64,000 nucleotides of DNA from Vulcanimicrobiota bacterium. GTDB taxonomy: Bacteria; Vulcanimicrobiota; Vulcanimicrobiia; Vulcanimicrobiales; Vulcanimicrobiaceae. The stretch spans positions 152,589 to 216,588 of the forward strand of contig PLCF01000085.1 of assembly GCA_003135555.1 (NCBI GenBank), read 5' to 3'. The position numbers and the translations under genes were made by a program. The notes under the pieces are model-generated. The model did no database searches, was not told where the DNA came from, and saw nothing but the letters and a program-made list of their open reading frames with translations. Below, in pieces: positions 1 through 64,000 of this stretch (positions are counted from its first letter, which is position 1; each line of letters begins with the position of its first letter).

Positions 1-1500
1 TTCGTGCGCGAGGTCGTCTACGCGAAGTTCTACGGCACCTCGTGGGAGCTGGACGCCTTCCTCGCTGCGGCCGTGGTTCCGGTGATCTTGTTCGGCGTTT
101 TCACCGGCGCGCTGGTCACCGCGCTGGTGCCCTTGTTCACCGACTACGTGAACACCGAGCGCGAGGACGAAGCGTGGAACCTTGCGTCGACCGTCGTCGT
201 CGTGCTGCTCGTCGTGCTCGGGCTGGGCGCGGCGGTGGGTGCTTGGCTCGCGCCGTGGTACGTGCCGCACATCTACGTGCCGCAGCACAGCCTCGACGCG
301 GCCGCCCACGTACACACCGCGGTCATCATGACGCGCTGGCTGATGCCGACGATCGTCGCGGCGAGCATCGCCGGCGTGGTCGGTGCGCTGCTCAATGCGT
401 ATCACCGGTTCGGCGCGGCGGCGCTGCAAGGCTTCGTCGCCAACGTCTGCATCATCGGCTTCGTGTGGATCGCGGAGCCGCGTTTTGGCGCGTACGCGCT
501 GGTGTTCGGTGCGCTGGCGGGCGCGTTCGTGTCCCTGCTCGCGCTGTTGCCGACGTTCTTCGCGCTGCGGCGCTTCCGGTTCGCATTCGACGTGCACCAC
601 CCCGGGCTCGTGCGGCTGATGCACGTGCTCGCGCCGATCGCGATCGGCTCGGCGGCCGGTCAGGTCGCGTTGTTTTTCGACCGTTTCTTCGCATCGCACA
701 TGACCGAAGGGACGATCGCGGGGATGAACTTCGCCGTCAAGATCGTCGGCTTTCCGCAGCAGATCTTCGTGACCGCGATCGCGACGGTGATCTTCCCGCT
801 CTTCGCCAGCCAGTTCGCGCACCACAATCGCGCGGCGATGAAGCGCAGCGTCGCCACCGGGCTGCAGATGGTGATCTTCCTGACGCTGCCGTCGGCCTGG
901 GGCCTATGCATGCTGGCCGGGCCGATCGTGCAGACGCTGTTCGAGCGCGGTGCGTTCACCCCGCAAGCCACGGTGCTGTGCGCGCAGCTGCTGCCGTTCG
1001 CCGCGGTCGGGCTGGTCGCGCTGGCGGCGAACGTCGTGCTCACGCGGTGTCTGTACGCCTGCGGGGCGGTACGGATCTCGATCGCCATCGCGGTCGCGAC
1101 GGTCGCGCTCAACGTCGCTTTGTCGCTGGCTTGGCTGCCGTCGCTGGGTGCGCGCGGGCTGCTGCTCGCCAACGCCGTCTCGCAAACGCTGCAGACCATC
1201 GCGCTCGTCGCCGTGGCGTGGCGCTCGCTGGGCGGTTTTCATCTCGGCGCGGTGTGCGTCTCGCTGCTCAAGGTGGGCGCCTGCTCCGCGGTGATGGCGT
1301 TCGCGCTGGCCGCGGTGCAGGTCACGCGCACGCCGCCCGCCCCCACCATGATCGCGCGCGTCACCAATCTGAGCGAGCACCTGCTGTTCGGCGTGTTCGT
1401 GTTCATCGCGCTCGCGCGGCTGGTCGACTCCGAAGAGCTCCACCTGGCGATCGATCTGCTGCTGCGCCGCCGTCCGCGCGATCTCGTCCCGCTGCCATGA
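1..1500 (+). CDS. murJ: MurJ/MviN-family lipid-linked glycan flippase (5' end truncated by window)
   Basis: Frame open from the window edge (FVREVVYAKFYGTSWELDAF). About 14 TM segments. MviN-like motifs 'DAFLAA..VP', 'FP.QIF..AIATVIFP', 'PIVQTLFERGAFT'. Confidence 0.9.
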   Translation, partial: FVREVVYAKFYGTSWELDAFLAAAVVPVILFGVFTGALVTALVPLFTDYVNTEREDEAWNLASTVVVVLLVVLGLGAAVGAWLAPWYVPHIYVPQHSLDAAAHVHTAVIMTRWLMPTIVAASIAGVVGALLNAYHRFGAAALQGFVANVCIIGFVWIAEPRFGAYALVFGALAGAFVSLLALLPTFFALRRFRFAFDVHHPGLVRLMHVLAPIAIGSAAGQVALFFDRFFASHMTEGTIAGMNFAVKIVGFPQQIFVTAIATVIFPLFASQFAHHNRAAMKRSVATGLQMVIFLTLPSAWGLCMLAGPIVQTLFERGAFTPQATVLCAQLLPFAAVGLVALAANVVLTRCLYACGAVRISIAIAVATVALNVALSLAWLPSLGARGLLLANAVSQTLQTIALVAVAWRSLGGFHLGAVCVSLLKVGACSAVMAFALAAVQVTRTPPAPTMIARVTNLSEHLLFGVFVFIALARLVDSEELHLAIDLLLRRRPRDLVPLP

Positions 1501-1581
1501 CAGAGTCACGCCCCGCATGACGAAGTCGCGCCCGGCATGACAGAGTCGCGCCCGGCATGACAGAGTCACGCCCCGCGTGAC
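1496..1581 (+). repeat. 20-bp tandem repeat, 4 units plus a partial (consensus CATGACAGAGTCRCGCCCSG), encoding overlapping heptapeptide mini-ORFs
   Basis: Units start at 1496, 1516, 1536 and 1556, with a partial at 1576. Each reads ATG-6 codons-TGA (MTESRPA, MTKSRPA, MTESRPA, MTESRPA) with 4-nt ATGA/GTGA overlaps. Confidence 0.95.
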
Positions 1582-2926
1582 ATTTGCACCCTGGACCGTC
1601 ACGTTGCGTCACGAGACGCACGTGCCGGTCGATGCGGCGAGCGCGCTGGTCTATCTGGCGTGCGCGGTCGGCGTCGCGTTGCTCACGCGGCGGCGTCCGG
1701 CGCTGGGCGTCGCCGCGCTGCTGGTGCTCGCCCCGTTCGACTTCGCGCGCTACGCCGGACCGACCACGATCACCACCTTGAAGGCCGGCCTGATCGGGAT
1801 GCTCGTCGCGCTGGCGTTCTCGCGGCCGGACCTGGCGGCGTTCCGGACGTTTCCGGTGCGCGCGATGCTGGCGGCGTTCGCCGCCACGCTGCTGGCGATC
1901 GCGTTGAGCGCCATCCACGCGCAGCACCTCGGCCCGGTACTGCGCGAGGCGCTCAAGGACGGTGAGTACCTGCTGCTGTTCCTGGGCGCGGTCGCCGCCT
2001 TCGCCACCGATCCCGACGACCGGCCGTTCTGGCGCACGCTCGAGCTCGCGGTCGGGCTGGTGTGCCTCTCGGCGCTCGCCGAGTACCTCGTCGGTGCGCA
2101 CAGCGGAATCTGGCTGCACGAGCGCTCCATCCCGCGCATCGCGGGCGCGCTCGAAGGGCCCAATCAACTCGCGGGCTATCTCGACGTTGCGCTGCCGGTA
2201 TTGGTCGCGCGCGCGCTGGTTCACCGCGACCGCGTGCTCGTCGCGGTGATCGGCATCGCGGCGGTCACCGACGTGTTGACGATCTCGCGGTCGGGGATCG
2301 TGGGTGCCGCGATCGGCGTCGCGGTCGTGCTGCTGGTGCTGCGGCCTTTTGGCGGCGCCGCGCTGCGCTTCGCCGCGGGCGTGGCGCTGGTGGTCGTGCT
2401 CGGGGGCGCGCTCGCGCTGCGAGCCGGCGTGCCGGCGGGATACTTCTCGCTCGATCAGGCGCCGCAGGCCGGCGATCATCTCGCCAACCGCTCGCAGCTG
2501 TGGCGGGCCGCGATCGCGTTGTGGGAAACGTCGCCCGCGGTCGGCGTCGGCGCGGGCAACTACGAGCTCGACCTGAGCGAGGTCGGGTTGACCGGCGTGC
2601 GCACCCATGCCAACAGCATCTATCTGCAGAGCCTTGCCGAGACCGGCATCGTCGGGCTGGTCGCGACGATCGCGCTGTTCGGGGTGACGATGGTGACGCT
2701 GCGGCGCAGCGGCGTCCGGCGGCCGCTGGTGGTCGGCGCGCTGGGTGCGGCCGTTGCGCTGGCGTCGCACCAGATCTTCGACGACCTATTCTTTTTTCCG
2801 AAGGTCGCGTCGGCGTACTGGCTGGTGGTCGGCGTCGCCGTCGCGGAGGTCGCCGCCCGGCGGTTGTTCGAGCGCCGCCGCGCGGCCGCGTACGTCGTGG
2901 CGCCGGCGCCGGCCGGCGCGCCGTGA
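1577..2926 (+). CDS. O-antigen ligase/polymerase-like membrane protein (Wzy_C/WaaL family)
   Basis: Polytopic. Motifs 'RIAGALEGPNQLAGYL', 'TISRSG', 'R..LW..A..LW..SP..GVG.GNY', 'HANSIYLQ.LAETGIVG'. Confidence 0.85.
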   Translation: MTFAPWTVTLRHETHVPVDAASALVYLACAVGVALLTRRRPALGVAALLVLAPFDFARYAGPTTITTLKAGLIGMLVALAFSRPDLAAFRTFPVRAMLAAFAATLLAIALSAIHAQHLGPVLREALKDGEYLLLFLGAVAAFATDPDDRPFWRTLELAVGLVCLSALAEYLVGAHSGIWLHERSIPRIAGALEGPNQLAGYLDVALPVLVARALVHRDRVLVAVIGIAAVTDVLTISRSGIVGAAIGVAVVLLVLRPFGGAALRFAAGVALVVVLGGALALRAGVPAGYFSLDQAPQAGDHLANRSQLWRAAIALWETSPAVGVGAGNYELDLSEVGLTGVRTHANSIYLQSLAETGIVGLVATIALFGVTMVTLRRSGVRRPLVVGALGAAVALASHQIFDDLFFFPKVASAYWLVVGVAVAEVAARRLFERRRAAAYVVAPAPAGAP

Positions 2927-5853
2927 ACAGCACCGGACGTCAGCGCGTCGCGCTGGTCGCACCGTTCTTCGGACGCGACTTGCGCGGCCGCAAGGAGCGC
3001 TTCGCGTTCGCGTACGCGACGCATCTCGCGCTCGAAGGCGTCGCGATCGAGGTGTTCACCACCACCACCACGCCCGATGCGCCCGATGCGAACTTCTTTG
3101 TGGCCGGAACCGACCACACCGAGCCGTTTCCGGTGCACCGCTTTCGCGTCAGCGCGCCGGATCGGGTCGCCTTCGAGGAAGCGTTGCTGGCGGTGCGCGG
3201 CTCCGGCATCACGCTCGAGGACCGCAGCGGCGCGCTGCTCGACGAGCGGCTGCGCAGCCCCGAGCTGATAGCCCACGTCCGCGCGTCGGCCGACCGGTAC
3301 GACGCGTTTCTGTTCCTCGACCTCACCGTGCCCACCACGGTCTACGCGCTCATCGACGTCGCCGAGCGCGGGCTGTTGGTGCCGCTGCTCGACGACGAAC
3401 CCGCGGCGCGGCTGCCGGCGGTCGCCGCCGCGGTCGCCCGGGCGCGCATGATCCTGTGCACCACCGAAGCCGAAGCGCTGCTCGTCGCCGAGCTGTACGG
3501 CCCCGCGACGCGCACGCGCACGCGCATCATCGGGCTGGGCGCCGACGTGGTGCCGCGCCAGGACTTGCGGCGCGACCGCGTCGATCGGGTCACGCACGGC
3601 CGGCCGTACGTCCTGGCGGTCGGCGGCGATCCGCTCGAGACCGCCGAGCTGCGCCGCAGCGGCGACTCGCAGGTCGTTGCGTTGGCCGATACCGCCGAGG
3701 GCGATCGTGCCGCCTTCTTCGCGTATGCGCGCGCGGTGGCGGTCAGCGGCGCCGGGCTGTGCTTCGTACCCGAGGTCGTCGAGGCGTGGGCCTACGGCAA
3801 GCCGGTGCTGGCTTCCGAAGACGCTTCGGGCGCGGCCCTGCTCGTGCGCGAGACCGGCGGCGGGATCGTGGTGGCGCGCGGCGGCTGGGCGCAGGCGATT
3901 GCAGCACTCCCCGGCGACGCGGCGCTGGCGACGCTGGCCGCCGCGGGCGCCGCCTACGTCGCGCGGCGCGGCGGCTGGCGCCGCGTCGCGGCGCGCACGT
4001 CGGAAGCGATCGACGGCATCGGCGCGCTCGCCGACGGCCGTTCGCGCGATGCGCTCCTGGCCCACGTCGCCTACCTCTATCCGCTGGTGCAACGGCAGCG
4101 CCGCACGATCGAGGCGATGCGCGTCAGCCGCTTCTGGCGGCTGCGGGACGTCTGGTTCGACGCGCGGCGGCGCTTCGGCGTCGGTCCGGCCGAGGATCCC
4201 GTGCACGTCTCCGACGCCGATGCACGCGCCGTCGAGCTCGCGGCGCTGGGCGATCCGTACCAGTTGTTCCGCGAGCACCATCGCGTGCGCGGCGAGGACG
4301 TCGAGCGAATGCGCGCGATGGCGCGTTTCCTGCCCAAGCCGGTCAGCCTCGCGCTGGTGATCGACGCGCGCGGCCGCGGCACCGGCGGGGTCGCCACCGC
4401 GCTGCGCTCGCTGTGCGATCAGGTCTACGAGCGCTGGTCGGCGCGCGTGCTGCTCGACGATCCGGCCGAAGTTCCGGCCGACGTCGCGGCGATCGTGGCG
4501 CAGGACGAGCGCGTCACGATCGTGCCCGCGGGCGGCGATCGCTACGGCTCCTGCGACCTCGTGGGGCCGCTCGATCCGTACGACCGTCTCGAAACGCACG
4601 CGCTGTTCGAGCTGACGCTGGCGCTGCAAGACGACGCCGACGTCGTGTACTCCGACGAGGACGCCATCGACGAGCGCGAGGTCCCCGGGCAGCCGTGGTT
4701 CAAGCCGGATTGGTCGCCCGAGACCCTGCTCACACGCGATTACGTGGGCCGGCTGTGCGTGATGCGCCGCGACCTGCTCGAGCGCGTCGGCGGCGTACGC
4801 GACGTGTTCGAAAGCGCACGCTGGTACGAGGCGCTGCTGCGCGTCACCGAAGCGACGTCGCGCGTGGTGCACGTGGCGCAGGTACTCTGTCACCGCGACG
4901 CGCGCAACCGGGTCGAGAACCGCGATCTCGCGCTCGCCGTGGAGGTCGCGCTGCGGCGCCGCGGCGAGGAGGCCGAGCTGCAGCTCGTCGAGTCGGGCGT
5001 CGAGGTGCGCTTCGTTACCGCCGGCGAACGCGTGTGCGTCATCATCCCGACCCGCGATCGCAGCGATCTGCTGGGCCCGTGCATCGCATCGGTCTTCGGC
5101 CGCACGACGTACCGCAACTTCGAGCTGCTCGTAGTCGACAACGGCAGCCGCGAAGCGGCGACGCTAGAGCTGTTCGCGCACTGGGAGCGCCGCGAGCCCA
5201 CCCGCTTCCGCGTGCTGCGCGACCCGGCTCCCTTCAACTACTCGCGGCTCAACAACGAGGCGGCGCGCGCCGCCGACGCGGCGTTCCTGCTGCTGCTCAA
5301 CAACGATACCGAAGTGATCGCACCGGATTGGATCGACGCAATGCTCGGCCAGGCGCGCCGCGCGCAGGTCGGCGCGGTGGGCGCGCTGTTGCTGTATCCC
5401 GACGGCACGGTACAGCACAGCGGCGTCGTGCTCGGCATCCTGGGGCTGGCCGGCCACGCGCACCGCTACTTGCCCGGAAACGGCCCGGGGTACCACGGTG
5501 CCCTCGAGCTCGACACGAACTATTTGGCCTTGACCGGGGCCTGTCTCATGGTCGAGAAGCGCAAGTACCTCGAGGTCGGCGGACTCGACGAGACGCTGGC
5601 GGTTTCGTACAACGACGTCGACCTGTGCCTCAAGCTGCGCCAGGCCGGCTACCGCAATGTCGTCGTCCCGCGCGCGCGGCTGTACCACTACGAGTCCAAG
5701 AGCCGCGGCGGCGACGATACGCCGGCCAAGGTCGCGCGGGCGATGGAGGAAGTGAGCACGATCCGCCGGCGCTGGCCGCAGTTCGCCGCGCGCGATCCGT
5801 ACTACAACCAGAACCTCACCGTCGACTCCGAAGATTTCGGGCTGCGCCTGTGA
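2923..5853 (+). CDS. Multidomain glycosyltransferase (degenerate GT4-like N-terminus plus two GT2 domains)
   Basis: GTG overlaps the upstream TGA. GT4-like 'VEAWAYGKPV'. GT2 motifs 'VYSDED', 'FKPDWSPE', 'VIIPTRD', 'LLVVDNGS', 'LLNNDTE', 'YNDVDLCL', 'YHYESKSRG'. Confidence 0.85.
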   Translation: MNSTGRQRVALVAPFFGRDLRGRKERFAFAYATHLALEGVAIEVFTTTTTPDAPDANFFVAGTDHTEPFPVHRFRVSAPDRVAFEEALLAVRGSGITLEDRSGALLDERLRSPELIAHVRASADRYDAFLFLDLTVPTTVYALIDVAERGLLVPLLDDEPAARLPAVAAAVARARMILCTTEAEALLVAELYGPATRTRTRIIGLGADVVPRQDLRRDRVDRVTHGRPYVLAVGGDPLETAELRRSGDSQVVALADTAEGDRAAFFAYARAVAVSGAGLCFVPEVVEAWAYGKPVLASEDASGAALLVRETGGGIVVARGGWAQAIAALPGDAALATLAAAGAAYVARRGGWRRVAARTSEAIDGIGALADGRSRDALLAHVAYLYPLVQRQRRTIEAMRVSRFWRLRDVWFDARRRFGVGPAEDPVHVSDADARAVELAALGDPYQLFREHHRVRGEDVERMRAMARFLPKPVSLALVIDARGRGTGGVATALRSLCDQVYERWSARVLLDDPAEVPADVAAIVAQDERVTIVPAGGDRYGSCDLVGPLDPYDRLETHALFELTLALQDDADVVYSDEDAIDEREVPGQPWFKPDWSPETLLTRDYVGRLCVMRRDLLERVGGVRDVFESARWYEALLRVTEATSRVVHVAQVLCHRDARNRVENRDLALAVEVALRRRGEEAELQLVESGVEVRFVTAGERVCVIIPTRDRSDLLGPCIASVFGRTTYRNFELLVVDNGSREAATLELFAHWERREPTRFRVLRDPAPFNYSRLNNEAARAADAAFLLLLNNDTEVIAPDWIDAMLGQARRAQVGAVGALLLYPDGTVQHSGVVLGILGLAGHAHRYLPGNGPGYHGALELDTNYLALTGACLMVEKRKYLEVGGLDETLAVSYNDVDLCLKLRQAGYRNVVVPRARLYHYESKSRGGDDTPAKVARAMEEVSTIRRRWPQFAARDPYYNQNLTVDSEDFGLRL

Positions 5854-7130
5854 CCGGGATCGCCGCCGAACCGGGGGCGCCGCGCCGCACCGGGGTCGCC
5901 GCGCACGCCGGGATCACTTTCGTCGGGCTGATGACCGCGAACGTGCTGGGCTACGTCTTTTACGCGCTGGTGAGCCGCACCGTCGGGGTCGAAGCGTACG
6001 GAACGTTTTCGTCGCTCGTCGCGATCGTGCTCATCTTGAGCGCACCCGCGCAGATCGCGCAGATGGTCGTCGCGAAGCTGGCCACCGACTTGACCTTCGA
6101 TCCCGACCGGCTGGCGGGGCTGGTGCGGGCGATCGATCGCGTGACGCTGACGGTGGCGGCGGTCGGCGGCGCGGCGTTGATCGCGGTCTCGGTCCCGCTG
6201 GCGCGCTTTCTGCACCTCGCGGATCCGCTGCTGGTCACCTTCGCCGGGCTTTCGCTGTGCGGCGCGCTCGCGTTGCCGTTCCTGCGCGGCGTGCTGCAGG
6301 GGACCTCGCGGTTTCGCGCCTTTGCGCTCTCCAACGTCGCCGAAACCGCGGCGAAAGCGATCTTTGCGCCGGCGTTGGCGCTCGCCGCCGGGGTGCGCGG
6401 GGCGGTCGCCGGGATGGCGCTGGGGTACGCGCTCGCCGCGGTCTACACGTTCGTCGCGGCGGTCCCGCACCGCCGCGGCACCCCCAGCACGTTCTCGCTG
6501 CGCACCGTGGCGCGAACGTCCGCGTCGGTCGCCGTCGCGGTGGTGTGCATCAACGTGCTGTTGTTGTACGACGTCGTGCTGGCCAAACGGTACCTCGACG
6601 CGCACACCGCCGGGCTCTACGGCGCCGCCGCGCTGGCCGCCCGGGCGCTCTACGCGGTCCTCGCGTTCGTGCCGACGGTGCTCTTGCCGCAGGCGGCGGT
6701 GCGCGCGGCCCGCCGCGAGCGCACGCGCTGGCTCTTTCTCCAAGCGTTCGGCGTCGCGGCGGCGATCGCCGCCGCGGCGATCGGCTTCTACGCGCTGTTT
6801 CCGGAGTTCGTCGTCGTCGCGGTCGCCGGGCGCAGCTTCGCGAGCGGGGCGCCGTTCTTGGTGCCGTACGTGTACGCGATCGCGGCCGCGGCGCTGGCCA
6901 ACGTCGTCGCGACCTACAACGTCGCGCGCGGCCGGATGGCCTTCGTCGTCCCGCTCGCGTGCGTGCTGGCCGGCGAGATCGCCAGCATCGTGATCCGCCA
7001 CCGCGGTCCGGGCGATCTGCTGCAGACCATCGTCGTCGGACACACCCTCGCGCTGCTCGCGACGGCGACGTCGTTGGGCGGCGCGAGGCCGCCGGGGCCC
7101 GAAGCCGAACTGGGAACCGCCACACCATGA
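5850..7130 (+). CDS. Wzx/PST-family oligosaccharide flippase
   Basis: GTGA overlap with the upstream gene. About 12 TM segments. Motifs 'SRTVGVEAYGTFSSL', 'RGVLQG', 'DVVLAKRYL...AGLYGAA'. Confidence 0.75.
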   Translation: MTGIAAEPGAPRRTGVAAHAGITFVGLMTANVLGYVFYALVSRTVGVEAYGTFSSLVAIVLILSAPAQIAQMVVAKLATDLTFDPDRLAGLVRAIDRVTLTVAAVGGAALIAVSVPLARFLHLADPLLVTFAGLSLCGALALPFLRGVLQGTSRFRAFALSNVAETAAKAIFAPALALAAGVRGAVAGMALGYALAAVYTFVAAVPHRRGTPSTFSLRTVARTSASVAVAVVCINVLLLYDVVLAKRYLDAHTAGLYGAAALAARALYAVLAFVPTVLLPQAAVRAARRERTRWLFLQAFGVAAAIAAAAIGFYALFPEFVVVAVAGRSFASGAPFLVPYVYAIAAAALANVVATYNVARGRMAFVVPLACVLAGEIASIVIRHRGPGDLLQTIVVGHTLALLATATSLGGARPPGPEAELGTATP

Positions 7131-8464
7131 GACGCATCGCGATCGTCGGCTCGGGCTACGTCGGACTCGTCACGGGGACGTGCTTCTCGGAGCTGGGCAA
7201 CCGCGTGGTGTGCGTCGACAACGACGCCGCGAAGATCGAACGGCTCGACGCCGGCGAGGTTCCGTTCTACGAGCCGTCGCTGGGTGAGATGATCGCCCGC
7301 AACGTGCAAGCGCGGCGCTTGACCTTTACCACCGACGTCGCCGCAGCGGTGCGCGGCAGCGAGATCATCTTCATCGCGGTCGGGACGCCGATGCGCGCCG
7401 ACGGCCACGCCGACCTGGGCGCGGTACGCGCGGCGGCACGCGACATCGGCGCGGCGCTCAACGGCCCCAAGATCGTGGTCTCGAAGTCGACCGTCCCGGT
7501 CGAGACCGGTGAGATGGTCTCCTCGATCATCCGGCGTCACGCGCGCGCGCAGCATCCGATCAGCGTCGTGAGCAACCCCGAGTTCTTGCGCGAGGGCTCG
7601 GCGGTCGCGGACTTCCTGCGCCCCGACCGCATCGTGCTCGGAACCGAGGACGCCGCCGCGGAACAGGTCATGCGCGAGCTGTACGCGCCGCTCGAAGCGC
7701 CGATCGTGGTCACCGACGTCCGCACCGCCGAGATGATCAAGTATGCCGCGAACGCCTTCTTGGCGACGAAGATCTCGTTCATCAACGAGATCGCCAACAT
7801 CTGCGAGCTGCTCGACGTCGACGTGCGCGCCGTCTGCAACGGCATCGGCTACGATCAGCGGATCGGGACGAAGTTCCTCAATCCGGGGATCGGCTACGGC
7901 GGCTCGTGCTTCCCCAAGGACGTGCGCGCGCTCGAGCAGTTGGCGGTGGAGCGCGACTACCAGGCGCCGCTGCTCCACGCCGTCGAGCTGGTGAACCGGC
8001 GTCAGATCGAGCGCACGGTCGTGCGGCTCGAGCGCGAACTAGGCGGCTTGCGGGGCCGGGTCGTCGCCGTGCTGGGCTTGGCGTTCAAACCCAACACCGA
8101 CGACGTGCGCGACGCGCCGGCGCTGGCGCTCATCGCCCGGCTGCTCGACCGCGGCGCGGCGGTGCGCGCGCACGACCCGATCGCCAACGCGCTCGCGCGC
8201 GAGGCGCTCGGAACCGACGGCATCGTGTTCTGCGACGACATGTACGAGAGCGTCAGCGGCGCCGACGCGATCGTGCTCGCGACGGAATGGAACGAGTTTC
8301 GGGCGCTCGACTTCGCACGCTGCGCCGCCTCGATGCGCGGATCCGTGCTCATCGACGGCCGCAACGTCTTCGATCCCGACAAAGTGCGCGCCGCCGGGCT
8401 ACGCTATCTGGGGATCGGCCGCGTGAAGCTCCCCGATCAGCTCGACGCAGCCGAGCGAAAGTAG
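7127..8464 (+). CDS. ugd: UDP-glucose 6-dehydrogenase
   Basis: 'GSGYVGL', 'KSTVPV', 'SNPEFLREG', 'AEMIKYAANAFLATKISFINE', catalytic 'GGSCFPKD', 'GLAFKPNTDDVR'. Confidence 0.95.
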   Translation: MRRIAIVGSGYVGLVTGTCFSELGNRVVCVDNDAAKIERLDAGEVPFYEPSLGEMIARNVQARRLTFTTDVAAAVRGSEIIFIAVGTPMRADGHADLGAVRAAARDIGAALNGPKIVVSKSTVPVETGEMVSSIIRRHARAQHPISVVSNPEFLREGSAVADFLRPDRIVLGTEDAAAEQVMRELYAPLEAPIVVTDVRTAEMIKYAANAFLATKISFINEIANICELLDVDVRAVCNGIGYDQRIGTKFLNPGIGYGGSCFPKDVRALEQLAVERDYQAPLLHAVELVNRRQIERTVVRLERELGGLRGRVVAVLGLAFKPNTDDVRDAPALALIARLLDRGAAVRAHDPIANALAREALGTDGIVFCDDMYESVSGADAIVLATEWNEFRALDFARCAASMRGSVLIDGRNVFDPDKVRAAGLRYLGIGRVKLPDQLDAAERK

Positions 8465-9399
8465 TCCAGCGTGCGCTCGAGCCCGGTCTCGAGCGTGGTC
8501 CACGGCTCCCATCCCAGCAGTTCGCGCGCCAGGCTGATGTCGGGCCGCCGCCGGACCGGGTCGTCGGCGGGCAGCGGGCGTGCTTCGATGCGCAGGTCGA
8601 CTCGCGCCAGGCGCGCCGTGACCTCGGCCAGCCGGCGGACCGTGTACTCGTCGGGATTGCCGAGGTTGATCACGCGCCCGCCCAGCCCCGCCCGCGTCGC
8701 GAAGCGCACGATGCCGTCGACGAGATCGTCGACGAAGCAGAAGCTGCGTGTCTGGGAGCCGTCGCCGTACACGGTCAGCGCGCGGCCCCGCAACGCGGCG
8801 ACGCAGAAGTTCGGGATGACGCGGCCGTCGGCGGGGTCCATGCGCGGACCGTAGGTGTTGAAGATGCGCGCGACCCGCCCGTCGATGCCGAGCTTGCGAA
8901 CGGCCGTGGTAACGTAGGCCTCGCCGTAGCGTTTGGACTCGTCGTAGCACGAGCGCATCCCGACCGGGTTGACGTGGCCCCAGTACGTCTCGCGCTGCGG
9001 GTGCTCGAGCGCGTCGCCGTAGCTCTCGCTCGTCGACGCGTACAGCAACGTCGCGGCGTTGCGGGTGGCGAAGGCGACCGCGTGCATCGTGCCGGCCGCG
9101 TTGACGGCCAGGGTTTCGAGCGCGAGGCGCTCGTAGTGCACCGGGCTCGCGGGCGAGGCGAAGTGCAGCACCAGCTGCGGGCGCTGCGCTCCTTCGAGCT
9201 GTTCGCCCCACGCGTCCCACGGTTGCGCGACGTCGGCCTCGACGAAGCGGAATCGCGCGCTCGCCTCCGCGTCGCGCAGGTTGCGGCGGTCGCCGGTGGC
9301 GAGGTTGTCGACGCCGACGACCTCCCAGCCGTCTTGCAACAGCCGGTCGCACAGATGCGAACCGATGAATCCGGCGGCTCCGGTGATGCAGGCCAGCAC
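8437..9399 (-). CDS. UDP-glucuronate decarboxylase (UDP-xylose synthase)-like extended SDR
   Basis: 'ITGAAGFIGSHL', 'HFASPASPVHY', 'ASTSESYGD', 'RSCYDESKRYGE', 'RIFNTYGPRM', 'DDPVRRRPDI'. GTG start follows a GAAGG RBS. Confidence 0.85.
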   Translation of the reverse strand: MLACITGAAGFIGSHLCDRLLQDGWEVVGVDNLATGDRRNLRDAEASARFRFVEADVAQPWDAWGEQLEGAQRPQLVLHFASPASPVHYERLALETLAVNAAGTMHAVAFATRNAATLLYASTSESYGDALEHPQRETYWGHVNPVGMRSCYDESKRYGEAYVTTAVRKLGIDGRVARIFNTYGPRMDPADGRVIPNFCVAALRGRALTVYGDGSQTRSFCFVDDLVDGIVRFATRAGLGGRVINLGNPDEYTVRRLAEVTARLARVDLRIEARPLPADDPVRRRPDISLARELLGWEPWTTLETGLERTLDYFRSAASS

Positions 9400-9436
9400 C
9401 GCTGCGCCTTCGGTAGCTCGCGCGGCGCTGCCCGCC

Positions 9437-11320
9437 TCAGCGGCGGCGGTAGCGGGTGAAGGTGACGCCGTCGAGGACGTACGCACCGGGCGGCGCGACC
9501 AGCGTCAGATCGCGCACCGCCGTCACCGGGTGGCGCGCCAAGAAACGTCCGGCTTCGGCATCGTCGCGCGGGAACGCCGAGACGACGACGCCGTCGGGCA
9601 GCGTCGCCGGCACGCTGCGCCACCTGCCCGTCGAACCGTCGGCGAAGCGCACCGCGACGAACGTCTCCGGCGCGCGCCACAGCAGCGTGCGCAGTTTCGT
9701 AGCCCAGGTCGGGCGCAGGGCGAACGCGGCGGCGACGAAGGCGTCGGGCGACCCGGCCGGCGGGATCGCGATCGGAGCGTTGAGCGCCGGCGCGGTCGCG
9801 CCCCCCGCCGGTTCGGCGTCGCAATGCGCCGCGGGCTCGCGGCGCAGCAGCACGTAGCTGTCGCCGCCGGCCGTCGTCACCTGCGGCAGCGCGACCGCGT
9901 AGCGGCATAACAGCTCGGTCGTCGTCGCGGGCGCCTCGCCGAACGGATAGCGCCCGTCGATCGCCAGATAGCGGTACAGCACGTACGCGGCGCCGTGCTC
10001 CACGAGCGCGTCGCGATTGAGCCCGTCGAGCCACGGCGTGTAGGCGCTGTAGGCTTGGAAGACCGGCAACGGGTCCCAGCGCAGTCCGCCTTCGCGCACG
10101 ATCGCGGTCTCCCACGGCAGCACGTCGACCGTCGCCGTGCCCAGGCGCGCCGCGACGCCGGGCGGGAGCCGGTCCGGCCCCAACGCGGCGTCGAGGGCGG
10201 CGGCGAGGCGGGCCGTCGTGATCCGCGGATGCAGGGCGTAGGCCGCGCCGTGCCGGACGCGCGCCGGTTCGAAGAACGCTGGAATCTCGTGCCAGACCCG
10301 GGATTGCGCCCACAGGAGCGCGCCCAGCGCCAGCGCGGTCGCAGCGACCCCGGCCGGCGCTGCGCGGCCGCGGCGCAGCACCGTCCCGAGCAGCGGTACG
10401 ACCGCGGCCGCCGTCATGAAGAAGTAGAGAATGTGGCCGTCCTGCCGGACGAAGCCGTGCTTCCAGGCCAAAAACGTCACCACCACGGCGAGCAGCGCTT
10501 GCGCGGGCTTGCGTTCACGGACGGCGGCGCCGGCGAGGACGGCGATCGCCGCCGCAACGAGCAGCGCGACCGCGATCTCGATGCGTGGCCCCCGCAGCAC
10601 CATGCCGGCCGAGTAGCCGCCGGATATCTCGGCAGCGCCGCGCAGGTACGCGCCCAGGGCGGAGGGCGCGAACCCGAAGGCGGCGGCCAGCCCGAGGGCG
10701 GTGATCCCGTAGGCCAGGGCGGCCGCGAACAGGGCGCCGCGGCGCCGGCGCCGCGGCCCGCGCAGCACGGCGACCACCCACACCGCGGTCCCCGCCGCGA
10801 GCACGTCGAGGCCCAGGGTGAACTTCGAGAGGGCGCCGATCACGCCGACCACCCCGACCGCCGCGCCGACGAACGGCGCCAGGCGCGGATGGCGGCCGGC
10901 CCGCATCAGCAGCGCGACGACGCCGATTGTGGCGACGTAGTCGACGGTGACGTTCGTGGCGACGAACACCACGATTGCCACCAGCGCCACCTTGAGCAGC
11001 GCCTTGCCGCGTCCCGCGACGACCGTCCAGAGCCCGGCCACCGCGACCCCGGCGAGCACCACGTTCACCAGCAGCGCCGTCCCGGCCAAGGCGGGATCGG
11101 GGACGCCTTGGAGTGCGAAGCCGAGCGGCCCGAACGTGAACACGATGTCCTGCCCGAAGCGCAGCCCGTGCTCGGCGGCCAAGGTGAGACCGACGCGCCA
11201 CGACTCGTCGAGCCCGGGTCCGATCACCGCCGGCGGCCGCAGCAGCGACAACCCCCACGCCGTCGCGAGCAGCGCGCCGAAAGCTGCACCGGTGAGCCGT
11301 AGCGGGCGGGGCGCGATCAC
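9437..11320 (-). CDS. Polytopic membrane protein, GT-C-like (putative polyprenyl-P-sugar-dependent transferase)
   Basis: First loop 'GLDESW...FGQDIVFTFGPLG', about 11 TM segments, 'KHGFVRQDGH', soluble C-terminal domain. Confidence 0.6.
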   Translation of the reverse strand: MIAPRPLRLTGAAFGALLATAWGLSLLRPPAVIGPGLDESWRVGLTLAAEHGLRFGQDIVFTFGPLGFALQGVPDPALAGTALLVNVVLAGVAVAGLWTVVAGRGKALLKVALVAIVVFVATNVTVDYVATIGVVALLMRAGRHPRLAPFVGAAVGVVGVIGALSKFTLGLDVLAAGTAVWVVAVLRGPRRRRRGALFAAALAYGITALGLAAAFGFAPSALGAYLRGAAEISGGYSAGMVLRGPRIEIAVALLVAAAIAVLAGAAVRERKPAQALLAVVVTFLAWKHGFVRQDGHILYFFMTAAAVVPLLGTVLRRGRAAPAGVAATALALGALLWAQSRVWHEIPAFFEPARVRHGAAYALHPRITTARLAAALDAALGPDRLPPGVAARLGTATVDVLPWETAIVREGGLRWDPLPVFQAYSAYTPWLDGLNRDALVEHGAAYVLYRYLAIDGRYPFGEAPATTTELLCRYAVALPQVTTAGGDSYVLLRREPAAHCDAEPAGGATAPALNAPIAIPPAGSPDAFVAAAFALRPTWATKLRTLLWRAPETFVAVRFADGSTGRWRSVPATLPDGVVVSAFPRDDAEAGRFLARHPVTAVRDLTLVAPPGAYVLDGVTFTRYRRR

Positions 11321-11405
11321 CGCGTCGGCGGTTCGCGCAGGCGACCGGCGACCCTTCGCGCGGGAGGATTCGACCGCGCCGCCCGACTACGGCGCACCGA
11401 GGACC

Positions 11406-12476
11406 ATGCCGTCAACCATACTCGTCGCCGGCGGGGCCGGCTTCGTCGGCTCCAACCTGGCGCTGCGCCTGCGAGACCGCTACCCCGAGGCGCGCGTCCT
11501 CGCCGTCGACAGCCTCAAGCGGCGCGGCTCGGAGTGGAACGTGCCACGCCTCGCCGCGGCGGGCGTCGAGTTCCGCCACGCCGACATCCGGCGGCCTGAC
11601 GACCTCGTCTTTCCGGGGCTGCGTTTCGACCTGCTCGTCGATTGCTCGGCCGAACCGGCGGTGCTCGCGGCGTACGAAACCGGCCCGCCGGCGGTGATCG
11701 ACACCAACCTCAACGGCACCGTCAACCTGCTCGAAGTCGCGCGCCGGGACGGCGCCGACGTGGTCTTCCTGTCGACGAGCCGCGTGTATCCGATCGATTC
11801 CCTCGACGCGATCGCCGTCGAGGAGGGGACGACGCGCTTCGCGATCGCCCCGGTCCAGACGCTGCCCGGCGTCGGGCCGGCGGGGATCGGCGAGGACTTT
11901 CCGCTCGCGGGCGCGCGCTCGCTCTACGGTGCGACAAAACTCGCTTGCGAGCTGCTCTTGACGGAGTACGCCGCGATGTACGGCCTGCGCACGATCGTGA
12001 ACCGCTGCGGCGTCATCACCGGACCGTGGCAGATGGGCAAGGTCGACCAAGGCGTGTTCGCGTTGTGGATGGCGCACCACTATTTCAACCGACCGCTCGC
12101 GTACATTGGCTACGGTGGCACCGGGAAGCAAGTGCGTGATCTGGTCGCGATCGGGGAACTATGCGACGTGGTGCTGCGCCAGATCGACGGGATCGCCACA
12201 CTCCCGCGCCGCGCCTACAACGTCGGCGGCGGGCTCGCATCGAGCTTGTCGCTCGCCGAGGCGACCGCCCTGTGCGAGGAGATCACGGGGAACCGGGTGG
12301 AGATCGCGCGCGTACCGGAGAACCGTCCCTCGGACGTTCGCCTCTACATTACCGACAACGCGCGCGTCGCAGCGGCCACCGAGTGGTCCCCGCACGCGTC
12401 GCCGCGTGAGACGCTCGTCGCTATCTTCGACTGGATCCGCGAGAACGAACGTCTCGTGGCCCCGCTCTGGTCCTGA
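11406..12476 (+). CDS. NAD-dependent epimerase, CDP-paratose 2-epimerase-like
   Basis: 'GGAGFVGS', 'STSRVY', 'YGATK', 'RCGVITGPWQMGKVDQG', 'GTGKQVRD'. Confidence 0.8.
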   Translation: MPSTILVAGGAGFVGSNLALRLRDRYPEARVLAVDSLKRRGSEWNVPRLAAAGVEFRHADIRRPDDLVFPGLRFDLLVDCSAEPAVLAAYETGPPAVIDTNLNGTVNLLEVARRDGADVVFLSTSRVYPIDSLDAIAVEEGTTRFAIAPVQTLPGVGPAGIGEDFPLAGARSLYGATKLACELLLTEYAAMYGLRTIVNRCGVITGPWQMGKVDQGVFALWMAHHYFNRPLAYIGYGGTGKQVRDLVAIGELCDVVLRQIDGIATLPRRAYNVGGGLASSLSLAEATALCEEITGNRVEIARVPENRPSDVRLYITDNARVAAATEWSPHASPRETLVAIFDWIRENERLVAPLWS

Positions 12477-12525
12477 CCAACTCGCCGCAAGGAGCTCTCC
12501 GATCTCGTCTTTCGCCATACTCGGG

Positions 12526-13314
12526 ATGTCGCTGGAACAATCGCAGCGCCGCCGCGTTTTCGAGCTGATCCGAATTTCTGCGTTGCGCTCGCTCAAGGTC
12601 CGCTACCGGGGCAGCGCGCTGGGCGTGTTGTGGTCGCTGACCAATCCGGTGATGCTCACCGCGGTATACACCGCGATCTTCGGCACTGCATTTAGCCAGT
12701 ATTACGGCGGCTCGGTCGCTCGCTACGTCGTCTCCGCGTTCGTCGGGCTCGCCGTCGTGACGTTCTTCCTCAACGCGACCAATGAAGCGTTGACGAGCGT
12801 GGTTTCCAACGGCTCGCTGATGAACAAGATCGCGATCCCGCCGGCCATCTTCCCGCTCGCGGCGATCGCCGCAAACTTGTTCCAGCAGGCGGTCACCGCG
12901 TTTCCGATCGTCTTGCTGCTCTCGATCCTGCTTGCTCACGATCCCGTGCGTGCACTCCTGGTCCCCGTCGTGCTATTCGCGATCATGCTGCTCTGTACGG
13001 GCTTCGGGCTGGCGCTTTCGGCGCTCTTCGTGTTCTTCCGCGACCTGCCGTACCTTTGGCAGATCGTTGGGTTCATCATGTGGATGACGAGTCCACTGTT
13101 CTACCCGATCGAGGTCGCGTCGCCGAGCGTGCGGCGCTGGTTCGCACTCAACCCTATCGCCCAGGATATGAGCGCGCTACGTGAGGTCGTCTATGGACAG
13201 GGACCGATCAACTTCCACTATATTTGGCTCGGCCTGGTCGTCGGCTTCGTCGCGCTGATTCTCGGAACCGTGTTCTTCCGCGCCACGCAAGCCGAGTTCA
13301 TGGATCTTCTGTGA
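12526..13314 (+). CDS. wzm: ABC-2 glycan exporter permease
   Basis: 'LKVRYRGSALGVLWSLTNP', 'FFRDL', 'SPLFYP', 'LNP'; 6 TM segments. Confidence 0.9.
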   Translation: MSLEQSQRRRVFELIRISALRSLKVRYRGSALGVLWSLTNPVMLTAVYTAIFGTAFSQYYGGSVARYVVSAFVGLAVVTFFLNATNEALTSVVSNGSLMNKIAIPPAIFPLAAIAANLFQQAVTAFPIVLLLSILLAHDPVRALLVPVVLFAIMLLCTGFGLALSALFVFFRDLPYLWQIVGFIMWMTSPLFYPIEVASPSVRRWFALNPIAQDMSALREVVYGQGPINFHYIWLGLVVGFVALILGTVFFRATQAEFMDLL

Positions 13315-14297
13315 CGCGGGCAGCGATCGACCTCCGCGACGTCACGCTCATCCGGCGCACTCAGGAGGAGCTGCACTACGACCTCAAGCGCACCCTGCTC
13401 GACTTGGCGGGTGGACGCGTGCGCAAAGTGCGTCGTCAACAGGTCCTCGACGGAGTTTCGCTCCGAGTGGGTCACGGCGAGAAGGTTGGGTTGATCGGTC
13501 CGAACGGTAGCGGGAAGTCGACGCTGCTCAAAGTCATCGCCGGTGTGTTGCGCCCGACTCAGGGCAGCATGACTGTCGAAGGGACTTTGGCTCCCCTCAT
13601 CGAGCTAGGCGTCGGTTTCGACCCGGAGCTGTCCCTCGTCGACAACATCGTCTACTACGGCGTGGTGCTCGGGCACGAGGAGGCCGAGGTCCGCGAGCGC
13701 ATTGAGGGGATTCTGGAGTTCGCTGAGCTAGGGCCGTTGCGCGATCAGCCGACCAAGACCCTATCCTCGGGGATGGCGGCGCGGCTCGGTTTTGCAATCG
13801 CGACCGAGTTCCGCCCCGACATTCTGCTGCTCGACGAGGTTCTGGCGGTCGGGGACGAGCGTTTCTTGCGCAAGTCGGCGGCGCGCTTGGACCGGTTCTG
13901 GGATGCGAAGTCGACGATCGTGCTCGTCTCTCACGACTTGCAGTACATCGAGCGCACCTGCGATCGCGCGATCTGGCTCGATCATGGAACCGTCCGTTTC
14001 GACGGGCACGCCGGCGAGGCGGTGCGCCAATACCTGGCTACCGTTCCGGGCGACAACGCGTTCCGGCGTGGCGACGAACTGATCGAGCTCGCGCGGCAGA
14101 ACGTACGCGGCGAGATCGTCGTGCGGGGCACGTCGCCGACGGACGAAGGTCTCAAGGTCTTTCTCATTCGCGACGGCGTTCGTCATTGGGTGACCCACCC
14201 GCGGTGGTACGCCAAATCCGGGTACACGTGGGGGGACATCATCCACGTCGACGACACCGTGATTCGGGAAGTTCCGGAGGGGGACTGGCTCTCCTGA
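13311..14297 (+). CDS. wzt: ABC glycan exporter ATP-binding protein with a short C-terminal extra domain
   Basis: Walker A 'GPNGSGKST', signature '[11 protein letters not shown]', Walker B '[11 protein letters not shown]', 'VSHD'. Confidence 0.9.
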
Positions 14298-15388
14298 TGT
14301 CCGTCGTCGTCGTCACCGGTTCGGCCGGCCTGATCGGTTCGGAATCGGTCGCCTACTTTGCCGAGCGCGGGCACGAGGTCGTCGGGATCGACAACGACTT
14401 CCGGCGGCGCTTCTTCGGCCCCGACGCGTCGACGGAATGGAACCGGCTCTCGCTGCAGGCGCGCTTTCCCAAGCAGTATACGCACGTCGACGCCGACGTT
14501 CGCGACGCCGCAGCGATCGACGCGCTCTTCGCGCGCTTGGGCAAGCGGGTCGCACTGGTGATCCACGCGGCGGCACAGCCATCCCACGATTGGGCGGCAA
14601 CCGATCCGCACACCGACTTCACCGTCAACGCCAACGGCACGCTGTGCGTGCTCGAGGCCGCTCGCAACCACGCGCCGAGCGCCGTGTTCGTGTTCACCTC
14701 GACCAACAAGGTCTATGGCGACGCGCCCAACGAGCTCCCGCTGGTCGAGCTCGAGACGCGCTGGGAGATCGCGCGCGACCATCTGTACTGGGAGGGGATC
14801 GACGAGAACCTGCGCATCGATCGGTCGACCCACTCGATCTTCGGCGCTTCGAAAATCGCCGCCGACGTGCTGGTACAAGAGTACGGCCGGTATTTCTCGA
14901 TGCCGACCGCGGTGTTTCGCGGCGGCTGCCTCACCGGCCCCAACCATTCCGGCACCAAATTGCACGGGTTCTTGGCTTACCTCTTGAAGTGCACCGCGAT
15001 CGGCAGCCCCTACACCGTGCTCGGATACAAAGGTAAGCAGGTCCGCGACAACATCCATGCGCACGATCTCGTCACGGCGTTCGACGAAGTGTTCCGGGCA
15101 CCGCGCTGCGGTGAGGTGTACAACGCCGGCGGGACGCGCCGCAGCAACTGCTCGATGCTCGAGGCGATCGCGCTGTGCGAAGACGTCGCCGGGCGCAAGC
15201 TGGACTGGACCTATACCGACACCAACCGCATCGGCGACCACATCTGGTACATCAGCGACATGGCCAAGTTCAAGGCGCACTATCCCGGTTGGAAGCAGCG
15301 CTACGACTTGCGCGGCCTGCTCGAGGAGATGTACGAGCGCAACGTCGAGCGCTGGCGGGCCGAGCGCGACGAGCACGCCGCGGTCTAG
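14297..15388 (+). CDS. NAD-dependent epimerase, CDP-paratose 2-epimerase-like (second paralog)
   Basis: 'TGSAGLIG', 'AAAQPSHD', 'STNKVYGD', 'FGASK', 'GKQVRDNIH'. TGATG overlap with wzt. Confidence 0.8.
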
Positions 15389-15404
15389 TGTGCAGCACAC
15401 TAGC

Positions 15405-16199
15405 ATGCTGTCGATCGTCATCCCGGCGCACAACGAGGAAGAGCACGTTGCGGACACCGTGACCCAGATCGCGCGGCGCTTGGCGGCGGAAGACGTGCCG
15501 TTCGAAATCGTCGTGGTCGACGATCATTCCGCCGATGGGACGGCCGCGGCGGTCGCCCGCGCCGCCGCCGCCTGGCCCACCGTGCGCTGCGTGCCGAACG
15601 TGCGCAGCCAGGGCTTCGGCAACGCGATCCAGACCGGGCTCGAGGCGTTTCGCGGCGATGCGGCCTGCATCGTGATGGCCGACGCTTCGGACGATCCGGG
15701 CGATATCGTCGCCTACTGGCGCGCGATCGAGCGCGGCTACGACTGCGCCTTCGGCACCCGGTTCACGCGCGCCGCGCGCGTGGTCGAGTACCCGCTCCCC
15801 AAGCTGCTGCTCAACCGGGCCGCGAACGCCTTCATCGCCGCGTTGTTCGGGATCCGCTACAACGACGTGACCAACGCGTTCAAGTGCTATCGCCGCGAGG
15901 TGATCGCGGGCGTCGCGCCGATCCTGTCGCACCACTTCAACATCACCGTCGAGCTGCCGCTCAAAGCGATCGTGCGCGGGTACTCTTGGACCGTGATCCC
16001 GACGAACTGGTACAACCGCAGGCACGGCGTTTCGAAGTTCCGGATCAAGGAGATGGGGAGCCGCTACCTGTTCATCGTGCTGTACGCGCTCATCGAGAAG
16101 TGGCTCTCGCGGGGCGACTACCGCGCGCCGGCCAGGGACGGTGGGCGCCCGCCCGAAGGGACCCTGGTCGCGCCGCGCTCGAAGGGGTCGACGCCATGA
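15405..16199 (+). CDS. GT2 glycosyltransferase, DPM-synthase-like (polyprenyl-phosphate glycosyltransferase)
   Basis: 'IVIPAHNEE', 'VVDDHSADGT', 'MADASDDP', 'GTRF', 'DVTNAFKCYR'. Confidence 0.85.
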   Translation: MLSIVIPAHNEEEHVADTVTQIARRLAAEDVPFEIVVVDDHSADGTAAAVARAAAAWPTVRCVPNVRSQGFGNAIQTGLEAFRGDAACIVMADASDDPGDIVAYWRAIERGYDCAFGTRFTRAARVVEYPLPKLLLNRAANAFIAALFGIRYNDVTNAFKCYRREVIAGVAPILSHHFNITVELPLKAIVRGYSWTVIPTNWYNRRHGVSKFRIKEMGSRYLFIVLYALIEKWLSRGDYRAPARDGGRPPEGTLVAPRSKGSTP

Positions 16200-17137
16200 A
16201 TTTGCTCGCGCGCTTGCGGCGGCCCGCTGCGCCGCGATTCCGAGCCGTCGTACCGGACGTGCCCGCGCCGCCGGAGGCGCTGGCCGCGTTTCGCGCGTCG
16301 TCGTTTCCGTCGGTCGGCCCGCGCCCGTGGCTCGATCTGCCCGACGCCGCCGCCGCGATCGAACGCCGCCGCGAGCGCGGCGAGATCTCGGCGTCCGAGG
16401 CGTCGTACGCGCGGCGCTGGGTGCGCGACGGGTTCGTCGTTCTCGAGAGCTTTTTCGACGAGCGACGGCTCGACGCGGCATGGGCCGCCTACGAACGCGC
16501 GGTGGCGGACGGCGCCGTGGTTCCCGATGCCGCCCCGTCGGCCGACGAGCCGTATCCCGGTCGAACGCTCAACCCGCACTTCGTGGTAGCAGAGATCGAT
16601 GCGCTGCTGCGCGACCCGGCGGTGGTCGAGGTCGTCTCGATGCTCCTCGACGCGCAGGCGATCCCGTTCCAGACGATCATGGGTCACAAGGCCTCCGAGC
16701 AGAAGGCCCACTCGGACGCCGTCCACATGACGACCTACCCGCTGGGATATCTGGCCGCGTCGTGGCTGGCGTTCGAGGACATCGTCGCGGACTCGGGGCC
16801 GCTGGTCTACTATCCGGGCTCGCACCGCCTGCCGTATCTTTTCGCCGAAGACGTGGGGATCTCACCGCAGGAGTTCGTCGAGCGCGGCTACCAGCCGTAT
16901 CACGAGCGCTACGAACCGCGCATCGACGCGCTGATCGAAGAAGCCGGGTTGCAAGCGCACTACTTCACGCCGCGCAAGGGCGACGTGTTGCTGTGGCACG
17001 GCAACTTGATCCACGGCGGATCACCGCGGGTCCGCGCCGGGACCTCGCGTCGCGCGCTAGTGTGCCACTACTTTGCGGCCGGGTGCGTCACCTATCACGA
17101 CTTGGCAGCGAGCCCGTCGCACCTCCAAGCCCACTGA
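16196..17137 (+). CDS. Phytanoyl-CoA dioxygenase (PhyH)-family Fe(II)/2-oxoglutarate oxygenase
   Basis: 'AHSD' (HxD), 'SGPLVYYPGSH', 'KGDVLLWHGNLIHGG', 'RRALVCHY'. Confidence 0.85.
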   Translation: MNLLARLRRPAAPRFRAVVPDVPAPPEALAAFRASSFPSVGPRPWLDLPDAAAAIERRRERGEISASEASYARRWVRDGFVVLESFFDERRLDAAWAAYERAVADGAVVPDAAPSADEPYPGRTLNPHFVVAEIDALLRDPAVVEVVSMLLDAQAIPFQTIMGHKASEQKAHSDAVHMTTYPLGYLAASWLAFEDIVADSGPLVYYPGSHRLPYLFAEDVGISPQEFVERGYQPYHERYEPRIDALIEEAGLQAHYFTPRKGDVLLWHGNLIHGGSPRVRAGTSRRALVCHYFAAGCVTYHDLAASPSHLQAH

Positions 17138-17144
17138 GGCGGCC

Positions 17145-19151
17145 ATGAGCGACGTTTCGAACGGCGGCGACGCGGGGCGCGATGCTCCCGCACCGGAACC
17201 CGAGGCGCTGCTGCGCGACTACGTCCGGCTGCTCGAGGCGGAGCGCAACGAGCTGCGCCGGCGCCTGGACGCGGTCAACACCTGGGTGACGGCGACGCGC
17301 GCCTCGGCCGAAGCGGTGCGCCCGCTGCTGCGCTCGATGCAGGAGAGCAAGTTCTGGAAGGCGCGCAACGCGTGGTTCGAGCTCAAGCACCGGATGGGGC
17401 TGCATCCGGTCGGGGCGCAGGCTCCGGTCGATCTGATCGTCTCGGAATTCGAGCCGGTGCAGTCGCGCGTCTCGATGTTCGAGCGTTGGCTGGCGGCGAA
17501 CGATTTGCGCCCGAGCGACGCGGCGCTGTTGCGCGAAACCGTGCAGATCCTCCCGCATACCCCCGGCATTGCGATCGTGATGCCGGTGTACAACACCCCT
17601 GAGCGGTACCTGCGCGCAGCCCTCGACTCGGTGCTCGACCAGATTTATCCGCACTGGGAGCTGTGCATCGCCGACGATGCGTCGACGCAGCCGCACGTGC
17701 GCGCGGTCCTCGAAGAGTACCAGGCCGACCCCCGCGTGAAGGTCGCCTTTCGCGCGCACAACGGGCACATCTGCGAGGCCAGCAACACCGCGCTGGCGCT
17801 GGCTTCGAGCGAGTTCGTGGCGCTGCTCGATCACGACGACGTCTTGACCCCCGATGCGCTGTTCGCGGTGGCCCTGCTGCTCAACCGCTCGTCCGACGCC
17901 GATTTCATCTACAGCGACGAAGACAAGATCGACGAGCTCGACCGCCGCAGCGAGCCGTATTTCAAACCCGAATGGTCGCCGGACTCGTTTCTCGCGCGCA
18001 TGTATACGGGCCACTTGGCGGTCTTCCGGCGCGCGCTCGTCGCTGCGGTCGGCGGCTTTCGCCCCGGCTTCGAAGGCAGCCAGGACTACGATCTGGTGTT
18101 GCGCATCACCGAGCAGACGCCCCGGATCGAGCACATCCCGCGGATTCTCTATCACTGGCGCATCCATCCCGAGTCGGCGGCCGCGGGCGCGGCGTCCAAA
18201 CGCTACGCGTTCGAGGCCGGCCGGCGCGCGATCGAAGAAGCGCTGGCGCGGCGCGACGAGCCCGGCCGCGTCGAAGAGTTGCCCGAGGCCGGCAGCTACG
18301 TCGTGCGCTACGTGATTCGCGACCCCGCCAAAGTCAGCATCATCGTGCCGACCCGCGATCACGCCGACGACGTCGAGCGCTGTCTGAGCTCGATCTTCGC
18401 CCGCGATTCCTACCCCGATTTCGAGCTGCTCATCGTCGACAACGGCTCCACCGAGCGGACCGCGCTGCAGGCGTTCGAGCGCTGGACGGCCGCGCAGCCG
18501 CGGGTGCGGGTGCTGCGCCACGACGTGCCCTTCAATTTCGCCGAGATCAACAACTACGCCGCTGCGCAGGCCGGCGGACGTTACCTGCTCTTTCTCAACA
18601 ACGACACCGAAGTCGTCACCGACGATTGGCTCGAGGCGCTCGTCGAGTACGCCCAACGGCCGAGCATCGGCGCGGCCGGCGCCAAGCTCCTCTACCCCGA
18701 CGGGACGATCCAGCACGCCGGGGTCGTCACCGGCATCGGCGGGGTCGCCGGGCACAGCCACAAGTACGCCGACGCGACGACGGGCGGATACTTCAACGTG
18801 CTGCGCACGGTCAACAACTATTCGGCGGTAACCGGCGCCTGCATGATGGTGCGGCGCGAGGTGTTCGAGCGCATCGGCGGCTTCGACGAAGCGCTGGCGA
18901 TCGCGTTCAACGACGTGGACTTCTGCCTCAAGGCGCGCGCGCTGGGCCTTTACAACGTGTACCTGCCTCACGTCGTGCTGTACCATCACGAATCGAAGAG
19001 CCGCGGGGCCGAGGACACGCCCGCGAAGCGGGCTCGCTTTGACGCCGAGCGCGACTTGATGCTGGAGCGTTGGGGTTCGGCGCTCGCCGGCGATCCGCAT
19101 TACAGCCCGCACCTCTCGGTGACGTCGGAGGACTTCGAGTTGCGCCGATAG
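17145..19151 (+). CDS. Two-domain GT2 glycosyltransferase with N-terminal coiled coil
   Basis: 'VMPVYNT', 'IADDAS', 'LDHDD', 'YSDEDK', 'GSQDYDL', 'IVPTRD', 'FLNNDTE', 'FNDVDFCL', 'HHESKSRG'. Confidence 0.9.
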   Translation: MSDVSNGGDAGRDAPAPEPEALLRDYVRLLEAERNELRRRLDAVNTWVTATRASAEAVRPLLRSMQESKFWKARNAWFELKHRMGLHPVGAQAPVDLIVSEFEPVQSRVSMFERWLAANDLRPSDAALLRETVQILPHTPGIAIVMPVYNTPERYLRAALDSVLDQIYPHWELCIADDASTQPHVRAVLEEYQADPRVKVAFRAHNGHICEASNTALALASSEFVALLDHDDVLTPDALFAVALLLNRSSDADFIYSDEDKIDELDRRSEPYFKPEWSPDSFLARMYTGHLAVFRRALVAAVGGFRPGFEGSQDYDLVLRITEQTPRIEHIPRILYHWRIHPESAAAGAASKRYAFEAGRRAIEEALARRDEPGRVEELPEAGSYVVRYVIRDPAKVSIIVPTRDHADDVERCLSSIFARDSYPDFELLIVDNGSTERTALQAFERWTAAQPRVRVLRHDVPFNFAEINNYAAAQAGGRYLLFLNNDTEVVTDDWLEALVEYAQRPSIGAAGAKLLYPDGTIQHAGVVTGIGGVAGHSHKYADATTGGYFNVLRTVNNYSAVTGACMMVRREVFERIGGFDEALAIAFNDVDFCLKARALGLYNVYLPHVVLYHHESKSRGAEDTPAKRARFDAERDLMLERWGSALAGDPHYSPHLSVTSEDFELRR

Positions 19152-19192
19152 AGGTGCAAACACGGTGCCGGAGGGAAATGTAAAGAACGTCC

Positions 19193-21061
19193 ATGGAGAG
19201 CAAGTCGTACGCCGCGCTGCCGCCTGACAAGCTTGCCGCCCCCGACCCGAACGCCTCGTACGCGAGGATTCGCGAGATGGTCGGGTCGGGCAAGCGGGTC
19301 CTCGACGTGGGCTGCGGGCCCGGCAACCTCGCGGCGGTCCTGCACCAGGCGGGGAACGCCGTGGTGGGAATCGACATCGACGAGGGCGGCTTGGCGGCCG
19401 CCCAGCATGCGTGCGAACGCACGATCAAAGCCGACCTCGACCACGTCGAGCTCGACGAGATCGTCGGCGAGGACCGCTTCGACGTCGTCGTGTTCGCCGA
19501 CGTGCTCGAGCACTTGCGCAACCCCGCGCGGCTGCTCGGCTCCAGCCGGCGCATCATGCGCGAGGGCGGCTACGCGGTCGTCTCGATCCCCAACGTGGCG
19601 CACGGCGCGGTGCGTTTGGCGCTCTTGCGCGGCCGCTTCGAGTACCAGCAGCTGGGGATCCTCGACGACTCGCACCTGCGGTTCTACACGCGCGAGTCGG
19701 TGCTGAAACTCTTGTCGGAGAGCGGCTTCATCGCGACCCGCGTGGAGCGCACCACGGCGTCCGTGTTCGAAAGCTCGGATCTCGTGCCGTTCGTGCGGCG
19801 CGACGACTTCGATCTCGCGGTCATCGCCGAGATCATGCGCGACCAGGACGCCGAGACGCTGCAATTCGTCGTACGGGCCGCGCCGCTGGCCGAAGTCGCG
19901 GCGCTCGAAGTGCTCACGGCCGAGATCACCAGCCTCGAGCAAACGGTGCGCACGTTGCGTGCCGAGCTCGCGCAGGCCCGTGACGGGGCGGGGAAAGCGC
20001 GCTTCGAGGGGCAAACGCCGCGCATCAACGGCAGCAACGGTTCGCGCGCGCTGGCCGAGCGCCTCGCGGAGGTCGAACAACACTACCAACACGCCGTCGA
20101 GCTCAGCGAGGCGTCGCGCAGGGAACGCGACGAAGCACTCGCGGCTCGCGACGCCGCAATCGCGGCTCGCGACGAAGCACTCGCCGCTTCCGAGCGAGCG
20201 CGCGACGATCTCGCTCGGCTCGATGCCGACCTCGTCGAGGCGGAGCAGGCGCTCGTGCAGGTCGCGGAGCTGCGTGCGCAGTTGGCCGAGCGCGACGACG
20301 ATCGGGAGATCGCCGCGCAGGCGCGCGCGGAGCTCGAGACCGCTCGCGCCGAGCTGGCCGATCTCAACGCCGTGGCCGAGTCCTCAACGGCCGCCGTCGA
20401 GGAGCTGCGCGCGGGCCGTGCCGCCGCGGTCGGCGCGATCGAACATCTGCGCACCGAGCTGTTTCGCGTGCAACGGATCGCCGACGGGCTCGTCGCGGAG
20501 CGCGAGGCCGCGCTGGCGCGCAGCGAAGCCGCCGCCGCGGAGCTGGCGCGCAAGACCGCCGCAAGCGACGACGCCGAGGCGAACCTGCGCGCGGTGCGGG
20601 CGCTGCTCTCCCTGGTCGAGCAGGAGCGCGATGCGGCGCGCGCCGAGCGGGACCGCACGATCGCCCGCCTGTCGAGCGAACCCGCGGCGCTGCGCAAACG
20701 CGCGGCCACCCTGGAGAATCTGCTCGCCGTCGAGCAGACGACGCGCCAGGATGTCGAGGCGGCTTCCGAGCGTATCGCCGCCGTGGCCCGAAGCCGGGCG
20801 AAGGACGCGCGCGAGCGCGAGCTGAGCCGGCTGCGCGCGCGTTCGGTGCTCGTCGAGGTCGAGCTGCGGTTGGCGCTCCTGCAGTCCCCGCCGCCGCCTG
20901 CGGTCAGCGTGCCGCGGCTGGTGGGAGTACGCTGGTCGGCCGATACCATGCGGGCGGCGAGCGTTACGCGACGGGTTGCGACGATGGAGCGGGCGGAGCC
21001 GCCGCCCCGGTCGCGATTCCGCGCGCGTCTGCAGCGGTTGCGGCGGCTCTTTACGGGATGA
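19193..21061 (+). CDS. Class I SAM methyltransferase with a long C-terminal coiled coil (WbdD-like terminator candidate)
   Basis: 'VLDVGCGPG', 'FADVLEHL', 'SIPNVAH', 'GILDDSHLRFYT', then more than 300 aa of A/E/R-rich heptads. Confidence 0.8.
   Translation: MESKSYAALPPDKLAAPDPNASYARIREMVGSGKRVLDVGCGPGNLAAVLHQAGNAVVGIDIDEGGLAAAQHACERTIKADLDHVELDEIVGEDRFDVVVFADVLEHLRNPARLLGSSRRIMREGGYAVVSIPNVAHGAVRLALLRGRFEYQQLGILDDSHLRFYTRESVLKLLSESGFIATRVERTTASVFESSDLVPFVRRDDFDLAVIAEIMRDQDAETLQFVVRAAPLAEVAALEVLTAEITSLEQTVRTLRAELAQARDGAGKARFEGQTPRINGSNGSRALAERLAEVEQHYQHAVELSEASRRERDEALAARDAAIAARDEALAASERARDDLARLDADLVEAEQALVQVAELRAQLAERDDDREIAAQARAELETARAELADLNAVAESSTAAVEELRAGRAAAVGAIEHLRTELFRVQRIADGLVAEREAALARSEAAAAELARKTAASDDAEANLRAVRALLSLVEQERDAARAERDRTIARLSSEPAALRKRAATLENLLAVEQTTRQDVEAASERIAAVARSRAKDARERELSRLRARSVLVEVELRLALLQSPPPPAVSVPRLVGVRWSADTMRAASVTRRVATMERAEPPPRSRFRARLQRLRRLFTG
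20126..20188 (+). repeat. In-frame 21-bp tandem repeat x3 (RDEALAA/RDAAIAA/RDEALAA)
   Basis: cgcgacgaagcactcgcggct / cgcgacgccgcaatcgcggct / cgcgacgaagcactcgccgct. Confidence 0.85.
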
Positions 21062-23067
21062 TCCTGCGGCGCTTCGAAGAGACGCCCGCCCCGCGCGCTT
21101 CGGTCATCATCCTGGTCTACGCGAACGCGACCTATCTGGAAGCGGCCCTGCGCTCGGTCCTCGAGTCCACCGATCCGCGCTTCCCGTATGAGGTGATCGT
21201 CGTCCTCAACGGGGTCGCTCCCGACGTTGCGGCGACGGTGCGCCAATCGGCCTACGGCGCGCGCATCGTCGAGTCAGAAGCGAACCTGGGCTTCGGCGGC
21301 GGCTGCAATTTCGGCGCCGCTCACGCGCGCGCGCCCTACCTCGTATTTCTCAACGATGACGTGACGGTCTGCTGGGGGTGGCTCGAAGCGCTCGTGTCGA
21401 CCGCGGACGCGCGACCGGACGCCGGTGCCGTCGGCAGCCGAATCCTCAACGCCGACGGGACCGTTCAAGAGGCCGGCTCGGTGATCGTTGCCGACGGTTC
21501 GACGGCCCCGGTCGGACGCGGCTTGCCCGGCGACACTCCGCGATATCGCGCACTGCGCAAGGTCGACTACGCATCGGCCTGCTCGCTGCTGGTCCGGCGC
21601 AGCGTGTTCGAGAGCGTCGGCGGCTTTGACGAGCGCTACTTCCCGGCGTACTACGAAGACGTCGACTTGGCGCTGAAGCTGCGCCAAGGCGGCTGGGCGG
21701 TGCTGTATCAGCCCGCGTCACAGCTCGTGCACGCGGAGTCGGCCAGCACCACCTCGGACTTCAAATCGTATTTGTTTCGGCGCAACGGCCGCACGCTGCG
21801 GCGCATCTGGAAGTCGACGCTCCCGGCGTTCGAGCCGCGCGATCCGAGTGACGCGGTGACCTTGGCGCGCGCGATCCGGCGCGCCAAAGGCAGCGTCGCG
21901 GAGGTGCTCATCGTCGACGACCGGCTGCCGGACGCCGGGCTGGGATCGGGTTACGGCCGCATGGCCGAGCTGTGCGCCGACCTCGCGGACGGACCGTACT
22001 CGCTGACGTTCTATCCGACCACCGGCACGCCCAGCGGCAACAGTCTCGGGCAGTGGGGGATCGAGGTCGTCGACGGAGACTTGAACGCGTACATCCGAGA
22101 TCCGGCGACGCGCATCGACATCGCGGTGATCAGCCGGCCCCACAATTGGGAGCGCGCGGCGGCGGCGATCCGCCGCCACCATCCCGGCGCAGCCGTGATC
22201 TACGACGCCGAGGCGCTCTTCCATCGCCGCATCCGCCAGCAGCTCGAGCTCGAACCGGATCCGGTGCGCCGGGCGTCGCGCGAGCGCGAATACCGTGCGG
22301 CGTACGACCTGGAGGGCCGCATCGCCCGGGGCGCCGATCACCTGGTGTGCGTCTCGGGCGTCGAGGAGAAAACGCTGCGCGATTTCGCGCCGCAGACGCC
22401 GATCGACCACCTCGTCGCCACGGCGCGCGGCATCGTCGCGGGGGCCGCGCCGTTCGCCGGGCGCCGGCCGCACGCGATCTTCGTCGCCGGATGGATGGCC
22501 GGGCCCGGCTCGCCCAACGTCGACGCGCTGCGCTGGTACGTGCGCGAGGTCGCGCCGCTCATCGCCGACGGGCTCACGGAAGCGGTCACGATCGTCACCG
22601 GGGGCAACCCGCCGGCCGAGGTTCTGCAACTGCGTTCCTCGGCGGTGCGGCTGGTCGGTTTCGTCGACGATCTCGCCGGCGCTTACGGCGCCGCGCGCGT
22701 CGCGATCGCTCCGATCCGATTCGGCGCCGGCGTCAAGATCAAGACGATCGAGGCGCTGCAATACGGGGTTCCGGTCGTCGCCACGACCACGGGTGCTGAG
22801 GGGATCGTCCTCGACGAGCCCGACGCGATCGCCGTTCGGGACGACCCGCAGGGTTTTGCCGACGCCGTGCTACGGCTGCTCTGCGACGAGGCCGCCTGGG
22901 CGCAGGCGCACGCAGCGACCCGCCGGCAAGCCGAGCGGTGGCGCACCGCGCCGCGCCGCACCTGGCGCGACATCATCGACGACGTCTCCGCGCGCCGGAC
23001 TAGCGGCGCCGCAACTCCCGCAGCGCTCGAAGCGCTTGAGCGCGTTCGCGGTCTTTCAGCTCGCTGA
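21058..23067 (+). CDS. Bifunctional glycosyltransferase (GT2 + GT4-like)
   Basis: 'NLGFGGGCN', 'FLNDD', 'YYEDVDL' followed by 'APIRFGAGVKIKTIEALQYGVPVVAT'. Confidence 0.85.
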   Translation: MILRRFEETPAPRASVIILVYANATYLEAALRSVLESTDPRFPYEVIVVLNGVAPDVAATVRQSAYGARIVESEANLGFGGGCNFGAAHARAPYLVFLNDDVTVCWGWLEALVSTADARPDAGAVGSRILNADGTVQEAGSVIVADGSTAPVGRGLPGDTPRYRALRKVDYASACSLLVRRSVFESVGGFDERYFPAYYEDVDLALKLRQGGWAVLYQPASQLVHAESASTTSDFKSYLFRRNGRTLRRIWKSTLPAFEPRDPSDAVTLARAIRRAKGSVAEVLIVDDRLPDAGLGSGYGRMAELCADLADGPYSLTFYPTTGTPSGNSLGQWGIEVVDGDLNAYIRDPATRIDIAVISRPHNWERAAAAIRRHHPGAAVIYDAEALFHRRIRQQLELEPDPVRRASREREYRAAYDLEGRIARGADHLVCVSGVEEKTLRDFAPQTPIDHLVATARGIVAGAAPFAGRRPHAIFVAGWMAGPGSPNVDALRWYVREVAPLIADGLTEAVTIVTGGNPPAEVLQLRSSAVRLVGFVDDLAGAYGAARVAIAPIRFGAGVKIKTIEALQYGVPVVATTTGAEGIVLDEPDAIAVRDDPQGFADAVLRLLCDEAAWAQAHAATRRQAERWRTAPRRTWRDIIDDVSARRTSGAATPAALEALERVRGLSAR

Positions 23068-23380
23068 CGCGCAAGATCGCCGCCGCGATTCGCTGCCGAA
23101 CGAGGTTTTCGTCGATCGAGGTGTGGACGTACGCAGCGCTCGCCAGCTGCGATAGACGCTCGCGCGCGACCTCGCCGACGCGGGTCGCCTGATCCGCCCG
23201 CTCTTCGGCTTCGGTCAAGCGAGCGCGCAGGTCGGCGAGATAGCCGTCGCGGACCGCCAAATCCGCGCGCAGCGCGTCGGCGTCGCGCTGCGCGCGCTCC
23301 AGCGCCGCAGTGCGCTCGCGCAGCGCCTCGGCGAGCGCGGCACCCCGGTCGGCGCCGCCTGCGCCGGCAATCTCGTCCAT
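23000..23380 (-). CDS. Small coiled-coil hypothetical protein
   Basis: ATG at 23380 (MDEIAG...). A/E/R/L heptads and natural amino-acid composition. Fills the gap between + strand genes but overlaps the previous gene's 3' end. Confidence 0.5.
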   Translation of the reverse strand: MDEIAGAGGADRGAALAEALRERTAALERAQRDADALRADLAVRDGYLADLRARLTEAEERADQATRVGEVARERLSQLASAAYVHTSIDENLVRQRIAAAILRVSELKDRERAQALRALRELRRR

Positions 23381-23453
23381 GCCCCGCAATTCGGACGCAA
23401 CGCGCGGGGGCCCCTCCCAGGCGCGGCCGCCTACGCGGTTGAAAACGGCCGGT

Positions 23454-24356
23454 ATGGAGGGACATGTCGCCGCGCACGCTGCGTCGGTGTGGGACGATCG
23501 CTTCAAGACCGGGCCGCCACGGCCGCGCGATTGGCTCGAGCTCCCGTACATCGTGAACCGGTACATCAACATGGCCGTCACCGGGTCGCCCGACATGAGC
23601 TGGTTCACGTTCGCCTGCCTGCACTACGTCCGCCCGGCCGAGCGCGTGCTCGAGATCGGCTGCGGCGCGAACGGCGTCGGCTTCGACCTCTGCCGCCTCG
23701 ACGTCGCGCGCCACGTCGTCGCCATCGATGTCAGCCCCGAAGCGATCCGCGTCTCGCGCGACCGCATCGCCGGGACCCATCTGGAAGACCGCATCGACTA
23801 CCGTTGCGAAGACGTGACGACCACGGACTTGGGCGAGGACGCTTTCGACTGCGTCATCGTCAACATGGCGCTGCATCACATGCTCGAGCTGGAGGAGCTC
23901 TTCGCGAACGTGCGCCGCTGCAAGAAACCGGGCAGCCTGTTCGTGATGAACGAGTACATCGGGCCGAGCCGGTTTCAATGGACCGACGCGGCGGTCCGTG
24001 AAGGTCAGCGCTTGCTGGAATCACTCGACGAGCGGTATCGAATCCATGGTTCCACCGGTGAGGTGGTGCGGACGTTCACCCGGCCGGGGTACGGCGCGAT
24101 GGTCGCCGGCGATGCATCCGAGGCGATTCGCTCCAGTGCGATCGAACCGTTGCTGTCGACCTATTTCGAGCCGGTGGACCGCCGCCCGTACGGCGGGACG
24201 ATCCTGCAGTGGCTGCTCGCCGACATCGTCGCGAATTTCGATCCGGAGCGCCGGCCCGAAGACGCCGCGGAGCTCGAGCGCCTGTTCACCGAAGAACGGC
24301 GGCTGCTGCGCAACGGCGTGCTGCAAAGCAACTTCGCCGTTATCGTCGTGCGCTGA
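23454..24356 (+). CDS. Class I SAM-dependent methyltransferase
   Basis: 'VLEIGCG', 'IDVS', 'ALHH', 'NEYIGPSRFQW', 'DASEAIRS'. Confidence 0.8.
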   Translation: MEGHVAAHAASVWDDRFKTGPPRPRDWLELPYIVNRYINMAVTGSPDMSWFTFACLHYVRPAERVLEIGCGANGVGFDLCRLDVARHVVAIDVSPEAIRVSRDRIAGTHLEDRIDYRCEDVTTTDLGEDAFDCVIVNMALHHMLELEELFANVRRCKKPGSLFVMNEYIGPSRFQWTDAAVREGQRLLESLDERYRIHGSTGEVVRTFTRPGYGAMVAGDASEAIRSSAIEPLLSTYFEPVDRRPYGGTILQWLLADIVANFDPERRPEDAAELERLFTEERRLLRNGVLQSNFAVIVVR

Positions 24357-24367
24357 AGACGCGCCGG

Positions 24368-25123
24368 TCAGTCGTATCCGATCAGCGTGACCTCGGGCTG
24401 CGAGGGGCGCAAGGTCGATCCGTCCGCCGCCAGGAGAACCATGCGCAGCGGGGTTCCTTCGGGACTCGCATAGCGACCGGGAAACGACGCGGAAAAGCCG
24501 CAGTACGCGTGGTGTTCGCCGAATTCGCGCGCGACGTCGAGACGCTCGAAACCGTATGCCGCTTCCACGACATGATCCCCGATCAGCGCGAAGGCGGCGA
24601 GCGCGGCGGAGTCGCCGACGGTATCCGCAGCCCAGCCGTCGATGCGGATGACTTTGCGGCGCGGGACGCGCACCGAATCCCCCAGGATCGGTTCGGAATG
24701 GCCCTCTTCGTCGGTCCAGCTATCGAGAAAGCCTTGAGCGGCGGGGAGGTTCGCCAGCCCAACTGGAGCGGACAAGCGCAGTTGCGCCCGGGCGATCTCC
24801 TGACGCCGTCCGCCGGCGGAGACGACGATCGTGACCACGTGCTCGCCGTCCTTGAGGTTGACCGTCGGGACAGAGACGGTGAACCCGGATTCGACCGCGC
24901 TCGAGTCGTCCAGCGCCGCCGCGACGTCCGGTCTCGGTACGCCGCGCTCGATCGGATGTTCGCTGCGATCGTCGATGAGCAGCGAGAACATCGGGCTCGC
25001 ACCGCTCTGATGCGCCCAGCCGCGAACGATCAAGACATCGCCGACGTGCGCCTCGGCGTTGGCATCCTCGGACACCAGGGGCAGAATGTCGATCGCGTCG
25101 ATCGCGCCGGCGGGAGGGTGCAT
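24368..25123 (-). CDS. Hypothetical protein with two repeated beta-rich (Ig-like) modules
   Basis: Two copies of the pattern 'I.GWA...G..R.DVA......GF'. Confidence 0.6.
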   Translation of the reverse strand: MHPPAGAIDAIDILPLVSEDANAEAHVGDVLIVRGWAHQSGASPMFSLLIDDRSEHPIERGVPRPDVAAALDDSSAVESGFTVSVPTVNLKDGEHVVTIVVSAGGRRQEIARAQLRLSAPVGLANLPAAQGFLDSWTDEEGHSEPILGDSVRVPRRKVIRIDGWAADTVGDSAALAAFALIGDHVVEAAYGFERLDVAREFGEHHAYCGFSASFPGRYASPEGTPLRMVLLAADGSTLRPSQPEVTLIGYD

Positions 25124-25179
25124 GCCTGCCGATTAGGTGGGGTTGCAGCCGTTTCCCTGCGTCAACCTAGCGTCGGACC

Positions 25180-27288
25180 TCAGTCAACGACCTTCAGGAG
25201 TTCGTCACGCGTGGTCGGCCCATTCATGGACCCCGTTTCGACGACGAACCTTAGGTGGCGCCACACCGCCGCCGGCCTCAACGTCGCGAGCGTCTCCCGC
25301 GGGACGACGATATAGGTGCAGCCGCATTCACGAAGATGCGCATATGCGTCTGGCGACTCAAGCGTCCACTCATGCAAGGCCCCCGGGCTAACGAAATACG
25401 TTCCGTTGAAGATCTCTACCTCGCTGTAAACATTCATGAGTTGCAGGCCGACCGCATCGTAGATCTTGTCATGATGGGGGTCGAGATGAGCGTTCGCGTA
25501 CTGCAGCATCGGTATGAACTGTAGCTGGATCGCAGCGTCGGGGACGCCCTCGTAAAGGTATCCCCAGTTGAAATACTCCTGACCCATCACGCCGGCCACC
25601 TCTGCATTCCGCTGAAGTGGAGTCACGAGCCCGTTTTCGAGAGCGCTGAACACCACGAGTGATGCGACGAGAATCACCTGCAGCGCTCTGGCGCGGCTCC
25701 AATCGACGCAGAGGATGCCGTAGCTTGTCAGCAGCGCCACCGCCGGCAGCGCGACGAGAATATAGCGAAGCTCGATGGCGCCGCCGACATAGGCAAGGCC
25801 GGTAACGATCGCCGCAAAAGCCGCTAAGGGCCGAATAACGCCGGCATGCCGCCGCGCCAGGAATGGAACCGCGACCCAAACCGGCATCAAAGTCAGCCAA
25901 ATTGGTCCGATCAAGTCGCGAAAAGTGGCTGACTGCATCGTCATCAACCACGGGAGCGACAGGATTCTCGTCAGCGAAAGACTTCCGATGAGGCTGGTAC
26001 CGACTGCGGTTGACACGGTGGCACCCAATGACGCTGAGCCATATCGAGAGGGAAAGGCGTTCACCGCAAGTGGAAATATTGGATCGCCGATCATCCAAGT
26101 GGCCGTGATCAGGGCCGGAAGCATTCCTAACACCGCGCAGGCAGCATACGCGGCCAGCTCGGATGCGACGACGTTTCTGCGAGCGCGACGAGTGATTAAG
26201 ATCCAGGCTGCAATGATCCCTAACGCGATGACGGTGAAAACCCCGAATGGCTTGATACCGTAGGTGAAACCAGCGAGAAGGCCCGCACCGCCGAGGGCCC
26301 AAAGTGATCCGTTCGCCCGCCACGTGAGCACGGCGTGCAGCGCAAGAATGACGATCGGGACCGCCGCAAGATCGTTGTTCGCCGTCGTTGCGGACCATGC
26401 GAACACGGGCGTCGACACGACCATTAGCGCTGCCATGGCGCCGGCGACGGTCGACGAGAACCAGGCCCGCGAGAACGCGACTAGCGCTACTGCCGTCGCG
26501 ACGGCGCCCATCCAAGAGACGAGCTTTGCGCCGATTGCTCCAAACAATACCCATGCGAATGCATAGAGCGTCTCTTGGTAGTGTGGCAGGGCGAATGGCC
26601 AGATTCGCTCGGCCGCCACGAGATTATAGAAACCGCCGTGTTGCGCGTAGCGCTCGGCTTCGGCGAGATGGTAGTAGCGCGCATCGAACCCGATCTCCGG
26701 GATCACGGCGGCCAGGAGGGCGACGTAAAGCGAAGCCGCCAAGAGGAACCAGACCACGATGCTCAGGGCGCGTGGGACGCGGATCGAATCCGGAACCAAT
26801 GGAGCCTCGCGTACCCAACGCCGGATCGAACTGGCTGAGGCAACTGCCCCGACGATCAGAAGCGTGGCCTCGACTTCCCAGCGCAGCAACTGTAGCGCCG
26901 CCAACGCGTACGCGACGATTGTAAGTACGACCAGACCGGCAATCAGCCCGAAGGCGATTCGGTCGAATGCATCCCTGGGTGGAATCCGGAAGGCGCGCAA
27001 CAAGGCATCGCCTGGGGCGATCGAAGCCGCGACCGCTACGAACAAGCCGAGCAGCAACACGACGTTCCGCGGCAGGTGGGTGAGGATCTGCGGAATGTGC
27101 GAAAGCCCGTCGTAAGCCAGGCCGCGTGCCGCCGGGTCGGTGAAGGCGAAGACGTTGAACGCGACGATCGCGGCCCAGATTAGGAAAACGTACCCGGCCG
27201 ATTCGATAGCGATGCGACGCCACTCGAGCGGCTGCCCCGATACCATCGTGTCTTTGATTTCGCTGAAATCCGCTTTGTCGACGCCCAT
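25180..27288 (-). CDS. GT-C-fold membrane glycosyltransferase (ArnT/PMT-like), paralog A
   Basis: Polytopic. 'PEIGFDARYYHL', 'TANNDL', 'GIKP', 'GDPIFP', 'LRY' and a C-terminal soluble domain. Confidence 0.7.
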   Translation of the reverse strand: MGVDKADFSEIKDTMVSGQPLEWRRIAIESAGYVFLIWAAIVAFNVFAFTDPAARGLAYDGLSHIPQILTHLPRNVVLLLGLFVAVAASIAPGDALLRAFRIPPRDAFDRIAFGLIAGLVVLTIVAYALAALQLLRWEVEATLLIVGAVASASSIRRWVREAPLVPDSIRVPRALSIVVWFLLAASLYVALLAAVIPEIGFDARYYHLAEAERYAQHGGFYNLVAAERIWPFALPHYQETLYAFAWVLFGAIGAKLVSWMGAVATAVALVAFSRAWFSSTVAGAMAALMVVSTPVFAWSATTANNDLAAVPIVILALHAVLTWRANGSLWALGGAGLLAGFTYGIKPFGVFTVIALGIIAAWILITRRARRNVVASELAAYAACAVLGMLPALITATWMIGDPIFPLAVNAFPSRYGSASLGATVSTAVGTSLIGSLSLTRILSLPWLMTMQSATFRDLIGPIWLTLMPVWVAVPFLARRHAGVIRPLAAFAAIVTGLAYVGGAIELRYILVALPAVALLTSYGILCVDWSRARALQVILVASLVVFSALENGLVTPLQRNAEVAGVMGQEYFNWGYLYEGVPDAAIQLQFIPMLQYANAHLDPHHDKIYDAVGLQLMNVYSEVEIFNGTYFVSPGALHEWTLESPDAYAHLRECGCTYIVVPRETLATLRPAAVWRHLRFVVETGSMNGPTTRDELLKVVD

Positions 27289-27349
27289 CCCTATGAGTAC
27301 GACGCGACGTCTTGACCGGCTCGAGAAGCGGTATGGTACCCCACGACCA

Positions 27350-27778
27350 TCAAAAGGTCTTCACCTTGGTGAGCGCGCCGGAGCGGAAGATCGCCTCGAC
27401 CTGCGCGATACTTTCAGGCTTGGCAAAATACGCGACGATGCTGCGCCCGGATTGCAACGCTTCGACGTAGTTCTCGACTTCGTCATCGGGGATCTCGAGG
27501 TCGCCGAGCCGGTCGCTGAGCGTCTCGTTGCGGAAATACTCGGTACCGTAGCCGCCGGCGACGCCCAGCCCGGTGGTCACCCCCGGAACGCCGGTTCCCG
27601 TTTCCATCCCGCCGGTAAGCAGGCCGGGGTTGGCGAGGCCGCGCGAAGCGGTCCCCCGGGTCGAGTCGTCGGGCCCGATGAGCTGGATCGGATCGAGCGG
27701 CAGTCCAGCTGCCTTGAGCGCCGCTTCGAGCGCCGCGGTGTCGCCGTCTTGGGAGATTCCGGTCACGACCAGACCCAC
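27350..27778 (-). CDS. Hypothetical protein (general-stress-protein-like)
   Basis: Gly-rich centre followed by 'L.DL.IPDDEV.NY..AL..GR..VA'. Confidence 0.6.
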   Translation of the reverse strand: MGLVVTGISQDGDTAALEAALKAAGLPLDPIQLIGPDDSTRGTASRGLANPGLLTGGMETGTGVPGVTTGLGVAGGYGTEYFRNETLSDRLGDLEIPDDEVENYVEALQSGRSIVAYFAKPESIAQVEAIFRSGALTKVKTF

Positions 27779-27850
27779 GCAGTACCTCTCTCGATGAACG
27801 TTTTGGAGACTCGCGGACGCTTCGCCCGAGTGCGCCGCGGTTCTTGCGAG

Positions 27851-29062
27851 CTACTCGCCTGCTCGGCGGACCGCGCGGGCGAGCCGCGCGATCCCCTCGG
27901 CGATCCGGTCCTCGTGCATAGCCGAGAAATTGAGCCGCATCCCGTCGCCGCGATCGCTGTGCGGATAGAACGGCCGGCCCGGTACGAACACGACCCCATC
28001 GGCGACGGCCCGCTCGAACAGCTCTTCGGTATCGATCCCCGCGCCGACGGTGGCCCACAGGAACATCCCGCCGTCGGGGACGTTCCAGCGCACGTGCGCC
28101 GGCATCTCGCGCGCCAGCGCGGCGACCATCGCGTCGCGGCGTTCGCGGTAGACCGCGCGCACGCGCAGCAGGTGCGCATCGAGCCGCGCCGTGTCTTCGA
28201 CGTAGGCGTGGAAGACGTACTGCGCATAGGTGCTCGAATGGAGATCGGCGCCTTGCTTTGCGGTGACCACCCGGTCGCGCAAATCGCGGTCCGGGATCGC
28301 CATCCACGCGACGCGCAAACCTGGCGCGACCATCTTCGAGCCCGTCCCGAGATAGGTCACCCCGCCGCGCGCGGCGCCGGCGCATAGCGGCGGCGGCGGC
28401 GGCCGATCGAACCAGATCTCACCGTACGGGTCGTCTTCGAGGATCGGAACGGCGAATCGCGCGCAGACGTCGATGATCGTGCGTCGCCGCTCTGGCGCGA
28501 GCGTTCTGCCGGTCGGGTTCTCGTAGTTCGGAACGAGGTACAGAAACTTGGGCAGCGGGTCGGCGCCGGCAAATGCCGCTGCCAACTCGTCGGGGATGAT
28601 GCCGTGTTCGTCCGATGCGATCGGCAGATAGCTGGGCTCGTATGCATCGAAGGCCTGGATGGCGCCGAGATACGACGGGTTTTCGAGCGCGACGACGTCA
28701 CCGGGGTCCAGGAACACGCGCGCGAAGAGATCGAGTCCTTGCTGCGAGCCGCCGGTGATCACGATGTCGTCGGCCGTGACGTCGATGCCGTGCTGCCCGC
28801 GCAAGCGTTGCGCCACCCACGTCCGCAACTCCGAGACCCCGTCGGTCACCGAGTATTGCAGCGCCGCCGCGCCGCGAGTCCGCATGACGCGGTCTTGGGC
28901 TGCAGACACGTCCGCGACGGGGAACAGCTCGGCCGCGGGCAGCCCGCCGCCGAACGAGATGATCGCCGGATCCTGCGTGACCTTGAGCATCTCGCGGATC
29001 GCCGAGGGCCGCAGGCGTTCGACGCGGCGCGCCAGCCGCGGCGATGGAAGAACGACGTCCAT
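27851..29062 (-). CDS. PLP-dependent class I/II aminotransferase (LysN/Aro8-like)
   Basis: 'ISFGGGLP', 'ITGGSQQGLD', 'YENPTG', 'EDDPY', 'SKMVAPGLRVAW', 'GGMFLW', 'RLNFS'. Confidence 0.9.
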   Translation of the reverse strand: MDVVLPSPRLARRVERLRPSAIREMLKVTQDPAIISFGGGLPAAELFPVADVSAAQDRVMRTRGAAALQYSVTDGVSELRTWVAQRLRGQHGIDVTADDIVITGGSQQGLDLFARVFLDPGDVVALENPSYLGAIQAFDAYEPSYLPIASDEHGIIPDELAAAFAGADPLPKFLYLVPNYENPTGRTLAPERRRTIIDVCARFAVPILEDDPYGEIWFDRPPPPPLCAGAARGGVTYLGTGSKMVAPGLRVAWMAIPDRDLRDRVVTAKQGADLHSSTYAQYVFHAYVEDTARLDAHLLRVRAVYRERRDAMVAALAREMPAHVRWNVPDGGMFLWATVGAGIDTEELFERAVADGVVFVPGRPFYPHSDRGDGMRLNFSAMHEDRIAEGIARLARAVRRAGE

Positions 29063-29131
29063 GCACCGTACATTCCCATCCGGGCCACGCTCGCCCGCCC
29101 CGCGGTCAGGGGGCGGTCGGACCCGCTCGGG

Positions 29132-29989
29132 TCAGCGTATCCCGGTCATCGGCGGGCCGCCGATGGGGGCGCGATGGACGGCCGCGTCCAGCTGCGTCGA
29201 GCGGATGAACGACAGGATCGCCGCGCCCAGGCCGGCCAGCCATACCAGCGCCGTGACGGCCCAGCCCACGACGGGCACGATCTCGGCGGCGGAGACCACC
29301 ACCAGCCCGAGCATCAGCGCCACCAAGGGGGACGGCGTCAACGTCGGCATGACGAGCTCGCACAGCCGGCGCCCGACCAGCAGCGCGATCGCGCCGGTGC
29401 CGATCCACACGCCTGCGAAGATCGCCGCGATCTCGAGGATCACCAGCGGGATCCCGACGATGCTCAAGATCAGCATGATCGCGATCGGCACGATCGCGAC
29501 CATGGCCACGGCGCCCGTGAGTGCGGACATCGCGGGATGCCGTTCGACCCGGTCGAGCGCGACGCGCATCCGCAGCGGGAAGAGCAAAAAGACCAGGACG
29601 ACGACCAGGCTCGCCGCGAGCTTCACCAGCAGACGGTGATCCTGACCGGCCAGCGCGCCGATCCCGTACTCCCGGCCGACGGCCCACGGCACCATGCTGC
29701 GCACTCCGTCGTTGGTGACGCCGTTGATCGTACCGTCCACCACGCCGTTGTCGACGATCGTACAGCGGCCGAAGACCGTGTTGCAGTCGCCGTGCACGAT
29801 GCCCGCGACGGTCGCGTCGCCGAAGATGACGTTGAGGTCGCCGTCGATGACCTTGTCGGCCGGGACGTAGACGTTCTGGAAGACCTCCGTCTCGCCGCCG
29901 TCGCGACCGCGCGCATCGGCCGTACCAGGCAGCACCAATGCGGCCGCGGCGAGCAAACCCGCCAGCAGTGCGACGTAACGGAGGTTCAC
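29132..29989 (-). CDS. Membrane protein with signal peptide and bactofilin-like beta-solenoid N-terminus (ECF operon partner)
   Basis: GTG overlaps the anti-sigma stop. Repeats 'IDGDLNVIFGDATVAGIVHGD', then 4-5 TM segments. Confidence 0.7.
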   Translation of the reverse strand: MNLRYVALLAGLLAAAALVLPGTADARGRDGGETEVFQNVYVPADKVIDGDLNVIFGDATVAGIVHGDCNTVFGRCTIVDNGVVDGTINGVTNDGVRSMVPWAVGREYGIGALAGQDHRLLVKLAASLVVVLVFLLFPLRMRVALDRVERHPAMSALTGAVAMVAIVPIAIMLILSIVGIPLVILEIAAIFAGVWIGTGAIALLVGRRLCELVMPTLTPSPLVALMLGLVVVSAAEIVPVVGWAVTALVWLAGLGAAILSFIRSTQLDAAVHRAPIGGPPMTGIR

Positions 29990-30525
29990 GGGCGCAGGCG
30001 TTCTGCCAGGCGCGGTCGCACGACGGTGAAGCCGACGACGAGCGCAGCCGCGACCACGACGTCGAGGACGATCGCGCCGCCCAACAGCGTCCCCAGCGAG
30101 CCGAAGTCGCCCAGTACCCGGGCGCCGGCGTGCTCGACGACCCCGAAGCTGTGGGCGATCTGCGCGCTCACGTCGAGTGCGGTCTCTCCGAACGCGCGCA
30201 TCGCGCTCGCAGCGAACAAAAAGCCGGCGCCGGCCAGCAGCCAAGCCGCGACCAGATACGCGATGAGATACGCATAGACGGGCGCGGTCGAAACCTGCGG
30301 GCGCGGCAGGGTCCGAACCTCCGCCATCGTCGCAAAGGTGAAGTTCTCGGGCAGCTCGACATGGCGCGGCGAGGCGATCAGCGCGTCGACGACGCGCAGC
30401 TCTTCGAGCACGCCTTTGCAGCGGCCGCACCCGTTGAGGTGCGCGAGCAGCACGGCGCGGCGCGCGGGCAACAGCGTGTTGTCGAGGTACTGCTCGAAGA
30501 GCGCTTCAGACGAGTTGCAGCTCAC
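29986..30525 (-). CDS. Zinc-finger (zf-HC2) anti-sigma factor
   Basis: 'MSC...YLD..L.......AHLNGCGRC' plus two TM segments; directly downstream of the ECF sigma gene. Confidence 0.85.
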   Translation of the reverse strand: MSCNSSEALFEQYLDNTLLPARRAVLLAHLNGCGRCKGVLEELRVVDALIASPRHVELPENFTFATMAEVRTLPRPQVSTAPVYAYLIAYLVAAWLLAGAGFLFAASAMRAFGETALDVSAQIAHSFGVVEHAGARVLGDFGSLGTLLGGAIVLDVVVAAALVVGFTVVRPRLAERLRP

Positions 30526-31162
30526 CGAGACCTCCGACTACCCGGAACATCCGGGTTGCGCAGTTTCCCTCGGCCACCGCTTCACGTTCGCGCAGCTTGT
30601 GCGCCAGTGCGAGCTTGCCGCGGTGGATCAACGTCTTCACATTGCCCAGCGACAAGCCCATCGTGGAAGATATCGTCTGGTAGTCCATGTTGTCGTAGAA
30701 GCGCAGCGCCAGCACCGTGCGCGTGCGCTCGGGGAGCTCGGCCAGCGCGGCGCGGACCTCGGCCTCGGCTTCCGCGCGCAGCACGCCGCCGGCCGGATCG
30801 GCCTCGCGCGAGATGTCGGCGAGCGCGTTCTCGAGCGTCTGGTCCTCGCCCAGCCCGGCGACCGCGGGGCGGCGCTGCGAGCGGCCCAAGAACGTGCGCA
30901 CCACGTTGCGGGCGATATGGTAGACCCAGGTCGAGAACCGGCCCAGGTCGGCGTTGAAGGTCGCCAGGTGCGCGTACGCGCGCAGGAACGTCTCTTGGGT
31001 GAGGTCGGCGACGTCGGAGGGCTGGCGCACCGAGGCGCCGATGAACGACGCGATCCCGCGCTTGTACCGCTCGACCAGCTCGCCGAAGGCGTCGCGGTCG
31101 CCGTCGAGGACTGCCTGGACCAGGCGCTCGTCGGTGAGGTCGGGGACTGACTGCACGGTCAT
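30506..31162 (-). CDS. ECF sigma-70 factor
   Basis: 'GDRDAFGELVERY', 'DLTQETFLRAY', 'FSTWVYHIARN', region 4 'LPERTRTVLALRF...GNVKTLIHRGK'. Confidence 0.9.
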   Translation of the reverse strand: MTVQSVPDLTDERLVQAVLDGDRDAFGELVERYKRGIASFIGASVRQPSDVADLTQETFLRAYAHLATFNADLGRFSTWVYHIARNVVRTFLGRSQRRPAVAGLGEDQTLENALADISREADPAGGVLRAEAEAEVRAALAELPERTRTVLALRFYDNMDYQTISSTMGLSLGNVKTLIHRGKLALAHKLREREAVAEGNCATRMFRVVGGLGELQLV

Positions 31163-31171
31163 CCTAGTGCC

Positions 31172-31200
31172 TAGTACCGTAGCCCGGTCCGGAAGTTTCC
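31172..31200 (-). promoter_or_regulatory. Putative autoregulatory ECF promoter (GGAAAC-N16-GGTA)
   Basis: Minus strand reads GGAAACttccggaccgggctacGGTActag just upstream of the sigma ATG. It resembles the SigW-type TGAAAC-N16-CGTA consensus. Confidence 0.45.
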
Positions 31201-31377
31201 TTGTCGCGCCCGGATCGGGTGGGAGCAGACCGGGCGGGCGCCCAGCCCCGCAGCCATTTTCAGGGGACAATTTTGCGGACAGATTGTTGGACAAACGGAG
31301 GCCAATAATCGCAAAACGACCGGCGCAGCGGGTCCCCCGCCGACCTCCGCGGTCCCCTAAACCCGGACAAGTCGCTA

Positions 31378-33900
31378 CTAGTACCTCGTGTGCATCGTCA
31401 CGACGTTGTCGAGGGTGAGTCCGGCGACGTATGGCGCTAGCGACGCCGGAATTACGGCTGCCTGGTTGGGTGCATACCGTGTGCCATGGCGCGCCTGCGC
31501 GAGATTGACGATGTGCGTCTGGAAGAGTCGCTCCACCGCAGCGGCTGAGGCTTCGGCGTCGACCACGAGATGGTTCCCGAACGTGCGCGTGATTCGGAAG
31601 CCTGCAGCTTCGAGCGCGGCGACGACCGTACGCTCGTCGGCGGAAATGGTCGCCGTCGGACGGAGCACGATTTGAATCCGCGTCGTTTGGTTTTGTGGGC
31701 GCGGACCCTGATAGACCAGGTCGCGAACCTTGGGCACGACGTCCGCGGCCACGGGCGTCGACGGACCACGCACCGCGAGCGCTCGCGACGATGCGGACTC
31801 GCGCATGTGACTGCTTGGAACGCGGTTCGGGCAGAGCGCCAGCGCGATCGGCACCCCCAACGGAACGCCGATGCCCGTCGCATTGTCATACCCGGAATGA
31901 GCAGCGTACGAAGGGGAGAGGCCGTTCATTTGATTGTTTCCGCTGACCACGTCCAGAAACGCACCGTAGCCGGCCCGCTGATACGCTAGGTATGGTAGCG
32001 CTGCGGGGTTCAACGACTGCGCGTTACAATATTGATAGACCTCCGCCAGCATCGCGGCGAATGCCGGAGCACCCCACGACGTTCCATATACGTGAAACCA
32101 GCCTTGCTGATAGATGGCGTCATATTCGGCGGGCATGGCGATGTCAGGGACATTTCTCATTTTCGTCGATGCGACGCCGGGTAGACCGACCTGGTAGGCG
32201 GGAAGGCCGAATGAGGCCGAAACGCCTCCTCCGGTTCCGGCCGGCGATCCAACCGCAGAATCGTTCCACGCGGTGGTGCTCGTCAGTGTGAATCCCGCCG
32301 GACGGTACGTCTCGGTGCCGCCGACGCCGATCACGTTCGGGTCACTCGCCGGGTAGCTCGCGCCGACCTCAAAGACGTCGCATTCGTTGCCAGAATCGCC
32401 CGAGGACGCGACGAACGCAATCCCGTTGCTGACGCCCTGGGCAATTACGGTGTTCATACTGTACTGGCCGACCGAGCCGGGAGATTCGCAGCCTCCGAAG
32501 GACGAGTTCACGATGGCAGCGGTATGATCGGTGATGATCTGATTGTACCCATCGACTATTGATGCGTAGCTCAGGTCGGGAATGACATAGGTAGTGACGT
32601 TCGCCCCAGGCGCCAGACCGGCGATCGTCTCGTTGTCGAGCGACGCTTCACCTTGGTCGGGGCCGATGCCGGCGCCGCCGTCAACCATCGTGGAAGCAAT
32701 TCGGCGGCTCGTGTGCGGTGTCTGGAAGTACGACAGATATGCGGCAAGGTCGTTACCGTCGAAAGCCGAGTCTATGACGATCGCGACGGTTAGGCCCGTT
32801 CCGTCGAATCCGCTCTGAACGGGAAAGTTAAACGCGTTCGCGACCGCGGTTGGCCCCCACCCATTGGTCGGACTCAGGTTCGGGCCGGCGAGCGGTGTAC
32901 CGTTCCCAGGCTGCACTGTCGGGGTCGGCATCGGAGTTGGCGTGGCGTTGCTGACGGCGGTCACCGGGGCCGCATAGATCCCGCCCGCGCTCCCGATTGC
33001 ATAGACGTGCCGACTGTCCGTTGCGACGCTTACACCTCCGCCGGTCATCTGCGTCCACGTGCCCGTGTTCAAGTCGTTGTACCAAAGTGGATAGCCGTTC
33101 GGACTCGCCGGAAATCCGAGCACGAACATCCCGCCGTTGGAGGTGGGAGCCATCTCCACGCCGCCGCCGCCGAGTTGATGAAAGCCGTTGGCCGCATTGT
33201 AGTACCAGAGATCACCGGGCGTGTTCAGCACCCACAATGTTCCCGGCGTGATGGTGCCGAGGTGCGTTCCGAGGTCCCAGGATGCGGCCACGCGGATGCC
33301 GCCGCCCGGGAGTTGCGTCCATGCGCCGTTCGCGTAGTGCCAGGCTCCGCGGCCGAATGGGCCGCCGCCTTGATTCGAGATGACGTAGACCGAGCCGTCG
33401 GGTCCCACCGAGATGTCGCTGGCGCCGCCGGCGATCTGGGTCCATGAACCGGTATAGTGAAAGATCCCGCCGGCTGCCGTGACCGCCCACAGCGTGTTGT
33501 CGGGAGCCACCGCAAGGCGCGTCGCGCCGCCCGAGATGTTCGACCAAGCACCGTTCGCGTAATGCCAGATCGCTTGGTCCGGGCCGGCGCCTTGGTTCGA
33601 GAGCACCCAGATCGAGCCGTCGGGGCCGGCCGCCACGAAACTCGCCCCGCCCGGTATTTGCGTCCATCCCAGCGGCTGGATCGCAATCTGCGGCCGGATC
33701 GACGTCATGGCGGAGGGTGGCAACAGCGTCGTTCGTGCCATTGGCGGAGCGGGGATCAGCGCAGGCGAGACGGATCTGACGGTCGGCACGTCCACTGCCG
33801 GGACCGCGCTCACGCTACCGCGCTGACCGCCACAGCCCCCAACCAACAACGCGACGGCGAGGAGCGCAAGCGCTCCGAACCGGGTCCGGACTACCCGCAC
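31378..33900 (-). CDS. Lipoprotein: tectonin-like beta-propeller + S53 (sedolisin) peptidase + C-terminal prodomain-like region
   Basis: GTG at 33900 after GGAGG (ORF track starts at 33966). Lipobox 'LVGGC'. 'WxQIxGG' repeats. S53 motifs 'EASLD', 'SSGDSG', 'PASDPNVIGVGGT', 'RNVPDIA', 'GTSWGAP', 'GYDNATGIG'. Confidence 0.85.
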   Translation of the reverse strand: MRVVRTRFGALALLAVALLVGGCGGQRGSVSAVPAVDVPTVRSVSPALIPAPPMARTTLLPPSAMTSIRPQIAIQPLGWTQIPGGASFVAAGPDGSIWVLSNQGAGPDQAIWHYANGAWSNISGGATRLAVAPDNTLWAVTAAGGIFHYTGSWTQIAGGASDISVGPDGSVYVISNQGGGPFGRGAWHYANGAWTQLPGGGIRVAASWDLGTHLGTITPGTLWVLNTPGDLWYYNAANGFHQLGGGGVEMAPTSNGGMFVLGFPASPNGYPLWYNDLNTGTWTQMTGGGVSVATDSRHVYAIGSAGGIYAAPVTAVSNATPTPMPTPTVQPGNGTPLAGPNLSPTNGWGPTAVANAFNFPVQSGFDGTGLTVAIVIDSAFDGNDLAAYLSYFQTPHTSRRIASTMVDGGAGIGPDQGEASLDNETIAGLAPGANVTTYVIPDLSYASIVDGYNQIITDHTAAIVNSSFGGCESPGSVGQYSMNTVIAQGVSNGIAFVASSGDSGNECDVFEVGASYPASDPNVIGVGGTETYRPAGFTLTSTTAWNDSAVGSPAGTGGGVSASFGLPAYQVGLPGVASTKMRNVPDIAMPAEYDAIYQQGWFHVYGTSWGAPAFAAMLAEVYQYCNAQSLNPAALPYLAYQRAGYGAFLDVVSGNNQMNGLSPSYAAHSGYDNATGIGVPLGVPIALALCPNRVPSSHMRESASSRALAVRGPSTPVAADVVPKVRDLVYQGPRPQNQTTRIQIVLRPTATISADERTVVAALEAAGFRITRTFGNHLVVDAEASAAAVERLFQTHIVNLAQARHGTRYAPNQAAVIPASLAPYVAGLTLDNVVTMHTRY
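32960..33900 (-). repeat. About 0.95-kb imperfect direct repeat, copy 1 (signal peptide + propeller coding region)
   Basis: Shares long identical stretches (e.g. gattcgagatgacgtagaccgagccgtc) with 35780-36717. Confidence 0.85.
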
Positions 33901-34128
33901 CCTTGCCTCCAAGAAAACGCCGCCGAGAAAAGGCCCGAAGAGAGCGGCTGCGGCGGGACGGTTCATTCTAGCCCAAGCGTGGTATGCCGTATAGCCCGAT
34001 TGGGATCATTGCCTGCGCAACACCATCGCACGGAGTCGCCGATACGAAGTAGCGGCCCCACCGAAGGGAAACAAGACCAACCTAAGCCCTCGGCCAGTTC
34101 GTGCGATGCTCTTGAGGCTACGGCTAGA

Positions 34129-36717
34129 TCAGCGCTGGACGACACCTACGCTGAGCCCGAAGCCGCCGCCGAGGTCCTTCCCCGAGAGATTTTGGTTGAG
34201 CGCGTTCGCGCCTACCGAGTAGTACGCGAACGTGCCGATGTACGGGCTCGCATTCGACGGTAAGGCGGTCGTTGCCGGGCTGCCGACCGCCAACGTGCGC
34301 CCGAACTGATCGGGGTAAGCGGTCGGCAGGCTTAGCGTGGCGATTCCGAAGCGCGGATCCGAAGTCGCGCCGGTTCCCGATGCGGCGACGGCGATCGCGA
34401 AGTCCGAGATAAGCGTCTGCGGATTCGTGCCGGTCGCCTGCTGCAGCGCCGCGTAGCCGGTTTGCGAGCCGAGCATCGCGTGCAGGTACGTGTCGCCGCC
34501 GAACCGGTCATAGAGGTAGCGCTGAAACAAATACGCCTCGCCGTAACAGCCCGAGCAGGCAGGCTGCGGCGACGCCTGGCCTGCGTCGATCCCGAAAAAC
34601 GCAGTGAGTGCGAAGTTCTGCGGCGCGCTCGTGAACAGGTTTGCGAAGTACAATGCATCGGCTGCGTCGTGGGCGAGCCCGAACTTTCGGTTCACCGCGA
34701 AGTCCTGCGCGAGCATCGACATACCTTCATTGATCCACGAATCTTCGCTGGGCGCATCGTTGAGGATCGCATGGTCGACGAAGTTGATGAGGTGCTGGAG
34801 CTCGTGCGCCGTCCCACGCACGAGATCTTCGTCGGTCTCATAGCTTGTCGAGCTGCTCGTGTTCCATCCGACATAGATGAGCGGCGCTTCGTTCGAATGT
34901 GGAATGGTCTGGGCAGTGTACGCTGGGCCGCCGCCGTTCGGCGTTGTCCCGATCAGGCAGTTCCACGCCGTTTGATAAAAGTAATCGGCGACGGTGAAGT
35001 AGCCACCCACGCCGGAACCGAGGGCGCTGGTGTTGATGACGAAGGCGTTGATCTTCGAGTCGGGCGGCACGACGAACGCGGGCACGGTGGTGCCGGTCCG
35101 CGTGCCGTTGCTGTCGCACGCAGTGTATGGACCCTGGGTGAAACCCGGCGCGGTCGCGGTGAAACCGGTGGGCCCGTAATGGGTGGTGTCGGAGGCATAC
35201 GAGTTGTCGAGGTCTGCCGCTAGCTTCGCGAGCGTCGTTGAGGTGAAAGCGGGAGTGCCGACGAGGCTGTCATCGACCCAAACGTAGCCGTTGTTTGCAA
35301 TCGCCTCGAGCGTCGCACCTACATGCACGTAACTCCCCGAGGAGGATCCGATCGCAAAGACGCTCACCCAGAACTGCGTGTGCGTCCCAACAGTCGTTCC
35401 GAGTGCGCTCGTGCGCCGGACCGCGAGCGGTCTATTCGTCCCGTTTGGTGCGCGCTGCAGCCGTGAGGTAAGCGCGGCGATCTGCACCCGAGTTTCGGCC
35501 GGTCGCTCTCTGTCGTGTCGCTGCCCCGATGGCTCCGTAACGCGCACCGACAGCGGCTGTCGGCGGGTGGAAAGCACGGTGCTGCCGAGGTTGAACGCGA
35601 GGTTGTCCGAGGTCAAACCCGAGGAACCGTCAGGGGGGAGTTCGACGGTGGAGATGCCGACCACGGTCGCGCTGCTCTGCACCGATGCCAACTTGCCGGC
35701 GAACGAACCGGTGGTGGTCGGCGCGAGGTAGCCGACGACCGGCGCTGTGGGCGTGCCGCCGCCACCGCCGCCGGTCAACGGCGCCCGATAGATGCCGCCG
35801 CCTGCCGCGATGATGTACAAGGACGACGCGCTTGCCGCGATGCCGATGGCCGTACCGGACTGCTGCGTCCACGTGCCGGTGCTCAAGTCGTTGTACCAGA
35901 TCGGATAGCCCGTCGGACCAGCGGGAAATCCGAGCACGAAGATTCCGCCATTGATGGTCGGCGCCATCTCGACGCCGCCGCCGCCCGGACGGTGGAAGCC
36001 GAAGGTCGTATTCCAGTACCAGAGGTCACCCGGCGTGTTGAGCACCCACAACGATCCCGGTGTGAGGTTGCCGAGGTAGGTCCCGGCGTCCCACGAGGCG
36101 GCGACGCGGACACCGCCGCCGGGCAGCTGGGTCCAGGCACCGTTCGCGTAGCGCCAGGCGCCGCGCCCAAACGGGCCCCCGCCCTGATTCGAGATGACGT
36201 AGACCGAGCCGTCCGGACCCACTGAGATGTCGCTGGCGCCGCCGGCGATCTGGGTCCACGAACCGGTGTAATGATAGATCCCGCCGGCTGCGTTGATCAC
36301 CCATATCGAGTTGTCCGGAGCGACTGCGAGGCGCGTTCCGCCACCCGAGATGTTCGACCATGCGCCGCCGGCATAGTGCCAGATCGACTGGTCCGGTCCG
36401 GCGCCTTGATTCGAAAGCACCCAGATCGAGCCGTCGGGCGCGGCCGCGACAAAACTCGCGCCGCCGGGGATCTGCGTGAATCCCCCGAGCGAGATCGCGC
36501 TCTTGGGCATCCGAATCGACGTCATCGCCGACGGCGGCAAGATCGCGGTGCGTGCCATCGGCGGCGCCGGGATCAGCGCGGGCGAGACGGATTGGACGGT
36601 CGGCGCGTCGACCGCCGGGATTGCGCTGACGCTGCCGTGCCGGCCGCCACAGCCTTGAACAAAAAGCGTGATTGCCAGGAGCGTGAAGCCCCCCAGCCGC
36701 GTCCGGGTCAGCAGCAC
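34129..36717 (-). CDS. Lipoprotein: tectonin-like beta-propeller + gluzincin (M30-like) metallopeptidase
   Basis: Lipobox 'FVQGC'. Same propeller repeats as the paralog. 'AHELQHLIN' (HExxH), downstream 'WINEGMS', and 'YG.AYLF..YL.DRFG'. Confidence 0.8.
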   Translation of the reverse strand: MLLTRTRLGGFTLLAITLFVQGCGGRHGSVSAIPAVDAPTVQSVSPALIPAPPMARTAILPPSAMTSIRMPKSAISLGGFTQIPGGASFVAAAPDGSIWVLSNQGAGPDQSIWHYAGGAWSNISGGGTRLAVAPDNSIWVINAAGGIYHYTGSWTQIAGGASDISVGPDGSVYVISNQGGGPFGRGAWRYANGAWTQLPGGGVRVAASWDAGTYLGNLTPGSLWVLNTPGDLWYWNTTFGFHRPGGGGVEMAPTINGGIFVLGFPAGPTGYPIWYNDLSTGTWTQQSGTAIGIAASASSLYIIAAGGGIYRAPLTGGGGGGTPTAPVVGYLAPTTTGSFAGKLASVQSSATVVGISTVELPPDGSSGLTSDNLAFNLGSTVLSTRRQPLSVRVTEPSGQRHDRERPAETRVQIAALTSRLQRAPNGTNRPLAVRRTSALGTTVGTHTQFWVSVFAIGSSSGSYVHVGATLEAIANNGYVWVDDSLVGTPAFTSTTLAKLAADLDNSYASDTTHYGPTGFTATAPGFTQGPYTACDSNGTRTGTTVPAFVVPPDSKINAFVINTSALGSGVGGYFTVADYFYQTAWNCLIGTTPNGGGPAYTAQTIPHSNEAPLIYVGWNTSSSTSYETDEDLVRGTAHELQHLINFVDHAILNDAPSEDSWINEGMSMLAQDFAVNRKFGLAHDAADALYFANLFTSAPQNFALTAFFGIDAGQASPQPACSGCYGEAYLFQRYLYDRFGGDTYLHAMLGSQTGYAALQQATGTNPQTLISDFAIAVAASGTGATSDPRFGIATLSLPTAYPDQFGRTLAVGSPATTALPSNASPYIGTFAYYSVGANALNQNLSGKDLGGGFGLSVGVVQR
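35780..36717 (-). repeat. About 0.95-kb imperfect direct repeat, copy 2
   Basis: Aligns by eye with 32960-33900; similarity ends at 'GGIY.AP.T'. Confidence 0.85.
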
Positions 36718-36868
36718 CCTGTGCCCTCCGAAACTCGTCCGCCGACTTCTGCCGAGCGCAGCGTCTTGAGCGGGGAGCAGTTCGTTCTAGCCCCTATGTG
36801 CTACGGCCTATAGTCCGACCGTTCGGACCGGGAGAGTTTTCGTGGCCGCACGAACACCGCGGCCGGTC

Positions 36869-37882
36869 ATGGCACATCGACGCTGGCTGGTCACGGGCGG
36901 GCTCGGCTTCATCGGCTCGTCCTTCGTTCGGCTCGTGTTGGCCGAGCGCGCCGACCTCGCGATCACGGTGCTGGACGCGCTGACCTATGCCGGCAACCCC
37001 GCCAACCTCGCCGAAGTAGCCGCCGACCCGCGCTACCGCTTCGTAAAAGGCGATATCGCCGACGCCAAGGCGGTCGACGCGGCGGTCGGCGACGGCGTGG
37101 ATGCCGTGGTGAACTTCGCCGCGGAGAGCCACGTCGACCGTTCGATCCTCGACCCCGAGGCGTTCATCCGTACCGACGTGATGGGGACGCACGTGCTGCT
37201 CGAAGCGGTCCGGCGGCACGCGATCGCCCGCTTTCTCCAGGTTTCGACTGACGAGGTCTACGGCGACGTCGAGCAGGGCGCGTCGGTCGAGGACGATCCG
37301 ATCCGCCCGCGCAGTCCGTACGCCGCCTCGAAGGCCGGCGGCGACCTCCAAGTGCTGGCGTATTTCGCGACCTTCGGGACGCCGGTCCTCATCACGCGCG
37401 GCTCGAACACCTACGGCCCGTACCAGTATCCCGAAAAGCTGGTCCCGCTCTTCGTGACCAACCTCCTCGAAGGCGAGACGGTCCCGGTCTACGGTGACGG
37501 GGGCCAGATTCGGGACTGGCTCTACGTCGACGATCACGCCCGCGGGATCGCTCACGTGCTCGAGCACGGCACCCCGGGCGAGGTCTACAACCTGGGCGGC
37601 GGCAACAGCCGCACCAACCGCGAGATCACGCACGAGCTGCTGCGCCTGACCGGGCGCACCTGGGACGAAAGCGTCCGCCACGTCACCGACCGCCCGGGGC
37701 ACGACCGGCGCTACGCGCTGGACTCAGCCAAGGCGCGGACGCTGGGCTGGACGCCGCGGGTGGACTTCGCCGCCGGCCTAGCCGACACGGTCGCTTGGTA
37801 CCGCGCCCGCGAGGACTGGTGGCGCCCGATCAAATCCGGCGAGTTCCGCGACTACTACCGCCGCCAATACGCCCTCCGCTAG
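36869..37882 (+). CDS. rfbB: dTDP-glucose 4,6-dehydratase
   Basis: 'VTGGLGFIGS', 'LDALTYAGN', 'FAAESHVDRSI', 'VSTDEVYG', 'SPYAASK', 'PYQYPEKL', 'DRPGHDRRY'. Confidence 0.95.
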   Translation: MAHRRWLVTGGLGFIGSSFVRLVLAERADLAITVLDALTYAGNPANLAEVAADPRYRFVKGDIADAKAVDAAVGDGVDAVVNFAAESHVDRSILDPEAFIRTDVMGTHVLLEAVRRHAIARFLQVSTDEVYGDVEQGASVEDDPIRPRSPYAASKAGGDLQVLAYFATFGTPVLITRGSNTYGPYQYPEKLVPLFVTNLLEGETVPVYGDGGQIRDWLYVDDHARGIAHVLEHGTPGEVYNLGGGNSRTNREITHELLRLTGRTWDESVRHVTDRPGHDRRYALDSAKARTLGWTPRVDFAAGLADTVAWYRAREDWWRPIKSGEFRDYYRRQYALR

Positions 37883-38034
37883 CGAAGAATAGCCGCGCCG
37901 ATGTACAAAGCAGCATGGTGATGGACCGAGCGCAGCAGCATCTTCCGCGTACCGTCAGGTCGTTGCGAGGTCGAACCTGGGGGCCCCACGCAAAGCGTGG
38001 GGGGCGCGCAGCGAGAGCGGAGCGCCGTTAGACC

Positions 38035-38772
38035 GTGAAGGGCATCATACTCGCAGGGGGGCTCGGCACCAGGCTCCGTCCCTTGACGAAGGTCACCAAC
38101 AAGCATCTGCTGCCGATCTACGACCGGCCGATGATCTACTATCCGCTGCAGACGCTGTGCGACGCCGGGATCAGCGAGATCATGATCGTCACCGGCGGCA
38201 ACAGTGCCGGCGACTTCCTCAAGCTGCTCGGCAACGGGCGCGAGTTCGGGCTGCCGCACATCGCGTACACCTATCAAGAGGGCGAAGGCGGGATAGCCGA
38301 CGCGCTGCGGCTGTGCGAGCATTTCGCCGCCGGCGATCCGGTGGTGGTGATTCTGGGCGACAACATCATCCAGAACAGCATCGCCCCGTTCGTGCGGCGG
38401 TTCGAGAAGCAGGGCTCGGGTTGCCGCTTGCTGCTCAAGGAGGTCGAGGACCCGCAGCGCTTCGGCGTCGCCGAGCTCGACGGCGAACGGATCGTCGCGA
38501 TCGAGGAGAAGCCCAAGGTTCCCAAGAGCAACTTCGCGGTCACCGGGATCTACATGTACGACAACCGCGTGTTCGACCACGCGCGCGACCTCAAGCCGTC
38601 CGCACGCGGCGAGCTGGAGATCACCGACGTCAACAACGCCTACATCCAGGCCGGCGACTGCTGCTACGACGTGCTCGACGGCTGGTGGACCGACGCCGGC
38701 CAATTCGAGTCGCTGTACCGGGCGACGCAGCTCGTCGCCGAGGAGCGCGTGAAGAAGCTCGCGCCGGCGTGA
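38035..38772 (+). CDS. rfbA: Glucose-1-phosphate thymidylyltransferase (short form)
   Basis: 'KGIILAGGLGTRLRPLT...KHLLPIYDRPMIYYPL', 'LGDN', 'EEKP', 'PSARGELEITD'. Confidence 0.9.
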   Translation: MKGIILAGGLGTRLRPLTKVTNKHLLPIYDRPMIYYPLQTLCDAGISEIMIVTGGNSAGDFLKLLGNGREFGLPHIAYTYQEGEGGIADALRLCEHFAAGDPVVVILGDNIIQNSIAPFVRRFEKQGSGCRLLLKEVEDPQRFGVAELDGERIVAIEEKPKVPKSNFAVTGIYMYDNRVFDHARDLKPSARGELEITDVNNAYIQAGDCCYDVLDGWWTDAGQFESLYRATQLVAEERVKKLAPA

Positions 38773-39656
38773 GCGCCGGCCGCATCGCGATCGTCGGCGC
38801 GTCGGGCCAGCTCGGGTCCGCGCTCGTCGCCGCGTTCGCCGGACGCGACCTCGTCACGCCGCGCCACGCCGAGGTTCCGTTCGACGATTCGAGCGCGGTG
38901 TGTAAGCTGCTCGACAAGGCGCATCCCGAAGTCTTGATCAACTGCTCGGCGTTCCACAACGTCGACACCTGCGAGCGCGAGCCCGAGCGTGCGTTCGCGG
39001 TCAACGCGCTGGCCGTCGACGGCGCTGCCGAGGCCTGCGCCGCGCGCGGGATCGCCTTCGCCACCATCAGCACCGACTACGTTTTCGAGGGTACGTCGAG
39101 CCGCCCGTATCGTGAGGACGATGCCGTCGCTCCGCGCACCGCCTACGGTGCCTCCAAGGCCGCCGGAGAGTTTCTGACCCGCCGTCACGGCCCGCGGCAT
39201 TGGATCGTGCGCACCAGCGGCGTCTTCGGGACGATCGGTACCTCGAACAAGGGCTACACGCTCATCGAGAAGGTGTTGCGCCAAGCCGAGCGCGGCGAGC
39301 CGACGCGGATGGTCTCGGACATGATCTTTTCGCCCTCGTACGCGCCGCACGTCGCCCGCGCCATCCGCGATCTCATCGATGCCGCAGCGTTCGGAACGCA
39401 CCACGTCGTCAACGTCGGGGCGTGCAGCTGGTACGAGTTCGTGCGGACCGCGTTCGTCAAGGCCGGGTTGCCCGACGCGCCGCTCGAGCCGACCACCTAC
39501 GCCTCGATGGGAAATCCGACGCTGCGGCCGATGTCCTCGGCGCTGGAGAACACGACCTTCGCGCGGGCCGAGATCGCGCCGCTGCCCGCGTGGGAGTCCG
39601 CGCTCGACGAGTTCCTCGCCGCGCGCGCCGCTCGACTCGCCGCGGCGCGCGCTTAG
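38769..39656 (+). CDS. rfbD: dTDP-4-dehydrorhamnose reductase
   Basis: 'GASGQLG', 'ISTDYVF', 'YGASK', 'VRTS', 'SWYEF', 'RP..SAL'. Confidence 0.9.
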   Translation: MSAGRIAIVGASGQLGSALVAAFAGRDLVTPRHAEVPFDDSSAVCKLLDKAHPEVLINCSAFHNVDTCEREPERAFAVNALAVDGAAEACAARGIAFATISTDYVFEGTSSRPYREDDAVAPRTAYGASKAAGEFLTRRHGPRHWIVRTSGVFGTIGTSNKGYTLIEKVLRQAERGEPTRMVSDMIFSPSYAPHVARAIRDLIDAAAFGTHHVVNVGACSWYEFVRTAFVKAGLPDAPLEPTTYASMGNPTLRPMSSALENTTFARAEIAPLPAWESALDEFLAARAARLAAARA

Positions 39657-40489
39657 AGCTCGTCGACCGCGCGAGCGACCTGCTCGACGCTGATGAATGC
39701 GGCCGCCTCGTTGAGGTGGAACATGTCGTGCGCGAACTCGTCGCGCAGTCCGCCGCCGCGCTCGGTCGCGTCCCACGTGTCGATAAAGACGTTCCCGGTC
39801 TGAGCGCAGACCTCGGCCAGCAGCCCGTTGAGTATCCGGATGCTGCCGCTGCGGACGTGCAGCGATGCCTGCACGGAGAAATGCGCCGCGATCGTATCAC
39901 CCTCGAGCGGCGGCGGCATGATCGACTGCACGAACACGCGCTCGAGCCCCCATGACTTGAGCGTCGCCAGGCCGCGGGTGAAGGCGACCAGGCTGCGCCG
40001 TGCGAGCGCGGCGAACTCGTCGAGCGCCGGCTGCGGATCCGCGGCGCTGAGCCGATCCGGACCGATTTCGAGCCAGAACTGCGGTACGTCGAGCGCCCCG
40101 CACAGCAGGACGACGATCGGCGCGGTGCGCGGCCGGCCTTCGATCGTCGCGACGACGCGCCAGTGCAGGTCGGGCGATAGGTTGTAGGCGCTCAGCGTTC
40201 CGTCTGCGCCCTCCACGACGATGTTTTCGCTCAGCAGCGCTCGCATGACCGCCGGGTTGAGCGCGCCGTCCGCGCCGCTGAAGTCGGCGATGCGCAGCCC
40301 GGGACAGTACGCGGTGCGCGCGACGTAGTGCCGGGTTCGCCGTCCTTCGTACCGGTAGACCCGATCGCGGAAGATCAGCGCCGAGCTGTCGCCGATGAAG
40401 TAGATCGGCGTCGCGCGCGCGACGGTCGTGAGCGCGGCGTCGCGGTCCGGCCATGCGTGCTCGTCGGGCCGGTGGTCTTGGGCGCTCAT
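39653..40489 (-). CDS. SGNH/GDSL-like hydrolase-fold protein
   Basis: 'FIGDS' near the N-terminus and 'DMFHLN' (DxxH) near the C-terminus. Confidence 0.6.
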   Translation of the reverse strand: MSAQDHRPDEHAWPDRDAALTTVARATPIYFIGDSSALIFRDRVYRYEGRRTRHYVARTAYCPGLRIADFSGADGALNPAVMRALLSENIVVEGADGTLSAYNLSPDLHWRVVATIEGRPRTAPIVVLLCGALDVPQFWLEIGPDRLSAADPQPALDEFAALARRSLVAFTRGLATLKSWGLERVFVQSIMPPPLEGDTIAAHFSVQASLHVRSGSIRILNGLLAEVCAQTGNVFIDTWDATERGGGLRDEFAHDMFHLNEAAAFISVEQVARAVDEL

Positions 40490-40576
40490 ACACGACGAGT
40501 GACGGCACGCGGCGCTCGATTCCTGCGGATACAGGTCACGGCGGAACCCGCGGCCGGCACGCGGAACAACGCCGCG

Positions 40577-41608
40577 ATGAACGTGCTGGTCACCGGCGGC
40601 GGGGGATACATCGGCCTCGAGTTGTCCCGTCAGCTCCTCGAACGCGGCGACACGGTGCGCGTCGTCGATCGCTTTTTCTTCGGAGACGCACCCTTGGCGC
40701 GGCTGGCCGAACAGAGCGGCACAGCGTTGACGTACGTTGCCGGCGACGTGCGCGAGCTCGATCCAGGCTGGCTCGAGGGCGTCGACGCCGTGTCCCACCT
40801 CGCCGGCCTGTCGAACGATCCGACCGCCGAGTACAACCCCGACGCCAACTGGCAAATGAATGCCATCGCGACGGAGCGCCTGGCCGAGGCGTGCAAGGCG
40901 CGCGGGATCGCGCGCTTCGTCTTCGGCTCGTCCGCGTCGCTCTACGACGGTATCGGTCCGGGGATGTTCGACGAGCGGACGGCAGTGCAGCCGCGCGGAG
41001 CCTACTCGTTGTCCAAGAAATACGCCGAGGACGCGCTGCTGCGCTTGGGCGACGCGCGTTTCGCGCCGGTGGTGCTGCGGCAAGGCACCGTGTACGGCTG
41101 GTCGCCGCGGATGCGCTTCGACCTCGTCGTCAACACGTTCCTCAAGGATGCGGCGACGGTCGGGAAGCTGTACCTCCACGGCGGCGGGTGGCAGTGGCGC
41201 CCGCTGGTGGACGTCGGTGACGTCGCCCGCGCGCACATCGCGTGCTTACATGCGTCCGCCGACCTCGTGGGCGGCGAGATCTTCAACGTGATGCAGGAGA
41301 ACTACCAGGTGCGCCAGCTGGCGATGCTGGTCGCCGGATCGCTGTCGCTGCGCGGCCGGGTGGTGACGCTCGAGGAAGCGCCGCTGCCCAAGCTCGTGCG
41401 CGACTACCGGATGTCGAACCTCAAGCTGACGCAGCGACTTGGTTTCACGCCCGCGGTAACGGTCCTCGAGTCGATCGACCTGATGCTGCAAAGCCTTCCG
41501 CTCGACGACGTCGCCTGGCTCGCGAACCCGCGCTGGTACAACATCGCCTGGATGAGCTTGCTCGAAGAAGTTCACGCCTCGCAGCGCCCCTTCGCGTCGA
41601 TTTACTGA
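40577..41608 (+). CDS. NAD-dependent epimerase/dehydratase
   Basis: 'VTGGGGYIG', 'HLAGLSNDP', 'YSLSK', 'LRQGTVYGWSPRMRFDLVVN'. Confidence 0.85.
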   Translation: MNVLVTGGGGYIGLELSRQLLERGDTVRVVDRFFFGDAPLARLAEQSGTALTYVAGDVRELDPGWLEGVDAVSHLAGLSNDPTAEYNPDANWQMNAIATERLAEACKARGIARFVFGSSASLYDGIGPGMFDERTAVQPRGAYSLSKKYAEDALLRLGDARFAPVVLRQGTVYGWSPRMRFDLVVNTFLKDAATVGKLYLHGGGWQWRPLVDVGDVARAHIACLHASADLVGGEIFNVMQENYQVRQLAMLVAGSLSLRGRVVTLEEAPLPKLVRDYRMSNLKLTQRLGFTPAVTVLESIDLMLQSLPLDDVAWLANPRWYNIAWMSLLEEVHASQRPFASIY

Positions 41609-41681
41609 GCGCTCGGCAGCCGGCATGGGTTCACTAGGTGGCGCGGGGCGAAAGGATAGGGTTCCGTCACACCTTGCGGTC

Positions 41682-42401
41682 ATGACCGAAAGCCGATCAC
41701 CGATCGGCGCGTCGCTGGCGCGGCAGGTCTTGCTGACGGTTACACCCTGGCTGGCCGGGCGCCCGTTCGATCAGCTCGCCGTTCTCGACATTGGATGCGG
41801 CTTCGGGGCCACGGCGATCGCGCTGTCGCAATCGTGCCGACACGTCGTCGGGTTGGAGCCCATGGCCGGAATGGCCGAGGCGGCTCGCAACGCGGCCACG
41901 AGCTGCGCAAACGTCGACATCGTTCATGCCGACATCCTGAACTGGAACAGCGACGCGCGTTTCGATCTTGTGGTGCTCGACAACGTCTACGAACACGTCC
42001 ACGATCATCAGATGCTACTGACACAAGTCGTGAGGTTCTTGAAACCCAGCGGAGTGTTCTATATCGTCGTCCCGAACAAGCTATGGCCGATCGAAGTGCA
42101 CTACGGGCTTCCGTTCCTGAGCTACCTGCCGCTACGCTTCGCAAACCTCTACCTGAGGGCCGCCCACCGCGGCGAGGACTACACCTGGGCCAGCTTCGCA
42201 CCGACTTATTGGTCGATCCATCGCGATTTGCGCGCCTTTCCGCAATTGGAATACGCATTTACTCTTCCCGCCGACCTTTCGCTGACGGAGAGCGGCGCGT
42301 CGCCGATCTATCGCTTCGGCGCGTGGCTGATCGCCAAGAACGCGAAGTTCTGGGCGCTCTCCAAAGCATTCGTGGTCATCGGTAGGCGGCGGGAACTGTA
42401 A
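41682..42401 (+). CDS. Class I SAM-dependent methyltransferase
   Basis: 'VLDIGCGFG', 'NVYEHV', 'VPNKLWPIEVHY.LPF'. Confidence 0.8.
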   Translation: MTESRSPIGASLARQVLLTVTPWLAGRPFDQLAVLDIGCGFGATAIALSQSCRHVVGLEPMAGMAEAARNAATSCANVDIVHADILNWNSDARFDLVVLDNVYEHVHDHQMLLTQVVRFLKPSGVFYIVVPNKLWPIEVHYGLPFLSYLPLRFANLYLRAAHRGEDYTWASFAPTYWSIHRDLRAFPQLEYAFTLPADLSLTESGASPIYRFGAWLIAKNAKFWALSKAFVVIGRRREL

Positions 42402-42402
42402 C

Positions 42403-43218
42403 GTGGATTTGCAGCGCTCCCCGCTACTGACCGTGCTGATGCGCGTCTACAATGCCGAAGACCACGTCCACGAAGCCATCCGATCGGTACTCTTGCAAGG
42501 GTTCGTTGACTTCGAACTGCTGATCGTGGAGGGCGCGTCCTCTGACAGGTCGGGCGAGATCGTACGCTCCTTCAGCGATTACCGAATCCGCATCGTGCCG
42601 CAGACCGGGCTAGGGAAGAACGACGCATTGGCGTGCGGGCTCGCCGCCGCACGAGGGCTGTATCTGGCGATCCAAGACGCCGACGACCTCAGCCTGCCCA
42701 ACAGATTCGCGCGTCAGGTGTCTGCCCTTAACGGCGATGCCGATATGGTCATCGTCGGAAGCTGGGTATCCATCATCGAAAAGCGCGGGGCCGAAATCGG
42801 CGTGCGCACATACCCACTCGACGACGCAGCGATCCGCCGCGCTATGGCGTTGTACAATCCGTTCGCGCACTCGGCAGTGATGTTCCGACTGGCTCCTGCT
42901 CGCGCTTGCGGCGGCTACACCGACACGCAGGTCCTCGAGGACTACGACTTCTATCCGCGCCTGCTCGCATACGGAACGTGCGCGAACCTACCCGAGGTGC
43001 TGACGGCATACCGGTTGCACACCTACGCGACGGCACAGCACGTAAAGTTCATCCTCAAGGCGACGCTCGATACCAAGTGGAAGATGCACACCGTTTACGG
43101 CTATCGCTGGACCTTTCGAAGCGTTGCGGTATTCTGCTCGCAGTGGCTCATGCAGCTGCTGCCATCCCGTGTCGTCAACGTGCTCTTCCGCATCATTTTC
43201 ATCAAACGCCGAAGGTAA
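42403..43218 (+). CDS. GT2 glycosyltransferase
   Basis: 'VLMRVYNAE', 'IQDADD', 'PNRF..Q', 'AHSAVMFR', 'EDYDF'. Confidence 0.85.
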   Translation: MDLQRSPLLTVLMRVYNAEDHVHEAIRSVLLQGFVDFELLIVEGASSDRSGEIVRSFSDYRIRIVPQTGLGKNDALACGLAAARGLYLAIQDADDLSLPNRFARQVSALNGDADMVIVGSWVSIIEKRGAEIGVRTYPLDDAAIRRAMALYNPFAHSAVMFRLAPARACGGYTDTQVLEDYDFYPRLLAYGTCANLPEVLTAYRLHTYATAQHVKFILKATLDTKWKMHTVYGYRWTFRSVAVFCSQWLMQLLPSRVVNVLFRIIFIKRRR

Positions 43219-43270
43219 GATCGAAGCGGGCTCGCGGGGAAACGTGCGACTCCCTGCGAATGCGCTGAAC

Positions 43271-44209
43271 GTGCGTTGCGTCGTAACGGGATGCGCTGGG
43301 TTCGTCGGAAGCACGCTAACCGACCGCCTCTTGCGCGATGGGCATTCAGTGGTCGGAATCGATAATATGTCGACTGGGCGCGAATCGTTTCTGATTTCCG
43401 CCCTGTCGTTGCCGGAGTTCACGTTTCGGCGTGCCGATGTCGTCGATCGCGCGTCGATCGAGCCGCTCTTTGTGGGCGCGGAGATCGTCTTCCATCTCGC
43501 TGCCAACGCCGACGTGCGCTTCGGTACGGACCATCCCACGAGGGACTTCGAGCAAAACGCGGTCGCGACGTTGAACGTTCTCGAAGCCATGCGAGCCAAC
43601 GGCGTCCCCAAGATCGCGTTCGCCTCGACGGGCTCGGTCTACGGTGAAGCCAGCCAGATCCCGACTCCCGAAAATGCTCTGATGCCGATCCAGACCTCGC
43701 TGTACGGGGCGTCGAAAGTCGCGGCGGAGGCTTTCATCGAGGCGTACTGTGAAGGATTCGGGATGCAAGCCTGGATCTTTCGATTCGTTTCGCTGCTTGG
43801 GGAGCGCTACACGCATGGCCACGTCGTCGACTTCGTGCGGCAGCTCCGCGAGCATCCCGAACGTCTCCATGTTCTCGGCGACGGATTGCAACGAAAATCA
43901 TACCTGTATGTCGGCGACTGCATCGACGCGATCGTAGTCGCTCTCGAGCGCGCAACAGCAAAGGTGAACGTGCTGAACTTAGGCGCGGATCAGTACTGCA
44001 CCGTTAACGACTCGATCGGCTGGATCTGCGAGCGCATGGGTGTCGACCCGGCCCGCACGTATTCGGGCGGCAAACGCGGGTGGATCGGCGACAATCCGTT
44101 CATCTTTCTCGATTGCGCGTCGATGCGCGCGCTAGGTTGGCGGCCAACGCGGTCGATTCAGGCAGCGGTGCATGGCACGGTCGACTACCTACTTGCGAAC
44201 GAGCAATGA
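43271..44209 (+). CDS. NAD-dependent epimerase (GalE-like extended SDR)
   Basis: 'VTGCAGFVGS', 'HLAANADVRFG', 'STGSVYGE', 'YGASK', 'LGDGLQRKSY'. Confidence 0.85.
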   Translation: MRCVVTGCAGFVGSTLTDRLLRDGHSVVGIDNMSTGRESFLISALSLPEFTFRRADVVDRASIEPLFVGAEIVFHLAANADVRFGTDHPTRDFEQNAVATLNVLEAMRANGVPKIAFASTGSVYGEASQIPTPENALMPIQTSLYGASKVAAEAFIEAYCEGFGMQAWIFRFVSLLGERYTHGHVVDFVRQLREHPERLHVLGDGLQRKSYLYVGDCIDAIVVALERATAKVNVLNLGADQYCTVNDSIGWICERMGVDPARTYSGGKRGWIGDNPFIFLDCASMRALGWRPTRSIQAAVHGTVDYLLANEQ

Positions 44210-44219
44210 GGGGGTGGCT

Positions 44220-44963
44220 TCACAGCGAGAAGCCGGCCGCTTTCGCATCGTCGTGGAACATCCGCACGGTTTCGAGTGAATAGGCATCCAAGTCTTTGCC
44301 GACGTTGGAAAGCTTCTTGAGGATGTCGTTCGTCGCCGTGATGATGTGGCACCCCACGGTGTCGGCCTGAAACACGTTGAGAAGCTCTCTGGGGCTGGCC
44401 CAGATCAACTCAGCTTTCGGGCGGCTTGCCATCGCGGCGAGCGACCGCCGCACGTACGGAACCGGATCGCGCCCGGTGTCCGCGATGCGGCCGGCAAAGA
44501 GCGAGACGTACGCCGGCACGTCGGCTGCGAGTGCGGCAGTCACCTCGGAAACCTGCTCGACCGTCATGAGAGCCGTGACGTTCAACTTGATTCCAGCGGC
44601 CGAAAGGCGGCGCACGATCGGCGTCGCAGACGCACCTTTCGTATTCGTTACCGGGACCTTCACGTAGACGTTCTCACCCCATGACGCGATACGCGCGGCC
44701 TGGTGCTCCATCTCGTCGAAGTCGTCGGAGAACACCTCGAACGAAATCGGGCGGTCGGCGATCTTCTCGAGCACGCCGCGCGCGAAGGTTTCGTAGTCGG
44801 CGATCCCGGCTTTGCGCATGAGCGTGGGGTTCGTAGTGAACCCGGCAATGTAGGGCAGGGCGGCCATATCCAGCATGCCGGCCAGGTCCGCACCGTCGGC
44901 GAATAACTTTACCGACAGGGCCGCCACTGACGGCGCTGCAGTCAACTCATCGGGTGCTATCAT
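44220..44963 (-). CDS. Small (TalC/FSA-type) transaldolase
   Basis: 'KLFADGA', 'GFTTNPTLM', Schiff-base lysine in 'VYVKVP', 'NVTA', 'SLFAGRIADTG', 'WASPRE'. Confidence 0.9.
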   Translation of the reverse strand: MIAPDELTAAPSVAALSVKLFADGADLAGMLDMAALPYIAGFTTNPTLMRKAGIADYETFARGVLEKIADRPISFEVFSDDFDEMEHQAARIASWGENVYVKVPVTNTKGASATPIVRRLSAAGIKLNVTALMTVEQVSEVTAALAADVPAYVSLFAGRIADTGRDPVPYVRRSLAAMASRPKAELIWASPRELLNVFQADTVGCHIITATNDILKKLSNVGKDLDAYSLETVRMFHDDAKAAGFSL

Positions 44964-45507
44964 CGCAGATCCATCTCCAAGCCTCAGTGAGCGAGGCGAC
45001 GCCAGCGTCGTGGCCGACCGGGCTGCATTCGGCGTAGGAGCGTTCGATCCACACGGTCCGGCACCTCGCGCGCCGACCGGCTTCGATGTCGCTCCACCGG
45101 TCGCCGACCATGTACGACGCGTCGAGGTCGAGACCCAATTCGCGCGCCGCCCTGAGCAGCATGCCCGGCTTCGGTTTGCGGCACGCGCAGCCGTCTTGGT
45201 TGTCGTGAACGCACGTGTAGACGGCGTCAACGCCCACCGCGGCGCGGAGGCGTTCGTTGATCGCGTCGACGGCCGCGGCGGTCGTCGTGCCGCGGGCTAC
45301 GTCCGGCTGATTCGTGACGACGACGACCATAAACCCGCGGGCGCGCAAATCGGCGACGACGCGTGCCGCATCGGAATCGATCGCGAGCTCCTCGGGCACG
45401 GTGGGCGGGTACGGTTTGCCGTCGCGCACGACCGCGGCGTTCAGTACGCCGTCGCGATCGAAGAAGACCGCCGGCTTCAGCGCGGCGTCGTCGCGACCGA
45501 CTCCCAT
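44947..45507 (-). CDS. gmhB: HAD sugar-bisphosphate phosphatase (GmhB family)
   Basis: 'FFDRDGVLN', 'VTNQPD', 'CACRKPKPGML', 'MVGDRWSDI'. Confidence 0.9.
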   Translation of the reverse strand: MGVGRDDAALKPAVFFDRDGVLNAAVVRDGKPYPPTVPEELAIDSDAARVVADLRARGFMVVVVTNQPDVARGTTTAAAVDAINERLRAAVGVDAVYTCVHDNQDGCACRKPKPGMLLRAARELGLDLDASYMVGDRWSDIEAGRRARCRTVWIERSYAECSPVGHDAGVASLTEAWRWICDDSTR

Positions 45508-46112
45508 TTCGTCGCGGCGGCCTTTAACAAGGGGTGCGTGACCAGCAGGTGCCAGACGACCGCTTGAAAAGCCTCAGCATGGGGCGTGACGTGCTCACCA
45601 TTGATGGTTGGAATGAGAACGCAGACATCCGCAACGGTCGCCGTGTAGCCGCCGTCACGGCCGACGATCCCCACGATCGTTGAGCCGACTTCGTGTGCGT
45701 ATTCGAGTGCGCGGACGAGGTTTGGGCTGACGTTACGCTCCAGGTCGCCGCCCCCGACCGAAAAAATGAGAATCGCATCGTCGGGCCGCAGGCGGCTCAC
45801 GCGCAGCCACTCCACGAAGACGGTGGCCCAGCCCTCGTCATTCGTGCGCGCCGTCAGTTCGGAGACGTTGTCGGTCGGAGCGTATGCCTCGAACCCAGCC
45901 AACTTGCGAAAATCATTCACGGCGTGCGATGCGTTACCGGCGCTCCCGCCGACACCGAGAATAAACAGGCGTCCGCCGCGCTCGCGAGCTGCGGCCAGCT
46001 TTACCGCCAGTGACTCGATCGCCGCCGCATCCAGCCCATCGATTACCTGGCGCGACTCGCGCAAGAACGACTCGCTGAAGCTCGTTGGTCGGGCGGAAGG
46101 GGCGGTAGTCAC
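45477..46112 (-). CDS. gmhA: SIS-domain phosphosugar isomerase (GmhA family)
   Basis: 'GVGGSAGNASH..ND', 'LTARTND.G', 'SPNLVRAL', 'EAFQ..VWH'. Confidence 0.85.
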   Translation of the reverse strand: MTTAPSARPTSFSESFLRESRQVIDGLDAAAIESLAVKLAAARERGGRLFILGVGGSAGNASHAVNDFRKLAGFEAYAPTDNVSELTARTNDEGWATVFVEWLRVSRLRPDDAILIFSVGGGDLERNVSPNLVRALEYAHEVGSTIVGIVGRDGGYTATVADVCVLIPTINGEHVTPHAEAFQAVVWHLLVTHPLLKAAATKWESVATTPR

Positions 46113-46810
46113 TTGTCGATCCTCATACGGCGTGCTGTTTCTTCAAGGCCTGTTGGCGAACCGATCTCAAAGGGCCGCGAGTCGACGACGTATGCCGTAA
46201 GCTCGTTATCGGCGATAAGACGCTGGTTCACGACCGTGAGATCGGCCGGCTGGCCCGGTGCCAGGGTCGCGAATGCATCGGCACTGAACGCGCTAAGGCC
46301 GGAGTCGACGTACTCGGCATCGGGCCAACGGACCTGCTTGTCATAGCGCGTCACCAGTCCGCCCGAGACCGACGCGTTTGGCGCGTCGGTTCCCGAACCT
46401 CGATAACGATAGACCGCCATGAGTCCGGCCCGCCCGGACGACTCGAAGGCGCGCACCACGTCCGAGTAGTCGACGGCATGGTACACATCTCCAAACGTTA
46501 CGAGGAAGCGGTCGCCCAACAGCGGCAAGGCAGCGCGAACAGCGCCCGCCGTGCCGAGCGGCACCTCGCCATCTGAGATGTACCTGACGTGGACTCCGAA
46601 CGCGGCGCCGTCGCCGGCATACTCTGCGATCATCTCACCAAGATAGCCGGTGAGCAGCACCACATCGCAGACGCCGCGCCGCCTGAGCGAGCGCAGCAGA
46701 GGGCCCAGAAACGGTTCGCCGTTGACGTCGATCAACGGCTTGGGGACCCGCAGCGTGTGCGGGCGCATGCGGATCCCAAGTCCTCCGCACAAGATTGCAA
46801 TCGGAAGCAC
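46109..46810 (-). CDS. hddC: Sugar-1-phosphate nucleotidyltransferase (HddC-like guanylyltransferase)
   Basis: 'ILCGGLG.RM.....PKPLI.V.GEPFL', 'PLGTAGA', 'FEIGSP.GL'; located in the hddA-gmhA-gmhB operon. Confidence 0.75.
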   Translation of the reverse strand: MLPIAILCGGLGIRMRPHTLRVPKPLIDVNGEPFLGPLLRSLRRRGVCDVVLLTGYLGEMIAEYAGDGAAFGVHVRYISDGEVPLGTAGAVRAALPLLGDRFLVTFGDVYHAVDYSDVVRAFESSGRAGLMAVYRYRGSGTDAPNASVSGGLVTRYDKQVRWPDAEYVDSGLSAFSADAFATLAPGQPADLTVVNQRLIADNELTAYVVDSRPFEIGSPTGLEETARRMRIDK

Positions 46811-46811
46811 G

Positions 46812-47795
46812 TCAGCTCATCGAAAGAACGGTCGTTCCCTGGGAATCGAAGTCGACCCGGACCTCGGGAAGTCCGGCTTCGCGCATCGCATGACGGAGCT
46901 GCGTCTTGTTCTCGGTGTAGAACAGAAGAAAGCCGCCGCCTCCGGCGCCGATCAGCTTGCCGCCGAGCGCTCCGTTCGCTCGCGCCAGCTGATACCAGCG
47001 GTCGATGCGCTCGTTCGTCATCCCCGCGGAGCGCACACGCTTGCGTTCCCAATGCTCGTGCATGATCCCGGCGAACATCCGCAGATCGCCGCCCTCGAGC
47101 GCAGCCAAGCTGCGCTGTCCGAGCTCCTTGACGTAGTGAAGGTCATCGATCATGCGGCGGTCCGTGTTCTTCGTGCGGTCGTCCTGATCTTTGAGGATCG
47201 CCGACGCCGAGCGCGTGTAGCCGGTGAAGAAGAGCATCATGCCGTCCTGCAGGTTATCGCGCGTTTCGGTGTCGATTCGAACGGCCTTGACGTTCACCGA
47301 TCCGTCGGGTGCGAAGTCCATCATGGTGATCCCGCCGTAGGCGGCGATGTACTGGTCCTGCTTGCCGATGGGCTCACCGAGCACGTCTATCTCGAGGTGA
47401 CAGGCCTCTTCAGCGAGCCGCGCCTTCGTGACGATCTCGTGGTTCATGGCGTGCAGTGCGCCGAGCAACGCCGTCGTAAAGCTGCCGGAGGAGCCCAGCC
47501 CCGTGCCCGCCGGGATGTCGGACATGCTAGCGATCTCCAGCGAGGTGACCGGCGTTCCCGTGAGACGCAGTGCTTCGCGAATGATCGGATGGGCGATCTC
47601 CTCGACCGCCGTGACACGTTCCATTCGGGAGTATTTAATGATGCACTCTTCTACGAACGTGCGGTGCAGCGTGATGTACACATACTTGTCGATCGCGGCG
47701 GCGACCAGAAATCCGCCGTGCTCGCGGTAGTACGACGGCAGGTCGGTGCCGCCGCCGCCGAGCGAGATGCGCAGCGGCGAACGAACGATGATCAT
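46812..47795 (-). CDS. hddA: GHMP sugar-phosphate kinase (HddA family)
   Basis: 'RSPLRISLGGGGTD', 'DIPAGTGLGSSG', 'GKQDQY', 'GGKLIGAGGGG'. Confidence 0.85.
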   Translation of the reverse strand: MIIVRSPLRISLGGGGTDLPSYYREHGGFLVAAAIDKYVYITLHRTFVEECIIKYSRMERVTAVEEIAHPIIREALRLTGTPVTSLEIASMSDIPAGTGLGSSGSFTTALLGALHAMNHEIVTKARLAEEACHLEIDVLGEPIGKQDQYIAAYGGITMMDFAPDGSVNVKAVRIDTETRDNLQDGMMLFFTGYTRSASAILKDQDDRTKNTDRRMIDDLHYVKELGQRSLAALEGGDLRMFAGIMHEHWERKRVRSAGMTNERIDRWYQLARANGALGGKLIGAGGGGFLLFYTENKTQLRHAMREAGLPEVRVDFDSQGTTVLSMS

Positions 47796-48784
47796 GCGCG
47801 ACCTTCCATTGCGTACACCTGTTCAACGATCGCCAGCGCTGCGGCCGCGTCCTCGAAATTCGGCTGGGGCTCCCGGTCGAGGGCGATGTCGTCGAGAAAC
47901 GCCTGGTACTCCGCGGCCCAGGAGTCGTCTCCCATGGGGTACTCGTAGATCGTAGTCGGCGGCGGACCAAGTTGGGGCGTCATCGCATAGTACGAAAGGC
48001 GCTCGACGCCGTAGCTGCCGCCCAGGCCGCCGATCTCGAGCTTCCCGGTACGCCCGAAAATCTCGAACGAGAACAGATTCTTCCATTCAGTCCACGACGC
48101 GTGCAGCGAGGCGACCTGGCCGCGCGGCGTACGCAGCAGAAAGAACGCGTTGTCTTCGACCGGAGCGGCCCAGAAGTACGTCGGAACGGCGCCCGCGACG
48201 ACGCTGAAATCGCCGAGGAACCACCGTGCGAGGTCGACCAAGTGCATCCCCTGATCGATTGCCTCGCCGCCGCCCGAGACCTCGGGGACGAAGCGCCACT
48301 CTTTCTCGTAGCCAAGCCGACCGCCGTGGCCATAGCGGCCGCGGACGTGCGTGAGCTCGCCGATGCCGCCGCGGTCGACGATCTCGCGCGCTTGCCGAAA
48401 CGCCGGATGGTAGCGGTGATTGAAGCCCACGCGGACCTTGGCTCGGCTACGCGCAACCGCGGCGCGGACCGCGCCGAGCTCGCCGCTGCGGCGCGCCGCC
48501 GGTTTCTCGACCAACACCTGTTTCCCGGCGTCCGCTGCGGCAGCGGTGATCTCCGCCAGGACGTCGTGCGGGGTCGCGACCACGACCAGATCGATGTCCA
48601 TGCGAGTGACGATCTTGCGCCAGTCGGACGCCGGCTCGGCGCCACACGCAGTCGCAAGCGCTGCTGCTCGCGATCCGTTCGAATCGCACACTGCGCGCAA
48701 GCTTCCGGGCGGCATCGCGCGCGCGCGCTTCTGACCGATCAGGCCACAGCCGACGATCGCGGCCCTCGGGATCACCAGCTCCAT
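47792..48784 (-). CDS. Gfo/Idh/MocA-family oxidoreductase
   Basis: 'VGCGLIG', 'VATPH', 'VEKP', 'GFNHRYHP', 'GGGEAIDQGMH'. Confidence 0.9.
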   Translation of the reverse strand: MELVIPRAAIVGCGLIGQKRARAMPPGSLRAVCDSNGSRAAALATACGAEPASDWRKIVTRMDIDLVVVATPHDVLAEITAAAADAGKQVLVEKPAARRSGELGAVRAAVARSRAKVRVGFNHRYHPAFRQAREIVDRGGIGELTHVRGRYGHGGRLGYEKEWRFVPEVSGGGEAIDQGMHLVDLARWFLGDFSVVAGAVPTYFWAAPVEDNAFFLLRTPRGQVASLHASWTEWKNLFSFEIFGRTGKLEIGGLGGSYGVERLSYYAMTPQLGPPPTTIYEYPMGDDSWAAEYQAFLDDIALDREPQPNFEDAAAALAIVEQVYAMEGRA

Positions 48785-49623
48785 CCTCGGTCTTCCGGGA
48801 CGATCCTGCGCAGCGTTAGAACGTCACCGTCGAGCTGCTCTCGCCGCGCCGGGAACGTTCGCCACGGGTCCCAGGGTGCGGACACGAGCTTCCCGGTAAT
48901 GCCGTCGGCGTCGCGCGAGGCGAGAAAGACGCACAGCTCGGCGCCCAGCGTGAGCGGCGTTCCGCCGCTCTCGCGCTGCTTGAGCGACGCCTCGTAGAAG
49001 GCGTCTCCGACGGTCGCGGGACCCGCTGCGAGCACTTCGTGCAGGAGCCGCGTATTGAGCGCGCCGGGCGCGACCATGTTGACGTCGATGCCGGCCTCGC
49101 GCAGCTCTTCGGCAAGCGTCTCGCCGTAGCGCACGACGCCGGCCTTGGAGGCCGCGTACGCACTCAGGAAAGGCAGCGGCTTTGTCGCCCCCCCGCCGGA
49201 GAGGATCACAATCTTTCCCCGCGCGCTCCGCCGCAGCGCCGGCAATGCGGCACGGGTACAGTAGACGGCGCCGAGCAGATTGATGTGGATCGCATCGACC
49301 CAGCCGCGCCAGTCGACGTCTTCGATCCCGCCCATCGGTCCGTAGATGCCGGCGTTCACGATCAGCGCGTCGAGGCCGCCGAACGCGCTGGTGACGGCGG
49401 CGACGAGCGCGTCGACGTCTTCCTCGCGCGACACATCGGCGACGCGCGCTTCGATCCGCACGCCGGGATGCTGCTCGCGCAACGCATTCGCGGCGCGCTC
49501 GAGGCCGGCCACCTCACGTGCGCAAATTGCGACATCCGCACCCGCCATGGCGAACGAGTCCGCAATCGCGAGGCCGATCCCCTGCGATGCGCCAGTAACT
49601 AGGACGCGCTGCGGTGCGCTCAC
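48772..49623 (-). CDS. Classical short-chain dehydrogenase/reductase
   Basis: 'TGASQGIG', 'VNAG', 'SAYAASK', 'VAPG'. Confidence 0.9.
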   Translation of the reverse strand: MSAPQRVLVTGASQGIGLAIADSFAMAGADVAICAREVAGLERAANALREQHPGVRIEARVADVSREEDVDALVAAVTSAFGGLDALIVNAGIYGPMGGIEDVDWRGWVDAIHINLLGAVYCTRAALPALRRSARGKIVILSGGGATKPLPFLSAYAASKAGVVRYGETLAEELREAGIDVNMVAPGALNTRLLHEVLAAGPATVGDAFYEASLKQRESGGTPLTLGAELCVFLASRDADGITGKLVSAPWDPWRTFPARREQLDGDVLTLRRIVPEDRGWSW

Positions 49624-50912
49624 TCGGACACTTCCGCGGCGCCCGCCCCGCGTCCGAACGCGACATACTGCAAGGCCGTCGTTGCGCCCAAGGACTCTTC
49701 GAGGAATCGTGCCTGGTCGACGACGATACGCCGGCGCATCATCTCGAACACCGCGGGCGGAATCTCCCGGAACGCCGGCCACCCCGTAGAGATAACCGCC
49801 GCGTCCGCGCCCGCCAAGGCTGCGGCGGCCGAGGGGACGAGCTCGGCGATTCCTGCGAGCCGCCCGTCGCCGGCCGCGATCGCCGGATCGTAGGCTACGA
49901 GCGCGACCCCATCGGCGCGCAGCCGGTGCGCCAGCGCGACCGCGTTCGACCCGCGCAGCGTGTCGGTGCCGGGTTTGTAGACGAGCCCAAGAAGTGCGAC
50001 ACGTGGCGAAGGCACATCGCGCAGTGCCTCGCGCACGCGCTCGTACGTCCAGTTCCGGTGCTGGGAGTTGCTTGCCGCAGTGGCTCGAATTTGTTGTACG
50101 GGCACCCCCGTGCGGCCGGCGAGCGCAGCGAGAAAAATCAGGTCGCGGGCCAGGGTCCCTCCGGCGAATGCCTCTCCGGCGCGAACATACGCCTTCGGGC
50201 CGATGCGAAGATCGCTCTTGAGGCCGCGCTCCACGTCGCGCGCATCGGCGTCGGTCCGCTCGCATATCGCCGCGAGCTCGTTCGCGAATACGACCGAAGT
50301 CGCCAGGAACGCATTTATCGCGTGCTTCGTCATCTCCGCCGACTCGACGTTCATGGCGACTATCGCCGGCGCGAACGCGCGTAGCGCGCGCTGTATCGTT
50401 TCGAGGGCACGTGGCTCGCGCGTGCCGACGACGAACCGGTCGGGCGAGCGGAAGTACGCGATCGCCGACCCCAGCCGCAAATTCTCCGGAACCGCGGCGA
50501 ACGCAAAGCGGCCGCCGAGCCGGTGCTCGAGCTCGGCGACGCTCCCGACGGGAAGCTGCGACGAGACGGCGACGACAGCGCCGCCCGGCAACGCGGAGAG
50601 CAGGTTCGTAGCGCGCTCGAGCACCCTATCCACGTCGGGCCGGTCGGCGTCGTCGATCGGCGTGTCATAGCAAATCCACACGAGCTCTGCATGTGCCGCC
50701 GCCTCCGCATCGGCGCGAAAGACGAGACGGCCCGCGGCGCTTTGCGCTGCGATGAGTTCGCCCAGTCCAGGTTCCTCGACCGGAAGGCGGCCGGCCTCGA
50801 TCTCCGCGACGACCTTTGGCTCGTCGAGCGCAACGACATCATGCCCCTCGGCGGCGAGGCACGCTGCGGTCACCGTCCCGAGGTGCCACAATCCGGCAAC
50901 GGCGATCTTCAC
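49620..50912 (-). CDS. UDP-glucose/GDP-mannose dehydrogenase-family protein lacking the catalytic Cys
   Basis: 'GLWHLG', 'PENLRLG', 'AEMTKHAINAFLA', 'GLVYKPGTDTLR'. Has 'AGGTLARD' where Ugd has GGSCFPKD. Confidence 0.8.
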   Translation of the reverse strand: MKIAVAGLWHLGTVTAACLAAEGHDVVALDEPKVVAEIEAGRLPVEEPGLGELIAAQSAAGRLVFRADAEAAAHAELVWICYDTPIDDADRPDVDRVLERATNLLSALPGGAVVAVSSQLPVGSVAELEHRLGGRFAFAAVPENLRLGSAIAYFRSPDRFVVGTREPRALETIQRALRAFAPAIVAMNVESAEMTKHAINAFLATSVVFANELAAICERTDADARDVERGLKSDLRIGPKAYVRAGEAFAGGTLARDLIFLAALAGRTGVPVQQIRATAASNSQHRNWTYERVREALRDVPSPRVALLGLVYKPGTDTLRGSNAVALAHRLRADGVALVAYDPAIAAGDGRLAGIAELVPSAAAALAGADAAVISTGWPAFREIPPAVFEMMRRRIVVDQARFLEESLGATTALQYVAFGRGAGAAEVSE

Positions 50913-51622
50913 TCGGGCTTCCGGAAAGCGATCGTGATGAAATGCGCGTGCGTCGCGTCGAGGCGGCCGACGCTCGGAGGCAGTGGATGATAGCCCGCCC
51001 CGAGCGCGCGAACGAGTTGCAGCCCGTGCAGCGTGCCGAGTTCGATCAGGCCCCGCAAACTGAAGATGCGATGGTGCTGCATCGGAAACGGCCAGCCTTC
51101 GTCACCGCGTCGAAGGGCGAGCGGATTCCCGACGCCGGCTGCCAGGCCGCTGACATTGGTCAGAGAGAACGCTTGCCAGCCAAGCACAAGCGCGCCGATG
51201 TTGTGCCAGCTCGAGGCGTTCTCGGTCGAGACGATGACGAGGCCGCCCGGCTTCGCGATCCGAGCGTTCTCTGCGACGAAGAGGTCCGTGTCGTAAAGGT
51301 GTTCGATCACTTGATTGCTCACGACGAGGTCGAAGCTGTCCGCGGGAAACGGCAGGTGCGCGTTGAGGTCCGCTTCCGCGACGGTGAACCCGCGCCCGGT
51401 CGCTGCGCGCACGTGCGGATCGAAGACTTCGACGACCGACACGGACTCAGGCTCGAGGTCACGGGCGAGACGCACGGTGAGCGCTCCGTCACCGCAGCCG
51501 AGATCGACCATCGTCCCGCCCCGGCGAAACCCCGCTGTTTTGGCGAGCTCGGCGATGTTCCGCTCGTTGAGGGCGATCGCCTCATCCATTAGCCGCAGTC
51601 CCCAGGTCTTGAAGTTATGCAC
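50909..51622 (-). CDS. Class I SAM-dependent methyltransferase
   Basis: 'VDLGCGDG', 'LPFPADSFD', 'NQVIEHL', 'STEN..SWHN'. Start could be the ATG at 51589. Confidence 0.8.
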   Translation of the reverse strand: MHNFKTWGLRLMDEAIALNERNIAELAKTAGFRRGGTMVDLGCGDGALTVRLARDLEPESVSVVEVFDPHVRAATGRGFTVAEADLNAHLPFPADSFDLVVSNQVIEHLYDTDLFVAENARIAKPGGLVIVSTENASSWHNIGALVLGWQAFSLTNVSGLAAGVGNPLALRRGDEGWPFPMQHHRIFSLRGLIELGTLHGLQLVRALGAGYHPLPPSVGRLDATHAHFITIAFRKPE

Positions 51623-51859
51623 GAGCGTTCATCTTCGAGGCGAAAGTCGGAACTCCAAACAAGTCGCCTGCACGACGATGCCCTGCGACGCGCGACGCGG
51701 GTACTGAGCGACCCTTACGATAGTACTGCAAGAGAAGTTGTCCAGTCGATTTGCAAACTCGGCCCGCGTCGACGCATTCCGATGAGCTTTCAGCGCGATT
51801 TCCGGGGCTCGGCACGATGCCCTTCCTCTCGTTTTTAACAATGCCGCCGTCGCCGCGAG

Positions 51860-52744
51860 GTGCGGGAGGGTCGATGCAGGCCGTCGTATCCTGTCGCTCC
51901 GATGCCGCCGACCCCTGGGCGCTCTCAGCCTCGCGTTACGATTCCGCCCGCGACGAGCGTATATGGAAACGTCGAACAGCACGCAGCCGCAGGCGACGGC
52001 GGCCTGCCGGCGCCAAGCGCCCGCCACAGCACAACGGCCGGCTCGGCCCACCCCCCGAAACCGTTTGCCGACCTTGCCATCGTTATCCCCGCATATGGCG
52101 AGGAGGGCAGCATCCGGGACGTCGTTGCCTCCCTTCGGGAATTCAACCCCGATGCCGTGGTCGTGGTCGTCGACGACGGATCGCGGGACGCGACTGCGGA
52201 CGCCGCGTTTGATGCGGGCGCGTTCGTGCTGCGGCATCCGATCAACCTTGGACAAGGAGCAGCGCTCCACACCGGCATCCGGTACGCCGTTCGGCGCGGA
52301 GCATCGATTGTCTGTACCTTCGACGCCGATGGTCAGCACGATCCTAGCTCGATACCCGCTATGCGCAGTCTACTGGACGATAGTCAAGCCGACGTCGTCC
52401 TGGGCTCGCGGTTCTTGGCCGAGAAACAATATGTCCCGCCGGTCCGGCGTGCGATGCTGAAAATGGCGCTTGCATTTACAAGGCTGCACACGGGTCTCGC
52501 GCTGACCGATACCCACAACGGTCTGCGGCTGATGCGCGCCCACGCGGCGCTGCTGATGCTGCCGCGTCAGGCCGGGATGGCGCACGCGTCGGAAATGCTC
52601 GACCTCATTGCGACCCACCGGCTCCGGTATGTCGAGATTCCGAGCGAGGTCAAGTATACCGGGTATTCGATGCGGAAGGGACAGCGCTCGTTCAACGCTG
52701 TGAAGATCATCTTCGAACTCGCGTACCGGCGCCTCACGAGGTAA
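51860..52744 (+). CDS. GT2 DPM-synthase-like glycosyltransferase (true start uncertain, probably downstream)
   Basis: 'VIPAYGEE', 'VDDGSRD', 'HPINLGQGAAL.TG', 'FDADGQHD', 'GSRF', 'DTHNGLR'. Confidence 0.85.
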   Translation: MREGRCRPSYPVAPMPPTPGRSQPRVTIPPATSVYGNVEQHAAAGDGGLPAPSARHSTTAGSAHPPKPFADLAIVIPAYGEEGSIRDVVASLREFNPDAVVVVVDDGSRDATADAAFDAGAFVLRHPINLGQGAALHTGIRYAVRRGASIVCTFDADGQHDPSSIPAMRSLLDDSQADVVLGSRFLAEKQYVPPVRRAMLKMALAFTRLHTGLALTDTHNGLRLMRAHAALLMLPRQAGMAHASEMLDLIATHRLRYVEIPSEVKYTGYSMRKGQRSFNAVKIIFELAYRRLTR

Positions 52745-52748
52745 CGCG

Positions 52749-53117
52749 ATGATCGTAAGCGTGCTCGTACTCTGCTTCATCATCATCGCGATCTACGTAG
52801 GAAGCCATCGGCTCAACGGCGTGCAGACGATCGCGGTGATTCTGTTCTTTCTCGTCGGTGTCGTGGTCGTCGTGTTCCCTACCGTCGCCGCCGGCATTGC
52901 CGAGCATCTTGGCGTAGGCCGCGGGGTCGATCTCGTCCTGTACCTCAGCGTCGTGGGCGGCTTGTTCGTCGCTGCGAACTTCTATTTCCGCATCAAGAGC
53001 CAAGAGGACATGCTCGGTACAATGGCGCGCGAGATCGCGCTGATGGCGCCGCGGGAGCACACGGTCCATGCCGCGCCGCCCGCGGGCGACAGGCCGGCGC
53101 CCGAAGCATCCAGTTGA
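52749..53117 (+). CDS. DUF2304-like small membrane protein
   Basis: Three TM segments, 'FP......A..LGVGRGVDLVLY', 'REIAL'; typical neighbour of this GT2 type. Confidence 0.75.
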   Translation: MIVSVLVLCFIIIAIYVGSHRLNGVQTIAVILFFLVGVVVVVFPTVAAGIAEHLGVGRGVDLVLYLSVVGGLFVAANFYFRIKSQEDMLGTMAREIALMAPREHTVHAAPPAGDRPAPEASS

Positions 53118-53121
53118 GCAT

Positions 53122-55233
53122 TTAGTCCACGACTTTGAGGAGCTCGACGGTCGTGCGTGTTCCGGGCTGCAGCTGTTCGGTGACGAGCCTCAGGTGCTTC
53201 CACAGTGGAGTAGCGCGCATTCCGCCAAGAGCCTCCTTCCAAACGACGACATACGTGCAGCCGGCATCACTGAGTCGCGCGTACGCATCCGGCGACGCCA
53301 GAGTCCATTCGTTGAGCGCTGCTGGGCCACCGTAGTTTGTTCCATTGAAGATCTCGGTCTGGCTGTACATGTTCATGAACTGCAGGTTGACGGCGTCGTA
53401 GATTTTGTCGCGCTGCGGGTCCAAGTGAGCGTTCGCGTACTCCAATATCGGCGCATCTTGCAACATGATCCCGCGCTCTGGCAGATTCTCATAGAGGTAT
53501 GCAAAATTCAGGTACTGGGTGCCCATTACGGCCGGCGATGTCGCCCCGCGCTGGAGCCGCGTCACCAGCCCGTTTCCGAGTGCAGAGAAGATCAGAATGG
53601 ACGCGATGAGGCCCACCTGCGCTAGGCGCGCCCCGCGCCAATCCTGGCCGAGTACGGCGTACCCTATCAAGAGGGCGACAACCGGAAGCGCGGTTTCAAG
53701 GTAACGAAACTCGACGGCGCCGCTGACGAGGACGAGCGCCGTAAACCACGCGGCGAAAGCGGATATCGGACGGATCACCTCCGTGCCCCGCCGCGCGAAG
53801 AACGGCAGGGCGGCCCAAATTGGCAGAAGCGCCAGCCAAAGGGGGCCTGGAAGGTCGCGGAACTTCAACGGGTCCATCGTCATCGCCCAAGGCAGCGAGA
53901 CGAGGTTGGCCGGATCGAGCGTCTCCATGAGTCGCCCACTGAAGGTGTTCGAAACATTCGCGCCCATTGTCGCCGCACCGTACTGAGAATGGAAAATTCC
54001 CGGCGCAAGCGGAAAAATCGGATCCCCGATCATCCATTGAGCCGTAACGAGCGCAGGAGCGGCAGCCAGCAGCGCGCAACCCGCATACGACAAGAGCTGC
54101 GCCAGCAGAGCCCTTCTCGGCGCCTGCCGCCTTTGCAGGACACGCAAGGCAACAATTCCGAGCGCGATCACGGCGAACGCGCCGAACGTCTTGATACCGT
54201 AGGTAATCCCCAGAAAAAATCCGGCGCCGCCCAATGCAAGCTTCGACTCCGTGCGTTGCCACGAAAGATAGCAATGCAGCGCCAGGATGACGAATGGAAC
54301 AGCCCCGAGGTCGTTCTTCGCGGTCGTCGCAGACCACGCGACAACGGGTGAAGCGAAGAGGATTAGGGCAGCGGTCTCGCCGATCGCGCTCGACGAGAAC
54401 CACGCTCGGGAGAACGCGATCAGTGCCAGCACGGTCATAACCGCCCCGCCCCAAGCAATGAGCTTGGCACCAATGGCCCCGACGAGGACCCACTCGAACG
54501 CGTAAACCGTTTCTTGATAGTGCGGCAGTGCGAAGGCCCAGATGCGTTCCGACGCGACGAGATTGAAAAAGCCATGGTGCTGCGCGTACCGGAACGCCTC
54601 GGCAAGATGGTAATAGCGTGCGTCGAAGCCAACCTCGGGCGTGAGTGCGGCCAACAAGCTCACGTAGAGAGAAGCTGCCAGCAGTACCCAAATCAATGCA
54701 GTTAGGAGGCGCGGCACGCGGACGGTGTCCTTGAGCCGCGGCGCATTGCGCAGCCAGCGCCAGACGGAGAACGTCGAGAACGCGAACCCCCCGAGCAAGA
54801 GCGGAACTTCGAACCGCCGATGCAGCAGATGTAGGGTTGCGAGCAGATAGGCAACCGCGATGAGCACGGCTAGGCCGGCAACCATGCCGAATGCGATTCG
54901 GTCGAATGCGTCGCGAGCTGGAATGCGAAATGCGCGCAGCAATGCATCTCCGGGGCCGATCCCCGCACCGAATGTAAGGGCGAGTGCCGAGACGAGCACC
55001 GCATTGCGAGGGATGTGGGTCAGAATCAAACCGAGGTGCGAAAGGTCGGCCCAAACGGCGCTACGGATAGCCGGATCGTCAAACGCATAAACGTGGATGG
55101 CGATCACAACGGCCCAGATCGGCAACAGGGCCGCGCCGAAGACTGCGAATCGACCCCATCGGCTGTCCAATATCGGCGTTGCGTGCAGCGGCTCGTCGGG
55201 CTGCGGGCCGCCGCGGATACTCGGCGGGGCCAA
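53122..55233 (-). CDS. GT-C-fold membrane glycosyltransferase, paralog B
   Basis: Colinear with 25180-27288 ('PEVGFDARYYHLAEA', 'WSATTAKNDL', 'WMIGDPIFPLA'). Start uncertain. Confidence 0.7.
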   Translation of the reverse strand: MAPPSIRGGPQPDEPLHATPILDSRWGRFAVFGAALLPIWAVVIAIHVYAFDDPAIRSAVWADLSHLGLILTHIPRNAVLVSALALTFGAGIGPGDALLRAFRIPARDAFDRIAFGMVAGLAVLIAVAYLLATLHLLHRRFEVPLLLGGFAFSTFSVWRWLRNAPRLKDTVRVPRLLTALIWVLLAASLYVSLLAALTPEVGFDARYYHLAEAFRYAQHHGFFNLVASERIWAFALPHYQETVYAFEWVLVGAIGAKLIAWGGAVMTVLALIAFSRAWFSSSAIGETAALILFASPVVAWSATTAKNDLGAVPFVILALHCYLSWQRTESKLALGGAGFFLGITYGIKTFGAFAVIALGIVALRVLQRRQAPRRALLAQLLSYAGCALLAAAPALVTAQWMIGDPIFPLAPGIFHSQYGAATMGANVSNTFSGRLMETLDPANLVSLPWAMTMDPLKFRDLPGPLWLALLPIWAALPFFARRGTEVIRPISAFAAWFTALVLVSGAVEFRYLETALPVVALLIGYAVLGQDWRGARLAQVGLIASILIFSALGNGLVTRLQRGATSPAVMGTQYLNFAYLYENLPERGIMLQDAPILEYANAHLDPQRDKIYDAVNLQFMNMYSQTEIFNGTNYGGPAALNEWTLASPDAYARLSDAGCTYVVVWKEALGGMRATPLWKHLRLVTEQLQPGTRTTVELLKVVD

Positions 55234-55355
55234 CTTAGCGAACTCCGGATCCGGCAGAAAATTTCCCCTTGTCGTGCAGAAGGATCAGATTCGCGAAGCC
55301 TTCGCTCGAGTACGCCTTGGCTCTTGCGAGCCGATTGGTCTCGGCAGGGGCGACG

Positions 55356-56261
55356 TCAGCGCAGCGTCGCGGCGAACCCGATCTTGTTCGCGGCGCTGCG
55401 CCAGCGCAGGTGCAGGGTGTCGCCGGCGGCCTCGTAGAGCAGGTGCAGGCGGGTGACGATCTTCAAGCGCGCGATGCGCGCGGCGTGCGACCACCCGCGT
55501 GCCGCGGCGCGCTGCGCGATGAGATCGTACACCGCCGCCTCTTCGCGGAATCGGAACAGCGTCTTGTTGACCTGCGCCGTGTTCTGCGCCGGATGGCGCC
55601 GGTATTCGTACGCCGGCTCGTGGGTCCCGACGATCGTCCCGCCGCCGAAGAGGATGCGCGTGAAATACTCGAGGTCGGCGGCCTGGTACAGATCCTCCGG
55701 CCAGCGTTCGCCGGCGAGCCGCGAGCGCCGAAAGCACACCGTCGGTGCCATGATGAAGTCGGCCCGGGCCAGCGCCGCGACGCCGCCCTCGCCCGCGAGC
55801 ACGGCGGGTCCCGCGCCGTGCGAGACGATGAACCGCTTCACATAGTCGACGAACGAAAACACCGCTTCGCCCGCCGCGTCGATGATGCGCGCTCCGCAGT
55901 AGTAGGCCGCGGCATCGGGATAGTGCCGCGCGAGCGCGCGAATCGTCGTGAGATAGTTCGGTTTGATGCGGTCGTCGGCGTGCAGCAGCGCGACGAGATC
56001 GGTCTGGGCGCAGTCCATGGCCCGGTTGAAGCTGGCGCAGATGACGACGTGCGTTCCGAACGCACGCCAGGTCAGGCGCGGGTCGCCGAAGCTCGCGACG
56101 AGCGCCTGTGCCTCGGCCGCTGCAGCGGGATCGCGCGTGTTGTCCGAGACGATGAGCTGCCAATCCGCACCCTCGAGCCGCAGCGCGCTGGAGAGCGTTT
56201 CGTGCAAGTACCCGGTGCCGCCGGCGAACGGGACGACCAGGGTGATCGGTTCGGTCGTCAC
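55356..56261 (-). CDS. GT2 glycosyltransferase
   Basis: 'LIVSDN', 'LLHADD', 'AADLEY', 'YEYRRHP.Q.T'. Confidence 0.8.
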   Translation of the reverse strand: MTTEPITLVVPFAGGTGYLHETLSSALRLEGADWQLIVSDNTRDPAAAAEAQALVASFGDPRLTWRAFGTHVVICASFNRAMDCAQTDLVALLHADDRIKPNYLTTIRALARHYPDAAAYYCGARIIDAAGEAVFSFVDYVKRFIVSHGAGPAVLAGEGGVAALARADFIMAPTVCFRRSRLAGERWPEDLYQAADLEYFTRILFGGGTIVGTHEPAYEYRRHPAQNTAQVNKTLFRFREEAAVYDLIAQRAAARGWSHAARIARLKIVTRLHLLYEAAGDTLHLRWRSAANKIGFAATLR

Positions 56262-57160
56262 GAGCGTAGCGCGCCGGCGGCGACGAGGTCGACCTCGGCG
56301 CCGAGCCCAGCCTCGAAGTCCAGCTGCGGCGACCAGCCCAGCGCGCGCAGCGTGGCCGGCTCTGCGATCTGGGTGTCCGGTTCGAGCCCCGAGCGCGGGA
56401 TGGCGCCGAGACGCACCAGTTCGCGTCGTTGCAGCCGCCCGGCGATCGCGAAGAGCACGTCGGCGATCGAGCGGCCCGTCCCGGTACCGACGTTCGCGAT
56501 CCCATGGTGGTCCGCGCCCACCAGGAGCGCGAGCGCCGCGGCGACGTCGCTTACGTGCACGAAGTCACGCACTTGCCGGCCGTCCGTCGCCGCGAACGGT
56601 TCACCGCGCGCGAGCGCGAGCGCGGCCTGCGGAATCAGTCGGATCGCCGGCTCGCCTGCGCCGTACACGAGGAACAGCCGCGCCCAGCTCACGGGAAACC
56701 CCTCGCGCGCCCCGTACGCCAGCGCCAGGGAACCCACGGCCCATTTCGCCGCCGTGTAGAGCACCGCGGGTGCGGCCGGCGTCGTCTCCTCGCAGACGCC
56801 GCTGAAGCTCCCGTATTCGGCGTACGTTCCCGCCGCGACCACCCGCGTTCCGCCGTTGCCCCGGAAGGCTTCGAGCAGTCGCGCCCCGCCGGCGACCCAG
56901 CGCAGATTCTCCGCCGACGTCTTGTGATCGGCGAGCGTCGTACACCACGCCAGGTGCAGCAAATGCGTCGCGCGCACCCGACCGCACAGCGCCTCGACCG
57001 CACGCTCGTCGGTGAGGTCGCAGCGATGCGTCGTGGCTCCCGCCGGGCCGGCGCCGGCGGCCTGGACGACGGCGTGCACGTCGTAGCCTGCGGCGAGCAG
57101 CAACGGAACGACGGCGGATCCCACGAAGCCGTTCGCGCCCGTGACCAGGACGCGCGGCAT
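56258..57160 (-). CDS. NDP-4-keto-6-deoxyhexose reductase-like extended SDR
   Basis: 'VTGANGFVG', 'HLAW', 'AGTYAEYG', 'LYTAAK', 'WARLFLVYG.GE', 'QVRDFVHV'. Confidence 0.8.
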   Translation of the reverse strand: MPRVLVTGANGFVGSAVVPLLLAAGYDVHAVVQAAGAGPAGATTHRCDLTDERAVEALCGRVRATHLLHLAWCTTLADHKTSAENLRWVAGGARLLEAFRGNGGTRVVAAGTYAEYGSFSGVCEETTPAAPAVLYTAAKWAVGSLALAYGAREGFPVSWARLFLVYGAGEPAIRLIPQAALALARGEPFAATDGRQVRDFVHVSDVAAALALLVGADHHGIANVGTGTGRSIADVLFAIAGRLQRRELVRLGAIPRSGLEPDTQIAEPATLRALGWSPQLDFEAGLGAEVDLVAAGALRS

Positions 57161-57162
57161 CG

Positions 57163-58224
57163 TCAGCGCCGCTGCCAAGCCGCTGGATAATGAAGCTGCG
57201 GATCGCGGTGATGGAGCAGCTTCGGGCTGACCCCGGGGACGATTCGGAACAGCGGGTCGTCGAGCACCGCCGCATCCTTGAGCGCGAGCATGTTGAAGCC
57301 GTGCGGCGGGCCCCCCAGAAACGCCGAGTCGGGCGGCACCAGCTCGACCGGCAGGTCGCGCATCGCGACGTGCGATTGAAAGTCGCGCACCGCGTACAGC
57401 CCGTAGCCGCACTCCTCGAGATAGCGTGCGATCTCCGTCGCGCGCAGCCCGGCGGACCAATCGACGTACGAGCGGTGGATCTCGAACACGACGTGCGGCG
57501 CGTCGGGGCGCTCCAACAACGCGCGGGCGCCGCGCAGCGCGTGCAGCTCGCTGCCTTCGATGTCGAGCATCACCAGCCCGACGGAGTCCAGCCGTTCGCG
57601 CGCGCAGTACGCGTCGATGGTGGTCACCGCGATCGCTCCGGCCGCGCTGGGTTCGGTGCGCGCGAGCTCGTCGGCGCCGGCGAACTTCAGCCGCGTGCTC
57701 TCGTCGTCCCACAGTCCCAGCGCGATCCCGCGCACGTTGGTCAGCCCGTTGCGCCGCGCGTTCTCCTCCAGCATCGCGAGTTGGCGTGCGTTGGGCTCGA
57801 AGGCGTGCACCGTGCCGCCGGACGGCGCGAGCGCCGCCGCGATCAGGACGGCGTGGTCGCCCGAGTACGCGCCGCCGACGATCACGTTGCGCGCCCCCGC
57901 CGCGAGGTGGAGCAGCAGCTTGGTGGTCTGCGGTTCGAAGACGTGGTCGGGATGCTCTTCGGCCCGCATGGCGAGGTCGCGTGCGATTTGACCGCTGTAG
58001 AGCGCGCTGAACGTCAACCCGTCCGCGAGCTGAACCTCGACGCGTTCGACGCCGGCGTGCAGCGCGTCGACGATCGGACCGGTGATCTCGGTGCGCACGT
58101 TTTGGCCGGGCTGGGCCAGCAGCGGCTCGACGTCGCGAAGCGTCGCGGTGAGTGCCGCGCGAGCCTCGGCGTTGGCCCCGAGCGCACGTAACGCGCGCAC
58201 GACTGCGGCAGGTTCTACATTCAT
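57163..58224 (-). CDS. FkbM-family methyltransferase
   Basis: 'GGAYSGD', 'HAFEPN', 'TIDAY', 'MLDIEGSEL.AL.GA'. Confidence 0.8.
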   Translation of the reverse strand: MNVEPAAVVRALRALGANAEARAALTATLRDVEPLLAQPGQNVRTEITGPIVDALHAGVERVEVQLADGLTFSALYSGQIARDLAMRAEEHPDHVFEPQTTKLLLHLAAGARNVIVGGAYSGDHAVLIAAALAPSGGTVHAFEPNARQLAMLEENARRNGLTNVRGIALGLWDDESTRLKFAGADELARTEPSAAGAIAVTTIDAYCARERLDSVGLVMLDIEGSELHALRGARALLERPDAPHVVFEIHRSYVDWSAGLRATEIARYLEECGYGLYAVRDFQSHVAMRDLPVELVPPDSAFLGGPPHGFNMLALKDAAVLDDPLFRIVPGVSPKLLHHRDPQLHYPAAWQRR

Positions 58225-58290
58225 GGTCGCGCCTGCCGTACGGGCCTGCAGCGCGCGGGTCCTTCCGCGGTGTTTCGCGGGGAGGTAAGC

Positions 58291-59115
58291 ATGCCGGACG
58301 TGTCGATCCTACTGGCGGTGAAGGTTGTGATCCTTGCCGGGGGACTCGGGACCCGAATGGGTGACGAGACGCTGGTGCGGCCCAAACCGCTCATCGAGAT
58401 CGGCGGACACCCGATCCTGTGGCACCTCATGAACGTCTATGCGGCGTACGGTTTCGATGAGTTCGTGCTGGCCCTGGGATACCGGGGCGATTTGATCAAG
58501 GACTACTTCCTCAACTTCGAAGCCCGCAACAGCGATTTGACGATCGATCTCGGCAGCGGCGCGGTCGAGGTGCTCGAGCGGCGCCATCCACGCTGGAAGG
58601 TCCATCTCATCGACACCGGCCTCGACACCCAGACGGGCGGACGGCTCCTTCGCCTGCGCGAGCTGATCGGCGAGCAGCGCTTCATGTTGACGTACGGTGA
58701 CGGGCTCGCCAGCGTCGACGTGCGGGCGCTCGTGCAAGCGCACGAGTCGCGCGGGGCGCGTGCGACGTTGACGGCGGTCCGGCCGCCGGCGCGGTTCGGC
58801 AACATTCGTTTGGCTCACGACGGTGCCCGGATCGAAGACTTCACCGAAAAGCCGCAGACCGACGCGGGCTGGATCAACGGCGGTTTCTTCGTGTTCGAGC
58901 CGGCGATCTTCGACTACATCGACGGCGATGCGACGGCGCTGGAACGCGAGCCGCTCGAACGGCTGGCCGCCGACGGCGGGCTATACGCGTTTCGCCATGA
59001 AGGCTTCTGGCAGCCGATGGATACGCTGCGCGAGCGCCGTCTGCTCGAAGAGCTGTGGGACTCGGGGCGCGCGCCCTGGAACGTCTGGAACGACCTGCCC
59101 TCGCCCACGGCGTGA
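58291..59115 (+). CDS. rfbF: Glucose-1-phosphate cytidylyltransferase
   Basis: 'KVVILAGGLGTR..ET..RPKP..EIG..PILWH', 'DTG..TQTGGRL', 'WINGGFFV', 'FWQPMDTLRE'. ATG follows GGAGG; alternative GTG start at 58318. Confidence 0.95.
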   Translation: MPDVSILLAVKVVILAGGLGTRMGDETLVRPKPLIEIGGHPILWHLMNVYAAYGFDEFVLALGYRGDLIKDYFLNFEARNSDLTIDLGSGAVEVLERRHPRWKVHLIDTGLDTQTGGRLLRLRELIGEQRFMLTYGDGLASVDVRALVQAHESRGARATLTAVRPPARFGNIRLAHDGARIEDFTEKPQTDAGWINGGFFVFEPAIFDYIDGDATALEREPLERLAADGGLYAFRHEGFWQPMDTLRERRLLEELWDSGRAPWNVWNDLPSPTA

Positions 59116-59137
59116 CGGCGCGCCGGCCGAAGCGCTC

Positions 59138-60256
59138 GTGCTGATCTCCGCATTCGATTTCCGCCACAATGCGATAGGATTCTTGCGTCTTGCGTTCGCT
59201 GCGCTGGTGGTCTTCTCGCACGCTTTCACGCTGGGCGGGTTCGGCGACGACCCGGTCAGCCGCTGGAGCGGCGAGCACGAGGACTTGGGCAACATCGCGG
59301 TCGCCGGGTTCTTCGTGCTTAGCGGGTTTCTCATCACCCGCAGCGCGGAGCGCGCCCGCACGGTGCCGCGTTTCTTGTGGCACCGGTTCTTGCGCATCTT
59401 CCCAGCCTTCTGGGTGTGTCTCGTCGTTACCGCGCTCGTGCTCGCGCCGGTCGTCGCGCTGCTCGAAGGCCGCAGCCTTGCGGGATACGTCGCCGCTGCC
59501 GGCGATTCGCCGTGGCGGTACCTCGTGGTGAACGCCGATCTGACGATGCGCCAATACGGGGTCGCCGGGTTGTTGTCGCAGGTGCCGTATCCGCGCGCCT
59601 TCGACGGCTCGCTGTGGACCCTGCGGTTCGAGTTCGGTTGTTATCTCGCCGTCGCGGTGCTGGCCGCGGTCGGACTCGTACGCCGCAGGCGCTCGGTCGT
59701 CGCGGCGCTGACGGCCGCCCTCTATCTGGCCTACGCGGTTCCGGTCGCGCTCGACGGCGTCGTGAAGCTGCCGTTTCCGTTCGACGTCGTGGTGCGCGGC
59801 AACGACCGCCTCGTCGCCGAGTTGATCGTGTACTTCTTCGCCGGCGCAACGGCGTATCTGTACCGCGACCGGATCCGCTTGACACGCGCGCTGGGCATCG
59901 CGGGCGTGGTGATCTCCGCGGTGGCCCTGCACTACCCGATCTACGGGCTGGTCCTGCCGATCGGCTTCAGCGCGGCGACGCTGTGGCTGGCGGCGGAGCT
60001 TCCGTTGCGCGACGTCGACCGGCGCTTCGACCTGTCGTACGGGTTGTACATCTACGCGTTTCCGTTGCAGCAGATCGCGGCCGAGTGCGGTTTGTCGCGG
60101 CTCGGCGTCGCGGTCTCCACCGCCGTGCCACTCGCCGGTGCGCTGGCGATGGCCGCGGGGAGCTGGGTGCTCGTCGAGCGTCCGGCGCTCGCGCTCAAGG
60201 AAGCGACGCCGCCGGCGTTGCGCTGGTTGCTCGAGCCGCGGCGGGCGCGCCCGTGA
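59138..60256 (+). CDS. Acyltransferase-3 (OafA-like) membrane O-acyltransferase
   Basis: 'LRL.FA.LVVFSH', 'FFVLSGFLI', 'RFLRIFP', 'GSLWTL..E', 'DLSYGLYIYAFP.QQ', 'SW.LVERP'. Confidence 0.9.
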   Translation: MLISAFDFRHNAIGFLRLAFAALVVFSHAFTLGGFGDDPVSRWSGEHEDLGNIAVAGFFVLSGFLITRSAERARTVPRFLWHRFLRIFPAFWVCLVVTALVLAPVVALLEGRSLAGYVAAAGDSPWRYLVVNADLTMRQYGVAGLLSQVPYPRAFDGSLWTLRFEFGCYLAVAVLAAVGLVRRRRSVVAALTAALYLAYAVPVALDGVVKLPFPFDVVVRGNDRLVAELIVYFFAGATAYLYRDRIRLTRALGIAGVVISAVALHYPIYGLVLPIGFSAATLWLAAELPLRDVDRRFDLSYGLYIYAFPLQQIAAECGLSRLGVAVSTAVPLAGALAMAAGSWVLVERPALALKEATPPALRWLLEPRRARP

Positions 60257-61308
60257 CCTGGAGCGGCAAGCGCGTCCTCGTGACCGGCCACACCGGGTTC
60301 AAAGGCGCCTGGCTGGCGTGGTGGTTGTCGCGTTCCGGCGCCGCGGTGACGGGCTACGCCCTGCCGGCCGACGAGGGCCGGCCCAACCTCTTTCGCGCGC
60401 TGCGCCTCGACGCGGCGATCGAATCGGCGCTCGGCGACGTGCGCGACCGCTCCGCCGTCCGGCGGTTCGTCGAGCGGGTCAAGCCCGACGCCGTGTTCCA
60501 CTTGGCCGCGCAGGCGCTGGTGCGGGCGGCCTATGCCGATCCCGCCGGCACGTTCGAGACCAACGTGGCCGGTACGGCGGCGCTGCTCGACGCGGTCCGC
60601 ACCAGCGACTCGGTGCGCGCGGTCGTGGTGGTGACCTCCGACAAGTGTTACTTGCCGCGCAGCTCGGGCGCGCCGTACCGCGAAGACGATCCGCTGGGCG
60701 GCTACGATCCGTACGGCGCGAGCAAGGCGGCGCAGGAGATCGTCGCAGCCGCGTACCGGTCGTCGTACTTCGCCGCCGGCCCGCTGCTGGCGACCGTTCG
60801 CGCGGGGAACGTCATCGGCGGGGGCGACTGGTCCGCCGACCGTCTCGTCCCCGACGCGATCGATGCGCTCCTTGGCAAGGCACCGCTGGTGCTGCGCTAC
60901 CCCGACGCGGTACGGCCGTGGCAGCACGTGCTCGAACCGCTGCATGCCTACCTGGTCGTGGCGGAACGCCTGCTCGGCGGTGATGCCGAAGTCGCGTCGG
61001 CGTTCAACGTCGGCCCGGGCGAGTCAGGGCATCGCACCGTCGCCGAGGTGATCGACCTGCTCTACGCCGCCTGGGGACGCGCACCGGCGTGGGAGCGCGC
61101 CGCCGGCATCCAACCCGCGGAGGCCCCGGTGCTGCGACTCGATGCCGGCAAGGCGGCGCGCGCGTTGAGTATCGTCCCGCGCTTCGGCCTCGAGGTCGCG
61201 TGTCGCCGCACGGCGGAGTGGTACCGCGCATGGTCACAGGGCGCGGATGCGCGCGCGTTGTGCGACGCCGACATCGATGCGTTTGCGGGGCCCGCGTGCA
61301 ACGCTTGA
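60253..61308 (+). CDS. rfbG: CDP-glucose 4,6-dehydratase
   Basis: 'VTGHTGFKG.WL', 'HLAAQALV', 'TSDKCY', 'DPY.ASK', 'RAGNVIGGGDW', 'RPWQHVLEPL'. Confidence 0.95.
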   Translation: MTWSGKRVLVTGHTGFKGAWLAWWLSRSGAAVTGYALPADEGRPNLFRALRLDAAIESALGDVRDRSAVRRFVERVKPDAVFHLAAQALVRAAYADPAGTFETNVAGTAALLDAVRTSDSVRAVVVVTSDKCYLPRSSGAPYREDDPLGGYDPYGASKAAQEIVAAAYRSSYFAAGPLLATVRAGNVIGGGDWSADRLVPDAIDALLGKAPLVLRYPDAVRPWQHVLEPLHAYLVVAERLLGGDAEVASAFNVGPGESGHRTVAEVIDLLYAAWGRAPAWERAAGIQPAEAPVLRLDAGKAARALSIVPRFGLEVACRRTAEWYRAWSQGADARALCDADIDAFAGPACNA

Positions 61309-62528
61309 CCTGCCGAGGCTGCGGCGCCGTGGTGAGCGAGTCGCTGGTCGATCTCGGGATGCAGCCGCTGGCGAACGCCTACATCGCTCCGGAGCACGCC
61401 GCGAGCGCCGAGACGTTCTACCCGTTGCACCCCATGGTGTGCGGGCGGTGCTACTTCGTGCAACTCGGCGTGTTCGAAACGCCGGAGCGCATCTTCGGCG
61501 ACTACGCGTACTTCTCGTCGTTCTCGACCTCGTGGCTCGAGCATAGCCGCGCGCACGTCGAGCGCGCGATCGGCCGGCTCGGCCTGGGCGCCCGCTCGTT
61601 CGTAGTCGAGGTCGGCAGCAACGACGGCTATCTGCTCAAGGCGTTCGTCGAGCGTGACATCCCGGTGCTGGGCGTCGAGCCGGCAGCCAACGTCGCGGAG
61701 GAGGCCCGCCGCAACGGGGTTCCGACGCGGACCGCCTTTTTCGGCGCCGCCGAGGCCGACCGCATCGTCGCGGAGCACGGACGCGCCGCGATGATGATCG
61801 CGAACAACGTGCTGGCGCACGTGCCCGACATCCACGACTTTGTCGAAGGCTTCCGCCGCGTGCTGGCGCCCGAAGGGATAGCGACGTTCGAGTTTCCGCA
61901 CCTGCTGCTGCTGCTCGAGCAGACGGAGTTCGACACGATCTATCACGAGCATTTCAGCTACCTCTCCCTGCTCGCCGTCGAGCCGGTGTTCGCGGCGCAT
62001 GGTTTGCGCGTTGTCGATGCGGAGCGCATCCCGACGCACGGCGGCTCGTTGCGGCTGTGGGTCGGGCACGCGGGAGCGGCCCGCGCGCCGGCACCGGCGG
62101 TCGAGGCGCTGCGAGCGCTCGAGCGCGAGGGCGGCTTGGCCGATCTGCGCACCTACGCCGCGTTCGCGCCGCGGGTCCACGCGATCAAGAACGAGCTCCT
62201 GCGCTTTCTCATCGACGCCGCTGCGAACGGGAAACGCGTCGTAGGCTACGGCGCGGCGGCCAAGGGGAACACGCTGCTCAACTACTGCGGGATACGCAGC
62301 GACCTGGTGCCGTTCGTGGTCGATCGCAACCCGCACAAGCAGGGCTGCTTGCTGCCGGGGAGCCGGCTGCCGGTCGAGGCGGTCGAACGCCTGCGCGAGG
62401 CGCGCCCCGACTACGTGCTGGTCCTGCCCTGGAACCTGACCGCCGAGATCACCGCGCAGATGGCCTTCGTGCGCGGCTGGGGCGGACGCTTTGTGACGGC
62501 GGTTCCACACTTGGCGGTGTTGCCGTGA
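61296..62528 (+). CDS. NDP-hexose C3-methyltransferase (Zn-binding C-methyltransferase)
   Basis: 'C.GC', 'DLG.QPLAN', 'C..C..VQ', 'EVGSNDGYLL', 'NNVLAHVPD', 'FDTIYHEH', 'THGGSLR', 'GYGAAAKGNTLLNY'. Confidence 0.9.
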   Translation: MQRLTCRGCGAVVSESLVDLGMQPLANAYIAPEHAASAETFYPLHPMVCGRCYFVQLGVFETPERIFGDYAYFSSFSTSWLEHSRAHVERAIGRLGLGARSFVVEVGSNDGYLLKAFVERDIPVLGVEPAANVAEEARRNGVPTRTAFFGAAEADRIVAEHGRAAMMIANNVLAHVPDIHDFVEGFRRVLAPEGIATFEFPHLLLLLEQTEFDTIYHEHFSYLSLLAVEPVFAAHGLRVVDAERIPTHGGSLRLWVGHAGAARAPAPAVEALRALEREGGLADLRTYAAFAPRVHAIKNELLRFLIDAAANGKRVVGYGAAAKGNTLLNYCGIRSDLVPFVVDRNPHKQGCLLPGSRLPVEAVERLREARPDYVLVLPWNLTAEITAQMAFVRGWGGRFVTAVPHLAVLP

Positions 62529-63073
62529 CCGTGTCGCCGACGGCGATCCCGGGGCTCGTGGTGATCGACGTCGAGGTCCATCGCGACGAGCGCGGCAGCT
62601 TCGCCCGCGTCTTCGACCGCGAGGTCTTCCGCGCGCACGGGTTGTGCGCGGACTACCCGCAGCACGGGTGGGCGACCAACTCGCAGCGCGGCGTGGTCCG
62701 CGGCCTGCACTATCAGACCGCGCCGTTCGCCGAGCACAAAGTCGTGCGCTGCACGCGGGGAACGGTGTGGGACGTCGTCCTCGACGCGCGCCGCGGCTCC
62801 CCGACCTACGGCCGCTGGGAGGCATTCGAGCTGGACGGCGAACGACCGCGGATGCTCTATCTGTGCGCCGGGCTGGCCCACGGCTACCAGACCCTCAGCG
62901 CCGAGTCCGAGCTGCACTACCTCCTTTCGGCGCCGTATACGCCGGCGCACGCGGCCGGCGTGCACTGGCGCGACGCCCGGCTGGCGATTCCCTGGCCGCT
63001 CCCTGCCACGGTGGTCGGCGCGCGCGACGAGGCGCTTCCGCAACTCGCCGACGCCCCGGATTCCACGCCGTGA
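62525..63073 (+). CDS. rfbC: NDP-4-keto-6-deoxyhexose 3,5-epimerase (RmlC family)
   Basis: 'DERGSFAR', 'GVVRGLHYQ', 'KVVRCTRG..WDV..D.R..SPTYG', 'AHGYQTL'. Confidence 0.85.
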   Translation: MTVSPTAIPGLVVIDVEVHRDERGSFARVFDREVFRAHGLCADYPQHGWATNSQRGVVRGLHYQTAPFAEHKVVRCTRGTVWDVVLDARRGSPTYGRWEAFELDGERPRMLYLCAGLAHGYQTLSAESELHYLLSAPYTPAHAAGVHWRDARLAIPWPLPATVVGARDEALPQLADAPDSTP

Positions 63074-64000
63074 TCGCCTGCGTGATCCCCGCTTACCGCG
63101 CGGGCGGTACCGTCTGCGCGGTCGTGCGCGACGCGCTGCGCCACTGCGACGTGGTCGTGGTGGTGGACGACGCCTGTCCCGACCACAGCGGCGACCTCGT
63201 CGCAGCCGAGTTCGGCGCGAACGACGCGGTGCGGGTGGTGCGCCACGAACGCAACGGCGGCGTGGGGCGCGCCATGAAGTCCGGCTTCGCGGAGTGCATT
63301 CGGATCGGGGCGTCGATCGTCGTCAAGATCGACGCCGACGGGCAGATGGACGTCGGGTACATCCCGCGCGTCGTCGAGCTGTTCGAGGCCGATCCCGATC
63401 TCATCTACGTCAAGGGCAACCGCTTCGCCAACACCGACGTGCTCGGGCGCATGCCGAAGCTGCGCCTCTTCGGCAACGCCATGCTCTCCCTGCTCGTCAA
63501 GTTCAGCTCGGGCTACTGGAACCTGCTCGACCCGACCAACGGCTACATCGCCTTCAACGGGCTGGCGCTGGCCGAGATGGACCTCGAGCAGTTCGCCGAC
63601 TCGTTCTTCTTCGAGATCAGCGTGCTGTGCGCGCTGGGATTGAAGAACGCGCGCATCGCCGAGCTGGAGATGACCACGATCTACGGCGACGAGCAGAGCT
63701 CGCTTTCGATCCGCAAAGTTGCGCTGGAGTTTCCGCCCCGGTTGCTGGGGAGGTTCTTGCGCCGCATCCTGCTGCGCTACTTCGTGTTCGACGTGAACTT
63801 GGGGACGCTGTACCTCGTCTTCGGCACGCTGCTGCTGGTGGGCGCCGGCGGGCTGGGGATCGTCGAATGGATCCAGTCCGCGGTCACCGGGCTACCACGC
63901 TCGACCGGCACCGTGATGCTGGTCGTGCTCCCGTTTCTGATCGGGGTGCAGCTGTTCCTCAACGCGCTGATGTACGACGTGCAGTTCGCGCCGCGTTCGG
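63070..64000 (+). CDS. GT2 DPM-synthase-like glycosyltransferase with C-terminal TM segments (3' truncated; not in the ORF track)
   Basis: GTG overlaps the rfbC stop and the frame is open to the window end. 'VIPAY', 'VDDACPD', 'GGVG.A', 'KIDADGQMD', 'KGNRF', 'DPTNGY'. Confidence 0.85.
   Translation, partial: MIACVIPAYRAGGTVCAVVRDALRHCDVVVVVDDACPDHSGDLVAAEFGANDAVRVVRHERNGGVGRAMKSGFAECIRIGASIVVKIDADGQMDVGYIPRVVELFEADPDLIYVKGNRFANTDVLGRMPKLRLFGNAMLSLLVKFSSGYWNLLDPTNGYIAFNGLALAEMDLEQFADSFFFEISVLCALGLKNARIAELEMTTIYGDEQSSLSIRKVALEFPPRLLGRFLRRILLRYFVFDVNLGTLYLVFGTLLLVGAGGLGIVEWIQSAVTGLPRSTGTVMLVVLPFLIGVQLFLNALMYDVQFAPRS

Follow-up and report, generated by a model that had tools for sequence, protein, structure and literature searches.

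The 80 nucleotides between the stop codon of murJ and the GTG start of an O-antigen-ligase-family gene (1497–1576 of the window, the 64,000-nt stretch of DNA analysed here) consist of four tandem 20-nt units, each a seven-codon ORF with 4-nt stop/start overlaps at both ends. What kind of element this is, and how translation might cross it, are the questions raised by the locus.

Four 20-nt units between murJ and a ligase gene

The preliminary description, made from the DNA letters, had read the array as a relay of four mini-ORFs. Their coordinates, peptides and overlaps all hold in the sequence, as does the overlap of the murJ stop (TGA 1498–1500, frame 1) with ATG1497 (Table 1). Tandem Repeats Finder reports a repeat at 1496–1582 with a period of 20, 4.3 copies, 86% matches and a score of 125; with up to three mismatches allowed, unit 1 has three matches in the window (0 of 100 shuffles). 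The four mini-ORFs do not amount to four independent observations, since a 20-nt unit that begins with ATGA and has no in-frame stop yields the relay automatically.

The last codons of murJ have a GC3 of 0.91. The ligase start and N-terminus, M[IT]F[HA]PWTVTLRHE, are kept in 26 genomes of the genus, in eight of which the GTG directly overlaps the murJ stop. The ligase gene and its successor share a direct GTGA overlap, showing that, outside the array, −4 overlaps join the genes of the operon; the successor has a weak glycosyltransferase-like match (Glyco_trans_1_4, 21.5 bits, below the 27-bit cut-off). Nothing promoter-like, and no sigma-70-like promoter, was detected in a scan of 1200–1900, and the one terminator-like site in that interval lies inside murJ, at chance level.

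Table 1 Features at the junction, in window coordinates
Feature	Position	Strand	Basis or detail
murJ, 3′ part (lipid II flippase family; truncated at the window start)	1–1500	+	Pfam MurJ PF03023, E 3.1e-69
Unit 1	1497–1516	+	Mini-ORF 1497–1520, MTESRPA; ATG overlaps murJ stop (ATGA)
Unit 2	1517–1536	+	Mini-ORF 1517–1540, MTKSRPA
Unit 3	1537–1556	+	Mini-ORF 1537–1560, MTESRPA
Unit 4	1557–1576	+	Mini-ORF 1557–1580, MTESRPA; TGA overlaps ligase GTG 1577
Predicted RNA hairpin GUCACGC-CCC-GCGUGAC, 7 bp, about −9.3 kcal/mol	1565–1581	+	Minimum-free-energy fold
Wzy_C/O-antigen-ligase-family membrane protein gene, 449 aa, GTG start	1577–2926	+	Pfam Wzy_C PF04932, E 3.7e-17
Direct GTGA stop/start overlap, ligase and next gene	2923–2926	+	Read in sequence

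Comparing copy number across reads and related genomes, as the preliminary description had proposed, revealed whole-unit differences between strains and between species. Peat sequencing runs from four studies carry alleles of 4, 3 and 1 units with otherwise matching flanks, and an independent contig from run X1 has the same four-unit array and 0 differences from the window over 1472–1900. The 17 runs listed for this stretch include no RNA run. Near-identical peat strains have 1, 3 or 4 units, and species of the genus 0–4. On a tree of flanking sequence from 27 genomes, the copy-number states at the murJ/ligase junction require at least eight changes; this was a quick tree with no outgroup, so gains and losses are not separable on it. 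Slippage by whole units preserves the relay automatically, and a change in copy number is therefore not by itself a sign of selection.

A dispersed unit family on stop/start overlaps

The unit has the consensus RTGAC-GGA-GTCACGC-nnn-GC. RTGA and C come first, followed by a purine-rich 3-nt loop (usually GGA, creating GGAG) and the arm GTCACGC; a free 3-nt loop then leads to a final GC. Two 7-nt arms and a pair of 3-nt loops make up the unit, and variation across 59 units falls in the loops. With its 3n+2 length and RTGA beginning, every copy is a seven-codon ORF, the stop of which overlaps the start that follows. The largely synonymous variation remarked on in the preliminary description is present within the window array but does not extend to the family, in which the two loops give 40 different peptides among the 59 units. 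Peptide conservation was accordingly rejected; Thr2 and Ser4 are the only fixed residues, and both are set by the arms.

The strict pattern occurs 11 times in the source genome and 51 times in 17 of the 44 genomes of the genus (0 control hits). In the source genome the unit sits at seven or more gene junctions besides murJ/ligase, and seven types of co-directional junction carry it. An exact scan of 185,579 species returned 13 stretches, all in Eremiobacterota/Vulcanimicrobiota MAGs, with three of the records titled Candidatus Elarobacter. In a sample of the phylum, 26 of 401 genomes had a match, those outside the genus being single matches with other tails. The 20-nt junction unit was found only in one Eremiobacterota genus (MAGs titled Candidatus Elarobacter). 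The array had been presented as a feature of murJ and the ligase gene; it is instead one member of a dispersed, genus-restricted family that also occupies housekeeping junctions, namely tmk-like/holB, glgB/glgX and rmlC-like/aldo-keto reductase (AKR).

Two other repeats in the source genome resemble the unit: a repeat of about 55 nt with the same 13-nt core, scattered through intergenic DNA, and, in a promoter region (C27), another palindromic repeat, 24 nt long, whose core matches that of the unit. Rfam covariance models gave 0 matches at the gathering score in the window or at L058 and L059, two source-genome loci with related repeats. A Y1 (RAYT/IS200-type) transposase was considered as the mobiliser and set aside, as PF01797, which in a control search was matched by 6 of 14 named genomes, had 0 matches in the source genome (84% complete).

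Co-directional genes flank a sense-oriented array at 13 of 13 foreign loci and seven of eight loci in the source genome. At the eighth, C68, the repeat period is 22 nt and the flanking genes are convergent. At the conforming loci, the TGA of the upstream ORF (GC3 0.83–0.95) overlaps the first start and the start of the downstream ORF overlaps the last TGA; relatives without the unit have direct RTGA overlaps at these junctions. The start sequence GTGATC is preferred, being found at six of seven junction types against a background of 9%.

Four types of orthologous junction were compared across the genus, in as many as 44 genomes. The murJ/ligase junction was usable in 26 genomes (8 direct overlaps, 17 intact relays, 1 variant), rmlC-like/AKR in 30 (21 direct, 9 intact), tmk-like/holB in 27 (17 direct, 9 intact, 1 unclear) and glgB/glgX in 29 (18 direct, 11 intact). 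An unbroken −4/−4 relay is present in 46 of the 48 insert-bearing junctions; the other two are an overlap of another form (ATGCTGA, L030) and an unclear case (L118). Eight inserts are of non-unit length (5, 8, 8, 17, 17, 29, 59 and 101 nt), and every one is 3n+2 with the relay unbroken, including two 17-nt derivatives that have lost the arm. The idea, already put forward from the window alone, that 3n+2 geometry keeps the stop/start overlaps at any copy number is upheld by both counts. The geometry appears to be under constraint, judging from these roughly eight odd-sized inserts and the start-codon counts given below, in genomes that are related and not independent. When relay mini-ORFs were sought genome-wide irrespective of their sequence, starting from 3,822 stops of long high-GC3 ORFs, 570 stops were direct overlaps and 78 reached a gene via mini-ORFs, counts that come without a clean null.

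Start codons differ with position: internal units begin with ATG in 18 of 19 cases, while GTG opens 43 of 45 genes behind arrays and 57 of 64 genes at direct junctions. The GGAG of the unit lies 11 nt ahead of the start that follows, the largest distance within the range (4–11 nt) over which GGAG is enriched upstream of starts in the source genome, an enrichment based on crude start calls and to which the family itself may contribute in the 10–11-nt bins. The 16S 3′ end, which would supply the anti-Shine-Dalgarno sequence, is absent from the assembly. Within the window array GGAG has decayed through AGA and GAA loops, and in two units the arm has GTCG, making a ribosome-binding role doubtful there.

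The next-start hairpin and the proposed relay

A possible hairpin at the ligase GTG, noted in the preliminary description, is supported by the minimum-free-energy fold and by covariation in the family. Both the stop of the last mini-ORF and the start codon of the ligase gene fall in the 3′ arm of this hairpin: base pairs form between the unit arm GUCACGC and GC-RUGAY at the start that follows, and the GUG of the real gene is thereby locked in the predicted 7-bp hairpin. The predicted unpaired probability is 0.00 for GTG1577 compared with 0.34–0.66 for the mini-ORF ATGs, and hairpin energies are −8 to −9.3 kcal/mol at the gene start compared with −3.5 at internal AUGs. In the family alignment, unit arm and next start are 92.0% paired (88.6% in shuffles) with 10 compensatory cells, a number equalled by 0 of 500 shuffles; an RNA hairpin and a DNA palindrome are not distinguishable by such covariation. 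The array region as a whole folds better than shuffles (z −4.54; 0 of 200 as good). A candidate hairpin within the unit (RTGAC-nnn-GTCAY, extended) had nothing beyond its 4–5 invariant pairs.

The best explanation, to which we assign a probability of roughly 65%, is that the array is a junction-riding, variable 20-nt repeat that keeps translational coupling by termination-reinitiation together with hairpin opening. A ribosome finishing murJ at UGA would restart on the overlapping AUG, read seven codons, melt the hairpin, terminate at the next UGA and restart, repeating the cycle unit by unit until it arrived at the ligase gene start. The relay would thereby preserve a coupling that a plain spacer of 20–80 nt would otherwise abolish. 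The predicted sequestration of GTG1577 points towards ligase translation that depends on upstream translation by the same ribosome. Translation of the units and reinitiation by the ribosome are what we infer here; as very short ORFs can shed ribosomes, the relay may be leaky.

Should the relay work, the arrays would form a natural allelic series (0, 1, 2, 3 and 4 restart steps) at several operon junctions, and a ready test bed for the efficiency of termination-reinitiation per step and for the relative parts of hairpin opening and ribosome hand-over. Which of these two dominates is called unsettled in the available part of a 2025 review (PMC12548453). At a practical level, the arrays are a source of confusion in gene calling and short-read assembly, and they could be used to mark strains within Elarobacter populations.

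Supplementing the relay mechanism and not replacing it, an adaptive rheostat might operate, in which a selected number of units sets the amount of ligase per MurJ, with each restart passing on a fraction of the ribosomes. The consequence would be graded variation of a surface-polysaccharide enzyme from strain to strain. The 1, 3 or 4 units of near-identical strains, the 0–4 units among species, the eight or more changes on the flank tree and the envelope-related gene next to the array all fit such a role. Variation is equal, however, at the three housekeeping junctions, where no surface variation is at stake, and slippage by itself accounts for it. The occurrence of the unit at those junctions favours a generic junction-riding element over a dedicated surface-polysaccharide rheostat, and we regard the latter as a tentative and rather doubtful addition.

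A bolder conjecture, which we think unlikely, treats the unit as a ‘coupling cassette’ that spreads itself and would be the smallest mobile repeat known. It would target CC/GTGATC overlaps by an unrecognised route, and its copy number would act as a heritable, graded translation ratio of neighbouring cistrons. Spread may then proceed by template switching between microhomologous junctions or by an unrecognised enzyme, and the 5′ codons of the ligase gene may be where the unit originated.

The folding data raise the question of whether the array, like REP/BIME elements, consists of RNA hairpins that affect the stability or processing of mRNA, with the mini-ORFs incidental. The fold that beats shuffles, the build of two 7-nt arms and two loops and the covarying hairpin would all be expected of such an array. 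It does not predict odd inserts of 3n+2, a start codon on every stop, the enrichment of ATG in internal units, a uniform orientation or confinement to RTGA overlaps, and the two 17-nt derivatives without the arm still hold the relay. This reading is improbable.

A DNA-level alternative, tandem operator sites (TGAC-N3-GTCA palindromes) at which a DNA-binding protein would act as a roadblock or regulator within the operon, draws on the GTGAC-N3-GTCAC dyad within the unit, on a 20-bp spacing close to two helical turns and on the promoter-region position of C27. The within-unit palindrome nevertheless has 1 compensatory cell and is no better paired than shuffles (76.4% compared with 79.1%), and the A of ATG interrupts it in most cases, which weakly contradicts this alternative as raised in the preliminary description. 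Operators would also not be expected to obey phase and orientation rules or to recur at junctions from unrelated pathways, and the absence of a sigma-70-like promoter from 1200–1900 counts against them as well; we consider them very improbable. Finally, short tandem repeats are often mis-assembled and the source MAG is 84% complete in 98 contigs, but the identical X1 contig, the 1- and 3-unit alleles with otherwise matching flanks in contigs of three other studies, and the presence of the same unit at other junctions and in 16 other genomes leave almost no room for an assembly artefact or a neutral one-off duplication.

Comparison with known systems

Phase-variable simple sequence repeats (SSRs) of contingency loci occur in surface-polysaccharide genes, and the array resembles them as a slippage-prone repeat beside an envelope gene with strain-level length variation. 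The units lie outside both protein frames, however: their changes shift no protein frame and switch no gene off, and the chain that connects expression is kept at every copy number. REP sequences lie outside genes in both orientations, show no phasing relative to reading frames and have Y1 transposases associated with them. The unit is likewise short, palindromic, dispersed and sometimes clustered, as are REP/BIME elements, but it is phased and in a single orientation, and its source genome (84% complete) has no Y1 transposase match. In synthetic two-cistron (bicistronic) leaders, a short ORF bears the ribosome-binding motif of the next cistron, its stop overlaps the next start and its translation opens local structure. 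The unit's stop overlaps the next start in the same way and its translation would open structure; in contrast to these leaders it is natural, tandem and dispersed, and GGAG is not conserved in the window array.

Translational coupling by termination-reinitiation at ATGA/GTGA overlaps was reportedly treated by Huber et al. 2019. The available parts of later sources describe termination-reinitiation at such overlaps (Huber et al. 2023; review PMC12548453) and its near abolition by a spacer of about 20 nt (PMC10666635). Every joint of the array is a classic −4 overlap, and unit-free junctions are plain −4 overlaps. What differs is the passage through up to five successive joints by way of non-functional seven-codon ORFs, with the number of joints polymorphic.

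The closest known system is that of the mycobacterial interspersed repetitive units (MIRU), reportedly introduced by Supply et al. 1997. The 20-nt unit has in common with them co-directional junctions, a −4 ORF, dispersal and copy-number variation. According to the portions of the literature available (PMC12548453, PMC2734929, PMC4213456), MIRU insert at start codons and carry a −4-coupled ORF (PMC12548453), measure 40–100 bp (PMC2734929) and are reported to show promoter activity in the senX3-regX3 spacer. On the same portions, both are dispersed tandem repeats between operon genes with strain-variable copy number, thought to be tolerated because coupling is kept, and both occupy many loci of which only some are polymorphic. 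The unit is not a MIRU proper, being 20 nt long with all carriers in Eremiobacterota, and it is unrelated in phylum and presumably in sequence. It is further set apart by its two 7-nt arms and two 3-nt loops, by pairing with the next start codon, by placement on RTGA overlaps only with a strong preference for GTGATC starts, and by the lack of anything promoter-like at the window array. The unit, not half as long as the smallest MIRU, shows that the MIRU way of life is not just mycobacterial and had an independent origin in an uncultured phylum of soil and peat.

The tandem array at the murJ/ligase junction

Four head-to-tail 20-nt units lie between murJ and the O-antigen ligase gene (Table). 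Tandem Repeats Finder places the array at 1496-1582 (period 20, 4.3 copies, score 125), and unit 1 recurs three times in the window with at most three mismatches, compared with no recurrence in 100 shuffles. As each unit opens with ATGA and lacks an in-frame stop, it reads as ATG plus six codons ending on the TGA of the following unit; the TGA of the last mini-ORF overlaps the ligase GTG. The array coordinates and peptides reported in the preliminary description, which proposed a relay of mini-ORFs whose copy number might tune ligase translation, are correct.

Features of the murJ/ligase junction and of unit-bearing loci elsewhere in the same assembly (G000; C-numbers are contigs). Gene names at the latter are tentative readings of the translations.
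Location	Strand	Feature	Basis or context
Window start to TGA 1498-1500	+	murJ 3′ part, frame 1	Pfam MurJ, E 3.1e-69; gene cut by window start
1497-1576	+	Four head-to-tail 20-nt units	Sequence reading
Start GTG 1577	+	Ligase-family ORF, 449 aa	Pfam Wzy_C (O-antigen ligase family), E 3.7e-17
C11:31823		3 units	glgB-like/glgX-like junction
C11:29635		1 unit	5′ of glgB-like gene
C19:23643		2 units	rmlC-like/aldo-keto reductase-like (AKR) junction
C66:44346		2 units	tmk-like/holB-like junction
C81:45653		1 unit	5′ of small gene, MoaD/ThiS-like by eye
C25:41145	-	1 unit, 21-nt version	In-frame N-terminus of ABC ATPase-like gene

Contigs from four peat-metagenome runs of four studies were aligned to window positions 1200-1900. 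Run X1, which may be the source sample of the window, matches the 4-unit array without a single difference across 1472-1900. In runs X5 and X6 a 359-nt contig (depth 46.8 and 30.4) omits exactly 60 nt (1495 to 1556) and is otherwise identical, while an 850-nt contig from X7 lacks 20 nt at 1549 and has 6 other differences. Alleles of 4, 1 and 3 units thus occur in near-identical strains.

The ligase gene meets the next gene in a plain GTGA overlap at 2923-2926 (CCGTGAAC), a junction of the same type as the unit-bearing sites, yet empty. Tandem Repeats Finder also listed repeats at 20126-20188 (period 21, 3.0 copies, score 98), 16134-16186 (period 26, 2.2 copies) and 5853-5904 (period 19, 2.2-2.8 copies).

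Genomic positions and taxonomic range of the unit

Searching all 98 contigs of the assembly (3.57 Mb, 84% complete) with a degenerate unit gave 28 matches with at most three mismatches, against 2 for a reversed control, and other gene junctions carry arrays of 1-3 units. The strict pattern RTGACNGNGTCAYNNNNNNNRTGA matched 11 times in this genome and 51 times across the genus, in 17 of 44 genomes, with 0 matches to the reversed control in every genome. In a phylum-wide sample 26 of 401 genomes had matches, among them 11 of 32 from the same genus; genomes outside it had single matches whose tails were unrelated, and the control matched once. An exact scan with RTGACGGAGTCACGCNNCGCRTGA of 185,579 species, each represented by a single genome, returned 13 stretches, all in MAGs titled Vulcanimicrobiota, Candidatus Eremiobacteraeota or Candidatus Elarobacter sp.; because only these matched, the family is, as far as searched, confined to one Eremiobacterota genus.

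Two ORFs of GC3 0.83-0.99 flank the array at 13/13 foreign and 7/8 own loci, the upstream TGA overlapping the first unit start and the last mini-ORF TGA overlapping the downstream start. The exception, on C68 (L058:123-190), is flanked by convergent genes, and a 196-aa minus-strand ORF, TetR-like by eye, terminates within it, a context needing no relay. Its three units, repeated in tandem with a period of 22 nt that is not 3n+2, have the same arms (GTGACGRGGTCACGCCCGAGGC), and the first GTG is overlapped by the upstream stop. At C25 (L056, G000:C25:40640-41650) the ABC-ATPase-like N-terminus reads MTESRSRV, its ATG overlapping the upstream stop.

Orthologous junctions were fetched from the genus and the chain was walked onward from each upstream stop. 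A direct RTGA overlap (R = A/G) or an intact relay was found at 8 and 17 of 26 usable murJ/ligase junctions, 21 and 9 of 30 for rmlC-like/AKR (0 other), 17 and 9 of 27 for tmk-like/holB (1 unclear, L118) and 18 and 11 of 29 for glgB/glgX (0 other). The remaining murJ/ligase case, L030, is a variant whose gene start is shifted upstream by one codon, so that the overlap reads ATGCTGA. Rows in which the chain reaches a 280-670-aa ORF count as intact, that ORF being the gene itself, and rows without a flank were dropped (4/30, 0/30, 3/30 and 1/30, respectively). Genome G032 (rows L011, L064, L101 and L128), flagged unpublished, is included; no conclusion depends on it.

Unit architecture and the predicted hairpin

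Positions 2-5 (TGAC), 9-15 (GTCACGC) and 19-20 (GC) are conserved at 85-100% among the 59 sense units that are 20 nt long, 53 of them distinct, and positions 6-8 and 16-18 vary freely, which defines a pair of 7-nt arms, GC-RTGAC and GTCACGC, and a pair of 3-nt loops. The synonymous variation remarked on earlier is present in the window array but is not a property of the family, whose 59 units encode 40 different peptides.

Helices were scored on 52 distinct units; the 53rd, a 20-mer from L030, does not belong to the family and was excluded. A helix within the unit is 76.4% paired, below shuffles (79.1%), with 1 compensatory cell. Pairing of positions 9-15 with 19-20 plus the next start (RUGAY) reaches 92.0% against 88.6 ± 0.5, with 3 pairs and 10 cells changed on both sides, a level reached by 0/500 shuffles; slid registers are all far worse. 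The unit at C81 keeps this helix with CA...TG replacing GC...GC. Since related sequences can beat shuffles without structure, the covariation supports, but does not prove, a putative RNA helix pairing the unit arm with the next start. The predicted hairpin amounts to -9.3 kcal/mol over the ligase GTG, -8.0 kcal/mol for a consensus unit with a GTGAT gene start, and -3.5 kcal/mol over internal AUGs, where a C·A mismatch occurs. The hairpin at 1565-1581 is present in the predicted fold of 1470-1640 (z -4.54), and the predicted unpaired probability is 0.00 for GTG1577 compared with 0.34-0.66 for the four mini-ORF ATGs.

Phase, spread and relation to known repeats

The relay survives any gain or loss of whole units, which means that a change in copy number is no evidence for selection, and the informative cases are inserts of non-unit length. 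These measure 5 nt (L027), 8 nt (L024 and L012, differing in sequence), 17 nt (L106 and L108, differing in sequence and clade), 29 nt (L050), 59 nt (L010, where a 1-nt loss erased the middle unit's stop and start and joined three units in a single 20-codon ORF) and 101 nt (L130, unrelated sequence). Every one of the eight has a length of 3n+2 with both overlaps kept, an outcome with a chance of (1/3)^8, ~1.5e-4, assuming independent events. Stop-free 3n inserts would read as N-terminal extensions, unflagged by the walk, and the cautious comparison is therefore with 3n+1 alone, (1/2)^8 or ~0.004. No 3n insert is visible among direct-junction strings of the four orthologous junctions; C25 is such an insert, read as an N-terminal extension. 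ATG starts 18/19 internal units and 27/48 first units, and GTG starts 43/45 genes behind arrays and 57/64 at direct junctions. As plain copying of a GTG unit would put GTG inside the array, these counts add a second line of evidence for selected geometry, although relatedness among the genomes means that all insert and start-codon counts overstate independence.

The array is dyad-symmetric, so that RTGA recurs at 20-nt intervals on the opposite strand too, and a reversed insertion would likewise leave the relay open. The purine-rich loop (GGA, GGG, GAA or AGA in 46/59 units) is on the mRNA strand at 7/7 co-directional junction types. A GTGATC gene start, already present in unit-less relatives, occurs at 6/7 junction types and at only 9.0% of 567 direct -4 junctions in this genome, a preference that points to a sequence-dependent route onto new junctions; copying between junctions sharing CC...GTGATCG is our guess at that route. 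No Y1 transposase was found in the 84% complete assembly. On a quick flanking-sequence tree of 27 genomes with no outgroup, unit presence/absence at the four junctions requires at least 2, 3, 4 and 5 changes, and copy-number state at least 8, 3, 6 and 6.

The murJ/ligase junction has the widest unit spread on the tree. Ligase codons 6-11 (window 1592-1609; L037, L038) read ATGACGGTCACGCTGCGT in unit-less genomes, the unit consensus ATGACGGAGTCACGCTGCG apart from two extra bases, and the 5′ end of the ligase gene itself may be where the family originated. A dispersed intergenic repeat of ~55 nt (TGTCACCC-TGACGGAGTCACG-TGCGCGTGAG-CCCCGTCGAAGGG...) has the 13-nt core TGACGGAGTCACG in common with the unit. 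Its 12 copies in this genome include those near 350, 1330 and 1430 of L059 (G000:C16:15900-17700) and others on C37, C40, C43, C45, C69, C80 and C98; none occurs in 43 other genus genomes, and Rfam gave no match. The repeat has the look of a small mobile element that expanded recently and is kin to the junction unit. Two 24-nt tandem palindromic units (GGGTGACCGCGTCACCCGCGCAGC) at G000:C27:17044-17115, intergenic and just upstream of a minus-strand gene whose ATG is preceded at 8 nt by a canonical AAGGAGG, are operator-like; they share the GTGAC-N3-GTCAC core but form another family. As raw counts with no null model, ten junctions in this genome carry a 5-nt duplication that sets two overlapping stop/start signals one after the other (RTGAN/RTGA) and gives a 2-codon relay ORF (for example C9:1089, C11:45578, C35:3719, C43:934 and C58:81024), and ~45 further non-family mini-ORFs of at most 15 codons link an upstream stop with the start of a gene.

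Coupling at -4 overlaps is reported to be widespread and nearly abolished by ~20 nt of untranslated spacer (PMC10666635), and reinitiation and RNA unfolding are both discussed as models (PMC12548453). A ribosome ending murJ would restart on the overlapping AUG, melt the hairpin concealing the next start by reading seven codons, stop at UGA, restart and so continue into the ligase gene; the unit would satisfy both models together. The GGAG motif of the first loop is 11 nt ahead of the following start, on the margin of the distances at which GGAG is enriched upstream of starts in this genome; it is degraded in the window array, where we give its role little weight.

The preliminary observation is confirmed and its interpretation partly supported: the array belongs to a MIRU-like junction repeat of 20 nt, specific to the genus and present at several loci, that putatively keeps translational coupling. 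Literature searches found nothing on tandem repeats in Eremiobacterota and nothing comparable on repetitive elements with coupling and mini-ORFs, and Elarobacter papers, judged by titles, include none on repeats. The closest described system is the mycobacterial MIRU family, reported as elements of 40-100 bp, with 41 loci in H37Rv of which 12 are polymorphic (PMC2734929), and with promoter activity in the senX3-regX3 spacer (PMC4213456). The junction unit has a MIRU-like way of life but, at 20 nt, in another phylum and with a double-arm palindrome, is a separate family.

Follow-up and report, generated by a model that had tools for sequence, protein, structure and literature searches.

Nine genes in the DNA of a Vulcanimicrobiota bacterium make up a conserved cassette that is found across many bacterial phyla and in methanogenic archaea, where it lies in surface-glycan loci. 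Judged from the encoded proteins, the nine genes probably make a GDP-octose that would be converted into a 6-keto-8-deoxy intermediate and then reduced, for use in a surface glycan. The sequences show the gene content, its conservation, the orthology of four members and the exchange of an aminotransferase for an SDR, whereas the carbon number of the product, eight, and all of the chemistry are inferred. The window, by which the whole analysed stretch of 64,000 nucleotides is meant, is itself a glycan locus with MurJ, an O-antigen ligase, a Wzm/Wzt-type transporter, Rml genes and many glycosyltransferases.

A check of the open reading frames of the window found all ten genes listed in Table 1 between the two context regions, uninterrupted and in the order and on the strand given in a preliminary description of the locus, which had reported a tightly coupled minus-strand operon with a converging epimerase gene. 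Seven of the eight minus-strand junctions overlap by 4–31 nt and the remaining one is a 1-nt gap; the epimerase gene ends 10 bp from the transaldolase stop. A promoter scan stayed at chance level (two sites found against 1.0 expected, one of them upstream of the operon), and a search of the operon's surroundings for repeats that could mark the ends of an inversion gave low-identity pairs only. The upstream GT2 glycosyltransferase is a candidate acceptor-side gene. Downstream, an NCBIfam-type profile search gave 207 bits for NF058614 and 24 bits for TIGR03766, both below cut-off.

Table 1. Features of the cassette and its surroundings (positions in the window)
Feature	Position	Strand	Remarks
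Canonical Ugd	7130-8464		elsewhere in the window
Upstream context	40574..43218	+	second epimerase, methyltransferase (41625-42401), GT2 glycosyltransferase (42403-43218); Pfam
Extended-SDR epimerase, GDP-sugar 4-epimerase group	43271-44209	+	312 aa; CcbM/LmbM orthologue
Small transaldolase, TIGR02134 family	44220-44963	-	247 aa; LmbR-equivalent role inferred
HAD-IIIA/GmhB-like phosphatase	44947-45507	-	186 aa; CcbK/LmbK counterpart
GmhA-like SIS isomerase	45477-46112	-	211 aa; Pfam SIS_2; CcbN/LmbN counterpart
Sugar-1-phosphate nucleotidyltransferase	46109-46810	-	233 aa; PF00483; CcbO/LmbO counterpart
GHMP (HddA-like) sugar-phosphate 1-kinase	46812-47795	-	327 aa; PF00288/PF08544; CcbP/LmbP counterpart
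Gfo/Idh/MocA oxidoreductase	47792-48784	-	330 aa; CcbZ/LmbZ orthologue
SDR, classical ketoreductase	48772-49623	-	283 aa; adh_short, TGxxxGIG, YxxxK; no lincosamide-cluster counterpart
Ugd-like (Ugd-fold) protein	49620-50912	-	430 aa; GLWHLG, SQxP, GGTLARD; catalytic Cys replaced by Thr; CcbL/LmbL orthologue
Class I SAM methyltransferase	50909-51622	-	237 aa; PF13489; heads the operon here
Polyprenyl-phosphate glycosyltransferase-like GT2	51860-52744	+	downstream context; family/domain search
DUF2304	52749-53117	+	downstream context; family/domain search
703-aa membrane protein	53122-55233	-	downstream context; weak GT-C-like similarity; profile search

The conservation of the gene set was followed in other genomes. 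As a canonical Ugd was part of the alignment with which genomes were scanned, 63 of the 80 loci returned were canonical and served as controls; the other 17 were Ugd-like. Kinase, isomerase, phosphatase, transaldolase and SDR were absent from all 63 canonical-Ugd loci of the same scan. Of the 17 loci with a Ugd-like gene, 14 have the SDR as well, and two of the remaining three are cut off by contig ends. In most cases the epimerase gene is the one immediately upstream of the gene for the Ugd-like protein. A transaldolase occurred in the same stretch as a cassette-type isomerase in 36 of 38 non-lincosamide loci. The grouping of these families is not due to chance, as it recurs in unrelated phyla. 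In four of 15 acidobacterial loci, SDR and Gfo occur without a Ugd-like gene and the cassette is therefore modular; the five genes for the upstream steps often occur without the tailoring genes. A count of one Ugd-like protein in 201 genomes came from scoring just eight candidates per genome, after which loci were inspected directly. A class search from an actinomycete locus reached no lincosamide cluster. The methyltransferase was rejected as a pathway member, with one weak match in the 17 loci, none in eight same-genus loci and an unlinked homologue in one of five relatives. The earlier suggestion that the sugar is possibly methylated thus finds no support, as this gene lies outside the conserved cassette.

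Among known systems, the cassette comes close to the lincosamide GDP-octose pathway (LmbR, N, P, K, O, M, L, Z and S), with which it has eight of the nine enzyme families in common. According to a review, the enzymes leading from GDP-octose to GDP-lincosamide are LmbM, LmbL, CcbZ and CcbS. A celesticetin-type (Ccb) cluster was retrieved and compared directly with the cassette. It was found by tblastn that all eight Ccb octose enzymes have a cassette protein as their best match in the genome, with identities between cassette and celesticetin-type proteins of 30–52%. The L, Z, M and K proteins each fall into one clade with their Ccb counterparts, and the Cys-to-Thr change, the WHL motif and the isomerase loop insertion are common to both systems as well. 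The differences are that the cassette lacks LmbS/CcbS and has an extra SDR, that a TIGR02134 transaldolase replaces the CcbR type, that the cassette Gfo and isomerase carry no carrier-protein domain, and that the gene order is not the same. The context also differs, being a surface glycan here and thiol-transfer and condensation genes in the lincosamide clusters, where LmbT, V, C, D, E and F cover S-glycosyltransferase, mycothiol-type and condensation functions.

The Ugd-like protein keeps the fold and the three Pfam domains of UDP-glucose 6-dehydrogenase (predicted structure, TM 0.89 to BceC), as well as the catalytic Lys, Asn and Asp. However, it lacks the catalytic Cys and the GxGxxG dinucleotide motif expected of that enzyme, the latter being replaced by GLWHLG, and a Thr is changed to Gln. 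The absence of the Cys, already pointed out in the preliminary description, was borne out by comparison with the canonical Ugd of the same window, which placed Thr253 at the catalytic position; W9, H10 and T253 are invariant in 91 homologues. In the tree, the protein falls in a clade with CcbL, apart from canonical Ugd (SH-aLRT 100). CcbL has 16 of 20 cassette-diagnostic residues (outgroup rows at most one), and the reverse best match of the Ugd-like protein held in only two of four genomes. The Gfo protein is a reciprocal best match of CcbZ in four of four genomes (178–216 vs at most 95 bits) and lies in a clade with it (SH-aLRT 98); CcbZ has 14 of 19 diagnostic residues against at most two in outgroup rows. 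The special affinity to LmbL and LmbZ on which the preliminary description had staked its proposal was thus found, in clades as well as in diagnostic residues. A complex prediction for the Ugd-like and Gfo proteins (score 0.00, mark 0.32) was counted for neither side.

The epimerase was likewise a reciprocal best match of CcbM in four of four genomes (209–228 vs at most 106 bits) and groups with it (SH-aLRT 99), in a clade that also contains two streptomycete loci without a transaldolase. Its nearest solved relatives are the GDP-sugar 4-epimerases PhGal4E_1 (8RDG, 274 bits) and that of A. fulgidus (3EHE, 223 bits), a subgroup described as GDP-preferring and promiscuous (PMC12171764). That subgroup was characterised on hexoses; the cassette epimerase instead groups with CcbM. 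The phosphatase is 52% identical to CcbK. Taken together, the well-supported trees argue that the Ugd-like protein, Gfo, epimerase and phosphatase are orthologues of the octose-pathway proteins CcbL, CcbZ, CcbM and CcbK.

CcbK is nested inside the cassette phosphatases (support 98/94). This nesting, like an intermediate acidobacterial locus (L016), fits a view of the lincosamide pathway as a derived offshoot, in trees that are not rooted for direction.

The links of the transaldolase, isomerase and kinase to their Ccb counterparts are weaker. The transaldolase scores 349.6 bits against TIGR02134 (cut-off 282), a family that has members in sugar-catabolic contexts too and to which CcbR does not belong. 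It is 30% identical to CcbR, of which it is the only tblastn match in the genome and the reciprocal best match, and it keeps the canonical active-site Glu/Phe pair where CcbR has Gln/Leu. An AU test did not reject its grouping with housekeeping enzymes (p = 0.063). It is not the housekeeping enzyme of the genome, as a Tal-Pgi is encoded on another contig (C31). A four-residue insertion shared with CcbR was rejected as an octose marker, because three of three non-cassette TIGR02134-type proteins have it. The proposed LmbR-type assignment of this enzyme was left in doubt by the identity, family and AU results.

In the isomerase, the STSGxS loop of GmhA is replaced by SVGGG and a six-residue insertion. 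The Glu/Gln/His catalytic set of GmhA (PMC4697000) is not kept, with Asp and Glu at the Glu65 and Gln172 positions. Six of six lincosamide-order isomerases share the long loop, while none of 38 canonical rows picked up by the search pattern has it. The tree places the isomerase with the lincosamide type (support 94/88), but grouping with housekeeping enzymes was not rejected (AU p = 0.52), and CcbN has seven of 46 cassette-diagnostic columns compared with 15 for canonical GmhA. The support for the proposed LmbN-type assignment comes from the shared loop. The kinase is 33% identical to CcbP without grouping specifically with it, as CcbP groups with other streptomycete kinases; the proposed correspondence with the lincosamide families, upheld for L, Z, M and K, is weaker for this enzyme. 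The nucleotidyltransferase is the best genome match of CcbO by a narrow margin (79 vs 70 bits) and is probably of the guanylyl type. The preliminary labels HddA, GmhA and HddC were right as to family. They do not imply orthology, because the scores lie far under the NCBIfam cut-offs: 156 against 600 for the kinase (a strict cut-off, reached by none of 201 sampled Bacillota genomes), 50 against 209 for the isomerase and 67 against 300 for the nucleotidyltransferase.

As had been noted earlier, the aminotransferase is missing and an SDR is extra. There is no LmbS/CcbS 6-aminotransferase orthologue in the cassette, and the best matches of CcbS in the genome, which is 84% complete, reach at most 171 bits and all lie outside the window, compared with 325–346 bits for streptomycete counterparts. 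The SDR, a conserved member of the cassette, is found in none of six lincosamide-order clusters, and takes the place that the aminotransferase has there. A structure search found no close solved structure for it.

A route can be proposed from these assignments. With fructose-6-P or sedoheptulose-7-P as donor of a C3 unit and ribose-5-P as acceptor, the dedicated transaldolase would form octulose-8-P, which the remodelled isomerase would turn into octose-8-P. Kinase, phosphatase and nucleotidyltransferase would then yield GDP-octose, whose configuration, at C4 or in the side chain, would be set by the LmbM-type epimerase. Oxidation at C6 and loss of the hydroxyl at C8 would be the work of the Cys-less LmbL-type protein together with the CcbZ-type Gfo, leading to the 6-keto-8-deoxy intermediate. 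Where lincosamide producers aminate, the SDR would reduce the 6-keto group to give a neutral GDP-8-deoxy-octose, for use by the neighbouring glycosyltransferases.

An alternative is that the product is a modified GDP-heptose, the transaldolase only boosting sedoheptulose-7-P and the Gfo, SDR, epimerase and Ugd-like proteins altering the configuration or oxidation state at C6 (or C4). The canonical GDP-heptose route follows the same four-step logic with the same families (isomerase, 1-kinase, phosphatase, nucleotidyltransferase) and lies in genomic surroundings of a similar sort; together with a transaldolase, which here keeps canonical catalytic residues, these make up the five upstream families. 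The weaker Ccb links of isomerase, kinase and transaldolase leave room for it, the Gfo and SDR pairs without a Ugd-like gene would suit a simple oxidise-and-reduce epimerisation, and substrate chain length can change between related enzymes. However, their counterparts for these four steps in the cassette fall under the family cut-offs, the isomerase loop is remodelled, and the dedicated transaldolase and the LmbL/LmbZ pair are absent from canonical loci; where a canonical-loop GmhA lies beside an HddA-type kinase, none of 14 loci has a transaldolase. The genome also owns a separate canonical heptose pathway (gmhA-gmhB-hldE) elsewhere, and four cassette members are orthologous to octose-pathway enzymes. 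LmbL and CcbZ carry out a 6,8-dehydration that requires carbon 8, and this reaction has no direct C7 equivalent. A heptose product is considered unlikely, though it keeps some weight.

Still less probable is a higher-carbon sugar of another kind. A different aldose acceptor would lead to another octose isomer or to a nonose; alternatively, an octose might be epimerised, or stay a ketose, with its C8 hydroxyl retained. The active-site differences between the transaldolase and CcbR, the modularity of the cassette and an SDR whose reaction direction and position are only putative would allow for this, but most diagnostic residues of CcbL and CcbZ are kept in the Ugd-like and Gfo proteins, and the full set is present in the window. 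That the sugar is destined for a secreted antibiotic-like molecule, as in the antibiotic pathways that are the sole characterised counterparts, is very improbable, since genes for glycosyltransferases, flippases, O-antigen ligase and capsule export surround the cassette both here and in other loci, and adenylation (AMP-binding), MDMPI and PmbA/TldD families, such as the Ccb cluster has, were absent from the 81 larger ORFs of the window scanned with Pfam.

Within the searchable literature, straight-chain GDP-octose chemistry is confined to lincosamide biosynthesis, and a search whose reach did not extend to the primary lincomycin-enzyme papers found no paper describing the cassette. It is conceivable, though we stop short of calling it probable, that a widespread unrecognised pathway supplies GDP-8-deoxy-octose (plain GDP-octoses in reduced cassettes) for bacterial and archaeal surface glycans, and that the lincomycin/celesticetin sugar pathway is its derived offshoot, with an aminotransferase replacing the SDR. 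All nine genes are present in Rhizobium jaguaris, a cultured and non-pathogenic carrier, so that the claim can be tested directly. If it is true, thousands of loci that are at present annotated as UDP-glucose dehydrogenase, phosphoheptose isomerase or galactokinase would specify a surface sugar of eight carbons that has so far not been sought. The evolutionary origin of the enzymes for the lincomycin sugar would also come into view, and orthologues would become available for mechanistic studies of the LmbL/LmbZ dehydration and for the preparation of new octose donors.

The ten open reading frames, i.e., the nine cassette genes and the methyltransferase gene that heads the operon, were all found intact where the preliminary description had placed them. 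Neighbouring minus-strand genes overlap at seven of their eight junctions and are 1 nt apart at the eighth; the epimerase gene is convergent with the transaldolase gene, 10 bp from its stop codon. The catalytic motifs of the Gfo, SDR, kinase, phosphatase, transaldolase and epimerase proteins are all intact. As had been claimed, the Ugd-like protein lacks the catalytic Cys, with Thr253 in its place. GLWHLG also replaces GxGxxG and Gln replaces a conserved Thr; all 91 homologues compared keep W9, H10, Q119 and T253, and the predicted structure is still a Ugd fold (pLDDT 92.5; TM 0.89). The names of homologous proteins suggest a Vulcanimicrobiota/Eremiobacterota affiliation. The window is a single long glycan locus containing MurJ, an O-antigen ligase, an ABC-2 transporter pair, Rml genes and many glycosyltransferases.

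Coordinates of features in the window and in comparison loci from other genomes (L numbers)
Sequence	Position	Content	Reading
Window	7130-8464	Canonical Ugd gene	
Window	15884-17137	PhyH-family 2-oxoglutarate dioxygenase, glycosyltransferases around	Possible glycan hydroxylase
Window	31378-36717	Two 862-aa proteins in tandem with tectonin-like domains, within the glycan locus	Possible lectins
Window	58270-63073	Nucleotidyltransferase, acyltransferase, dehydratase, C-methyltransferase and 3,5-epimerase genes	Probably a second sugar pathway, C-methyl-branched
L016	5593-14554	Acidobacterial capsule-type locus (export protein, tyrosine-kinase-like protein, MurJ) with Ugd-like, SDR and Gfo genes	Intermediate between cassette and lincosamide forms
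L017	10384-13307	Cassette without SDR; extended-SDR (epimerase/dehydratase) gene after Gfo gene in its place	
L134	12544-13578	CcbR-type protein; Gln and Leu in place of the Glu and Phe of small transaldolases (LmbR nonetheless reported as a transaldolase)	
L137	6991-19450	Flanks with class II tRNA-synthetase-like, glycosyltransferase, aldo-keto reductase, hydrolase and phosphotransferase genes; TldD/MDMPI not there	Set possibly makes a non-lincosamide amino-octose product
L251	1952-3070	DegT aminotransferase, 48% to CcbS (274 bits); complete nine-gene cassette some 5 kb away	Locus might make both a reduced and an aminated sugar

Lincosamide-type clusters were taken from a chaplin-rich genus, where a kinase homologue was found in 14 of 401 genomes. 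Six of these 14 kinase loci show the gene order R-S-O-P-Z-N-M-L, K lying nearby. The same order is seen in the lmbVTQRSOPZNML operon in PMC12945683; according to that paper, GDP-octose is converted to GDP-lincosamide by LmbM, LmbL, CcbZ and CcbS. In L134, the C-terminal domain of the Gfo protein matches PDB 'CcbZ' and a glycosyltransferase matches 8IL0/8IXP with 599 bits. Also in this locus are TldD, MDMPI, AMP-ligase and chorismate-binding genes, which PMC4351081 tabulates for the celesticetin-type cluster. Judged by its sequence, L134 is a celesticetin-type cluster; the label 'Ccb-type' for its proteins rests on the PDB matches and gene content. Four streptomycete-like genomes (L137-L140) carry the full R-S-O-P-Z-N-M-L-K amino-octose set. 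The L016 transaldolase and isomerase are 42% and 46% identical to CcbR and CcbN, respectively, and both are nearer to these Ccb proteins than to the proteins of the window.

For all eight Ccb-type octose enzymes, the best match in the source genome is a cassette gene. The identities are 52% for the phosphatase (K), 40% for the epimerase (M), 39% for the Ugd-like protein (L), 38% for the Gfo protein (Z), 36% for the nucleotidyltransferase (O), 33% each for the isomerase (N) and kinase (P), and 30% for the transaldolase (R). In the reverse search, the epimerase, Gfo and transaldolase match the cluster gene first in 4/4 genomes and the Ugd-like protein in 2/4. The proposed affinity of the Ugd-like and Gfo proteins to LmbL and LmbZ was borne out by a quick tree method: the former groups with CcbL apart from canonical Ugd (SH-aLRT 100; 46 of 102 rows) and the latter with CcbZ apart from 21 other Gfo proteins (98; 44 rows). 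The epimerase likewise forms a clade with CcbM (99; 49 of 69 rows), which includes two transaldolase-less streptomycete loci. With a careful method, CcbK is nested among the cassette phosphatases (98/94; 35 rows). Cassette-diagnostic residues are shared by CcbL at 16/20 columns and by CcbZ at 14/19, by CcbR at 11/36 against 3 for the outgroup consensus, and by CcbN at 7/46 against 15 for the outgroup. In the isomerase tree, cassette and Ccb rows group together with 94/88 support (48 of 65 rows), but the alternative is not rejected (AU p = 0.52). A specific link to CcbP was not found in the kinase tree (45 of 52 rows). The transaldolase tree places cassette and Ccb proteins apart from mostly Bacillota TalC (38 of 57 rows), with a grouping of the cassette enzyme with housekeeping enzymes not rejected (AU p = 0.063). 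CcbR scores 103 against TIGR02134, below the cut-off of 282, and the window protein 350. Long branches and high GC content are possible influences on all of these trees.

In place of the STSGxS loop of GmhA, probably its phosphate-binding loop, 16/18 cassette rows and 6/6 lincosamide-order rows have SV(G/H)GG and a further 6-9 residues. Of the 41 other isomerase rows, 38 have a short loop; five rows overall are not matched by the pattern. A cassette-type isomerase is accompanied by a transaldolase in the same stretch at 36 of 38 non-lincosamide loci; the two exceptions are at contig ends. No transaldolase was present at the 14 loci where a short-loop GmhA neighbours an HddA-type kinase, and seven further kinase loci have neither isomerase nor transaldolase. 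The loci are interdependent, as 8 share a genus and 20 were chosen via the Ugd-like gene. The pairing of isomerase and transaldolase nevertheless suggests a substrate outside the supply of central metabolism. A housekeeping Tal-Pgi (contig C31) and a gmhA-gmhB-hldE set (contig C21) lie elsewhere in the source genome, which is 84% complete, so the cassette brings a second transaldolase, isomerase and phosphatase. According to PMC5854111, LmbR forms octulose from ribose-5-P, and an ordinary transaldolase can also do so; the cassette enzyme therefore need not closely match LmbR as an orthologue.

Among 80 genome-scan loci, the Ugd-like gene is Thr-type in 17 and canonical in 63. The Thr-type loci contain SDR (14), Gfo (15), kinase (13), isomerase (10) and transaldolase (10) genes, whereas kinase, isomerase, phosphatase, transaldolase and SDR were found in 0/63 canonical loci. 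For five of the seven Thr-type loci lacking the isomerase, a search of the whole genome recovered it in every case (64-69% identity). The scan record titles name Myxococcales, Verrucomicrobiota, Legionella, Acidobacteriota, Planctomycetota, Methylococcales, Saccharibacteria, Methanospirillum and Methanoperedens. At E<=1e-60, at least 7,978 Gfo homologues were found among 8,000 candidates scored. Within the genus, the Thr-type gene occurs in 7 of 36 genomes. Eight loci fetched show three gene orders; five have all nine genes and three a different epimerase, one of the latter without the nucleotidyltransferase in the stretch. All nine genes are also present on plasmids of Lawsonia intracellularis (L237, NC_008014.1), whose record annotates the kinase as 'galactokinase', and Rhizobium jaguaris (L238, NZ_CP032695.1). 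The methyltransferase gene does not accompany the cassette in the loci compared. A relative's genome (G021) has two cassette copies (L098, L099), one fragmented by frameshifts, and a 741-aa epimerase/Ugd-like fusion protein (P0022) has been recorded; both may be assembly errors.

One draw of 201 acidobacterial genomes yielded the isomerase in 15, the transaldolase in 12 and both in 11, and the Ugd-like gene in one, the search for this last gene having scored only eight candidates per genome. The 15 isomerase loci include 13 with the transaldolase within the stretch, one with all nine genes, and four with SDR and Gfo and no Ugd-like gene. Among ten Ugd matches in five of these genomes that were searched again (MAGs, possibly incomplete), none was WHL-type, eight had the Cys motif and two were not assignable. 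These contents indicate a core of five upstream genes, a Gfo-SDR pair and a Ugd-like add-on; the window holds the full set. Two LmbM-clade epimerases were observed in L017.

According to Wang et al. (2020), the lincosamide steps are reportedly 6- and 4-epimerisation, 6,8-dehydration and 6-transamination. The 6,8-dehydration requires eight carbons. The lincosamide-order clusters have the aminotransferase in 6/6 and SDR in 0/6, whereas SDR is the rule in glycan cassettes. The aminotransferase had been described as absent and the SDR as extra, and indeed a CcbS-level match was not found in the 84% complete source genome. In the simplest reading, the 6-keto intermediate would be reduced to a neutral 8-deoxy-octose. 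The favoured nucleotide is GDP, since the group closest to the epimerase is that of the GDP-sugar 4-epimerases (PMC12171764). On balance, the cassette seems rather likely to reduce the 6-keto intermediate to a neutral GDP-linked 8-deoxy-octose. A modified heptose is the main competitor, though an unlikely one; another higher sugar is still less probable, and a small-molecule product is hardly credible.

Full-text searches of mainly open-access literature, also with Lawsonia as the subject, turned up no title or abstract on such a cassette or on a straight-chain octose in a surface glycan. Octoses that are branched and have a different origin have been described (PMC4753412). The cassette is a real, widespread variant of the lincosamide octose pathway, apparently uncharacterised so far, and an eight-carbon chain length is probable for its product.
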